A stretch of 64,000 nt of DNA from Lingula anatina (lineage: Eukaryota > Animalia > Brachiopoda), in contig CM120644.1 in the NCBI GenBank assembly GCA_051362555.1, forward strand, positions 16,700,534-16,764,533, given 5' to 3'. Every line of letters starts with the position of its first letter. The first letter of the stretch is position 1. Under the pieces are notes generated by a model. It made no database searches, was not told the DNA's origin, and saw only the letters and a program-made list of their open reading frames with translations. A program made the position numbers and the translations under genes. This document shows positions 1 to 64,000 of this stretch, in pieces.

Positions 1-1119
1 AAAAGTACAACAGACTCGCTCAGTTTCATATATTGGTACAAAATGACGCTGGCATAATAGTATCTTTCAGTTAGGATTCTCAGTCAAAAAGTAGAAAAAT
101 AATTAATACCAGTTACTTTCGTAATCGTATAAAAGTAAGCAGGGGTTGACTACAAAATTATTCACACATTTGCTCCCTGTCGTGCACAGTTTGTGTACTG
201 TCTCGCTTTTAGAAACCATTTTCTAATATTATGCCATACTTATTATAAATTGGAAACGACAACTGGCAGTAAGACAGTTAGACCTATTATTTCAAAAAGT
301 GTCGATGGAATGGGAAGCGAACAGAGAATTTTAGCATACAGATTTTCAGATAACCAAACCATTTTTGAAATCTAGCACGCTATCTCACGTTAGAAGTCGC
401 CGAAGACCCAAATTTAAACAAAATTGGTAAAATGCTTTTTACGTTTTGGTGGGACAATATGTTACAAATATAGGGGCCGTGTAGTCATTTGCCTCTGTTT
501 TTTGGCCTTACATGCTAGGTAATGCCTACTTACCCTAGTACCATTCAAGGCTGAAATCTGAGGCAAACGGTCACTATTATTCATACATGTACATATTCAA
601 TATGCATGTACACATTTTGCAATTTAACCCCTAATAACACCAAAATGTTAAGAATCGTATCAATTTCAACTGTTGGATTACAGGCTTTTTTTTCAAATGT
701 CCATACTCAGGATTATTGAAATCCAAAGGTGCATTTCAACTGTTGTAACTTCTCCATGGGGACAAATCTTCGTCTCTTGAATGCACTGGCGACTGAAATA
801 ACATATTCAAAAATGAGAATTTTAGATCGCTTCATCATTTTGTTTCCATACATGCCTTAAAAAGGGTACTTATTCAACGACATCGATTCCGTTTATGGGG
901 TATTCCAAAGATGTCGTTTTAAGTTGGAGAACCGACGAAACAAAATAATTTTTCTAACAATTAAATTACAACGAAAACCATCACGGGTAGAGAGAGCACT
1001 GTACTAAGACTTAAAGAAGCGTACATATTGTATTCAACCAGCAACATGAAGGGGTGACGCTTGGCCTAAGTCCAATTTTTATCAAAGGTATTTTTGAACA
1101 ATATAAAACACTCCTCAAA

Positions 1120-1302
1120 CCCCCTTTACACTGGACGGCGTCCTTTGTGCGACCAAGAATCTGGTCGTAGAAAGGAGGCACAAGCATCGCTGTGGTTAAA
1201 AATGAATGCTCAATGATCGCCCAGTTGTATTAAATTATGTTTTAACTCTCAAATGGGGCCGTACTATCGGACGCAGAAAGGGCTCCGTCCAGTGCAAAGG
1301 GG
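1120..1302. mobile_element. MITE with TIR CCCCTTTACACTGGACGG (second copy 11108-11327)
   Basis: Terminal inverted repeats and shared internal sequence (ggaggcacaagcatcgct...aatgaatgct) in both copies. Confidence 0.75.
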
Positions 1303-3003
1303 ACCTAACGTGCGATTCTTCAGCTGATACATGTATTGGTACAAAATATTGCGATCCAAAGCAAATATCACATTTCATGACAAACGTCAACCCTGCAAAT
1401 TCACCAGACGCCAAACTTTAACAAGTGAGACAATCTTGACGTGGATTCAGGCGCAGGCCACTCAAATCTGATGTCTTTAATGGAAGACGCATCAACGCAT
1501 CCAGTAAGCGTTAGTTAGGAGTCACTGAAAATAAAAGAAGAAATACAGGTTAACGGGACGGTGGGTATACATATATAAGGCTTTGATATAGTAGTAAACA
1601 TATAATCGTTACAAAATCCATTTAAGTTATTTTATACGCGACAATATAGTAGTCTTAGGTTGATTTATTAGTCTAAGGCGTATTCCTTCGTGAGGAATAT
1701 AGTGATGATTACAAATATGCCAACACATACCATTTTACAATAGAATTGAAACGTGTCGTTCTATAGCAGTGCCCTGTATACTAGTAGAGTTACAAAAAGT
1801 TACCAGTGCTCGGATTACGCAAATGTTTACGGTAAAATCTAATAAATGAAAACTTTTGAGTGACGGAAGTAAATTTCGATAAATATTTGAAAGAAGGGTC
1901 TAGTCGGCTGACTAGGATAATTCAACTGAAATTTGTTTGCGGGGACGAAGAAATTAGCCTTGCCTCGTTTCGTTAGTAATGCTGATAATTCCTGAATGAG
2001 AAGATTTACGACCGAAGCTAAGAAAGGGCTACTCGCTCGCTGTGACCCCCCCCCTCCCCCATTCCCCACCCCCAGGTACATGAAAAGAGTGGATGGTTAC
2101 TACCTACTACCACGGCCACAGATTGGTTTTTCATTGGGTACTCACAGATATATAGTGAAATGATAGGACTTTTCTGAATAATATACAGCCCTTGTAGGTA
2201 GCATGATAAAAGTTGATCTTCATATTTCTATGCACTTACATAAATGATTCCGTATTCCGAGCGCTAGTGAATTTAGGTCATCTTTTTTAATCAAATTCTT
2301 TACGCAAGTTTACATTTTAATACAGATTAGAAAATTACAGGGATGGAACGTAAAAGTATTCATGAACACTGAAGATAATGGAGGAATATATCAAGGCTAG
2401 TTCTACACAGAAACATTTGTTTGTTGTCAATTTACTGTAATAAACAGGATATATTTTACACTTGGGAAAACATCGCTATCGTCTAGAATGAAAATAGTGC
2501 CATTAAGGGGGTATAGATGTAGTAACCTATACAGTCGTCGTGTTAAAGTCTAACTCACGCATTCGGTTCCTTTGGACTACTGGATTAAACTCTTCGCTTC
2601 TTCATTGGCAAATTCGGCACCTGTGGATAAATAACAGAAAATAACTTATTGAAGCTTCAAGCTCATTTTCGACTTCAAAGCATTCACACCAATGGCCATT
2701 ATGCCTGAAGTTGGAAATGCACCATTTTGGGGAAGTTTCGTCAGCGCAAAATACAATAGTTATCTAAGTTTAAGTTATGTAGATAATCAAAACAGTACTT
2801 ACAATAGATTGCTGGAGTTTTCGGTGCCAAAATAGCGTTCAATATGTGGAAAATGTAGCAGCGTGGCATATGGGGCTCCTTTTCCCTCCATTTTCTTCTG
2901 ACCTTGGTCCTTTCTGAACACCTCTCACTGAAATGTTCACCTCGATTACATAATAAAGTCAGTTGACCATCTTCCGTTCGGAAGTCTCGATTTAAGATTT
3001 AGT

Positions 3004-3190
3004 CTTGACCACAAGTTTGGCATGATGTACGTCAAGCGTGCTTTCGTCCTCTTCGTATGTCGGTGAGGGTTTGTTGGGAGGTGAATTTTCTGAGGCTCAT
3101 GAGGATTTGGCTGCACTAGAGAAGGATTACGAAGAGGTTGGTGTCGACTCCGTTGAGGCAGAAGGGGAGGACGACGAAGGAGAGGAATAC
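3004..3190 (+). pseudogene. alpha-tubulin C-terminal fragment (frameshifted pseudogene)
   Basis: Translates [16 protein letters not shown][frameshift][45 protein letters not shown], the alpha-tubulin C-terminus ending EEY. There is a +1 frameshift at the HW motif, TCA in place of the stop, and no upstream tubulin sequence. Confidence 0.9.
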
Positions 3191-5735
3191 TCAAGGAGTA
3201 CTCCCACCTAGCATGAAATACTGTAGCCTACTCATTTTTATCAAAATGAAGGTTTTGTTGTCATCGGCGTTGTTTTGTGAGTTTACAAATGGACAATATA
3301 TCTCAAATAAATTTTCACAGATTTTGCTGAAGTATTCAGTTGCTCGGGAGGAATAAAACACTAATGAAAAAACTCAACTGAATATCTGTCATCCCCTTCA
3401 ACGATTTACATTTTTCATTGCGGAATATCTAAGTTCTTGGATTTTTCTCTAGTTTTTCTGAGGTTTTTCGATTGATGGTACAGCATAAAATACTCGCACA
3501 ATGGATTACCTCTTGCATATTTTAATGTTGGCAACTTAGCAAAAATGCTCTGCAGTCTACTGCAGTCCCTTTTAGCGTACTTTGAAGTATGCCCCATACG
3601 CACAGACACAATCGGTCTACGTAGATCGATTTAACTATGTGGTGACTCTCGATGAGTGCAGTCCGCTTAACAGATTTACACACCTCCTCCTGGCATTAAG
3701 CAAAATACAGGAAAGCTGCTGATTATACCAGCACGCTGGAAACAAAACTAGGCATGTGCGACAGTCGTACAGTTAGCTAGAGTCTACACGGAGTTGGGTC
3801 GATTTACGTAGACCAAGAGCGTCAATGTGAATGAGCACTAAGATGTGCACTGCGTACGTCTTTTCTCGCGTCCAGAGCGTATCGCACCGACTGGATACCT
3901 ATTTTTGCAGTCTTCATTTCTATAATATTAGTGTACAGTACATAGTATATTATTCATTGACTTTTGTTTTTATTGTGCTCTTTAGACTACTTTATGTCCT
4001 TTTCTTTTTAATAGTGTATCTGAAATAATAATTCCAAAATAATTCATTATGCACATCTTTATTGCCATCCCCATGACCTTCACATAATTATTTATTACAC
4101 CCGATCTTCATCTTCATGGCGGTTTACAGCATTGTCACAGTGATTTCCTGTGATGTCTCTGGATTTCATTTTAGTTTTTATATCTTAAATGTCACCAGCG
4201 TTAGTGTTATTGCAATCAGGGTAATTATTTAATATTCAGTTAGGTGGACTGAGGTGCACATTTTAAACCACCAGTCACCACCTGGAATTTATACGAATAT
4301 ATATACATTTATAATATAAAAATATGCAATGCAGTTACATATATCTTAGTGTAAGTAGGGCAGTGTAGCGCATGTCGTTAATACAGTGTATATAGTACAG
4401 CTGTAATGGACGTATTCCCAAATCAGTTCGGTGCATGGTATCCTAATGGTTATCCGAGTAATGCAGCAGTTAAACCCAGGTGAGGGACTTTAAAAGCATT
4501 AAGGGAAAGCACACGCGAACGTAATAGATTAAGCAAATAGGGGTGCATTACCACAAACACCATGGATCGACCTACCCTCTTACTGGGCCTCGGTTATTAT
4601 TGTGGACATTTTTTTTGCTGAAGCGATGACTGTCTATTTATCTAGAAGCATCTTTGGTAATATATGTGAAAAATCAATCTGTCGCCCTGGTAGAGGGTAG
4701 GGTCGACCCAACCCTGCGGGTCTTATCGCTGAGTGCAATCAGCTTAACAGATTTATACGCCACCTAGGGACTTCAAGTAGAATACATACGAGCACTTTGG
4801 AAACAAAAGGAGGTGTGTCATTCAATTAAGCTGATTGCACTTAGTGAGAGTCCCCTCGGAGTTGCGTCGATTCACGTAGACCACGTAGATGGTGGCTTAA
4901 TGGGAATGGGGTCTTAATGTCAAATGATTTATTGCCTTTATACCAATTTATCCACTCACTCAGAGAGCTTGTTTTCAACACGTTTACAACCAACAAGCGG
5001 TCAGTCCCGGATAGTGAACAATGTTTATGATCAACATTGTTGTCAGCACTTCCCATTGGGAAACTATATAGTATATAGCAAATTAATCTACGCCAATGCA
5101 ACTCTTCTCTATCCCTACATACCTATCTAAATTGCAAAACGACTTTTTTTTTTTTTTTTTTTTTTTTTGGGGGGGGGGGTATCTGCGAATTTGTCATACG
5201 GTATTTAAAGTGGACCTACATGTTAAATAATTCTTCAGATGAGAAATAGACGAATAAAGTAAATAAAGTAAAAAATAATGACACACCGAGTGACACAAAG
5301 ACCTCGTCTGGAATACTAGATCGGTATTTCCATTAATTTCCTTTTAGAAGCGGCCTTATGGTCCATTACTGTCAAATACGTTTTTAAGAGTGCATTACTT
5401 CTATAGCTTTTGCTTGCCAATAACAATACGCAAAAGCCCTGATAATCTCGCCTTGGACATACCATAATATTACTTATTAGCCGCAAGAACGCATTACCAG
5501 GTAAAATTGGCAATGGGTCTACTCGCAAAGGAAATTACTTCCATGCTCTAGGTCAAAACTGTGTATCGCAACTCTTATAGTTTTATCCCAATTAAATTAG
5601 ATTGCTTTTACCAGGCATACATGAACTTCATATACTTTTTAGGCATAGGCAGTGTATAAACACAAAATTATTGGCTAATAAATCTTTATGGCGTAGACCT
5701 ATAATTTGTGAAGTCTATTATAGCTAGATACTAAC

Positions 5736-6269
5736 CTTTGAACCTCGGCTCGCCAAAGGGTACTCTAGGAACCGCCATATTCTTTGCCGACACGAGTCAC
5801 AGTCACGGGCGCGCTCAGCAACATCCGATGGCGTCACAAGTTCGCCAAACTCAGCGAGGAGTGCTTCGTTCTCATTCTGCTTCATCTCAAACGCAAAGCA
5901 GGACGCTCTGCAACAAGGTGCTAGGAATGTGATGTCGACCTTCCAAAAGTCCAGCTCCGCCAAGATGGCGGGTCCACAGAGGTTATGTGGGAAGTGCAAA
6001 GTCCCCGTGGAATAGAGCCCCAGAATGGCAGGAAAATACGTGGCGTCTCGTTCAAAAAATATGTCATGCTCAACCGGATCGACGTCATCTTCCGTCAGCT
6101 TGCTCAGCCTGGAATTTGGTATGCTAGCTAATGTGCCCCACTTTGATACGAATTTTGTGCCAGATATGTTTATGGTAACCCGATTGTTTGCTGGCAATGG
6201 AGCCTCGGTTGCAGGTGCCGTCTCTTGGGCATCCTCAAGGAATTTTGCCCCATTCGGTAAGGTGTCCAT
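5736..6269 (-). CDS. voltage-gated potassium channel (Kv), first coding exon with T1/BTB tetramerisation domain
   Basis: RVTINISGTKF...L..IPNSRL...IFFERD..YF.AIL..Y.TG.LHFP.NLC......ELDFW.V....LAPCC and the pre-S1 IWRFLEYP.AS.GSK motif. Exon ends at donor AAG|GTTAGT (5736/5735). S1-S6 exons were not recognised in the window. Confidence 0.85.
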
Positions 6270-8017
6270 GTTTTAGGAATGTACCTCTTGCTCCAGTCGG
6301 CTCCCTCCCGATCGATTATACTAGCAGTGTTCTATGCAAAGTTTATATAGCAGTGAATGCCAGCAGACCTTTTTGTGAATCCTTTAATTCCTCTGAGTGT
6401 ACTGTAGCAAATGTAAACGATGATTCCAAATTAGAGAGAATTACTTCATTTCGTTTGCAAAGCAACTTACAATGAAGTCGTAAGAAACAGCTACACATGC
6501 TTCAGCTAAAAATCCCGAATTTTAAGTCGATTATGTACACGGCTTCCACGTAATTTATATAAGAGCACATGATCAATACCCACAATTTGCATCAGTAATG
6601 ATACACCTATATATTAAGTGTGCAGTGTGCGTCAAGGCGATAAATATGTCGGTATTACATTATTCCTGATCCAAATCTTGCTCTCTTTGATTCTGTCAAG
6701 CTGTCTTCGCGTATGTCTTGGCTGAGATGCAATGTAGCCATATATCATTGGCACAAACAAAACCGATTACTGAGTCGACTTTTATCTCGTGTATCGTTCT
6801 TACCACACGACTGCTAAAGCTTTAAATACTTAATCCATGGTCCATGACTACCACAAAAATATCCGTATTTTGATAGACATCAATTATACAGCCGATAGCC
6901 CAAGGACCAATCCCTATTGAAACTATCGGTTTACGTAGATCGATTCAACCTCGCGTGGACTCTTGCTCAGTTTAACAGGTTCACACGCTCCCTCTTGGTT
7001 CCAACGTTCTTGTATAATCACCAATTTCCCTTTATTCTACTCAATGCCAGAAAGGGTGTAAATCTGCTCACTTGATTATATTCAGCGTGAGTCCTCGCAG
7101 AGATGGATCGATCTACGTAGAACTATAGTTTCATTGGGAATGAGCCCGAAGAAAAAGAATCCGTATTTTGGATCCCATCAATTACAGCCAACAGCACAAA
7201 ACGAATATGCTGGAATATGCTGGTAGTTAATCCCCGTTCTAAGTAGTCTCAAATAACGCATTTTATAATTCACTTAAACCGAGCTAGACCATCGATAAAA
7301 CTCTAATTACATTACGCAGCTTGTTGCAACATTGTTGGAAACCTATTAGCACACCGTCGCACTCTTTGGCTCCAAATCCCTTGAGAGAGGCTGAATGAAC
7401 ATCAGTAATATCCTAATGGATCATTCCGTTGTTAGAGCGTTAGTTGTCCCGTAAATAAGCATCAAAGGAAAAGATTCTGGCCACGTGTTATCGTTGCATT
7501 TTGATTATATTTTAATTGCTGTTCAGGTGACTTTTCTCTCTATAATAAAAATGATATGATTTGCCTTGTATATTTACCTTCCGATTAATCATTCGTTAAA
7601 CTTGAACGCAAAGAAATACTTAATTTGTTTATTCATCAACTGGCAGGCAATATGTCGCTTTGCAATTCCTTTCCAGCTGGAATAGACTTAATAAGGGTTT
7701 CAAAGAACTAGTATGTTAATATTTCACTGGAGATATTGATGCAAATGTCATAAGATAACTTTTTTGTCATAGGCCTATCAAATGAAACTGAATAATACTG
7801 CGTTTACTCGTTAGCTGAGGAAATTGTGAAATTCGATAACCGAAATATGTAATTCAAATAAGCTTTACAGTTTAGTAAGTTCACTTAAATGGTTGGAAAA
7901 TCTCATATATTGCTATATACCGTGTATTAGGCCCGGACGCTCCTTTTATGTGCCGTAAAATAAAGTTTTTCTTATCTTTTATCTTTTGTCATTACATATC
8001 TAGTTATGGATTTGATT

Positions 8018-9463
8018 TTAGGCCTTGTCTGATCTTGCAGCCATCTTTAGGAGTTCCACGGTCATTTCAGCGTATCTACTGGCCCGCATGTCGGTCACTC
8101 TATTGGTTCCATAGCTAAGAGTGTAAGCGAAGCGACCACGAAATTTGTGAAAGAAGTGGAGAAAAGGTATAAACATTTTATGTGAGGCTGCAGATATGAC
8201 AATACTCGTGGCATGAACTTCGTCGTTTCTTCCCCCAGGGGGACAAAGCTTGTCGCAGTCCCCAATATTGGAGGTGCCAAATTCAAATTTGCATTCTGGA
8301 TTTGACAACATCTGTTTCTCACTTCCGTCTCCAGCAGTGAAGTAATCCGATATTTTACAATTTTGTGTGACATCTCCACCATCAATCTTGGCGTGGATTG
8401 CATCCGTTGCACGCCTTGCTAGTTCCCAGAACGATTGATAGGTGGCAGTAGTAGAGACGGCCAATGTGACGTCCGTAATGCATATAAAATGCCCAAAAGC
8501 TCTGCTTAACTCGGGTGCCATAAAACGACGCATGTTAACAGCATGAGAGGAAGATATGTTCAAAATGCGTGGCATCTCTCCCGCATTTATAAGACTGGCC
8601 ATGGCGATGGAGGCAGCAGCAACAAGACTACCATGAACAGTCGCCCCACGATCCTTACATTTCGATATTATTCTTTCCGTTTCCGAAATAGTAAATTCCA
8701 GTGATAATGATTTCGTGTAGCTCCCATCTGATGTACTGGTAGAAGATTGCGGGAAACGTTCCATAAACAGGCTTTTACTTGGGAACCAACCTTTATACAT
8801 CATTTTCATCGCACAGAAATAGTCGCGCCAACCAAATGCCATTTTCTCCCTTGGCAACAGTTCTTCCAAAGGAGGTTGAAGCATCAGGACTTCGCTTCCC
8901 TCGGAGGGGCTACCTGTCACGACTTCGTTCAGGATGGAAATCATTCTGTGTAACATGAATAGGAGAGAGGTTCCATCGACGATCGAGTGATGTATTCCAA
9001 ACACGACTATGCTGGTGAACCAACTGTTATCAGCTAGGATGCGTCCTCCTTCTTTTTCTTTTACGCCACCCCTCGCTTTAGGCACGCGCAGAATCTCCAC
9101 GTTCCACAGAGGCCCACTGGTTGCATCAAACTGTTTGCGCATCATTTTTTCGTGCACAGTTGTCCAATTGTCGTCTGACGCTATATCAAAGACCGCGAGG
9201 TCTACACAGGGTTCGTTCATAAGATTGAAATGCCTCTTGCCGTTGTGCCAAACTATGGTCAATTGAAGATGCTGGATATCTGCTTGAAGACGTTCAAGAC
9301 ACAGTCTCCATACTTCATCAGTTACGAACTTTTTTGAATTTATCCACGAAGTAAATGCGACTGTGGCGACATTTCCCTCTTGCAACACAGCAAAATAGTT
9401 TTCGACCCCTCTTAGTGGGCGAAGGATGTTCTTGGGTTTCAAAGAGCAGGTGTTCGAAGCCAT
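8018..9463 (-). CDS. CoA-dependent acyltransferase, condensation/alcohol-acetyltransferase-like fold (481 aa, intronless CDS)
   Basis: N-terminal LRPLRGVENYF, FDATSGPLW, catalytic HHSIVDG, and a second domain with KCKDRGATVHGSL, AVNMRRF, FWELAR and GTSNIG. An acceptor (tttcag) lies just upstream of the ATG, so there is a 5' UTR intron; candidate donor GTAAGT near 10776. Confidence 0.75.
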   Translation of the reverse strand: MASNTCSLKPKNILRPLRGVENYFAVLQEGNVATVAFTSWINSKKFVTDEVWRLCLERLQADIQHLQLTIVWHNGKRHFNLMNEPCVDLAVFDIASDDNWTTVHEKMMRKQFDATSGPLWNVEILRVPKARGGVKEKEGGRILADNSWFTSIVVFGIHHSIVDGTSLLFMLHRMISILNEVVTGSPSEGSEVLMLQPPLEELLPREKMAFGWRDYFCAMKMMYKGWFPSKSLFMERFPQSSTSTSDGSYTKSLSLEFTISETERIISKCKDRGATVHGSLVAAASIAMASLINAGEMPRILNISSSHAVNMRRFMAPELSRAFGHFICITDVTLAVSTTATYQSFWELARRATDAIHAKIDGGDVTQNCKISDYFTAGDGSEKQMLSNPECKFEFGTSNIGDCDKLCPPGGRNDEVHATSIVISAASHKMFIPFLHFFHKFRGRFAYTLSYGTNRVTDMRASRYAEMTVELLKMAARSDKA

Positions 9464-10859
9464 TGTCTTAAAAGTGAACTGAAATTAACAAGATATTGTA
9501 TTTTTCGTTTGTGCTTCATCACAGGCAAGAATGAAATCCAATGACTGTATAACTAAAATAGCTTTATTAGGGATGTGATTGATGCATTTATAATTAAAAT
9601 GTCTTTGGCTATGGGTATCAATCGCTCCTAGACTGATTTTAAACTCTCCTCGGCAAGATTTAAATTTCAATCTCGCCTAAGCAGATTTGAAATCTGCCTG
9701 GAGTTCAATCTTGCCTGAGACATATATATTTCTTTGGTTACGTATAATTTTTATGTGATTTTGGCTCAGTGTTTGCGAATTAAAAACGAACAAATATGTT
9801 ATTTGTTGAATATATTGGTGCGAAAAAAAAACATTTGTGGAACCAAAATTTCACGCATTTTACGTGATATATTCGAATGAAAATCAGAGCAACGTGGTCT
9901 ATTAGTACTGTCATGCTTAAAACAATAGGAACATGAAATTACTGTTCCAAGTCATTAAATTAGCGTTCGAATACATAAACTCTTCACTCCAAGTAACAAA
10001 CAGTTACGTAAACGCTGTCCATTTTCGATGTAATTATGATTTTTTAGAGTTAAAATTTATAAATTGCGCCCATCTTAAAATGTGTACCCCGTGTGTCAAA
10101 ATGCAACGTTAGGCTAGTCTTGTTTAGAGTGCTGTGTTTCAAACCTGTTCCTCAATATATTCATGTTGCCATTGGTCAGAGGATAAAAAATGTTTTTTAT
10201 GGGCTAAAACCTAGTTCTGTGCCAACTGTAGTGTGCACGCAGAATTTCAATAAGTTACTTTTGCAATCCTCACTGTCTAAAGCAACCCGTGCTTCATCCA
10301 AGCAGCATGTCAGATCCAACAATGACATGTCTTTGAAATGGTTAACTTACAAACCCTCTTGACTTATCAGAATATATATTGAATGCAGTACCGTTTACTT
10401 AAACATTTTGTGTTCGAAAACACTACAGCTATTTCCTATCTATTTCAAAAACATGGTAAATGTTAGCAATGTTAGCTTTTTTAATTCCTATTTACTACTT
10501 ATAAAGAACATAAACATTGGTTTTTGAATATATGACTATTTTCAATCTATTCGAAAAAAGATAAGAAATTTCAACGGGTTTTTGTCAAAAATCCTACTCT
10601 GCCCATTGGACCAATTTCCCACAGGTAATACTACAGTAATTCCTATTTTCTATAGGATCCTATTGAATTTCCCATAGAATCCTATAAGATCGTTTAGAAA
10701 ATCATTCCATAGTAAATTTTTGTAGAGAGCTACAATAACGAAGGAAAACAAAAAAGAAATATAGAATACAAACTTACCACGCACTGAGAGCTAAAGACTG
10801 GTATGCGTGACGTCAACAACCTGCATTAGAACGCTCCATGAGTGGTTACATCAAAGTTA

Positions 10860-11074
10860 GACCCCATTCCCAGAGATTAGATCGATCCAAACTAGATCGA
10901 CCTAACTCCCTGGGGGTTCACGCTAAATAGCTGTCAGCCGAGCGGGCACGAAAGTTAATTACCCCCTTACAGCTTGTAGTAGGCGGGACGGACATTTAAG
11001 CCGGATTATCTGACAGTAATCTAGTGAGACTCCCCACGGGGATAGATCGATCTAAAATCTATGGGAATACACCC
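10860..11074. mobile_element. Tourist/Harbinger-type MITE with TTA/TAA TSD
   Basis: tta-GACCCCATTCCCAGAG...ATGGGAATACACCC-tta. Inverted copy at 39455-39668 with a TAA TSD. Degenerate relatives at ~12820-13010, ~27216-27310, ~3590-3820, ~4680-4915 and ~6905-7148. Confidence 0.8.
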
Positions 11075-11778
11075 TTAATTACGCGCAACATAGCACGTCT
11101 CTTGAATCCCCTTTACAATGGACGGTGTCTTTTCTGCGTCCTTTGTGCGACCTTGAAACTGGCATGGCTGTGGTCGTAAAAAGGAGGCACAAGCATCGCT
11201 TTGGTTGCAAAATGAATGCTTAATGATCGGCCAGTTTTCGGCACTTTTTTAAAGTTTTTTTTACTCTCAAACGGGCACGTAGGCCTACTAAGGTACGCAG
11301 AAAGGATGCCATCCAGGGTAAAGGGGGCTTTACATAACAGCGCTACAAACTTTAAGTCCTTTACCAGGTCACAGATGGATTTTCCACTAGATATTTAGAG
11401 AAATGTCTTTGGCTAATTAATGACATGATTCTCTGGTGCTGCGCTGGAATAAAGTGCACATAATTTATCTGCATCCCTGGTATAAAGGAATTGCAAACTT
11501 AACCACTAAAGATTAATTTCCACTTAACAGTCAGCGGCTTAACAGTCAACATATTACCTCCTACCTTAATGATATTATTATACCAATACCCAAACTCTTT
11601 TTTCTGCGATCAGTTTTGGATATGTTTTGAATTCGCATTAATCAAATGTTACAGGCAAAGTACCAGTATTTAAGTTGAATCTCAAAAGATACCGATTTGC
11701 CTTAATGCCATCAGGCATCAATGATTGGTGAAGGTCGTTCAGAGAAGAATTCACTAGTTCAAGGTTTGACTCAGCATT

Positions 11779-11817
<39 letters not shown>

Positions 11818-14378
11818 TTACCGTTAAATATGAATCAAGCGATAAAAACTTAAAATAGTGTCAAGGTGGAGAAATTCCACGACCAGAGGAGTCACGATAT
11901 GCCATTTATTAATTTTTTTCGTTGAATTTAGGATCCCTGCTAAACAATCAATCAACAAACTCATCTAGCGTCCAAATGACTCCAATTAAATATACTTACA
12001 TTTGATCTTAGTACCTCTTTAAGTCTCAACAGCCTGATGTTCTGCTTCATATGATCCACAATTATATCTCTATAAATGTATATGGTACATAAACTCCATA
12101 TAAACCACGATCGTGCTATAGGTGGGAGCTACCGGTACCAGTACATGCAGGTCACTTGATCCGGAACGGACACGGCTGCCCGTGGAGACGAGCAAATGGG
12201 ACAAGTCTTTGACCCATTGACCTTATTTCGCCCTCTTGTTTTCGCCAAAGTTCAAGTGCAACAAAAAGAACAAGCCTATTTTAAAGATTATACTGGATGC
12301 GTAGTTGGGGTAACATAAGTACCATGTTGGCTTAAGATTAATCACGGTTGTTTTTTTTTTTTTTTTTTTTTTTTAGGTTTTTCAGCACATATTTCTTTGA
12401 AATTTGCCCATATCAGCCGAATAACTAAACTGCAGTGTTTACCCTAAGATATATTATGTTAATATTTTAGAAGCAATTGTTGGTAGGATACAACCGTGTG
12501 ACCTTAGACTAGCAACCATCCTTCCGGGTATTTACTCACAAAGGCGTAGGAAACTGTATGGGCTTAGTTGCACCAACGGCACGGACCACTGCTCGAACGT
12601 GACCGTCGTCAAACCCAAGGACAGGTGTCCTTTGCGCAGGTTGACTCTCCCTGTTTGGTGTTTACGCCCGTTGCACCAAGACAAAACATGGCCGTCATAA
12701 AGAATTTTAAATTCAAACTACGCAAAAGTGACGCTTCGTTGGATTACTGTCCAACAGACTATGATGGTATAGATGGACAAATGAGCCCCCGTGATGCCTT
12801 GTGTGAAGCAACTCTTGGAGACCATTCCCACAGTAATTTAGATCGATCTATCACCCTGGGGAGTCTCACTAAATTGCTGTCAGCTAAACTGACTTAAATG
12901 TCTGTCCCGCCTAATAAAAGCTGCAAGGGGGTAATTAACTTTGGTGCGCGCTCGGCTCCCGGAAGCTGAGAGCAATTTAGCGTGAACCCCGAGGGAGTTA
13001 TGTCGATCCAGATGGTGTGGTGTGGTGTGGAGGTAAAACCTTGAAACGCAAACTTATGCTTCCTGTTCCCAAAGTGGATCCCAGGAACGTGGCTATCTTC
13101 TTAACCGAACAAGATAAACTAACATGATGCATATCAGAGTGAAGCTTATTTCAAGAACTATTCATTCCATGTCATAATTCAATTGTGTATTAGTTACTGA
13201 AGGAGATATAACCGCTTAATAAGTTTTTCTAACAGAAAGATTCAAGTAGAACCTCTAACCCATGAGCGAATACATTTTTCGTTAGATCTAAGCTTTGTTT
13301 GCAGAATGTGCCTGGGATTTCATAATACCAGCTTCTTTTCAAAATAAGTGGTGCAGTCATGGTACGGGGCATCGTCGAAGTGGTAATTTTTTAATTGGAA
13401 TATCTTTGGTGATTAAATTCATATCAAGAACTTGTGGCACATTTCTGTTGATGTCAAAGGGGGGTAACCATCTAGCCTTCTAATTGCGTGTATGTGCAGA
13501 GCACTTTTAGTTGTTAGGGTACAAAAACCATGCTAAGAACACCCAAACCTTGAAAAATTTAAGATGGCTGCCAATTTTTATAAAAACATACACTTGGTCT
13601 TGCATATAAAAGGACCTTTTCTTTGTCCATATAAATGGCTCTAGACCAAAATTGGACTATAAAATTGTTTGCAGCATTTCTAATACCTCTTGGGGTTGGG
13701 TATTGGTGCCTTTTGTCGAACACGGCTGCCAAAAACCTGAGAAATATTGCTTTTAAAATGATTGAAATTTTTGAATCATTTTATTTTCATACACAAAAGT
13801 AAGAGGTTTGCTTATTAATTTTTGGAAGGGAGAAAGATTTGAAGGGGCTACCTGAAAACAGAGGGTTAGACTTGACTTATTTTACCACAAAACCACATTG
13901 GATATGTTTTAGCATAATTGATAAATTAATAGTATGTCAATTACCTGTCTGTAATATTGCAACAAAACCACATTCTAGTTGCAGAAAATGATTTCCATAT
14001 AGTCAAGTTTATCTTATACTTGCAAAAGATCAAAATACATATACATGTACTTGCTTTATTGTCTTCACATTAAAATGTAAGACTGCCAAGGCAATACAGT
14101 GATTAAGCAGAGAAACTATAAATCAATGGACAGCAATTGCTTTGGCTTACACAATTATAAAACTTTGCATATTGAAAGCCAGTTTAGGCTAGCATAAATG
14201 TTAGAATTTACATTTAATCACAGATTTGTTAAGGTAGATGACACAGTAAGCTTACAGAATTAATTTTACATTTATGAAAATTGTTGAAATTCTCCAACAT
14301 AACGCATGCAAAGTGTGAACTTTGCCACTCTACATGTTCACAATTTTACACAATAAATCATTTAAACAATATTGTTAA

Positions 14379-14716
14379 AGGGATAATAACTCTTCGTATG
14401 AGGTCTATTTTTCACAATAAAAACATTGTGAATAACTCACAGAAATATAATATATTCTGTGTTATGACAAAAACAGCAGTTATAGCTATTATTCTGATAT
14501 CTGAGCTTGTCTTCAGACCATGTGACCTCCATTGATGGCTATACTCTGTTATAATCTCTTAAGAGATTTTAACAAAAAAAACAAACTTTTTAGAAAAAAA
14601 CCAGAGACTAACTTTGAATGTAAAAATGAATTCATTAACCATTGATTAGTGTGGGAAAATTGTTGTTTACTCCAGGAAAATTCATTTTTTGGCCAAAACG
14701 AAGAGTTATTATCCCT
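14379..14716. mobile_element. TTAA-TSD MITE (Kolobok-like termini)
   Basis: ttaa-AGGGATAATAACTCTTCG...CGAAGAGTTATTATCCCT-ttaa. Confidence 0.8.
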
Positions 14717-15404
14717 TTAACCAATAATTCCAGTTAAATACAATACCCTGGGTTTAATACAATGTACAACCATTGTAATGCATATTTCAAAATCACAAGA
14801 TAATTATTATAATTAAAAATTAATAATATAAATTTTAAAAAAATAACAAAAAAAAGTGAAAAATATGACCACAAATATGATTTTCAATCAATTTTAGTAA
14901 AAACCTTAATGTGGTACTTCTCACAAATAATAAATTGCTACAAATAAATTATTCCATGTATCTATTCTTATTAGAATATGATCACCAATTTGTTTGTAGA
15001 CAATTATAATTGATTCCCTCCATTTACATACATTACTCCATTAATTGTAAATGTAATAGGATTTCAAATCAGTCACAGCTCTTTGGGCAAACAAATATTC
15101 TGGTACTGTACTAGCAATATATGTAAATATGTATATCCATCCAATTCAATTTTGCCTGCTTGACTTGCTGTTTTTGTGAATAAAAATATTTTCTTTATTT
15201 CATGCGCTTCTGCTCACAACTCTAATAAATAAAAAATAAAATATCTATCTCTTTCTCTTATAACAGTATTTACAAAGACTACACAAAGATGTATTTTAAA
15301 AACAAAGGAGAGCTCAAAATCTTTGAGTTTATCGTTGTTGTTTTTTTTCAGTTGACAATTGTGGCATTTCAAAACAGCAAAATGGTCAGTGTCATGTTAA
15401 CACC

Positions 15405-18400
15405 CTACAGGATAGGCTCTGTTCCATTCCAGTCAATCTGTGCATCTTTCCATCTGAAATTAAAAACAAAAAATTACTATTTTCCCTCTCTTTACATTCT
15501 TTTTCTTTATGGTCACAAACAATTTGATTCAGCTCTGATAGGTAAGTAAACATAACATTAAAGTCTGGCAAGTCTCAGTAAAAAGTTCAGTTAAACCTGA
15601 ATCAGATGTAAATGCGTCTTAAGTCCAGGAAACCTACTTTGTTCTAATACAGTGCTCCAGGGGGGGTACCAGGTCGTCATCAGAGGGGGGTTCATAAAAC
15701 CTGTTGGTGGTCTCTGTAAAGGGACAAAAAATATCACGGTTGCTTTTCATTTATCATCAGTATATATTATTGATTAACTTTTGAAAATTATTTCAATGAA
15801 TGACAGTAAAACTGTTATCTTTCATGTCTTTATCTTAGATGAAACTTATTATGTATTACCTGCAATAATTATTTCAAAACTGAAAACAATGTCTCAGAAG
15901 TGAAATCTAGTCTTGTATTGAGATTAATAACAAAGCATAAGCCCACACTCTAAATTGCAAAAAAAAAAAAAATGTAAAACCCATTTTAACCTTTTCATCA
16001 TTTCCTTATATCTTAAGGATGCACCAATGCAAAATCAACATAAAGGAAGAGGGTCTACCTATTTTGACATAAAAATAAGAAAAGTGTATGAACCCCTTTT
16101 TTGCTACAAAACTGAATATTCAGAAAAAAATCTTGCCTCCCTTCTAGGTATAAATAAATACACATAAACACTTCTAAAAAGCTGAAATTTCTGGTTTCTC
16201 TCTCCAAACTTAGATAGGATGTTTAAAAGCACCTATAAATACATATTGTACCAGATGCAATGTACAAATAAAACAAAAAGCTACAAATTGAATGTTTTGT
16301 GGCCTTTACACAAGGACTCACTCCAACAGTACTCTCTGATAATCTATCTGGATTATGATGTAGAAAAATTTCTCTTTTTAAAATACTTTAAAATGCCTCT
16401 TCTTTAAACAGAAAGTTCCATGTCAGCATTACTATTATCATCCTCTTACTCGTTTGGGTATTTTTCTTTTTTTTTTTTGGTGATATTTTCCATCAGAGTG
16501 AGCCCAAGTAATACATACCTGACTTAATCCTTGAGAGTTCTAAATGATTTCATTTATTAAATAATCTGAGTTAAAAATACAAAAATAGCAATTGTTGTTA
16601 GGCTTAAAAAAAAAAAAGAAAAAGAAAACAATTCTCACTTACTGTCCAATATAAGCAAGATCACTTTTAAAAACAACCAATGTTTACTTCATGGTTCTTC
16701 TGAGTAACTTATAACATTAATGTACCACAATAGGCTGCAATATGTATACTGTGAGCTTGATACCAAGTGTTGTACTAGAAATACAAACTGTAATCTTGGC
16801 CACCTTGGCTCATCCTGTGTTTGAGAGATAATTTGAAACTTATCTCTGCTATCAGCATGCTTCTCTCATATCCAGTTACAGTAAATGGCAGAGACTAACA
16901 GAGGAGTATCTCCACTTATCTGAAGAACTCGGGGTGCGCTGGCTATTCTGCCCACACACATATGCACACACGCACACATGCATGCACACAAACACACATG
17001 CATGACCACACATACAAAAGCATGCATGCACACATGCATGCAAGTACTCACAAACAAATGTCCACATGCATGCAAATACACACACAAGCACAAACACAAG
17101 CCTGCAAAATGCACACACACACACACTATTATTTACTTACCTATAGTGAGTCTGATTTCTTCATCCTGCCGTGCCAATCCATCATAGTAGTACAGATCAA
17201 ACTTCCTTTCCACTTTCCAGTCACTCATTAACTCTTTCTTCAGAGAGAACAACACACTGAAATGACTCTCGCTGCAAACCACCCAGATTGGGAACCGTGG
17301 TGTCTTGAGAAATGTACCCACCTGGTGGAGAGAATAAAAAAAGGGGTCACAAGAAATGCAGCAGCCATTTTGGAATTTGGTGCATCCACATCAAACATAA
17401 AAATTGAAGTCATTCTCATTATTTAATCACTATTTAGGTATTTAAGCAATGATGTTTAAGTCAAAGAATACAAAAGAGTTTTACAAAGGTGTGTTTCAGT
17501 TTCAGTATTTGCCCTAGTCAACTAAAACCCACACAAATAACACACAATCTGACGCAGATAGCATATACTCACTTCACACGACTTGTAGTGTTCAAAAAGA
17601 GACAGCAATCCTATGTCGCTTCTGGCATGGATGCCTTTTAGTATCATCTTGGGGCCCGTGCCGGAGTCCAACTCCACTTTGTCATTAAACACATTGGAGG
17701 CAGCCTTGCCACTCAGTATCAGGTTGACTAGTTCCTGGAGAAACAGTACAGTTTTGCAGTAGATAATTTTTATAATCAATCTTGGTAACAACTTTTCAGC
17801 CAAAACTTAATCAAAGTCTCAAGTAGTACATTGATTGTGTTAGCTGTGACAGTGTCACACTCAGGCTCTCACCTGGGAGCAGTACCCATGAGCCCCCATC
17901 AGTGTGTTGGTGGGAACATCCATATCCATCTTCAGCCTAAAACGAGATCATATATTTTCCCATATTATATGTATCACATTGCTGTTACAGTAGTTAAAAA
18001 TTGTTATCTACTAGCTGCTGTGAGATACGGAACTGTGTTGGTTTAACATGGAAATTAAAACAAAAAGCCACCCTGTACCTGACCTTCTGAAAAAATTCTG
18101 ACAAACTTATAAATATATGATAACCTTAGTATCATTATTCACTCGTATCATATATATGATATTTATTAAGTCATCATTCACCAGCTAATGGTTTTCATTA
18201 GAAATTAAAAGAAAGGGTCATCTATTACTTGACCCTCTGACTGAGAAACTTGGTATCATTTTCAACAAAAATGGTCACTGACTCTTTTCAAAATTATCAA
18301 AAGCAGCCCTAAATATCAGACAACTCTGCAGGGCCACCCTTCAACATCCACCCACTCACCTAAACACATAAAACAAATTAATTAAGTAATTAATTAATTA

Positions 18401-20638
18401 AAAAAATTAAAACACTGACAACTTACTCAGGAATTGTTCTTGACAGAATCAAAGAATAGGTGAACAGGACCACACCTGTGCTGCCCTCTAGCTCAAACTG
18501 GAAATGTGAAATAAAAGAGTCCTGTGGAATTCAACTAGGTTTGCATGTGGATTTAACTGCCCAATGAGAAAAATGACAGAAGATTGCATATTTTTGAGTA
18601 ATATGTGAAATTCTAAATATTCATCTATGTGGTATTCATATATAATGTGGTAACAATTCCAGTTCAAATATCTATTATATGACATTCTGATATACAGTAA
18701 TGACTTGATCTTTCCCATGGGGAAAAATATCAATATCATTTGTGCTAATTGTCTGTATAGAATATAACCATTAAGTAACCTGCTTTTCAGTTTCGATGTT
18801 ACCACTCAATAGGAACATTCTTATTTTAAGAATTTACAACTTCAAAAATACAGTATCTGTAAAATTCACAATTTTCCCCATTGAAAACATTGAGTCAGTA
18901 TGGCAATTGTGGTTAATGTAAATACTCACAGTGTTGATATGTTGTTTGATGAATTCATGCAACTCCTCCTGTGTGCTGAAGATGTTCAGAACAAGCTGAA
19001 ATAAATACCAGATACATCTTAACTGACCCCTGAAGATGTCACCCTCTACGGTGTTTTTTCAAGCATCAACTTTCTGCCTTTTAAAGTAACACCAACAACT
19101 AGTATATACAGTTAACTATAACGCAGCTCACTCTGTGTATGTAATAGAATTATAATGGTATTGTATGTATGTAAAAAACACAAAACCTACTAACTCTCAT
19201 TTTTGTAATGAAGAATGTAAAAGAATTCAATCATGATATCAAGCAACTCACTGTTTCCGTAACATTGTCAGGTTTATATCTTCCACTTCCAGCAAATATG
19301 GATCTTCCACATGGCCTGACAAATAGAAAAATATTCTGAAGTATTAAAATTCAAAACAGACAAAATTCTGGCTTAGTGCTCTTTATCCAAACAACATCAG
19401 CTTCAACGTGAAAGGACGTTTTTGTCCATTTAAGGATCCCAAATATTATAAATATAAAACTGCACCATAAATTTCTGCATCATTTCTTTTCTTTTTTTGC
19501 AAAAAGATTAATACTTACAATGTAACTACAGCTTCTTTCTGTTGGCCTGCTCTCCACAAGATGGCACTGATGGCTGCAGCAAGACAAGCTGTCCTCTCTT
19601 TTCTACTGGGTTCCAAACTTAAGTGATAAATAACATCAAAATAAATCAGCATGATGAAAACTAAATACAGTCAAAACTGATAAAGGTAAATCACAATTAG
19701 GTAAACTGCAAATACATGTACAACCCGAAACACTGAATGAAGACAATAACTGGTGTGTGTGGTAGGGGGAGAGAGGTGATGAATTTCACTTTTCATATAC
19801 ACTGAATCTTAAATATGTCCCCAGACCTTTGTTCTACCATGTTAGAACAAGTAACCAGAATATGATTCTAGGACAATCCCACCCCCCTTCCCCAGGACAA
19901 TTCAATGGGATTTAAGGCAGGCATTTATAATTTTTCTCAATATCACATAGTTCATTTTCATTATTATATTCATTACAGAGGGGAATCATACACAGGGGAA
20001 ATGTGGATGTCAGGAATGTCCTGATACCCCAAAGTTATACCTGTCCATTGTAGGTTTTTTTTCTTTGTTGAACAACATTTCCTGCAGCACCATGGCCTGT
20101 ACAGCAGCCAGCACTCCACATGGTCCTCCCTGGAATATATGTATAATACACAAAACTGAGCCCACAAATACACATATTGCACTATTAACTGTAGAGCAAT
20201 GCAAACTAGTAGGGACTGCCCAGTCTACTTTGTGGGTAATTTTTCCTGTCCTACACTATAATAAAGCTCTGATGCTGACAAATATGCCTACTTTAGATAA
20301 ATGAAGGGAAGATCTGTGAAAAAATTTATTTTACAAAATAACCGTCTGTCAAACTGAATCACATTTTAATTGGGTATTCCAATCGCTTTTTTAGATCAAA
20401 CAACAAATATAATGTGCCAAAATTTAAAACCAAAAGATTCTGGTGCTCCTTTCTTCCATATGCATTTAGAAATTTCAAACAGTAAAATATTGTCTTTTAT
20501 CCTATATACAGTATGTTTTAAAGTTCAAGCAGCAGTCATTTAACTTGGTTTCATTAAAACATATAACATTTTATTATTATACAATGTTCTTATCATTTTA
20601 TGTACAACTTCGATCCACTGGGTTGCAATCTTAAGAAG

Positions 20639-20700
<62 letters not shown>

Positions 20701-23216
20701 AAGCAGTCTGCTTCATATGAAAATAAAAAATAGTATGACTATGAAACTGCAAGAAAAATTATGAGTCAAAGTGCAGTATACAAAGACTATAATTTCAATT
20801 ATAATGTATTACAGTACTGGAGCAAATTGATTTCGAAGTATACTGCTTCTGGTGAAAAGTGGTATCTTATTACCTTCCAAAACAAAACTAAGCAATCAAA
20901 TTGATATTCCATATTTTTAACCATTCAGTTTTTAAATCTAAACTCTATATAAATCGAAACACAAAAGACAAAACTAGATTTCTTCTTGAATTTGCAATTT
21001 ACCTTTTTCTGCACAATGCCATACTGTAGCCTAGGTTGATCAGAGAAAGTGAAACTCTGGTACAGCCATTCATCATTGAAGAACTTTGACGCTGTGCCAA
21101 ATATTACTGTTTTTAGTTCCTGTAAAAAACAAAAAAATGACATCTTATTTGTTACGTAACAAATGTTCACAAAACAGGAAGTATAATATACACAAACAAA
21201 CCCTGTATGTATGACATTCATGATCTAGAATATGAAACATGTTGTATATGATTTAAAGTGTGATAAAAAAAAAAGGACTTGTTTTCCAAAGTGGCAAATT
21301 TATACTACTATAAAGGTAATTTAATTTCAAATAGCAGAAAACTGAACATGCCAGAAATGCAGGCATCAACTATTTGACTAATTTTTATTTTTATTTTTAT
21401 TTTTAACAATGTTTATTCAAAGGAAATGGAGGCAAAGCGCTAAAAGCATTAGATGCCCTCCATGTAAAACTATTTGACTAATAGTGAAGTCTTGAGGGGA
21501 CTACAAGTAATAGTTCCCAGTGAGAGGAAATATAACCCCCCACATCACCATTATCTGTAACCAGCATGGCCCTTTCCTTTTGTACATCTAACAAATTTAT
21601 ATTTTTACACCCAAGGCTTGTGTACTCACCACAGCTGTCTGGATATCTATTGGTCTTGCATTAGTAATGAGATTAGATTTCTGCGTCTTTGCAATGGGTT
21701 TGTGCACCTCCTGGACGTGTAATTCCGCCATTTCCGCCTCCAGGTCATCTTCATCGCCAACTTCCAAATCACCCACCTTGCACAAGTTTTTAGCACCAGA
21801 CCTGAAAATTTATGAATAATGAAGTATGGTTAAAAGAAGTTAATGAAATTAATTGAAAAAAATAATAAATAAATGAAAATGAATAAATTATATAAACAGA
21901 ACATTTATTAAAATCAATTCAAAACTATAGTGTTTACAAAAGTCTGGCATAGCCCGTACTTTATCATTTCACAAATTCAATCATGTTACTGATTGGAAAA
22001 ATACCAAACATACCTTTTTTTGTTAATCTCTAACTGAATATTACAACCACTTATGTTATATGACATGCAAAAATTTAGAGTGAAAGTGATCCTGAGAAAC
22101 CTCCTTACCTGCTACCAGTAGAGGAACCACTACCACCCCTAGACATAACATTCTCCTTGATACTTGATATATTCACATCATAACCATCAAGTTCAAGGTC
22201 ATCTCTCTTCCTGTGCCTGCTATTAGGTCTAGGAGATGGCTTGTCTTGAGCACTAGTGCTGACATCTGGTTGGGGTTCTCTGGATTCCTTCTGACTGCTT
22301 CTCCGACCATGTCGACTTGTGGGTCTTTCTGGTGTTGATAAATCCAGGCCGTCATTATCAAAACTGTGTTGTTTTTTATTTGCAAGATTCATATGTCCAT
22401 CTGTTGAGTCTTGGTCCATGTTATGGTGGTGATGGTGATGGCGTTTATGGTGGTGGTGATGATGAGATCTTGGTTTATGTTCCTCAATTTTCAAAACAGG
22501 CTCACCAATGTCTAACACATCTTCAATTCTTCCAGAATCTTGCCTCAAATCTGTTCTTTTATGTCCTGTAGACTTAACATGGGAATCGTGCTGCATCCTA
22601 TGGCCAGCAGATATCTCTGAGGCATTTGAAAATGTATTACTGATATCGGGTTCTTTGTATGGCAACTGGTTGTCCAAGGTGTGGTTAGTGTTTGGACGGC
22701 TATGGTGGTGTGATGATGTGGGCCTCTTCGTTTTCTTTCTGTCTCTTCCCTGTATAAATGATGGAAAACATCGGAAAAGACATTAGTGTGAATAATATTA
22801 TATAACTGTTTTTATTATTTCTTTTTATTTATTTATTTATTTATCTATTTATTTATTTATTTTTTTTTTTTTGTATTGCATACCATGGACACTAGTATTA
22901 TATATAAACATGGTAATGCACATTTATAGGTTATATGGGAGAGAGGCTTTAAATCTCTGAATAAACTAACATATCCCAATCCCATTAAAAAATGTGAATC
23001 CATACCATGGTAAACTTTATCATTAGTATTTTTTATTATTTTCTATTCTTTTTTTTTTTTCAAAGGAGGCAATATCTCCAATTCTTGTCACATTGTCATT
23101 TCTGATATATAACTCATGTTTTTTGGCAAGTACTGGACCATGCTAGGTGGAACAACATATACAGTTCTAACAACTTAGTTACTGTTTTATCCTTTTTTAT
23201 TTATAATAATTTTTTT

Positions 23217-23247
<31 letters not shown>

Positions 23248-25760
23248 TCCACACATGATTTTTTTATAAAAGTCTTGTACTTTCATACCCACCTCTATAT
23301 TGCTGGAAATGGGTCCTGACATCCCTCTCAGTTTCCCAGATTTCAACCTTGTCGTCCCACCAGGTGGCAGTAAGGTAGCAGTATCTTCTCGCTCCCTGTC
23401 CATGATCCCAGCTCGCCCCTCTCCTCCCAGTGTCTCTCCCTCTGTTGTGTCTTCTAGCAACATCTCTGAATGTTTTGGAGGTGGTGCTACACATATAAAT
23501 AGGAAGATATCGAGACAAGATTATACAGATATAGCTGGGGTAGCCCTGTCAATTTTTTTTCAGCCAAATCACTACTTTTTCATGGTTTAATTTTCCAAAT
23601 GGTTTAATTTTGACTTATCACATTTTGTTTCTAAAGCCAACTTTAGTCAGTTTTAGCATTTGGCTAAATTGGCAAGTGTCAGCGCTACCCCAGTATAGAT
23701 ACTGATAAAGAAGTTTTTTATCAAAATAAATACTTTATTTTGGAGCTGTATTATATATACTAGGAATATGTGTGGTTAATCTTATGTGTGGTTAATCTCA
23801 TTATCTGTCTTTGAAGTGTTTTATTGAATCATAAACAGTCAAAGTGAGCAAATCTCTGAGTATGTTGGAAGTGGTGCTATGGATATAGATAGCAATTTAA
23901 AGATACAAATATGGAAAAATAGATATGAAAATAATAAGATATATTGATGCCTGCAAAGGACAAAAACAAACTATAAGCTACAATATAATCAACAACACTA
24001 TATGGAAACTGTTTTTGCAAAAATCAATCCCATCGCACTGCATTAGAATACTTACTGATACTTTATTTGGTAAATAATTATACTAAAGTGTAACTCCAGA
24101 TATAATTGTCTCATAAGTTCCTTTTTTATGGCATATTTCATTTGATCACTTCGATCATTCACATTGAGCAAATTTCAAATCTGACAATGTTTTATATCAC
24201 CAATTACACAGTAATTACATTGCAAATAAAAAAGGAATCCAATTCTAACCTTTTTTCCTAGGTTTGGCTACAGGGGTCTCTATAGCATCATCACACCTAT
24301 GACCAGATGTATCTGGAACCTCTGCAGGCTTTTTCTTCTCAGCATCATTCCGTACATCATCTTCATTGTGGTTTGGTGTACTACTGCTGCCTTTCTCCAT
24401 GAGGTGTTTTATTATAACTTCCAGCATGGCACGCAGGGGATTTTCCAATTCCTGTAACAAAATTTCATGATATATCACAATACCCTAACTACTGCCTACA
24501 CACTTACTGCAGGTTTTTAAGGTTTTAACAATAACAACCTGTATTGCCTTATCTTTTCAGGCCTATATCACGAATAAATTACTGTATAACCATGGAAATG
24601 TACTTTTCTATGATATGATTTAATGCACAATAGAAACTGATGCTTGTGTCACAGTGGTTATTATTTATGAAGTAAATGCTGATAGTCTGTAGGTAGTACT
24701 GTACACATGTAGTTTATTATTATTATTTCTGAATATCCACAACATAAGGCTGAGTCCAAGGCATATGTGACGGGGGGAGGGGGATCAGGATTATTTGAAG
24801 GGGGGACGTAACGACAGACCTCAGATGTGAAACTGGCCATTGCCCCTTTGTGGGGTTTGGCGCCTGCTCAAATAATTTTTGGTGTTTGGAGGGAAACGGT
24901 GCCCTTTGATACAGTTTAGAACTATGATTTATCTAGCCAAAATTCTAACTTCAAGAGGAAAATATTGCTGTGATATATTTTTCAGAAGCTGAAGGTGTAA
25001 ACATAAACAACTCGTCTCTCATGTATTTATAAGAAAAAAGAAATTCAGTCAAAAAATGACAAACTTGTAATCACAACAGTACTATATTTAAAGCATTTCG
25101 TCTGTCACAATTAAAAGTGCTTAAAAACTTCTGCGTACCCTGTTTTTCTTCATAAGTTTCTCAATTTGTAACTCTTTGATGAGGAGTGGCCTTTTGCTGA
25201 TGCTGTCCTCAGTCCTGGGCATCTCTTCATCCATCATCTGAAGGGTGCATCGCAGACCCTACAATTATAGGTGATTTACCATAAAGTAACACTACTACTA
25301 ACAGACCATTTTTTTTTTTCTTTTTTTTTTTGTCATCAACAAAACTTACTTTTTTTTCGCAGGCCCTTGGTGGTAGCTATGATTGTTTTAAAAGAAGAAT
25401 TGACGTACGAAGTTTACTACAACTAAGTACAACTGAAACTGTGAAAGTTTAAACAGTAGCCGATAAATAAAAACTTCAAGAAAATAAAATAAATAAGGAC
25501 TCTCATGAGTCTACCAGTGTTTGCAATAACAACTAAAATAAATTATTTAATCACACAAAGGTTCTCAAAACAAAGCTAAAACTGTGTTCTTGCTTAAAAG
25601 AAATATGTTGAAAATTGGGATCCTGGAAACTCGCCGGAGCGCCTATTTGTTTACATTGGATTCCACCAAAGAATGGAAAATAAATAAAAATCTTTACCTT
25701 TCTGCTCAAGTACTCTCTCACCACCGATGCTGCTACAGTCTCAGCAGTTGGATTTGCCAT
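15405..25760 (-). CDS. MINDY4: MINDY4 / FAM188B probable deubiquitinase, 17 exons, ~802 aa
   Basis: GT-AG exons in continuous frame: 25760-25698, 25258-25139, 24451-24250, 23465-23293, 22749-22109, 21801-21630, 21119-21003, 20129-20041, 19617-19519, 19315-19252, 18995-18930, 18497-18427, 17936-17873, 17734-17573, 17321-17141, 15713-15638, 15453-15405. Motifs: [29 protein letters not shown] (Cys), [26 protein letters not shown] (His), [21 protein letters not shown]-terminal DWNGTEPIL. Confidence 0.93.
20640..20698. repeat. (ATT)n microsatellite; others: CA-rich 16953-17126, (TG)n 27899-27950, (CT)n 32718-32754 and 39105-39138, (AAT)n 36068-36116, (TA)n 62173-62239
   Basis: Direct reading of simple repeats. 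Confidence 0.9.
23535..23693. mobile_element. short MITE with 5-bp TSD in a MINDY4 intron
   Basis: tatag-CTGGGGTAGCCCTGTCA...TGTCAGCGCTACCCCAG-tatag. Confidence 0.8.
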
Positions 25761-25766
25761 TTTCAT

Positions 25767-26043
25767 GTAATTCAGATAACTAAGTTAAGTAAAATGTGCA
25801 TTTTTTATCACTGAAATTCAGTAAACGATTTTTCTTCAACAGGAGGCCGCCATGTTCTATCTCGGAATTTCTCGCGACGACGAATATGGGTCTTTTTTTA
25901 GCATTACTATTTGTTGCTAACTTATATATCAAAAGTAAACTAATAAGTCGATTTCTTCCTGTTAATAAGGTTTAATTAAGTTTAAAAAGCTACATAGCAG
26001 TATGATTATAATCTCGCATAAACTTTAGATAACGGGATTTAAA
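25767..26043. promoter_or_regulatory. bidirectional promoter region MINDY4/MOB4
   Basis: Divergent start codons are ~280 bp apart. YY1-like GCCGCCATGTT at ~25846-25856 and a partial TCTCGCGA palindrome at ~25870-25877. Confidence 0.6.
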
Positions 26044-27896
26044 ATGGCTGAAACACAGATAATGGTTCGACGAAATTTGCCAGGCACAAAATATGAGGTT
26101 TGTTGCACATTATGGCTCTGGATTGCAATAGATAGCTCTGCATCAATAAGTTTAGATATTTCTTTCACAGTCTTAAGTCATTGATTGTTTTTTCGGGGGC
26201 GTCTCGATAGTCCGAAGGTTCATTGGTCCGAAGGTTCATTGGTCCGAAAAGTGGTAACATTTCCATCGATTTTTTAATCAAGGGTTCATTGGTCCGAACG
26301 TTCTATAGTGAATATTCGGACCAATGAACCTTCGGACTATTGAACCTTCGGACTATTGCTACGGCCCCGTTTTTTCATGCTCTCTGGCATAGATCTTGTT
26401 TATAAAAATCCTCACCTAGCCCAAATATACAGAATGACAGTTCTCGCTCGTTTATAAATGTGTTAATGTCTTCAACTGACTGTTAATGTAACCAGGTTTT
26501 CTAGTAACTTGGTCACTCAGCATGGATAAATGATAAATGAACAAAAAATGAATACAGATTTCTTAAGATTAAAGTCTGTTTTAAATTAAAGTTTGATGTG
26601 TTGTTAAATAAAGAAACTGATAGCGACTTGACGTGAGAAACTTTCATACATGTATTATGTGATTTACATTAGGAATGGTGTAACTGGCCTGATGAGACGT
26701 TTGAAGAAATGGACAGCACTCTGGCAGTGCAGCAGGTTTGTGGCTGGATGGGTCTACCACTGTGTGTGTGTGAGAGAGTGTATGTGTGTGTCTGTTTGTG
26801 TGAATGAGTGTGTGTGTGCGTGCATGCATGTGTGTGTGTGTGTGGGTAGAGAGAGCAAAGAGAGGGAGGAAGAGAGATGGTCTGGGTGGGCATTCTCTTG
26901 AGAGAGAGAGAAATGTATAAATGAAATGATTTGCATTGCAATTTTAATTTAACATGCAAGAAGTTAATGTCATTCTACTATTCCTAACATAAACACATCT
27001 TCATAAGAAATTATGTGAGTAGCATGTAAAGTTAGAATTATTGAATATTATTATTAACATTATTCAATATCCCCATATGAATGTTATATCTGTTCTTCCA
27101 CTCAGTATATCCAGCAGTCAATAAGAAAGGACATCCAGAATGTTGAGAACATTCTCACTCCCCCAGAGAGCCAAGATGAAGGGGTGTGGAAGTATGAACA
27201 CCTAAGGTACTAGACTGGGTTCCCACGTATCTCCCTGGGGAGTCGCGCTATATTGCCATCAAATTAACCCACTTAAATGTCTTGTCACGCCTACCAAATT
27301 AGCTATGGGGTAGAGATAAAATATTTACTTTATGACAAAGTCATTTTCAGAGGCCTCGGACTTTGACAAAAATAGATATAGTTTATAACGGGGGTAGACT
27401 CAGACAAGGACTGAATCGTCCCAAACTACAATGTTGTCAATGGGGTTGGGATTTTGAACCATGTTTTATAAAGTTAAGTTCTGTGCTACCCATTGAACTG
27501 TATTTTATAATATATTTTCAGGCAATTTTGTATGGAGCTGAATGGACTGGCTGTCAAACTCCAGGTAGAGGTTAGTTGCTTATCCTGCTGCTTGTACTGG
27601 CATTGCTGCAGTCTTTCCTTTACAGTTATGATCATGTTCACATCTGAAATAATTTAGACCAGATAAATGGTGCCACCAGGTGACAAGATTACATAGTCAT
27701 TCAAGTGACCATTTGCATTTTAAAATGTATATTTTATAAAACTGTACTTGGTATTTATTCTTATGCCCCTTTTCTGGTGATGTTATTTGGATTACTGGTG
27801 TGATCCAAGTTAGTTCTTTTGTGAACACTGCCTGTCTTCTACCTTCAAAATGGTATCCTAGCAACCAAGTATCAACCCCAGCTTCAAAATACTGTC

Positions 27897-27959
<63 letters not shown>

Positions 27960-29982
27960 ATATATATATATACCATCACCATATGTGTCACTGCAATCCT
28001 TCTGCTGGTCTAGCAATAAAAGCATAGCTGCTAAGGTTTGGCAGCAGGATTTCAGCTATACTCCAAATTCATTTTCTTACTGAAAAAGGTTGTCTAGGTT
28101 CTGTTTGCTCCAATCACAAGAATATGGAAAAAAAATGGCTGTCCAGAATTGACGTGGAGAGCAAAAAAAGAAAAAAAAAGAATTTGGACTGGCTTATATC
28201 TTGCTGTGCAGCAGTCTGTAGTTGAATGTAGGAAGGGCTACTTGAGATGGCCATTCATGTCTTCATTAGACCTGATTGTCAATGTTTTCTTTGAATTAGG
28301 GAATATTTTACTGTACACAGCGTGTTCAATTGCCAGAATAATTTTTGCAAGTTTTTAAAGTAAATTTATTTGACTTGAAGTGTAGTTTAAAAGAAAACAT
28401 TATAAAATGGTGAAGTTAAAAATAAAAATTTTAAAAATACAAGTGCAACTAATAAAACAAAATATCACAGACTTGTCAGTTTTGCACCATCAGTTTTGCA
28501 TTGGTGTAAAATTCCCATGTGACATTCACTCCATTTTATCATCAATTTGCCTGTTGTTTTCAGAATGAATGTAACCCAGAGACATGTACCCAGATGACGG
28601 CCACTGAACAGTGGATATTCTTGTGTGCTGCTCACAAGACACCTAAAGAGGTGAGATGATTCTCTTCCTCAACAAGTATGTAACAAGAACCTTTGATTAT
28701 TGTAGCTAATTAAAAGAGAGTAAGAATTTATCTTATTATTGTATTTTATTCTATTATTTTATTTTATTATTTTATTATCATATTTTATTAACTATTTATT
28801 TTACTTATACATATTTATTTATTCATTTATTTGTGACTATGCATTTTAAACTATGAAGAGCAATGTGCATATAAGTGACTTTTGTTTGAGAAATCCAGTT
28901 CTCAAATCATATTTATTTTTATATTTGGGTAAGAAACTTTTGTCACCTTGACACATATTTGTTGTAAAGAAAGTGATTTTTTTTTTGTTCCTTTTCCAGT
29001 GTCCTGCCATAGACTACACCAGACACACTCTAGATGGCGCTGCTTGTCTATTAAATAGTAACAAATACTTTCCCAGCAGGTAAGTGATGATAAATTTGAA
29101 TTCAAATATATATGTTAGTTCCCTTAAAGATGCATATGAAGTCAATTTTTTGCCACAAAAGCCAACCAAATGCCAGCATATAGTTTCAAACAGTATAACT
29201 GAGAGAATTACCAAAAGACAGCACTTAATATTACCCCCAAAATAATTTTGAATGTAATGACATTTTGAAAACTTGCAGGGTTAGCATCAAGGAATCCTCA
29301 GTGGCAAAATTGGGCTCAGTATGTCGGAGAGTCTACAGAATATTTTCTCATGCGTACTTCCATCATAGGTCACTATTTGATGAATTTGAGGTGAGGTTTC
29401 AAAACTTGATCCCATACAAATATTTCCTGCTCTCACATGAAAAAAAATCCTCTACAAATTTTTTTAGAAAATTTTTTATTGCCACATAATGTTACCTCTT
29501 TTTGATTTTTCATTATTTATGAACTTATCATTTAACAAGAAATGAAAGATATTAATTCTGTAGATTGAAAAATGTCTTGTTGACATTGTTGTGATCAATA
29601 TTTGTGTCTCTGTAAGTATTATTTTTCAAAAAAAAAAATGCAGATTAATTTCACAGCAGATGAAATGATTAGATTAAAAGTGCTAAAAAAGAAAAAGAAC
29701 AGCGGACATACACAGATATTTACAAGACAATTGCCATTGCTTCAGCCCTCTTTATTCAGATATTAAATTCTCCATGACACAGCCTCATACAGATATACTT
29801 CACTGTTTGACTTTCAACCAGCAAATAGGTAGGATATGAATCAATTTATATTTCAGAATGAGACAGCTTTGTGCAAGCGGTTCACACTCTTTGTCACCAA
29901 ATATAATCTCATGTCCAAGGACAATCTCATAGTTCCAATTCTGGAGGACCAACAGGAAGGTGCCAACGAAAGTGAGGCTTGA
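26044..29982 (+). CDS. MOB4: MOB4 / phocein, 8 exons, 221 aa
   Basis: Exons 26044-26097, 26673-26735, 27106-27206, 27522-27564, 28564-28650, 29000-29079, 29279-29390, 29857-29982. They give [43 protein letters not shown]...[25 protein letters not shown]...[56 protein letters not shown]...[13 protein letters not shown]...ESEA*. Confidence 0.97.
26194..26369. mobile_element. foldback MITE with 16-bp subterminal repeats in MOB4 intron 1
   Basis: CGGGGGCGT...ACGGCCCCG termini. GGTTCATTGGTCCGAA is repeated on the left arm and inverted on the right arm. T-runs flank both sides. Confidence 0.8.
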
Positions 29983-32714
29983 AAGTGGAGATGGCCTGAT
30001 TGACTCAGTGGAGTTGACTTTGCAGGGCATGTGCTATGAAAAAGAGGCTTGAAAATGGAGATCGTCAAATGTGCTTTATGACGGTGAACTAAGCAGAGTA
30101 CGTGTTTTGAAAAAAGAGGCTTGATCATGTGACCTGCATAAAGATTGAAAGTTTTGCGCTTTCACTGAAATACCAGTAAATGTGGCACTCCTTTTTACAG
30201 TCACAGACAGGGTCATCTGTGCCCTACTAGAAAGTTCCAGTAATACTGAAAATGTAACAAAACAGTTTTTTTTAACAAAAGGGCCACCAGGAATCCTGTG
30301 TTGTTGTGCGCTGTAAAAAGATGAAAATATACATTGAAGTAGTTGATTTAAGTGTAAGGTTAAATTTTCATATGAACAATCACGAAAGTGAAACCAAGTG
30401 ACATGTGTCTTTTATTTATTATAACTTTTGTTAGTGTAAATTAAGTTTAATCCTATATAAATGTAATGAAATAAATTGAAACAGTTAAAGTAAAACATTC
30501 CAAAGTACCTTTTTTTAATGAAAAAGAACACTTCACCGCTCTGCTTTCTCATGTCCCTCTTTAAAGGGAAAAACTGATTTCCAAAGATCGGCCAAAAGCA
30601 TCGAAACACGCTCATCAAAGAGTTACAAGGAACACATTTGAAAGGGTAGAATTTCATGGCCATGCTGAACATTGCGGTCTCCCTCGCCGTTCAGGGAGGC
30701 AAAAGGTCTCCATATCGAAAAGACGATGAGGGTTTGGTAAAGCCATAATGACACACACAACCAACAAAATAGATAAATAAAAACGCATTTTCAAGGTCAA
30801 CATATTTGATATTGCGTGACTGGGCATATGAATCGGCTTTCTTAGGTCGAATGACAAACAGGGGCGGTATTGTCATAGAAAATATAGGGTTTTCATTAAA
30901 TCTTACGGTACAATTTTAAAGGAAAACGTTTAAGTTTCACACGGTTATTGAATTGTATTGTACATTACATTCATAGGTAATTTTCCATAAGTAAACTCTA
31001 CAGAATTAATATTTTAACTGTGAAGTAATAAAACAGAAATATAAAAACTGAGTAAAATAATTTTAAAAAGAATTGGTCTATATTTGTACTATATACAGTT
31101 TCTCTTGTTTTGAAAATTCTGAAAGAAAATGTTGGCACGTTTCATTAAATCACTTTTAGTTGCTGTTAAATAGATATAACTAGCTAATCGAAAGTCATAA
31201 AGAAAATCTACAACAAGTAAAAAAATCATTTCAAGTATTTATTAATTAGCCTACCTAGGATATTTTATCATAGGCAACGGTCGGCGGTCGTCAGCGCAGG
31301 GCGGATAGAGACTGTAATATTCAGCACAGCTTCTACGGTGAAGGCTTCTTGTGCGCCGTAGACATCGATCGGTGGTCGTCTCGGTCTCAGTACACGGCGA
31401 GGAGAGACCGTAATATTCAGCACAGTTGAAGGTTACTTGGTGCAGAAGACGCTTATCGCCAGTCGCCTCTCCCTCCGTCCACTCCTGATTCCCTCCGGAA
31501 AAACGTTAATGGTTTCTCAGAATCGTTTTGGAAAAACGACACTGGTTTCTAGTTTATTGGTTTCAATGAAATGAAAATTTATACTTCGAACAACAAAAGG
31601 AGGCCCAAGGGGCCCCCAAACTCCTCATCTTCATCCCTCACCCCCCCTCCCCCCTTCCACACACACACACAATCAAACGATTCTAACAAATAAATATAAG
31701 AAAAACGACATGAGATTTTAGTAGCCAGAATTGTTTACAATAATAAAAATTTTTATTATTAAATAAAATTAAACTTGGTCCACCCTACAACAAGTCAAGA
31801 CAGGCGTCCGCTGTGAAAGCGTCCTGTGCCCCGTATAGACCGAACCGCGGTCTGTGCGTCGTAAACAACGATCGGCGGTCGTCTTGGTCTCTCAACACGG
31901 CGAGGAGAGAGCGTAACACCATGCCCGGCTTCCACAGTAGAGGTTACTTGGTTGCGGTAGACGTTCATCTTCGGTCACCTCTTCCTCCAAACACTCTTGC
32001 TTCCTTTTGCAAAAACGATTCTGGTTTCTCAGAATCGTTTTTGAGAAACGACAATACTGTCTGGTTTTCACTATATTTCTGGTTGCCATGTTAGTTCAGA
32101 AAAAAAACGACACTAGTTTCTGATTGCCAAGTCCATTTTTTCACACTGCCTCTTTTGTAACCGACTACTTGTCATGTTTTGTTGCGTTGAATTTTCACCA
32201 ATTTATTACTTTGTTCTTCTTTTTCTCTATTGTTCTTGTGTTTATCCGTGTGTTTAAAATGTCTAGTTGAACATGAGTATCGATAAATAGACCAATGTTT
32301 TGCAATGAACTTAATTGTGTATATAAAATAAACACATAAGTACTCTATTTCAGTTTATAAATGCAAGTGAGTAGCATTAGCAATTAATGTTCTTGTGCCC
32401 TTATGGTGTAGGTAGTTAACGCAGTGCTGGTTGAACAGTAGAGAATTTCTTACCCTCCTTACTACTTTCTCTTGAAGTTGCACTAAACGCAAAAAAAAAA
32501 AAAAAAAAAAAAAAAAAAGATGACCGACAAGACAACTGTGCACCTTAAAGTTTGTCTGGCTGGTTGGCGCACTTGTCTGAATTCCTAACCCGGTATTCGT
32601 TGAATTTGCACCAATTTGCTATTTTGTGCTTCGCCAGATGTGATAATGAGTTTGAGAATTGTTTCGTGATGGGGCTTGTTTCAACTTGATATTTTTTCAC
32701 CCATTTACCCCTTA

Positions 32715-32757
<43 letters not shown>

Positions 32758-33231
32758 CCGCCACTGCATATGATGCATCTTACATCAGGCGTTACATAAG
32801 TGTAGTTACAGGTGTAGCCTTTTACAGCAACAGATCAATCAAGTTACAGGTGTAGCTTCTAGGCTGCATTCAACGCTGTTTTTCACTGAAAACGTTTTAG
32901 TGCGTTTTCCGGGATGTTAATCATAGCAGCTTCTTATTAAACGTTTGGGGCGTGGCAATTAGAGGAGGAGAAGGGGTATGTAGGCCATCACTCTCGAAAC
33001 CCCCACCGCTCTAGTGCCAACAACTAAACTCAGTGAAATCAACCGTTGGCTTATATCAAGTCCAATTTCACAAGTTAAAAAATAATAAAACGGCGTTTTC
33101 TTAAAGTATTTTGAATGCAACACACAATTTCACACCCACAGCATTGCAAACAAAAGATAGGTTTGGTTAAGGCTAGGAGCCAAAGTTAAACGCCCGTGCG
33201 TTGAATATCAGTTTTTATGAGTAAGAGAGAC

Positions 33232-34938
33232 ATGGGCGGCGGCGGCGAAGAACAATTCATGCGACGAGCGATAGAGCTGAGCGCAAGAGGGGCCAGTTTG
33301 GGCGATGGGGAGCCTTTTGGTGCGGTGATCGTAAAGGGCGGGAAGATCATTGGTAGGCATAGTCTTTTCTGTATTCTTCCGAAAAACTAGTACTGTTTTG
33401 CATTCAGCGAAAGTTCCCACTGAGTTGGATCAATCAAGAAGCATAGTTTCGTTGGGAATGAGCCCTCAGAGCCATAAGTTGGACATACTGTATTTCTTAA
33501 CGTGCTTTTTGAATAAAAAAGTGAATAGCTTGAGTGCTCAATATCTGGTACATTGATGTTTCAATGACTGGACTGCTGTTACATTGCCACGGATGTTTAA
33601 GAATAAAAATGTAAAATACTGCTTCAATTTTTACGAAGACGTTGTCGGCTTGTGGTGGTCAGTCTACGAAATAAACCTTTAAAACATGTATAAAAGCTTT
33701 GATAGATTCTCCTTAATAACTTTCGTAAAATGCCGTGTGGCATTGTTTACTCCAATTAATGGTTAAAACAACTTCATACTGGTTTCTTTCGCTTTGCATG
33801 CAAACTTTTCATGATCAGCACCAACAATAATGGACAAACTATACCTTCCGATAATGGGCCCTGAATGATCTTAAAACCGTTATGACTACCGGATGGAAGT
33901 CTAGAGAAGCGTGGAAGGAATGGTGCTCCTAGGAATGGAAGTCCAGGGTCCCATATGATAAGCACAAGTTAGTGTTAGACGGACTATTGGGGTTAGTATA
34001 TGGGACGAATGTTACCTGTACAAAGTAATAGGGAACTGACTACATTTTATAGCGGACTTCCGTTCCAGCCACCCCATCCCTGGTAATTTTGTCAACGGCC
34101 GCGGTTTATAAACGTATAAGCAGTCAAGTTTTAAAATGAATAAAATGCAGTATTTACCTTGCAGGTGAAGGTTGGAACCGTGCCATAGTGGATCTCGACC
34201 CCTCCGCCCACGGTGAGGTAGTAGCTATCAAAAACACGTGCCGGAATATGAAGGCGAGTGACCTGACCGGATGTGACATCTACACGAGCTGTGAGCCCTG
34301 TGCCATGTGTGCTGGTTTGATTGCAATCACAGGGTTTGTAAAGGATTAATCCCAATAATAATAATGATTATAATAAAATTGATAATAATAACAGTGGTAA
34401 TCATAAAAATTATTGCAATGGTTTATTATTATTATTATTGTTTACTGAAACTCTCAAAGTCAATAATGCGCTATAGACTCTCCACCAATATCCAAGTACC
34501 CATGTACATCTCTGATGATATTTCTATTAATCCAAAAATTTCAAGCTCTTCACTCTTATGGTCTAGGAGGAAAGACTAGCTGTGACTAACGCATGGACGT
34601 GCAGGGTAACGTGATCGTATATTGTGCAAAGTCTTTGAAAAATTATTGCCACTGTTATCGATATTTAGTAAGTGTCATCGTAATTTTGCCTTCACTATTT
34701 CCATGATTAGCTTTCGCTATTTCTTTTCTTTTTCAGAATTGAGCGTATATTTTACGGTACCACTCTGGAAGCTATAAAGCCTCACTTCACCTTGGACTAC
34801 GCGGCTTCATATCGGGATTTTCATCTACCAGTACACCAGCGACATCTACCGGCAAAACAACTCCTGGCTGAGGATGCATACAAGGCTGTCAACGATGCTT
34901 TCCCTATCAGGCACGATAACCTGGCGGCAGATGTTTAA
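33232..34938 (+). CDS. Zn-dependent CDA-fold deaminase, GuaD/guanosine-deaminase-like, copy 1 (3 exons, 163 aa)
   Basis: Exons 33232-33352, 34165-34333, 34737-34938. Motifs FMRRAIELS, PFGAVIVK, GWN, DPSAHGEV and YTSCEPCAMC (HxE/PCxxC). Confidence 0.88.
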
Positions 34939-35159
34939 TACTTATAAATAAGTGAAAGTTATCTAATTGAAAGGCGTTATATAATATAAAGTGACTCACA
35001 GCTTTTAAGCTTAAAAGATGCATATGAACTCAATTTTTGCCACAAAAGTCTACCAAATGCCAGCATGTACTTTCAAATAATATAACTAAGAGAATTACCA
35101 AAAGACATCGTTAAATAACCGAAAAATGATATTTAAACATACCTTTCTGCTAGCTTTCT

Positions 35160-35625
35160 CAGGGCCGTAGCCTGAGCAAAATGCCAGAGGGGGCAGTAAG
35201 CGGACACGAGGGGGCGAAGCCCCCGAGGGGGGAGGGTGTGGGAAGGGGTGTCCCCCTCGCACGGTGTGGAAAATTTTTAAAAACTGTATGTATAATACTG
35301 CATGCTGGTGCATTTTAACTGTTATTTATTGGTCAATCAGAAGTCAGAAATTGTGGGTTCATTTTGCCATAAGTACAGTCATTTTTTCAACACAACACGC
35401 CAATTGGCCTGGGGGATAGCTCCCTCAGGGAGGGTGAGCTTTTTGGCATAAACTGAGTTGGCTAAAAACAGTACAAACAGATTGTAAACAGATTGTTGAA
35501 TGATTGTCTAGTGGCCACGAGTGCCTTTTCTCACAGAATTGATACCAACTTTGCAATTATTTTTTTTTTTTACCTTTGCATTTTTTTTTTTGCACCACAA
35601 TTTCCAGGGGGGGCAGCTGCCCCCC

Positions 35626-35656
<31 letters not shown>

Positions 35657-35671
35657 GAGGCTACGGCCCTG
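35160..35671 (+). mobile_element. non-autonomous TIR element M, copy A (TIR CAGGGCCGTAGCC), flanks tttct / gagtt
   Basis: cagggccgtagcc...ggctacggccctg, ~0.5 kb; four full copies in the window. Confidence 0.9.
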
Positions 35672-36066
35672 GAGTTGACATGTGATATGAAAGTTTTTTT
35701 CCAAATGATTTTCTTCGCTTTTTTTCTATTTTTCTGAGTAATAAATGAAAACAAAGATATTTTATCAGGTTCTAAATAACTTTTAATGATCTCACCTATG
35801 AAACGGTCAGTATGTGACCAGAAAACTTAGGCCTTTTTATATTCTATCTAAAAAAACAATAAGACAATTGTCTTGTGAAAAATACCCTTTTCGCATTTTT
35901 TTATTATTTTCTGCTAGTCATATGTCGCCCGAAGTGACTCTTTACTGGATATTTGAAATGGCAATTGATAACTTAATCCGTCATCAAAACTAAATCCATC
36001 TGAACCGCCTCTCAAATCCATGCATGCTGTTTACATCATGGGTAAAGTTAAACTATATGTCAATAC

Positions 36067-36117
<51 letters not shown>

Positions 36118-36583
36118 TTCGAAAAGCACCAAAGTCATCTTTCTAGGAACGTTTCCTGAAGGTTTATCAAATAAAACCTCCTGTACATCATGAACTTCAG
36201 CGTTGATGTTTTGGGGCTGGCGTTGCGTCAGATAAAATACGGCATCTGGGCAGTCGATATAAGAGATAAATATTCAGGGCGTTTTTTTCTCAGTGAGAAG
36301 GAAAAAAGTTTTCATTCGAACCCTTCAAATTCTGGTTAATTGTTCCACTAAATCTATGAATTTTGTTTGATAACTAAGAGGAAGAGGAAGGTTGTGATGT
36401 TCGTAGGGTCGGTGGCTCTCACAGTTAAGGCAAAAACATATCAGCCTCGTCGTGAACAGTGAAGCGAAACGTCGCGGAACCGTTGCGTCTTCTGAAAAGC
36501 ATTGTGTCGTCATAAGTGCTATGACGTCGACACTTCCGTAGTTACAAAGTCAACATGGAAATGCGCGGATATATATTTCCACT

Positions 36584-38055
36584 ATGTCGATATTACGGTT
36601 AATAACTTTATTAATTTTTTGTTTTGCTTGTGTTTCAATAGTATATTTTCTCCAGGATAATTACAGGTACGTACATATTATATTTAGATTGTCTTCATCA
36701 CCTAAACAAATGAAAACTAACAGTGTAATCTTTCGCTCTTTTCGACTACCTAAATCTCTGCATCACAATCTGCAGGAATACTTCCCGTAGAGAGTTTTTG
36801 TAAAATTTGTTGTTCTGAATTCTTGTGAACGATTAGACACCTATTTGTTCGTAATTCATACATGTCTATGCATCATTATATATAAGGAACACCGAACATC
36901 GAGACCTGGAGATCAACATTAACATCTCTTTTGGAGCTAGCGGGGATAGCGGTCAAAAAGAGTACCTGAATCATAAAGTACATCTAACAGAACCAAGAAA
37001 TGACCGCCCATGGTTTACAAGAACAACAACGAGAAGGAGGACCGGTGTTGGTAAACCACAGTTTAGCACAGACTTCGATAGAGAAATAAACGGAATTGCA
37101 CCACCTACACTGGAGGAAACTGCCAAAACTGGAAACACGTCTAGCAGTGGTGAGACTTCTTTTTATTGAAATTATTCATTTTGAACGTGCTTTAATTTGA
37201 TTTTAGATTTGAGCTGTATTAACATGGTATATTTTATTAAAAAAACCCTAAAATTGCTAAAAAAAAATGTAAAACGTCATATGATATCACACAGTATGCC
37301 CAAAAAAATCAGATCCGAAATTTAACACTTTTGGATACATATTTTAAACAATTATAATGATTAACTTCAAATACGTGATCAAAATGCGTTTTTAAAATTG
37401 TAAACATTAGCGACAATTAAACGCAGATTTTATTTACAAGTTGACAATCACCTTATAAATAAAGTACGTCATATGTTCGTTTTCAGACCGAGTGTGGAAT
37501 GCCTCATACTTGAAGGCTGTAGCTTTCTCGGTCTATGGCCGTTCCCTTCAAATCGTCAACGACGTTAAAGACAAGAGCCAAAATCACTTTGGTATTTGGA
37601 CACACAACTTTTATGGACTGCTCAGGGACTGCTGTGACAAAGTTCAGGCGACATCAGCAGGAATAGGTAAGATCCGGTTGTGACACTAATACGATCGTAA
37701 CTCTACTCCGTCGTGTTTCAGAGTGGATGATTATGTTTTTTCTTTAAATTTTGGAAAAAATATGTGTGTTATAAGATTTTCAGACATTGTCTATTTGAAT
37801 TAGCAAATTACAGCATGTCAGTGTCGATCTAAGGCTTATTCAGTTTAATTCGGAAAATGTCATGGAATATATACTTTCTTGTTTTAGTAAATGCCCTTGC
37901 AGATGCTGTTGAAGACAGCAAGAACTCTGCAGAAGAAGTCTTCGGGTTATTCAAGGACAGGGTTGTAGAACACATTGATAATGGCATCGCTCGAGTGCGC
38001 CTCTACTTCGTTCCTGAGTCTCCCGTAGAACGAAAGTGTAAGGGACATTCCAACT
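36584..38055 (+). pseudogene. truncated, frameshifted duplicate of orphan gene Z
   Basis: Near-identical to 44269-45736. It has a 2-bp insertion (ggtcaaaaagag vs ggtcaaagag, ~36955) and ends exactly at the MITE terminus at 38056. Confidence 0.85.
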
Positions 38056-38550
38056 CAGGGCCGTAGCCTGAGCAAAATGCCAGAGGGGGCAGTAAGCGGA
38101 CACGAGGGGGCGAAGCCCCCGAGGGGGGAGGGTGTGGGAAGGAGTGTCCCCCTCGCACGGTGTGGAAAATTTTTAAAAACTGTATGTATAATACTGCATT
38201 CTGGTGCATTTTAATTGTTATTTATTGGTCAATCAGAAGTCAGAAATTGTGGGTTCATTTTGCCATAAGTACAGTCATTTTTTCAACACAACACGCCAAT
38301 TGGCCTGGGGGATAGCTCCCTCAGGGAGGGTGAGCTTTTTGGCATAAACTGAGTTGGCTAAAAACAGTACACCTTTGTAAACAGATTGTTGAATGATTGT
38401 CTAGTGGCCATAAGTGCCTTTTCTCACAGAACTGATACCAACTTTGCAATTATTTTTTTTTTACCTTTGCGATTATTTTTTTTTTGCACCCCAATTTCCA
38501 GGGGGGGGCAGCTGCCCCCCCCCCCCTGCCCCTCGGAGGCTACGGCCCTG
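38056..38550 (+). mobile_element. element M, copy B, flanks caact / tttct
   Basis: Same TIRs and internal sequence as copy A. Confidence 0.9.
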
Positions 38551-39102
38551 TTTCTATGCTGTGTATAAGTAGGGCAGATAAGGTCAGATAGGTAGGTAGG
38601 TTAAATTTCTGACCAAAAATTTAAAGAAAGGAGCACTTTAAAGCACTTTTGTGGTTGATTGAGTGATTTGGATAGATACTTATAAATTCTCTATCGTTTA
38701 TCTACATGGTAACATCTCAATGAAATATACCTACGTAGAAAACATTGGCGTTCATTTCTAAACAAGACAACAAAGCTGTCAAATGTACAGGCAAAGCAGA
38801 AAAATGAAAGGGTAGAATTTCATGGCCATGCTGAACATTGCGGTCCCCCCCCCCGCCGTTCAGGGGGGCAAAAGGTCTCCATCTCGAAAAGACGATGAGG
38901 GTTTGGTAAAACCATAATGACACAACTAACAAAAATAAATAAATACGCATTTTCAAAGTCAACATAGTTGATATTGTGTGACTGGGCACATACGCTGCTT
39001 TCTTAGGACGAATGAACGAACAGGGCGGTTTTGTTATAGAAGAGAGAATTGTTTTGGGTTTCGGGGTTGTTTCAACTAAATTTTTCACCCATCCATCCCT
39101 AA

Positions 39103-39141
<39 letters not shown>

Positions 39142-39454
39142 GTTGCCCTATAAAGCCCCCAGAGGTTTCTGGATGGCTGACCAGATCGCCGTGCACTTTT
39201 AAGTATGTCAGGGCCTGAGACTTAATTGTTTGCGCACATGTCTGAATTACGAACCCATCTACCTGGATTCGCCCTTTCAGAAATAAGGTTTTGTTTCAAA
39301 TCTCTTAGCTGTATTCCTTTGTTTTAAATACGTTTTCTTAAAAAGACAAACAGTTCTGTAACGACTTAATCAGCACTTTTTCTAAATCTATACCCCCGAC
39401 CCCCTCCTCTTAATACGCCACTGCATATGATGCATCTTACACAAAGCATTCTAA

Positions 39455-39668
39455 GGGCGCATTCCTACAGATTTTAGATCGATCTATCCTCGTTGGGAGT
39501 CTCACTAGATTACAGTCAGATAATCCGGCTTAAATGTCCGTCCCGCCCACTACATGCTGTAAGGGGGTAATTAACTTTTGTGCCCGCTTGCCTGACAGCT
39601 ATTTAGCGTGAACCCCCAGGGAGTTAGGTCAATCTAGTTGGAACGATCTAATCTCTGGGAATGGGGTC
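39455..39668. mobile_element. Tourist-type MITE, present only in duplication unit 2
   Basis: Reverse complement of 10860-11074 with TAA TSD; absent at the paralogous site near 32790. Confidence 0.85.
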
Positions 39669-39673
39669 TAAGC

Positions 39674-39868
39674 CAAGTTATTGATGTAGCCTTTAACAGC
39701 AGCTGGTCAAGTTGTAGGTGTAGCCTTTAACAGCAACTGGTCAAGTTATAGATGTAGCCTTCAACAGCAGCTGGTCAAGTTGTAGGTGTAGCCTTTAACA
39801 GCAACGGGTCAAGTTAAAGGTGTAGCCATGCATCTACAGCAACAGGTCAAGTTACAGGTGTAGCCTCT
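39674..39868 (+). repeat. 34-bp minisatellite upstream of deaminase copy 2
   Basis: About six units of caagtt(g/a)tag(g/a)tgtagcctttaacagc(a)(a/g)ctggt; only about two units at the paralogous 32800-32860. Confidence 0.85.
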
Positions 39869-40227
39869 AGGCTGCATTCAACGATGTTTTAACTGAAAAC
39901 GTTTTAGCGCGTTTACCGGGATGTTAATCGAAGCAGCTTCTTATTAAACGCTTGGGACACGGCAATACGGGGAGGACGGAGAGGGGGTGTAGTCCATTAT
40001 CAAAATCCCAACCGCCCCTGTCCCAACAACTGCAGGTAATCCCCGTGAACTGAACCGTCCATTTTCGCAAGTTAAAAAAATAAAACAGTCTTTTCTTAAA
40101 GTGTTTTAAATGCAACCCACAATTTCACAACCACAACATTGCAAACGAAAGATAGGTTTGGTTAAGGCTAGGAACCAAAGTAAAAGCCCCGTGCGTTGAA
40201 TATCAATTTTTCATAAGTAAGAGAGAC

Positions 40228-42149
40228 ATGGGCAGCGGCGGTGATGAACAATTCATGCGACGAGCGATAGAGCTGAGCGCAAGGGGGACCAGTTTGGGCG
40301 ATGGGGAGCCTTTTGGTGCGGTGATCGTAAAGGGCGGGAAGATCATTGGTAGGTGTAGTCTTTTCTGTATTCTTCCGACAGAAATGGGCATGTTAATCCG
40401 TGAAACTGTTTTGCATTCAGCTAAAGTCCCCACCGTAGCTAGCATGTTTAGTTTTACGTTTAAGTCCTGAGCTCACGGTTTTTCTTTCCTCAATTTTTCT
40501 CCTCGTATTATTAAACGGGTATAATGAGGTTTTTTGATGGGGAAAGTTTTTTTAACCCAGAGCGTTAATTCTCATATTTCTTCATATGAAGTGTATGTGT
40601 TGTAAAACATTGCTTTTAAAAGAAAATACGTGCATGTATCTATAAAAAATATGTAACCATATTTTTAAGTGGGAAAAGGAGGAATGTGTCAGGGACCCCT
40701 AAAAGTCTTAATGTAGTTTTAGAACTTCCGTAAAAGTGTAGGCAGAATCTTGTTCATCAAGTTTATTGTCATTGTTTAATCGAAGCCAGTTTGATCAGTC
40801 ACTGCCTAGAAGGATGTTGAGGTGGCCAAGTGACCTCTAATTTAATTAAGTTTGTTCAGACGGTCGAGGAGCGACCGGTAATTTGATTTAATCATATTAC
40901 TTGTATACCTGCATATAAGCTAGGTGGGGAACGTTATTCGAGAGAATTGATGTGAGACCTCGATGAGACACGACGATTGTAATACACGTACACATCAGAA
41001 TTAAATATTATTTATAGTAAGAAACTTTGCATGGGCTTGAGTTCGTTCTCTCACGCGTTTACTTGCGTATATTCAGACCTCGAACCTTGGACGAATTGAA
41101 CTGCGATCGTAATCGATCGGCGGCGGCTAATATTGCGTTAAGTTAACATCAGATCGGGCCGATACCCGACACCGAGTTGGATCAATCGAGAAGCATAGTT
41201 TCGTTGGGAATGAGCCCTCAGAGCCAAAAGTTGGACATATTTCTTAACGTCCTTTTTGAATAAAAAAAAGTGAATAGCTTGAGTGGTCAATATTTGGTAC
41301 ACTGATGTTTCAATGAATGGACCTTTAAGAGAAAAAAGTGAAATACTGCTTCAATCTTTACGAAGATATTGTCGGCTTGTGGGGGTCAGCCTACGAAATA
41401 ATTCTGAAAGTATCATATGCTTTAAAAAGCTCTGATAGGTACTCGTTAAAGACTTTTGTGAAATGCCGTGGAGGCATTGTTTACTCAAATTAATGATTAA
41501 AACAACTTCCTACTGGTTTCTTTCGCTTTGCATGCAAACTTTTTTATGATCAGCATCAACAACAACGGATAAATTATACGTTCCAATAATGGGCCCTGCA
41601 TGATCTTAAAACCTTTATGACTACCGGATGGAAGTCTAGAGAAGCGTGGAAGGAATGGTGCTCCTAGGAATGGAAGTCCAGGGTCCCATATGATAAGCAC
41701 AAGTTAGTGTTAGACGGACTATTGGGGTTAGTATATGGGACGAATGTTACCTGTACAAAGTAATTGGGAACTGACTACATTTTACAGCGGACTTCCGTTC
41801 CTGCCACCCCATCCCTGATAATTTTGTCAACGGTTTATAAACGTATAAGCAGTCAAGTTTTAAAATGAATAAAAAAACAGTATTTTACCTTGCAGGTGAA
41901 GGTTGGAACCGTGCCATAGTGGATCTCGACCCCTCCGCCCACGGTGAGGTAGTAGCTATCAAAAACACGTGCCGAAATATGAAGGCACGTGACCTGACCG
42001 GATGCGACATCTACACGAGCTGTGAGCCCTGTGCCATGTGTGCCGGCTTGATTGCTATCACAGGGTTTGTAAAGAATTAATCCCAATAATAATGATAATA
42101 ATAAAAATGATAATAATAGCAGTGGTTATCATAAAAATTATTGCAATGG

Positions 42150-42186
<37 letters not shown>

Positions 42187-42681
42187 GTTGTAACTCTCAA
42201 AGTCAATAATGCGCTATAGACTCTCCACCAATATCCAAGTACCCATGTACATCTCTGATGATATTTCTATTAATCCAAAAATTTCAAGCTCTTCACTCTT
42301 ATGGTCTAGGAGGAAAGACTAGCTGTGACTAACGCATGGACGTGCAGGGTAACGTGATCGTATATTGTGCAAAGTCTTTGAAAAATAATTGCCACTGTTA
42401 TCCATATTTAGTAAGTGTCAACGTCATTTTGCCTTCACTATTTCCATGATTAGCTTTCGCTATTTCTTTTCTTTTTCAGAATTGGGCGTATATTTTACGG
42501 TACCACTCTGGAAGCTATAAAGCCTCACTTCACCTTGGACTACGCGGCTTCATATCGGGATTTTCATCTACCAGTACACCAGCGACATCTACCGGCAAAA
42601 CAACTCCTGGCTGAGGACGCATACAAGGCTGTCAACGATGCTTTCCCTATCAGGCACAATAACCTGGCGGCAGATGTTTAA
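40228..42681 (+). CDS. Zn-dependent CDA-fold deaminase, GuaD-like, copy 2 (3 exons, 163 aa)
   Basis: Exons 40228-40348, 41896-42064, 42480-42681. Frame is intact, with about six amino-acid differences from copy 1. Confidence 0.88.
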
Positions 42682-42892
42682 TACTTATAAATAAGTGAAA
42701 GTTATCTAATTGAAAGGCGTTATATAATATAAAGTGACTCACTGCTTAAGATGCATATGAACTCAATTTTTGCCACAAAAGTCTACCAAATGCCAGCATG
42801 TACTTTCAAATAATATAACTAAGAGAATTACCAAAAGACATCGTTAAATAACCGAAAAATGATATTTAAACATACCTTTCTGCTAGCTTTCT

Positions 42893-43377
42893 CAGGGCCG
42901 TAGCCTGAGCAAAATGCCAGAGGGGGCAGTAAGCGGACACGAGGGGGGAGAGTGTGGGAAGGGGTGTCCCCCTCGCACGGTGTGGAAAATTTTTAAAAAC
43001 TGTATGTATAATACTGCATTCTGGTGCATTTTAACTGTTATTTATTGGTCAATCAGAAGTCAGAAATTGTGGGTTCATTTTGCCATAAGTACAGTCATTT
43101 TTTCAACACAACACGCCAATTGGCCTGGGGGATAGCTCCCTCAGGGAGGGTGAGCTTTTTGGCATAAACTGAGTTGGCTAAAAACAGTACACCTTTGTAA
43201 ACAGATTGTTGAATGATTGTCTAGTGGCCATGAGTGCCTTTTCTCACAGAATTGATACCAACTTTGCAATTATTTTTTTTTTTACCTTTGCGTTAATTTT
43301 TTTTGCACCCCAATTTCCAGGGGGGGGGGGGGGGGGGGCAGCTGCCCCCCCCTGCCCCCCCGGAGGCTACGGCCCTG
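42893..43377 (+). mobile_element. element M, copy C, flanks tttct / gagtt
   Basis: Same TIRs; small internal deletion in the GC-rich hairpin. Confidence 0.9.
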
Positions 43378-44268
43378 GAGTTGATATGTGATATGAAAGT
43401 TTTTTTCCAAATGATTTTCTTCGCTTTTTTTCTATTTTTCTGAGTAATAAATGAAAACAAAGATATTTAATCATGTTCTAAATAACTTTTAATGATCTCA
43501 CCTATGAAACGGTCAGTATGTGATCAGAAAACTTTGAAAATTTAGGGCTTTTTATATGCTATCCAAAAAAACAATAAGACAATTGTCTTGTGAAAAATAT
43601 CCTTTTCGCATTTTTTTTTTTTTATTTTCTGCTAGTCATATGTCGCCCGGAGTGACTCTATACTGGATATTTGAAATGGCAATTGATAACTTAATCCGTC
43701 ATCAAAACTAAATCCATCTGAACCTCAAATCCATGCATGCTTTTTACATCATGGGTAAAGTTAAACTATATGTCAATACAATAATAATGATAATAATAAT
43801 AATAATTTCGAAAAGCACCAAAGTCATCTTTCTAGGAACATTTCCTGAAGGTTTATCAAATAAAACCTCGTGTACATCATGAACTTCAGCATTGATGTTT
43901 TGGGGCTGGCGTTGCGTCAGATAAAATACGGCATCTGGGCAGTCGATATAAGAGATAAATATTCAGGGCGTTTTTTTCTCAGTGAGAAGGAAAAAAGTTT
44001 TCATTCGAACCCTTCAAATTCTGGTTAATTGTTCCACTAAATCTATTAATTTTGTTTGATAACTATGTGAGGAAAGTTGTGATGTTCGTAGGGTCGGTGG
44101 CTCTCACAGTTAAGTCAAAAACATATCAGCCTCGTCGTGAACAGTGAAGCGAAACGTCGCGGAACCGTTGCGTCTTCTGAAAAGAATTGTGACGTCATAA
44201 GTGCTATGACGTCGACACTTCCGTAGTTACAAAGTCAACATGGAAATGCGCGGATATATATTTCCACT

Positions 44269-47200
44269 ATGTCGATATTACGGTTAATAACTTTATTAAT
44301 TTTTTGCTTTGCTTGTGTTTCAATAGTATATTTTCTCCAGGATAATTACAGGTACGTACATATTATATTTAGATTGTCTTCATCACCTAAACAAATGAAA
44401 ACTAACAGTGTAATCTTTCGCTCTTTTCGACTACCTAAATCTCTGCATCACAATCTGCAGGAATACTTCCCGTAGAGAGTTTTTGTAAAATTTGTTGTTC
44501 TGAATTCTTGTGAACGATTAGACACCTATTTGTTCGTAATTCATACATGTCTATGCATCATTATATATAAGGAACACCGAACATCGAGACCTGGAGATCA
44601 ACATTAACATCTCTTTTGGAGCTAGCGGGGATAGCGGTCAAAGAGTACCTGAATCATAAAGTACATCTAACAGAACCAAGAAATGACCGCCCATGGTTTA
44701 CAAGAACAACAACGAGAAGGAGGACCGGTGTTGGTAAACCACAATTTAGCACAGACTTCGATAGAGAAATAAACGGAATTGCACCACCTACACTGGAGGA
44801 AACTGCCAAAACTGGAAACACGTCTAGCAGTGGTGAGACTTCTTTTTATTGAAATTATTCATTTTGAACGTGCTTTAATTTGATTTTAGATTTGAGCTGT
44901 ATTAACATGGTATATTTTATTAAAAAACCCCTAAAATTGCTAAAAAAAATGTAAAACGTCATATGATATCACACAGTATGCCCAAAAAATCAGATCCGAA
45001 ATTTAACACTTTTGGATACATATTTTAAACAATTATAATGATTAACTTCAAATACGTGATCAAAATGCGTTTTTAAAATTGTATACATTAGCGACAATTA
45101 AACGCAGATTTTATTTACAAGTTGACAATCACCTTATAAATAAAGTACGTCATATGTTCGTTTTCAGACCGAGTGTGGAATGCCTCATACTTGAAGGCTG
45201 TAGCTTTCTCGGTCTATGGCCGTTCCCTTCAAATCGTCAACGACGTTAAAGACAAGAGCCAAAATCACTTTGGTATTTGGACACACAACTTTTATGGACT
45301 GCTCATGGACTGCTGTGACAAAGTTCAGGCGACATCAGCAGGAATAGGTAAGATCCGGTTGTGACACTAATACGATCGTAACTCTACTCCGTCGTGTTTC
45401 AGAGTGGATGATTATGTTTTTTCTTTAAATTTTGGAAAAAATATGTGTGTTATAAGATTTTCAGACATTGTCTATTTGAATTAGCAAATTACAGCATGTC
45501 AGTGTCGATCTAAGGCTTATTCAGTTTAATTCGGAAAATGTCATGGAATATATACTTTCTTGTTTTAGTAAATGCCCTTGCAGATGCTGTTGAAGACAGC
45601 AAGAACTCTGCAGAAGAAGTCTTCGGGTTCTTCAATGACAGGGTTGTAGAACACATTGATAATGGCATCGATCGAGTGCGCCTCTACTTCGTTCCTGAGT
45701 CTCCCGTAGAACGAAAGTGTAAGGGACATTCCAACTGGTACGCAAAGAGCGCGTGCACACTTTTGTTCCAAGCTGCTGAATACCCTCCACAGCTTGTCTC
45801 CACTCTGGCGAAAGGATACGACAGATTTTTCGAAGTGGCCGCAAGGTTCTTCGTACGTGAGACGTACAAAGATAAGATCTGCAAAGGCTACGACACCGTG
45901 CCGTTCCTTCGGAAGGTCTGCGAGACAGGATTTGATGTGGCGTCAATGGCGAATGATATCCTAGAAAATGTCCAAGAGTTCCTCGGCAAATGTATTGCAC
46001 AACCAACTTTAGACTTTGCCCAGAAAGTAATCACATCTATAACAGACGGTGCATGGAAAGCTGCCGAGGGATTTTCAAGAGCCTGTCACAATGGGATGCA
46101 CCTGGGAAATAGAATTACAACTTACATTTATCAAACCTTGGACATCGAAGCGGCTAAAGGTGGGCAAAATGTAAACTTGTCTTTTGTTTTCACTGGGTTA
46201 GCAGTATAAGAACAGTTGATAGCAGCAATAATTGGCAATTCAGGTTAAAGTTATTATCCAGTAAAACTCACGTCATCAGAAATGTTTTATGATTTTGATT
46301 ACTTGGATACTTTCATTTCTATATTGTTTTCTGTCCTTCTCGGACATAGAAGGAAATTGAATCACTATTTTATTATCAAAGTAACAATAATAATTTCATC
46401 AAAAAACAGCTAAACTCGGCAGCTATTTTCACTTCAGTATTTCAGTGTCTACCAAGTGGTCAGCTGTTTTTTTTTTTTTTTTTAACACTATTACCATACT
46501 TTTGAAAACATAACACAGCTTATGACATTCGGTGCTGGAATATCCTGTTCTGTTTTCCAGCTCTTCTGTATTCCGTGTTAAAGAAGGCTGCGTACAAAGT
46601 CCATGACGTCTACGTACGTCTTCCCCGCTTCAATGGTGATCCCATACATGACGGGCTGGTGGTTGTAGCCTGGGTGGTGTGTGTCCTAGCCCAGGGGTTG
46701 GTGGTCTACTGGACCAAGAGGAAGATCAGTCTAGGTAAAATATCTTGCCGTGTTACAAGTATGTATTATGATAAATATTTCCAGGCCTTGCCATTGCCTC
46801 TGTCTCATTAATCACCAAAGAAAATGGAAATTTTATTTTGTTTCGTTTAACATATTGAATAAGCCGTAAATGAAGTTAATTATTTACACAAGAGTGAAAA
46901 ATACTTCAAATCTTTTAATCGAATCATGAAAGTGGCCTAATATTTGTCCTTTTTACTGGATTAATTTCATCTTATTTTATCTTATTTTATTTTTATCATT
47001 GTAGATAACAACATAAGAAGGGCCCGTCAAATGCGACTTCGTTTCTCCCATCCCATATCATCAGAGGATTACTATGACAGGATTGCGAGGCTAATTAGAG
47101 AGGAGGATGGAAAAGATGATACAGAACGCGAGGACGCCGAACACGTTGATGAGACCGAGAGCTTTCAACATGTAAAATCCACCTCTGGTGTTACTGACAA

Positions 47201-48217
47201 CGAGGTCAAGGACACAACCAGTCCAGCCGACGACTTTGCCAACGATTCCGGGGTGTGGGCAGACATGTCTCTTGAACACATCGTGGAGGGAGTGGAAGAG
47301 AAACCAACGGTACCAGCGCCCTCTGCAGTTCAGCCAATGGCAGTGGAAGAGGAACGGGTCCACGCCAATCCTAAACCAGAGGTTAACGCACAGCTTCTGG
47401 TCCTGAAAGATGACACAACCATTGAGAACAGAGAGCACGCGCAGCCTGCTGAGGACACGTATAACCAAGAACAAAGTGCCTCTGGAACAACCTGTGAACA
47501 GAATCTAGAAAGCCCTAATAAGGATGCATGCAAGAACGGGAAAGGAGGACTGAACGTTTCAAGGTCCGATGCGGTTGCTCTAGCTCCAGAGAGCGAACCC
47601 GAGCCAGCTGCTGCATCTTACATGGATAAGAACAACAATGACACAGAAAGTTACGACAAAGAACGACTCATTGAGACGGGTTTAGAGGTAAATTTTACGT
47701 CTTGTTAGCTTGATCAGACTTGTGGGTGTGAGGGCCGGAATGTTATATTTTGTCTATTTTTCTCCATCTAAAACTATAAATATTGCTTATCATGTTAATA
47801 TTTTACTGAAACATTTACGATTCAATAGGTGCCCTATTTTTGTCTATGATTCTTATCTTAGCTTACGATTGACTAAAAAGACAACTTTAACGTTGATCTC
47901 TAGTTGTACCTGACATTTTAAGTTATAAATACTAAAATAATTTTTGATTAAAAAGATACCCTTTATTTTACTGAAAATAGTTTCAGGGAAGTGAGGAGCT
48001 CACTTTGTGCAGAGCCCCTGATGTCAACATGGACGACGCTCGGAGAAAGTTGATAATCTCCGAGGCATTGAAGCGAATTGATTCGTGGGACCTCCCGCCC
48101 CGTCAGGCTACCGAGTCCAGCGAAACCAGTCTCTGGGCCAACGTCTATTTTCGCAAAATCGGCCGTGCCGCCTGGATTGTGCTGAAATACATTTTAGAAC
48201 ACCCAGAGCTTTTCTAA
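44269..48217 (+). CDS. orphan multi-exon gene Z, ~714 aa, one predicted TM helix and an acidic low-complexity region
   Basis: Phase-compatible GT-AG exons 44572-44832, 45168-45347, 45569-46159, 46561-46734, 47005-47687, 47987-48217. Two tentative small 5' exons at 44269-44282 and 44341-44351. TM-like segment LVVVAWVVCVLAQGLVVYW followed by KRK. No family recognised. Confidence 0.65.
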
Positions 48218-49335
48218 CTTTGTTTTGTTTTCTGTTTTCTTGTGAACACTTTGCTTTCTTGTCGCTCTGGGTGTATTCACTGAACAGCATTTAACTTCCT
48301 GGTGGACAATGATTTAATGGATATTTATACTTATTTTGTTTACTGAGCTTGTAAAGAAAAACTCACCAGACGCAACTTTGTTTATAAAAAGAAAAAAATC
48401 ATTACAATCGCAGACATTTAAAGGTAACAAATTTATTTTATAGAAATAGCATCTAGAATTTATCAACTTATGTGTTTTAGGGTACGCATAAATTTTGTAG
48501 AATGCTTAAGCAAATTCGAAGCAACAGATTTTTAAAACTATCTAAAAATCCTTACCGAAATACTAATGCTCAAGAAAATATTGGCAATGTAAACTATTTG
48601 GTCTTTATAGTAAAACCAAGAAGAAATGCTCTTTGTTTTGTGCTTGATATAATATTGCATTCCGTTGTGGACTTCAGTTCCAGAGTACTGTTTAAAAAAA
48701 TTCTGTGAATCGGATTCGTCCGAGTGTCACTGTCCATTTGTGTAGACTTCTTTAAACCTAATATATCGTGAAACTATTACATCACATCACGGTTAACTAT
48801 TTCTTCTTCCTGTACAACATACAACAAAGCGCGATCGATCGCTGACTGTTCAAAGACGAGCAAAGTCGCGGATAGTCGTTGCTCAGTCGCATTGCGTCAA
48901 GGCAACTGGTTGGGAAAACCTGCGATTCCACCGTTAAATTTCTCCACAATTCCTTACTAAATTTCTGTAGTTTATACGATATTGCTATAAGTCCTGCTAA
49001 ACTATTAAAAACCTGTAAAACAGGCAAAATATCACTTCAAGGAATCCCCAAAACGCTACATTATTGATTCCGTCCAGTAACGTAATGTAAAGTTTTTCTA
49101 TTAAAGGCATTACGGGGATACTTCCAAAATAAAGGCAAATACGTGCAATGTGCCTTATTTTTACCATTCGTGAAGCCAAACAAGTCCATGCCACATATTT
49201 TACAGCTTCCCTTCCAAACTTGTACTTATAGATTTTAATCGTGATCTTACTGGCCTCAGAGCCTGGTCAATAATTTAAAATTCATTTTAGATAAGAACGA
49301 AAGGGTTCTTGCTTTACAAAGAGTTCAGGGCCGTA

Positions 49336-49488
49336 CTTCACCTTGGACTACGCGGCTTCATATCGGGATTTTCATCTACCAGTACACCAGCGACATCTAC
49401 CGGCAAAACAACTCCTGGCTGAGGATGCATACAAGGCTGTCAACGATGCTTTCCCTATCAGGCACGATAACCTGGCGGCAGATGTTTA
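49336..49488 (+). pseudogene. third, partial copy of deaminase exon 3 (3' part, followed by 3' flank to 49699)
   Basis: cttcaccttggactacgcgg...gcagatgtttaa matches exon 3 and is fused directly to a 10-bp MITE left end (cagggccgta). Confidence 0.9.
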
Positions 49489-49699
49489 ATACTTATAAAT
49501 AAGTGAAAGTTATCTAATTGAAAGGCGTTATATAATATAAAGTGAATCACAGCTTAAGATGCATATGAACTCAATTTTTGCCAAAAAGTCTACCAAATGC
49601 CAGCATGTACTTTCAAATAATATAACTAAGAGAATTACCAAAAGACATCGTTAAATAACCGAAAAATGATATTTAAACATACCTTTCTGCTAGCTTTCT

Positions 49700-50197
49700 C
49701 AGGGCCGTAGCCTGTTCAAAATGCCAAAGGGGGCAGTAAGCGGACACGAGGGGGCGGAGCCCCCGAGGGGGGAGGGTGTGGGAAGGGGTGTCCCCCTCGC
49801 ACGGTGTGGAAAATTTTTAAAAACTGTATGTATAATACTGCATTCTGGTGCATTTTAACTGTTATTTATTGGTCAATCAGAAGTCAGAAATTGTGGGTTA
49901 ATTTTGCCATAAGTACAGTCATTTTTTCAACACAACACGCCAATTGGCCTGGGGGATAGCTCCCTCAGGGAGGGTGAGCTTTTTGGCATAAACTGAGTTG
50001 GCTAAAAACAGTACACCTTTGTAAACAGATTGTTGAATGATTGTCTAGTGGCCATGAGTGCCTTTTCTCACAGAATTGATACCAACTTTGCAATTATTTT
50101 TTTTACCTTTGCGATTATTTTTTTTGCACCCCAATTTCCAGGGGGGGCAGCTGGCCCCCCTGACCCCCCCCCCCCCCCCCCCCCCCCCCCCGGAGGC
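49700..50197 (+). mobile_element. element M, copy E, perfect 5-bp TSD tttct / tttct
   Basis: gc-tttct-CAGGGCCGTAG...CTACGGCCCTG-tttct-atg. Confidence 0.92.
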
Positions 50198-50694
50198 TAC
50201 GGCCCTGTTTCTATGCTGTGTATAAGTAGGTCAGATAATAAGGTCAGATAGATAGGTTAAATTTCTGACCAAAAATTTTAAGAAAGGAGCACTTTAAAGC
50301 ACTTTTGTGGTTGATTGAGTGATTTAGATAGATACGGATAAATTCTCTATCGTCTATCTACATGGTAACATCTCAATGAAATATACCTACGTAAAAAACA
50401 TTGGCGTTCATTTCTAAACAAGACAACAAAGCTGTCAAATGTACAGGCAAAGCAGAAAAATGAACAAAATAAGTTATAAAATCATTTCATGTATATCATT
50501 TTATCTATGGCATGGAGTGTTCATGGGAGATGAATGCACTGTGATGCCAACCCGCAGCACCGCATATAGGTTTTTTTTTTTTTTACATAGCACCCTGAAA
50601 AAATCAGTTCATAATCAAAGCATACATCATTCCCCTAAAAAGTCTACACTTGTTCTTGGCCCATATGCACGTGTCTAAAATATAGCATTACATC

Positions 50695-51243
50695 CAGGCC
50701 TAACCAACTACCAGACTCGCCACCTAAGGATCCTGAATAAACCGGTTTATCGGACCACACTACCCGTTTTCAAGGTGTGTGTCAGATCGCATTTCGGAGT
50801 ATCATACCCCAGAACAAATTTTGTAGGACGACTGCGGGCTCATCCACGCTCGGCTGAACAACCTTAAACTGTACTCTTACTTTGGAGTGCTCTATTTCAT
50901 TGTCTCTATGGGGGTATATGGGGACTTTACGACATTCGGTTTGAATGTTTTAAACACTTTTGATAGGGCCTTTTTTGCATTGTATTAGATTAATGTGGCA
51001 GTCTAAGTTCATCTAGTTGGCTTTCTAATTTAGGCACCCGGTTTTAAAATCATATAGCAATTAAATACGACAGTCGTTTACTATCCAATCAAGGTGACAG
51101 CCGAGCGTAGGCTCATCCTGTCGGTGTTCTGACTGATACTCCTAAATGCGATCTGACACACACCTTGAAAACGGGTAGTGTGGTCCGACATACCGGTTAA
51201 TTCAGGATCCTTAGGTGCCGAGTCTGGTAGTTGGTTAGGCCTG
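50695..51243. mobile_element. TIR element with ~100-bp TIRs and 5-bp TSD acatc
   Basis: acatc-CAGGCCTAACCAACTACCAGACTCG...CGAGTCTGGTAGTTGGTTAGGCCTG-acatc. Confidence 0.88.
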
Positions 51244-51402
51244 ACATCGGAGTATTTATTCACATTCCTCACGTTCAATTGTTCAAGTTCCTGTAACAAA
51301 AAGATAAAATTTGAAAGAAAGGAGCTTCTGCATCTACGCGCATTAAACTGAAATTCGCCGATACTTTACCATTACTTTGGTTGCTGGCATGCAGTAACCA
51401 GT

Positions 51403-51643
51403 TAAGCCTATCCCCACTACGTTTTGGACGCACGGTTTCTAGGTACCTTGCAATCGGCTACGACGTAGCTAGATCGCACGTAGTGGCTGTTGATCATGTC
51501 GAAAAGTTACTACGTGCTGTTTGCGTCCTCCAAAAATTGCACGATGGACGTGCTCCTCACGCACGAACTCCAACATTTTCCCCATTTTTTGGGCCGTAGT
51601 CCACACGTAGCAGCCCGTACGTTCGGTTGGGACCTAGGCTTTA
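51403..51643. mobile_element. degenerate MITE (AGCCTA...CCCA termini)
   Basis: taagcctatccccactacg ... cgttcggttgggacctaggcttta, imperfect TIRs. Confidence 0.5.
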
Positions 51644-52231
51644 GCGAATTGTTCACGCGCTACACTGGTGTTTCGGTCTGTTGCCCACGCACTCTGAAGC
51701 TATCAACCAAGTTCACCCCTTATCCTCTGATTTCAGAAGCTTCTTAATATAGTATACACATTTTAGTATGCCATGCAATAAGTTTGTAACAGACTACTAG
51801 CGCACCCTGTGGTCAGAGAGTAGTTCACGCTCTAGCTAAAGAGATGCGCATGCAGGCAAATGTGCACGCAGCTTGCCATTTCAAGCAGTCGCATTTTCTT
51901 TCAAGGCACCCAGGTTTTGGAAAACAAATGCAAAGACATGTTTTTGACGTTTAGAGTCTGCTCTTGAAACACGCCATACGCGAATTGCGAATTATTTGAC
52001 AAAATATTAACGCTTGTCCTTACATGATTCCGATACATCCAAATGTATTGATGGCTGTTAAGGCGAAGGGAATATGATTGAAAACAGTATAATAGTTTTC
52101 ATCTAATAACCCACTTCACTGACTGTTTTATCACTGTTGCAGTGAAGTAATGCCTTTATTTAAGGGGGGGATCCTGACCCCCCCCCCCTTCCTGACCCCC
52201 CCCCCCCCCCCTCTAAATCCGATCCAGCTTT

Positions 52232-53909
52232 CTAAGGTCGAATGAATGTACTGTCACAGAAAAGACAGCGTTTTCATTCAATCTTACGGTACAGTTTTAA
52301 AGGAAAACGTTAAGTTTTACACGTTTACTGAATTGTCTTGTATATTGTAAACATTCATAGGTAATTTTCCCAAACAGAATTAATATTTTAACTATGTAGA
52401 AATAAAACAGAAATATAAAAAACTGAGTAAAATAATTAAAAAGAATTGGTCTATATTTGTATTACATAAAGTTTCTCTTGATTTGAAAATTCTGAAAGAA
52501 AATGTTGGCACGTTGTTTCATTAAATCACTTTTAATGACCGGTAATTGGATATAACTTACTAAACGAAAGTCATAAAGAAAATTTACAACATGTGAAAAA
52601 ATGAATTCAACTTATTATAAATTACCTAAGATATTTTATCTTAGACAACGATCTGTGGTCGTCAGCGCCGGGCAGTGAGAAACTGTAATATCCAGCACAG
52701 CTTCTACGGTGAAGGCTTCTTGTGCGCCGTAGACATCGATGGCCAGTCGTCTTGGTCTCAGGACACGGCGAGAAGAGACCCTACGTAGTATTCAACACAG
52801 TCACTGTAACTAGATAGAGTGATTGCGACAGTTGTGATTGCGATAGTAGCGTAAGTGTAAAATGTAAAGAATATAACGAAAATAGCACTTACCTAAGTGC
52901 ATTTAGTACATTTAGTGCATGATAGCCCTTGCGGCAAACATATAAATTTTCCTCTCTGTGTGGTGCATTTGGGAAGCTGTCAATGAGGTGAAAGCCACCC
53001 TTCACGGCTCTAACCTCGACTGGAGTTGACGGGAATCTGATGGTGAGAGCAGGGTCTCTGCTCTCCAAGATGGCTCCCACCACATTGTGAACTGAACGCG
53101 ACACAGAGGCTGCGGAGATCCCAAGGCTGTCTCCAATCACAGCCTGAAAGCTCCCCGTCGCAAGCACGCCAAGACAGGCAAGAACTTGTGTGGTGGGGGA
53201 GAGTGCTTGGGACTTGCTGTTCTACGCTGCAGCTGGCCTTCGATCTTCTCCGTCAGCAGTCTGATGCCCCTCTTGGACAGCCTGTACCTCCTCAGTACTC
53301 CTCTCTCTGTCTGCTCTTCTAAGACGTCTCGTCGCGGCATGTAAATTCGCCTACTTTCGTTTCGAAAGACAAGAAAAGCTGCAGCCATTGCGTTACGCGA
53401 ACGCCAAGTTACGCATGCGCAAAGACTTAGCGACTGGGTTGGAGCTGTACCAAATATCTTGCGCAAATAGCGCATGATTTTGAACAAAATTACATTGCAA
53501 AACGTTCTTGCAAGGGTCTGTTCTCAAAAAGGGACTTTGCGCAATTGCGCAAATTGCGAAACGTTTTGTGAAAGCCGGCCCTGGTTCGTTTTTGAAAAAC
53601 GAAACTGGAAACTTGACACTAATTTCAGCCCCTACTTATCACCTGATGTAAAGGAGGCGCAACTAACGCTTTGGATGTGAAAGCTACTGATACTGGAAAA
53701 TACCTATGGAACCCCCAAATCAAGAAAGAGGGGGGTCTACGCGGGTTTCTGGGTTTCATGGCTTAAATAATACTATGGGATCCAGGCACATCGCTCGAAA
53801 AGATTAATACAGTAGACAAAGATAATTTACAGCAATGTGTGGGTTTTGTTACTCTTTTTCATCAGTGCACCACTGAAATATGTACAAAATCGCATTGCTT
53901 TTTCACGCT

Positions 53910-53950
<41 letters not shown>

Positions 53951-54376
53951 GACTTCTTACGCACCCTGTGGGCAGTGAGTAGGGTTTTGTCTCGTTTTGT
54001 TTGCAGGATTGTTTATTGAATTTGCATCAATTTATTACTTTGTTCTTCTTTTTCTCTACTGTTCTTTACCAAATTTGATAATGAGACTAAGTATTGTTTT
54101 GATTGGGCTTGTTTCAACATGGTATTAAAACAGATTTACACTAACATAATCTAACATAATGAGTGCATAAAAAAGGGGGAGCGTTTCAAATGTCTACTTG
54201 ATAATGCGTATCGGTAAATGGACTAATGGTTTGTTACGAACTTAATTGTTTATATAAAATAAACACTTAAGTATTCTATTCCAGTTAATAAATGCAAGTG
54301 ACTAGCATTGGCGATTACTGTTCATGTGCCCAGTTAACGCAGTGCCGGTTGAACAGTGGAGAAGTTCTAACCCTCC
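52232..54376 (+). repeat. older partial third copy of the deaminase upstream region, interrupted by a Harbinger fragment
   Basis: 52232-52800 resembles 30841-31430 and ~54015-54376 resembles ~32186-32457. No deaminase exons follow. Confidence 0.7.
52889..53580 (-). mobile_element. decayed PIF/Harbinger transposon with HARBI1-like transposase pseudogene
   Basis: ATG 53388: ...RRYRLSKRGIRLL..., frameshift, then LATGSFQAVIGDSLGISAASVSRSV...IRFP...GFHLIDSFPN / YVCRKGYHALNV. The GAIDGTH catalytic segment is deleted. Terminus GGCCGGCTTTCACAAA at 53580 with a CAG flank. Confidence 0.85.
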
Positions 54377-57300
54377 AAAATAAAATCATCGTTTCTTTCA
54401 AACAGACAAATTAACCATGACACGCAACTTCGCAATAACAAAAAACAACAGTAAAATTACTCCATCCACTATGCTTATAACCGAAAATGTGAAAGAGCAA
54501 CCTACATGCATGTTAACACAGTTATAAAATATAACAGCTTATCAACCCTTGCTAAACTAGTGATCATAGACTCCAAATCGAAAATGGGCTGCACACCAGG
54601 CCGATAACTGAAAGGTGTGACAAAATCAAGAGGGGAATTGAAGATGAATGCCATTTTATACTTCAATGCCCGATGTATAAAACAGACCGTGGGGTCATCT
54701 TTAGTACAATCACAATCCTATATTAAATCATTGTTACCGTATGCTGCATGATATATGTTAATGATAAATACGTAAATACCCCAAGAAGTTGTATTCCACC
54801 GTTAATTAGAATATTTTATCAGTAATTTAACTAGCACATCTGAACAGGGGCGGATCCAGAGATATTTTCTGACAGTCTTTCAAATTATTTTTGGCGATCC
54901 CTCTTCCATTTTTGACCATCTTCCGACAGGAAAAATTAGATACCCATCAACGTAAACTTGAAAATCTCCTTTGAATATAACTTCATTGGTTGTAAATTAG
55001 GGAACAGAAATATTTTGACAGAAATAGTGCATAAATCGAATTTACACAATTCCAAATGGTCAAAATATTTAAGCTCCATTGGTTGTAAAAAAAAAAAGAG
55101 AAACACTGATCTTTGAGATCACATATCGAGGTTTACAGGAGCGATGGTTAAATCTAGAATGGTAATTTGGACCGCCAACATTTCTCAAATGAGCTGGAAA
55201 AGCATTCATACAAAAATCGTAATATTTAACCGCCAAAAACAGATCTAGGGTCCATATAGATTCAGTGAGTCTCTATCAAATACTTTATCCATAATTTATC
55301 CATGCAATGAGCAATATATTCACGTATGTTTGCTGTCTAATAGCTGTTCATTTTGATTTTATAAAAGCACTAAAAGAAATAAAATAGTTTTATGAAATTC
55401 ATGCACATGTTCTTAAATTACTAGCTCTAATATTTATCATTTTATAACTCGACGCTGTGTCGACTGTTGACCAGTGTTATAAGATTTTTCAACGAAGATG
55501 AAACATTTTAAAGACTAACTTAATAAAGCATTGATAAAATCTTTTAAAAAAATCGAGTGTTTTTATAACAACTAGGACGTTGCATCCTTTAACTCATAGC
55601 TTCCATACAAAACAAATCCGCAGACAAAAATGAATGTTTTATTGACAACAAATGACAAATTCTTATGGCCATTACTTCATAATATATGAACATATTTTAT
55701 ATATCATGTCATATCAAATTATATAATATCATATTAAACAAAAATACATTGTAAGGGGTACATTAAAATATACCAGCACATATTATCACGTACATTAACA
55801 GCATTGATAACATGCAGTTTTCTCATGATTCTGTCGACCACAGAGCTACATGTAGGAACAGATAAAATGTTTTTACAAATTTATATTTCATTAATATTCA
55901 TATAAATATATGCATATTATTTCAATACGATATTCACCAGGTTATAATGTTACTACACGTGTAACCATTATCCCGCCCTTTCTTGGTACAAGGTATCTTA
56001 ATATTTTAAAATATCAGCTTCTGGGGCCGTATTTCAACTTGGACCCATCTTAATGTTCATTTCATAGTTCACAATACAATAACTCAACTGAACAAAGGGA
56101 ATCAGCTGTTGAATAATACCTGGTAAATAGAATATCTGGAATATTTGCAAATACGTTAGGTCTATGCTTAAACCTTAAATTTCATTTTTTTTTAAATTGC
56201 TATTGATAAATGGAACTGTTTTTAATTGAAAACACAGCAAATGCCACCATTCAACCTTAAAATTTGATAAGAACACTGACGCATAAAACCACGCACACAG
56301 ACAGATTCAGGATAACAGCAAGGAGGAGACCCATAATGTCACCACTAAAATGAGGACTTTGTTTTAAAAATTTATGGACATTTTGGTCTAGGTCAGATTG
56401 AGTCTGCCATGTTTTGGGGAGAGATGGGCATGGTCTCACAGGTCACTAATCTGTATATACTTACGACATAGATAATTAAAACATCAAAACCTGGTAGTTC
56501 AAAAATTCCATTTTCATTTTCATTTTCATTTGATTAAGCGATTCCGTTAATTCTATTAATTTTGTGAAAAAAGTCGTCAGCCAAGTTAATGAAACGTCAA
56601 GCACATATATCTTCCACATATACAAGTATGTGTACGATATCTTATGATAATATGTATTGGTAGTTGTATATTTGTAAAATACATGTATTTTAATCAATTT
56701 TAGCTTCCATTCTAACATTTGAAATTGTGCACTTAAGATCTGTTCTGATGTACGAGAACTAAGCTGTTGCTACTTAATCTAGATCTATATTTTAATATAT
56801 TTTATATTTTATATTATATTTTAATATATTTTATATTTTATATATATTTTAAAACAACACACTTCATATCCTTCCAACCACAAGAAAAGAAAGAAAAAAT
56901 CATCGTTCTTGTGCCGATTAAATTACCGGTAAGTTTTTATGTAATTAGGTGAAGTAAATCTTCGCCACATAGTTGAGGATGAATGTGAGTTTTGAATCAA
57001 TTTCCGAGAAATCACAGTGGTATTTAAAAGTTAGAAAAAAGCAGGAAAATCAGAACGCTTGTATTAAGTCTGGAAAGCCCTAATAAGTCTTGAGGAGATA
57101 CATGTTTCGCATGATATAGATATAGGCTAGGGTGCACCACAAGATTGAACTGTAAAGTCCCGACAAGTCTCGGAAAGATATCACATAATATACATGTAGG
57201 CCTACATATAGACATCGGATGCACAACGGCATTGAACTGGAAGTCTACGTCATGTTTTGGAGAGGTATTATTTGAACTGGTTTGGACTGGTATCTCTGTT

Positions 57301-57655
57301 TGGTAGAAAAATTGATAAGGATATTGTCTGGTTTCTCAGCTTGTCTCGGTATGACGAAACAGGGTTCGCGTAACAGAGAGTCCGCCCCCCATTGGATTCA
57401 TGCAAGTAAGGATTAGTATGACGTAATTACACGGATAAAATCCTACGGCGGAGCTTACCTAAGCACAAATCAATGCACATCGGCGGCCTCTATCACAGGG
57501 GAGTCCCTAGTACGAGACACTGATAATAAAAACACTTATAAAAAAATCGTCATCAATAATCTCGTCCCCACTCATTTTTATGGTTATCATGCATCCTCAA
57601 AAGAGAACATAGCATTATAAAACCATGTATCAAAAATTGGAAACCTTAGACTCTA

Positions 57656-60600
57656 TTAAAATTTGTAATTAAGCTTGAAATCCGAACCAATAACACTTAA
57701 TAATCGACTTGCTTGGTCAAATTTGCCTTTAACTATCAATTCAGTGACAATATATTTTCTCATATTCATCAGAACTTTTTGTAATATCTTCAATTTTACC
57801 GAATAGATATTCAAATCCAGAAATTTAATTTTAAAATGGTTGGGTGGGAAATGCTCTTCATAGAATTCACGAGCTTTCTCAAAACACGTAAGTGTGCGAA
57901 TGTCGGTAACCTTTCCAAGAAGTAGTGTAGTGCCAACATTCGAGTATGCCCCAGCAGTGTCATGATGTTTCTCACCAAATACTTCTTTACTAGCGTTAAG
58001 AGCTTCTTCAGCATATTCAAGTGCCTCTGTGTAATTACCCATGGCGATCAATGCACAGGCCATGTTGTGGTATAAGAGGATGGTATCAGGGTGTTTCTTG
58101 CCAAGTAAGTCTAACCTTACTCCAAGAGATTTCTTATAGTATACAAGAGCCTTTGCTGGCTCACCTATCTCACTAAGTGCAAAACCTTTATTGCTGTATT
58201 CACTGGCGGTGTCAAGGTGTTTGAAACCAAGGACATTTTCCCGAACTTTAAGACATTTATCATAGAATGCAAGTGCTTCTCTATACTTACCCATGTGTGC
58301 AAGCGTCAAACCCATACTGCTATAAGTATCAGCAGTATCCGGATGATCGGAGCCAAGGACTTCCTCCCTGCACTCAAGACATTTGTGTAAATATCCTAAT
58401 GCTTTTTTATACTTACCCATGGAACCCATTAACTTGCCGATGCTGTAGTATATAGCAGCTGTTTCAGGATGCTTCGGGCCCATGAGCTCTGTCATAATGT
58501 CAAGGCTTTCACTGTAACGTTTGTTTGCCTCGTTTTCCTTACCAATTCTCGTTAGTATATCACCTATGTTTGTACTTGCTCTTACAGTCTCAATGTGCTT
58601 TGAGCTAAATACTTCTTTTAAAATTGCATGAGATTTCTTAAAATATGGTAATGCTTCTGTTTTCTCATCCATTTGGCTTAATGTGCTACCAATATTGTTG
58701 TATGCTTTGGCAGTTACAGGGTGTTTGTGGCCAAGAACTTTTTCAAATACTGCAAGGCATTTCTTGTGATAATCGAGTGCTTCTATATACATCCCCATTT
58801 CTTTATAAGCATTGCCCATATTGGTGTAAGCCGAAGCAGTATGAATGTTATCGGAACCAAGAGATCCCTCCAAGATATCAATACTTTTCTGATGGAATGT
58901 TATTGCTTCTTTGTAACTACCCATTTCTTTCAGCAACATGCCAAGTGCGTCATATCTGAGGGCGGTATTAGGATGTTGGGGACCAAACACTTTCTCAAAG
59001 ACCTCAATACTTTTTTTTCGATAGGTAAGTGCTTCTTCATACTTACCCATGAACCCCAGTGTGCATGCGATTGTGCTATATGTAGAGGCAATATCAGGAT
59101 GGTCGGACCGAAGGTTTTCTTCCTGAACTTTGAGACATTTTTTCAAATATGAAAATGACTTTTCATACTCACCCATTACCATCAGGGCATTGCCTATTTT
59201 GCTGTAAGCTAGAGCCATCTCGAGTTGTGTGCATCTTTGAGACTTTAGCATGATATCAACACTTCTTTGATAATATTTGCAGGCATCTTTATATTCCCCC
59301 ATCCCAAAAAGTGTATCGCCAATGGGCATATACACGATTGCACCAAATGGTCGCAATGCACCTTCTTGCACCAACGTTTCTAACGGTTTAAGCATAGTTA
59401 AGGCTTCAGAATATAGGAATAGATTAAGTAATACATGGGCAATGCACGACAAATTTTTGAGTGTAATTTTTTCGTCGGGTGGTTTGCTGTTTCTGAGTTG
59501 ATCTGACAGCAAATCAGCAATAACCTTAAGATGTGGCAGAATTTTTCGTGCTGTTTCATACGTTTCCTTAGAAGGAAAGGTATCGAACTCGGATAGAAGC
59601 AGGGGAGTTTGTTTCATGTAATGTTCGCAATATGCATCTTGAATACGAGACATTTCGTTTTGATCTTTCCGTGCTTGTAACTCTGCATAAGCTCTTAAGA
59701 GGGGATGGAGATCATAGACATATGGGTCTGCACTCAGAATGGATTTGTTGGAAAGACTGTCAAGGATAGTTTCACATTCATCCTCTTCTGTTTCCAAAAT
59801 TTCTGAAACTTCTTCCAAAGAAAATGAAACTGGGAAAATATACAAAGCCCGGAACAATTTTTGTTCTTCAGTATTCAGCGTTTCGTAATACATATCTAGG
59901 CATGTCATCATTTCTTGAGAAGGTGGAAGATTTGGTACCTTAAAGCTTTCAATGACATTTTTAGTTTTCATCCTATCCAATACTTTTTGTGCAGTTTTTT
60001 TCTTGAGTTGCACTGATAATAATTTCAGTGCAAGGGGATTTCCCCCACATTTTTCTGCAATTTCACCTAACAATATTGACTCACTATCGGTTGGACTAGT
60101 GGTTTTTCCTGCCCAAAGGATATCAATCGAGGGGTCCTTATCAAGGGGAGGTACGTCTACGACAGCATTATTATGCGACATGGCACTAAAAGCTTCGCGA
60201 CAAGTACATAATAAAGTGATATGCTTTGTTGAATTCAAAATATCTTGCACCAAGTTGTGAAATTTTTGTAAATCTGACTTAATGACCTCATCATTGTTAT
60301 CAAAAATTATTACGGTGTCTGTAGTCAAACTGGACAAAGTTTGAATGAATTTGTTTTGATAATCACTGTAGACATCTTTCAGGGATGTGATTGGATGGTA
60401 ATGCTGGGCTAGAGATAATTTAACAGATTCAAGTTGGGTAACTTGTCTCATATCAATATACAATACATTTTGCTCTCGATGCCCAGCTTCGATGGCTAGT
60501 GATGTCTTCCCTATACCCCCCATTCCAGTTAAAAGAACAAGTCTGGTTTCACCTGCAATGTGCTGCCGTATTTGTTGTACCAGTTCTTCTCGTCCTTTAA

Positions 60601-62091
60601 GGTCAGCAAGTTTTCCTGGTAATTGTACTGAGAGAAGCTTACATGGAGCAACTGGAAAATCAAACAATAGGAAAACTTTTTTTAAAAAAAATGCCCATCT
60701 TGGCAATATATCTATATGTACATTAAGTTTTATAATTGACGGAATATTACACAATGAAATTTTTTGAATAATGAATTTTAATAAATCCATATTATATTGT
60801 TCCTATGCCAAATATTTATGGTTCTGTTCTTTCTAGCTTTGAAATTTCAATGCTTTTACATCACAGTTATATAGTTACAATCTACTGTTTTGCGACATAA
60901 TGCAAGAAAATCTGTACTGTTTTGCAATAATGTGACCACAACTAATATAAAGGATATGTTGTTCGATTCTGACTGTATATATATAACATATACGATTCAG
61001 TAAGCTTTCACTACAAACACATGTACTTCATTAGACAGCATCACATATAGGGCCATTCAGAATAGATGATCCAAGTACTAACTGATCCGCTGACTACATG
61101 TAAATATGATCGACCGACCACACTTCAAAACGATGCCGTTGATTCCAAATGATCTCCCCGGCTCCACACGCGCCATTAAACGAATTAAATCTTTGCTATG
61201 AGGTTTAATTGCTAGGCCCCTGCAGCGACGGCGAATGTGGAGGCAGGGATACCATCATGGAATAAGTAGTATCGCCTTTGAACTGGGGTGGCCATTCAAG
61301 TGGGTTGGCCATATTAAGTCGGCAAAACAGTTAGCACTCAGGCTGTGTATTCTGAATGGGGCCACAGTTTTTCCTATCCCTTACAGTGGACATGTCAGAA
61401 TTAAGCGCATTAAACATTTATAAAATGATGAAAAGGTAAAGCTAGTTTCTTAAAATTAAGAACTAATCCTCTGTCATTGAACCCCACTGTATGTAAATTT
61501 AAGTAAATTACCTTTAGCTTCCAGTGGCACAATAAGAAGCTTGTCGTAATCATCGGTGGAATATATTGATGACAATGACAAAAGGATATGTTTGAGGTCA
61601 TTAAACTCTGCCTGAAATGTTATATCAGCTATTCCAGGGCTTGCATGCATGTGGTTATTGCGGTATGTCTTCACTCTACCAATGTTGGCCTCAATGGTGG
61701 TGTCTGAAGCTGGTGGGTTTTCCCATTTAGCACCAGGGTTCAAATTTGTGACATTTCTTAAGAAAACCACTGCAAGCGTAATATCTAACTCCTGCAATGT
61801 CGCAGTTGTTGAAGGGCTGCCAAAGGGGTACAGGAGTTTCATTTGTTTCGAATTCATTACATTTCTTTTCTTCAATTGAAGCAACGAGTGTTTAACTTTT
61901 TGATTGTCAAGTATGTCAAAGAGTTTGTCACTTTTACTGGGATCAAATAGCCCTGGGTAAGCTGCTTGTAGCTGAGTCCCGAGAACATCTCGAAGCACGT
62001 CGGTTGCACGTTCTAAGAGCAGTCGCATACGGAAATAATTTTCTTTTTCATTTATTGGGATTTCAGAGGGTATTCCCAGTGTTGCTGCCAT
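57656..62091 (-). CDS. HEPN (DZIP3-like) - NB-ARC/STAND NTPase - TPR protein, 2 coding exons, ~1191 aa
   Basis: Exon 62091-61512 (LDITLAVVFLRN...W..PP..D.TIEANIGRVKTYRNNHMH) joins exon 60651-57656 in phase 1 (AAAG|GTAATT ... TTTCCAG|TT). Exon 2 has GREE, Walker A GMGGIGKTSLA, Walker B IIFDN, CTCRE, CGGNPLAL, YDLHPLLR, then twelve 42-aa TPRs. Confidence 0.88.
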
Positions 62092-62169
62092 GGTAAAACG
62101 GCTGGGTTCTACGAAAAACAATAGTATCTATCTTATTCTATTAAATCAATAAAATGGGTGTTAAATCTT

Positions 62170-62240
<71 letters not shown>

Positions 62241-62709
62241 GAGAGACAGAATCTTTGAGAATTTAACAAATTTCTTTTAATCACGGATGTATGTCGTATA
62301 CTTATCTAAATAATTGAGAAAATTATAATATACGGTATATATAATATGAGATTGTACTTTGTCCATTATAAGCACGCTGGTCAGCTCCGGTCAGCTCCGA
62401 GAAAAGTCAAATTTTAAGATAGAAACACTCAAGTGATTGCATTCAAATTTGGCGTGGGCATTACCTAATGTGCAGGGAGCTTTCAGAAACCAAGCACAGA
62501 GACGACTGTGACCCAGGAATCTAGAAAAAGGTCTTTCAAATCGATTCATAAATCAAGATCGAGACAAAGGTAAAGTTGAAATTTATCAGTTGCAGAGATG
62601 ATTATGTAAGACTGTGTAACTCTCAATTGTGACAGAACACAAAACAAAGACTGCTCACAAGCACCCTGTGTATACAGACGATCTCAAACCTGTTGGCTAA
62701 CTATGCATA

Positions 62710-63750
62710 ATGACGAAAGGCAAAAGAAAGAGCAGAGGAAGTGGAGGATGTGATATGGAGGGTGCGGAAAATCAAGCGAAGAAAGGATGCCAGATAAACA
62801 CCCCGCCCGAAAATAAAGCTACAAGTGAAATTCTACACGAAGCAAATAAAGTGCTACACCATGAAGAAAAAGATGGGGCAGTATTGAAAAGTGACAGGTC
62901 ACCAGTGTTTACACTTGAAAACAATGGGAAAAATACAGACCAGGTGACGAAAGAAGATGGGAAAAAAGAATCTGATGCGGTAGCGGGACTTTCGGATAAA
63001 TTAGACAAGGTAATCACAGTTGTCACAGAGCTTCGAAAAAACCAAGATACACTAAAGAAAATGTTCGAATCTAAATTAGACAGGTTTAAGGAAGAAGTTC
63101 TGATGAACATGAACACTAAAATAAAAGCGCTTGGGGATGAGTTGACCCTAGATATCAACAAAGAATCGGCCAGAATAGATGGGGTGTTAAAATCATTGGA
63201 TGATATACAAGAAAGAATTGAGAAACTAGAGGCAAATGGCATCTCCGATACACCAAGTGGAGGAATATGGGAACCAGAATACCCGCCAGACAAGACATGT
63301 GTGATTAGTGGTATGATAGAAGAATGGGGAGAAAATCTGCAAGGGAAATGTGAGCAGCTGATTAGTAAGGGCCTTGGTCTACGGGATACGGTCCCCATAA
63401 GATGTATGAGAATGAAATCTAGCAGCAATAAACCGGGTCTAATAAAGGTACAGATGAAAACTCATGCCGAAAAACTTGACATTCTTAAAGCAAAAGTCAA
63501 GCTTGGGAAGAAAGGCAGCGGGTATGAAAAAGTGTATATTCGGAGTTATTTAACACCAGAGGAATTGAGTAGGAGGCAGACCACAAGGACGCTTCTGAAT
63601 ATGATGCCTAACGGAAGGGATTACAGGTTAACGCGCAATGGTCGGCTGGAAAAAAGAGATACAAACTTGGTGGAAAGCAGTCTTGAACATCAGAGTGGAT
63701 TGAGTCACGGTGGATCGATTCATGGCAGAGCAAATGGTAGTGCACGCTAG
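62710..63750 (+). CDS. LINE ORF1 (coiled coil plus L1-ORF1-like RRM/CTD region)
   Basis: 346-aa ORF with a long heptad region, then CVISGMIE...KPGLIKVQM...K.DILKAK.KL...VYIRS. It lies directly before an APE domain. Confidence 0.8.
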   Translation: MTKGKRKSRGSGGCDMEGAENQAKKGCQINTPPENKATSEILHEANKVLHHEEKDGAVLKSDRSPVFTLENNGKNTDQVTKEDGKKESDAVAGLSDKLDKVITVVTELRKNQDTLKKMFESKLDRFKEEVLMNMNTKIKALGDELTLDINKESARIDGVLKSLDDIQERIEKLEANGISDTPSGGIWEPEYPPDKTCVISGMIEEWGENLQGKCEQLISKGLGLRDTVPIRCMRMKSSSNKPGLIKVQMKTHAEKLDILKAKVKLGKKGSGYEKVYIRSYLTPEELSRRQTTRTLLNMMPNGRDYRLTRNGRLEKRDTNLVESSLEHQSGLSHGGSIHGRANGSAR

Positions 63751-64000
63751 GAAGAGGCCCAGCTACAAAGAAGCACACTTAAAATTGGGCAGTTGAATGT
63801 GTGTGGTTGGACTATAAGGAACGAGGAATTGAGAAAATGTTTAATTAAGGCTTCGGGCTGTGACATAGTATGCATATGTGAAACTCATCTTATTGGAGAA
63901 AAATCATTAGAGATGGACGGTTATAAGTGGCTAGGTTTAAATAGACAATCTCTACATGTAAGAGCCCCTAAGGGATCAGGGGGGGTTGGTGTTTTGATAA
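63751..64000 (+). mobile_element. LINE ORF2 N-terminus, apurinic-like endonuclease (RTE-X-like, clade tentative), runs off the window
   Basis: LKIGQLNVCGW...DIVCICETHL...MDGYKWLGLNR...APKGSGGVGVLI. Confidence 0.88.

What the first reader, a model, noticed from the sequence alone, without database searches (positions are those of the whole stretch)
57656..62108. Animal HEPN-nuclease / NB-ARC / TPR receptor: an Avs- or fungal-NLR-like tripartite immune sensor
Seen: two ORFs that the track lists separately splice in phase into one intact ~1191-aa protein. It has an N-terminal DZIP3-type HEPN domain with a complete RxxxxH motif (RNNHMH), a STAND NB-ARC with intact Walker A/B, GxPLAL and xHxL motifs, and twelve diverged 42-aa TPRs. 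Established: effector-STAND-TPR is the layout of bacterial Avs antiviral proteins and fungal NLRs; HEPN RxxxxH domains are RNases activated by dimerisation (Cas13, Csm6, RNase L/Ire1 KEN); canonical animal NLRs instead use death-fold-NACHT-LRR. DZIP3-like HEPN fusions have been noted computationally in invertebrates, but I know of no functional characterisation. Inference: TPR ligand binding drives NTPase oligomerisation and switches on an RNase, a death-domain-independent cell-autonomous defence system.
Basis: partly seen in the sequence, partly recalled or inferred. Interest (0 to 1): 0.85.

Follow-up and report, generated by a model that had tools for sequence, protein, structure and literature searches.

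The report
Brachiopod RNase-armed immune receptor gene
An intact gene with two coding exons, from a Lingula-like brachiopod, encodes a HEPN domain, an NB-ARC ATPase switch and twelve TPR repeats; it likely works as an intracellular sensor that would switch on RNA cutting, and the same domain layout is already catalogued, untested, in corals.

Summary
A GT-AG phase-1 intron (61511-60652) joins two exons into a stop-free 1191-aa protein: HEPN_DZIP3 with RNNHMH, an NB-ARC-type STAND with intact motifs, and twelve 42-aa TPRs. Seven paralogues reproduce the junction. No RNA read showed it, and the RNA test lacked a positive control. All close relatives are Lingula anatina paralogues. The layout is not new: coral genes annotated 'DZIP3-like_HEPN, NB-ARC, TPR' are listed in PMC10236652's supplement, five other proteins with it turned up here, and this scan noted it on two other genomes. 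Human SAMD9/9L already show an animal RNase-STAND-TPR defence protein, with a different RNase. Added here: (1) variation between repeats concentrates on the TPR ligand-binding face, and several paralogues have near-identical repeats, as in fungal NLRs; (2) in gene models the same HEPN exon, predicted phase 1-1, is also joined to ROC-COR (95% identical copy), an IRG-type GTPase and a DED-like domain. The immune role, ligand, oligomerisation and RNase activity are inferred. It is not an Avs member. Verdict: a new member of a known, functionally untested kind.

The parts
62092..62108 (-). Predicted 5' part of the HEPN exon, after an acceptor AG at 62110-62109; with it the exon is 597 nt, phase 1-1
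   Evidence: sequence; not confirmed by RNA
61512..62091 (-). Coding exon 1: DZIP3-type HEPN domain, aa 1-193
   Evidence: (PF18738 E 6e-29)
61645..61662 (-). Rx4H motif RNNHMH (aa 144-149), predicted RNase site
   Evidence: R144 and N145 invariant, H149 nearly invariant in 29 sequences
60652..61511 (-). 860-nt GT-AG phase-1 intron
   Evidence: junction matches paralogues; no spliced read
61053..61359 (.). Repeat element in the intron with 43-nt imperfect inverted arms (MITE-like by inference)
   Evidence: I2; reads there run on unlike the window
59657..60651 (-). Exon 2, STAND/NB-ARC module (NBD, HD1, WHD), aa 195-525: Walker A 60526-60503, Walker B 60313-60296, GNPLAL 60043-60026, LHPL 59710-59699
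59354..59656 (-). Helical arm between the WHD and the repeats, aa 526-626
   Evidence: model helices; 22-69% identity to paralogues over aa 526-635
57842..59353 (-). Twelve 42-aa TPR repeats, aa 627-1130, predicted sensor
   Evidence: (126-nt period)
57656..57841 (-). C-terminal helical cap, aa 1131-1191, and stop codon
   Evidence: 52-57% identical in 4 close paralogues; model

Best explanation
This is an intact HEPN / NB-ARC / 42-aa-TPR gene of an expanded Lingula family, and it likely encodes an intracellular immune receptor whose variable TPR face would bind a foreign or altered protein, release the ATPase switch to oligomerise, and so pair the HEPN heads into an active RNase. Shown: gene structure, domains, intact motifs, the paralogue family and the pattern of repeat variation. 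From known families: resting STAND-TPR proteins are ADP-bound monomers held shut by sensor-NOD contacts and multimerise on induction (PMC6468293 abstract); HEPN RNases build one site from two Rx4H motifs (recalled). Inferred: that this protein does the same, that the ligand is a pathogen protein, and that the outcome is RNA cleavage with translation arrest or cell death. The HEPN exon likely moves as a cassette between NTPase and GTPase scaffolds.
For: Domains pass Pfam cut-offs. The STAND-TPR model (pLDDT 88.4) has PH0952, an autoinhibited STAND-TPR, as best Foldseek match (E 1.9e-13, TM 0.63 on the target). The HEPN model (pLDDT 89.5) has Csm6 as best VIA match (Z 7.3, rmsd 3.6, 116 aligned). 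Rx4H is kept in 10 of 11 HEPN-STAND-TPR paralogues. Against the five closest paralogues HEPN and NB-ARC are 75-84% identical but the TPRs 41-57%. In 123 repeats from 12 proteins, positions 6, 9, 13, 16, 17 are 5 of the 6 most variable; by my mapping they are TPR positions 2, 5, 9, 12, 13, the concave binding face (PMC1261162 passage). Within-protein identity there is 8-38%, against 15-93% on exposed helix-B positions, lower in 12 of 12 proteins. Fungal NLR TPRs show the same pattern under positive selection (PMC4986451 passages). The other scaffolds carrying this HEPN (ROC-COR, IIGP GTPase, DED-like) also belong to immune or cell-death families (recalled).
Against: No spliced read, and exon depth of 0.24 or less in 1 of 4 RNA runs and 0 in the other 3; there was no positive control, so the blank is not interpretable, but expression is unshown. 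The HEPN fold match is weak: Z under 8 is in the chance range for helical bundles, and Foldseek found nothing at E <= 0.001. Concave positions vary in TPRs of any function (PMC1261162), I picked them after seeing the entropy table, and position 35 is as variable as position 17. No dN/dS test was possible. This gene's own repeats are old (35% mean identity), without the internal conservation of its paralogues. The nearest prokaryotic relatives of the ATPase are mostly transcription regulators and cyclases, so the module itself does not imply immunity. My searches found no functional test of a DZIP3-type HEPN receptor.
Confidence: 0.6

Rival explanations
1. The protein is a STAND sensor, but it guards a host protein or senses self/non-self or stress, and its HEPN head signals or binds RNA without cutting.
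For: Fungal NLRs with variable repeats act in allorecognition (PMC4986451 passages). Some HEPN domains are non-catalytic RNA binders (PMC3710099 passages). One paralogue lacks the histidine and one lacks the arginine (P0015, P0097).
Against: Rx4H is intact here and in 10 of 11 HEPN-STAND-TPR paralogues across 52-84% HEPN identity.
Confidence: 0.22
2. The gene is an intact but silent or dispensable copy in a birth-and-death family and has no current function.
For: Almost no exon reads in 4 RNA runs. No identical or >85% identical protein was found (closest 69-70% overall). Some paralogue models are truncated or lack Walker A (P0010, P0015). A non-LTR retrotransposon starts about 600 nt upstream.
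Against: A 3576-nt frame without a stop, with every motif and both splice sites intact. The RNA test had no positive control, and immune genes are often inducible (recalled).
Confidence: 0.13
3. The two ORFs are not joined: they are a solo HEPN and a separate headless NB-ARC-TPR.
For: No junction read. Gene models of a HEPN that reads through the donor (P0004) and of STANDs without HEPN (P0014 partial, P0112) exist.
Against: Canonical in-phase splice sites that reproduce the junction of 11 fused paralogue models, 4 of them as K-VAPC.
Confidence: 0.05

Closest known systems
Coral DZIP3-like HEPN / NB-ARC / TPR proteins (orthogroup OG0000193, PMC10236652 Additional file 17)
   Same: Identical three-domain order. 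15 of the 30 OG0000193 rows shown (of 53) carry it, and it occurs in five coral species. Five unnamed proteins with it lie among the 145 best new STAND hits.
   Different: The Lingula STANDs form their own clade outside the clade holding those proteins and two named anthozoan ones, but one joint clade is not rejected (p-AU 0.2). The Lingula repeats score far higher on the 42-aa TPR_10/12 models (against 108, 111). None has been tested.
Fungal NB-ARC-TPR NLRs (Podospora Pa_2_10340; PMC4986451 passages)
   Same: Effector / NB-ARC / kinesin-light-chain-type TPR, variation on the concave face, high internal repeat identity in several paralogues (66-75% in P0010-P0012).
   Different: The cited example has a sesB-like head rather than HEPN; positive selection is shown there and untested here.
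SAMD9/SAMD9L (PMC11221667 passages)
   Same: Animal protein with an RNase head, a STAND and a TPR region likened to PH0952; antiviral; needs no death-fold domain.
   Different: Schlafen-like AlbA2 RNase rather than HEPN; functionally proven; no sequence match was found in my searches.
Bivalve, cnidarian and amphioxus HEPN_DZIP3-NACHT proteins (PMC9646362, PMC8260672, PMC13012124, PMC8662601 passages)
   Same: Same effector family at the N-terminus of a STAND; lineage-specific expansion; RNase role proposed.
   Different: NACHT rather than NB-ARC; sensors are LRR, WD40 or TPR.
Bacterial Avs (AVAST) proteins (PMC13581612 passages)
   Same: Effector / STAND / TPR-like sensor logic.
   Different: No PADLOC Avs model matched; Avs3 is only rank 17 with TM 0.18; eukaryotic spliced gene.

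Membership tests
HEPN_DZIP3 (PF18738) | Profile match above the curated cut-off | tested here: met
   101 bits against 27
HEPN_DZIP3 (PF18738) | Rx4-6H motif at the end of the core helix | tested here: met
   RNNHMH 144-149 at the end of helix 133-148
HEPN RNases | HEPN fold | tested here: inconclusive
   Best match Csm6, Z 7.3, with AbiF, Cas13 and Swt1 also listed, but within the chance range; Foldseek nothing at E <= 0.001
HEPN RNases | Dimer-dependent RNA cleavage | not testable with these tools
   needs an assay
STAND, NB-ARC/AP-ATPase class | NBD-HD1-WHD with Walker A/B, sensor 1, GxP and hHxL motifs | tested here: met
   best solved relatives AfsR, Roq1, Apaf-1; fold match to PH0952
STAND, NB-ARC/AP-ATPase class | Ligand-induced oligomerisation | not testable with these tools
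   the full protein exceeds the complex tool's size limit as a multimer
Canonical animal NLR | NACHT plus LRR | tested here: not met
   NB-ARC and TPR; no NACHT or LRR among the 25 families shown of 40
Invertebrate HEPN / NB-ARC / TPR NLR-like proteins | Three domains in this order | tested here: met
Invertebrate HEPN / NB-ARC / TPR NLR-like proteins | Common descent with the coral proteins | tested here: inconclusive
   separate in both trees with weak support; joint clade p-AU 0.2
Avs (AVAST) | Match to Avs family models | tested here: not met
   no Avs model at E <= 0.1 for either domain in PADLOC 2.0 of 2023, which predates newer Avs families
Fungal-type NLR with highly conserved internal repeats | Near-identical repeats with variable concave positions | tested here: inconclusive
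   met in paralogues P0010-P0012, not in this gene (35% repeat identity); concave variability met
Fungal-type NLR with highly conserved internal repeats | Positive selection at those positions | not testable with these tools
   no paralogue or allele DNA is held

The most novel reading that the evidence does not exclude
Lingula runs a combinatorial RNase-based immune system. One symmetric phase 1-1 HEPN exon is still being swapped among NB-ARC-TPR, ROCO and IRG-type GTPase scaffolds, while the TPR sensors diversify their binding face as fungal NLRs do, and the HEPN / NB-ARC / TPR fusion arose independently of the coral one.
Probability: 0.25. Interest if true: 0.7.

Novelty: new member of a known kind. 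Interest (0 to 1): 0.42.

Why it matters
HEPN-headed STAND receptors are common in invertebrate genomes, but my searches found none that has been tested. This gene has every motif intact and only two coding exons, so it is a clean test case for whether animals use sensor-triggered HEPN RNases as bacteria do. The family also offers natural controls (a paralogue without the histidine, the same head on GTPase scaffolds) and a defined set of five repeat positions for finding ligands. The layout itself will not surprise a specialist.

Tried and rejected
No genome is held for this window, so paralogues were counted from RefSeq proteins only. RNA: no RNA holder was listed; 4 of 9 same-label runs were laid, giving 129 reads, 123 only partly on the stretch, nearly all in the intron repeat; a positive control was not obtained. 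HEPN dimer prediction: no verdict, score 0.00, alignment not used. No solved sequence relative of the HEPN exon. No HEPN relative in metagenome or viral contigs. Recent transfer from bacteria was considered and is unsupported: the 160 prokaryotic and metagenomic loci kept match at about 21-32% over long stretches, higher only on short Walker A segments, and the best non-Lingula STAND hit is a soft-coral protein. Atlas neighbours of a paralogue's STAND were fungal and bacterial NB-ARC clusters, which says nothing on origin; the whole-protein Atlas search did not complete. No second copy in the window. A possible 28-codon upstream exon ending at 62465 is in frame, but that is expected by chance about one time in ten and was set aside. 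Gerdol et al. 2018 on Lingula immunity is not held and may describe this family; the supplement of PMC9646362 could not be read; five supplement files of PMC10236652 were not searched.

Full report
Observation. On the minus strand an ATG at 62091 opens a 580-nt exon that ends at a GT donor after 61512. An 860-nt intron ends in TTTTCCAG before 60651, and a 2996-nt exon runs to TAA at 57656. Joined, they give 1191 aa without an internal stop. Pfam finds HEPN_DZIP3 (E 6e-29) in exon 1, and NB-ARC (E 1.6e-10, above cut-off) and TPR_10/TPR_12 in exon 2. The model of exon 2 (pLDDT 88.4) shows the ATPase, a helical arm, twelve hairpins at 42-aa spacing and a cap.

Splicing and expression. Five in-frame acceptors lie nearby. 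Only 60651 gives the junction PL[ED]AK-VAPC found in 4 paralogues; 3 more read PLHAA-EAPC, and 4 have related joins. P0014 begins exactly at exon 2, and P0004 ends by reading through the same donor. Four RNA runs with the same species label gave 129 laid reads, 123 only partly matching and nearly all in an intron repeat. No joint was seen, and exon depth was at most 0.24 in one run and 0 in three. No positive control was obtained, so expression is open.

Family. All 11 hits to the HEPN exon among 1328 candidates are Lingula anatina proteins, 53-84% identical. The profile search gave 29 hits: 16 from Lingula and 13 more distant ones carrying HEPN and a second NTPase, those with names from corals. 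Of the 16, 11 are HEPN-STAND-TPR; the others join the same HEPN to ROC-COR (P0006), LRR plus weak ROC-COR (P0097), an IIGP GTPase (P0096), a weak DED (P0004, below cut-off) or no known domain (P0095). In most, similarity stops at the position of this gene's donor. The HEPN of P0006 is 185 of 194 residues identical to that of the STAND-TPR protein P0008 and groups with it (93/92). With the predicted acceptor at 62109 the exon is 597 nt and phase 1-1, the class of exon that shuffles without frameshift (recalled). Recent cassette shuffling is therefore likely, but these are automatic gene models whose joins I could not check. Rx4H is intact in 10 of the 11 STAND-TPR paralogues. The window protein is at most 69-70% identical overall to any of the four compared, so it is a new sequence.

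Sensor variation. Against the five closest paralogues HEPN and NB-ARC are 75-84% identical and the repeats 41-57%. A gap-free profile found 123 repeats in 12 of 13 proteins, 4 to 14 each. Positions 6, 16, 13, 9, 35 and 17 are the most variable. Using the recalled TPR consensus, 6, 9, 13, 16 and 17 map to positions 2, 5, 9, 12 and 13, which line the concave binding face (PMC1261162, passage). Within single proteins identity at these five is 8-38%, against 15-93% at five exposed helix-B positions; it is lower in 12 of 12, only marginally in P0008. P0010-P0012 have 66-75% repeat identity; this gene has 35%. Fungal NB-ARC-TPR receptors show this pattern with positive selection (PMC4986451, passages). 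Selection was not tested here, and these positions vary in TPRs generally.

Structure and ATPase class. The HEPN model (pLDDT 89.5) had no Foldseek match at E <= 0.001. VIA ranked Csm6 first (Z 7.3), with AbiF, Cas13 and Swt1 lower; this is consistent but within the chance range. The ATPase profile matches AfsR (E 4e-13), Roq1 and Apaf-1 best, and the exon-2 model matches PH0952 best. No Avs model matched.

Origin. The full-library search found 70,252 proteins at E <= 0.001 and listed 150. The best non-Lingula hit is from the soft coral Dendronephthya. Of the 145 new proteins, 7 carry a DZIP3-type HEPN. Pfam on 40 of the 145 showed 5 with HEPN_DZIP3, NB-ARC and TPR, and 5 with DUF4559 (recalled as the CXorf38 HEPN family), one from Actinia. 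In a 144-row tree (14 of 158 rows dropped for short matches) and a 39-row subset, the Lingula STANDs form their own clade with weak placement. Holding them with the HEPN-bearing clade is not rejected (p-AU 0.2). One origin or two is open, and the hits were chosen with a Lingula profile.

Mechanism. Most likely the protein rests ADP-bound with the TPRs against the ATPase, as shown for PH0952 and MalT (PMC6468293, abstract). A ligand on the TPR groove would free it to oligomerise, pairing HEPN heads into an RNase that arrests translation or kills the cell. The parts are shown; every functional step is inferred. I put this at 0.6, a non-cutting or self-sensing role at 0.22, a silent copy at 0.13 and unjoined ORFs at 0.05.

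Comparison and novelty. [quoted passage not shown] HEPN-NACHT receptors and an RNase role were proposed in PMC3710099, PMC9646362, PMC8260672, PMC13012124 and PMC8662601 (passages). SAMD9/9L are proven animal RNase-STAND-TPR antiviral proteins with another RNase (PMC11221667, passages). Seven searches (listings only, except the papers named) showed no functional test of a DZIP3-type HEPN receptor and no account of this Lingula family or its exon swapping. The library lacks most subscription papers, including Gerdol et al. 2018. Two earlier notes of this scan reached the same verdict on other genomes; I had found the coral table before reading them. Verdict: real, intact, a new member of a known but untested kind; interest 0.42.

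Noticed in passing
window 62701-64000 (+): Start of a non-LTR retrotransposon: a 349-codon ORF1-like frame with no Pfam match, followed directly by an endonuclease-like frame (APE motifs judged by eye). It points away from the gene, about 600 nt upstream of it.
   Followed up: partly
window 61053-61359: Intron element with 43-nt imperfect inverted arms; the only part with RNA depth in all four runs, from reads that continue into other sequence.
   Followed up: partly
P0006 / P0111 (LOC106162424): HEPN-ROC-COR gene model whose HEPN is 95% identical to that of a STAND-TPR paralogue.
   Followed up: partly
P0096 (LOC106165415): HEPN joined to an interferon-inducible (IRG-type) GTPase domain, E 1.5e-67; its motif is Rx5H.
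   Followed up: partly
P0141, P0153, P0203, P0217, P0238: A related NB-ARC carries DUF4559 heads in place of HEPN_DZIP3, mixed within one clade, suggesting exchange between two HEPN families.
   Followed up: partly
window 52889-53523 (-): Two overlapping short frames that look by eye like a broken Harbinger-type transposase.
   Followed up: no
window 40156-42681 (+): Exon-sized frames of a deaminase-like gene by eye.
   Followed up: no
window 37833-38315 and 45514-46209 (+); 42887-43135; 49711-49959: A duplicated coding start, and three copies of a short repeat with similar translation.
   Followed up: no
window 5724-6272 and 8018-9484 (-): A potassium-channel T1-like exon and a 488-aa condensation/acyltransferase-like ORF, by eye.
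   Followed up: no
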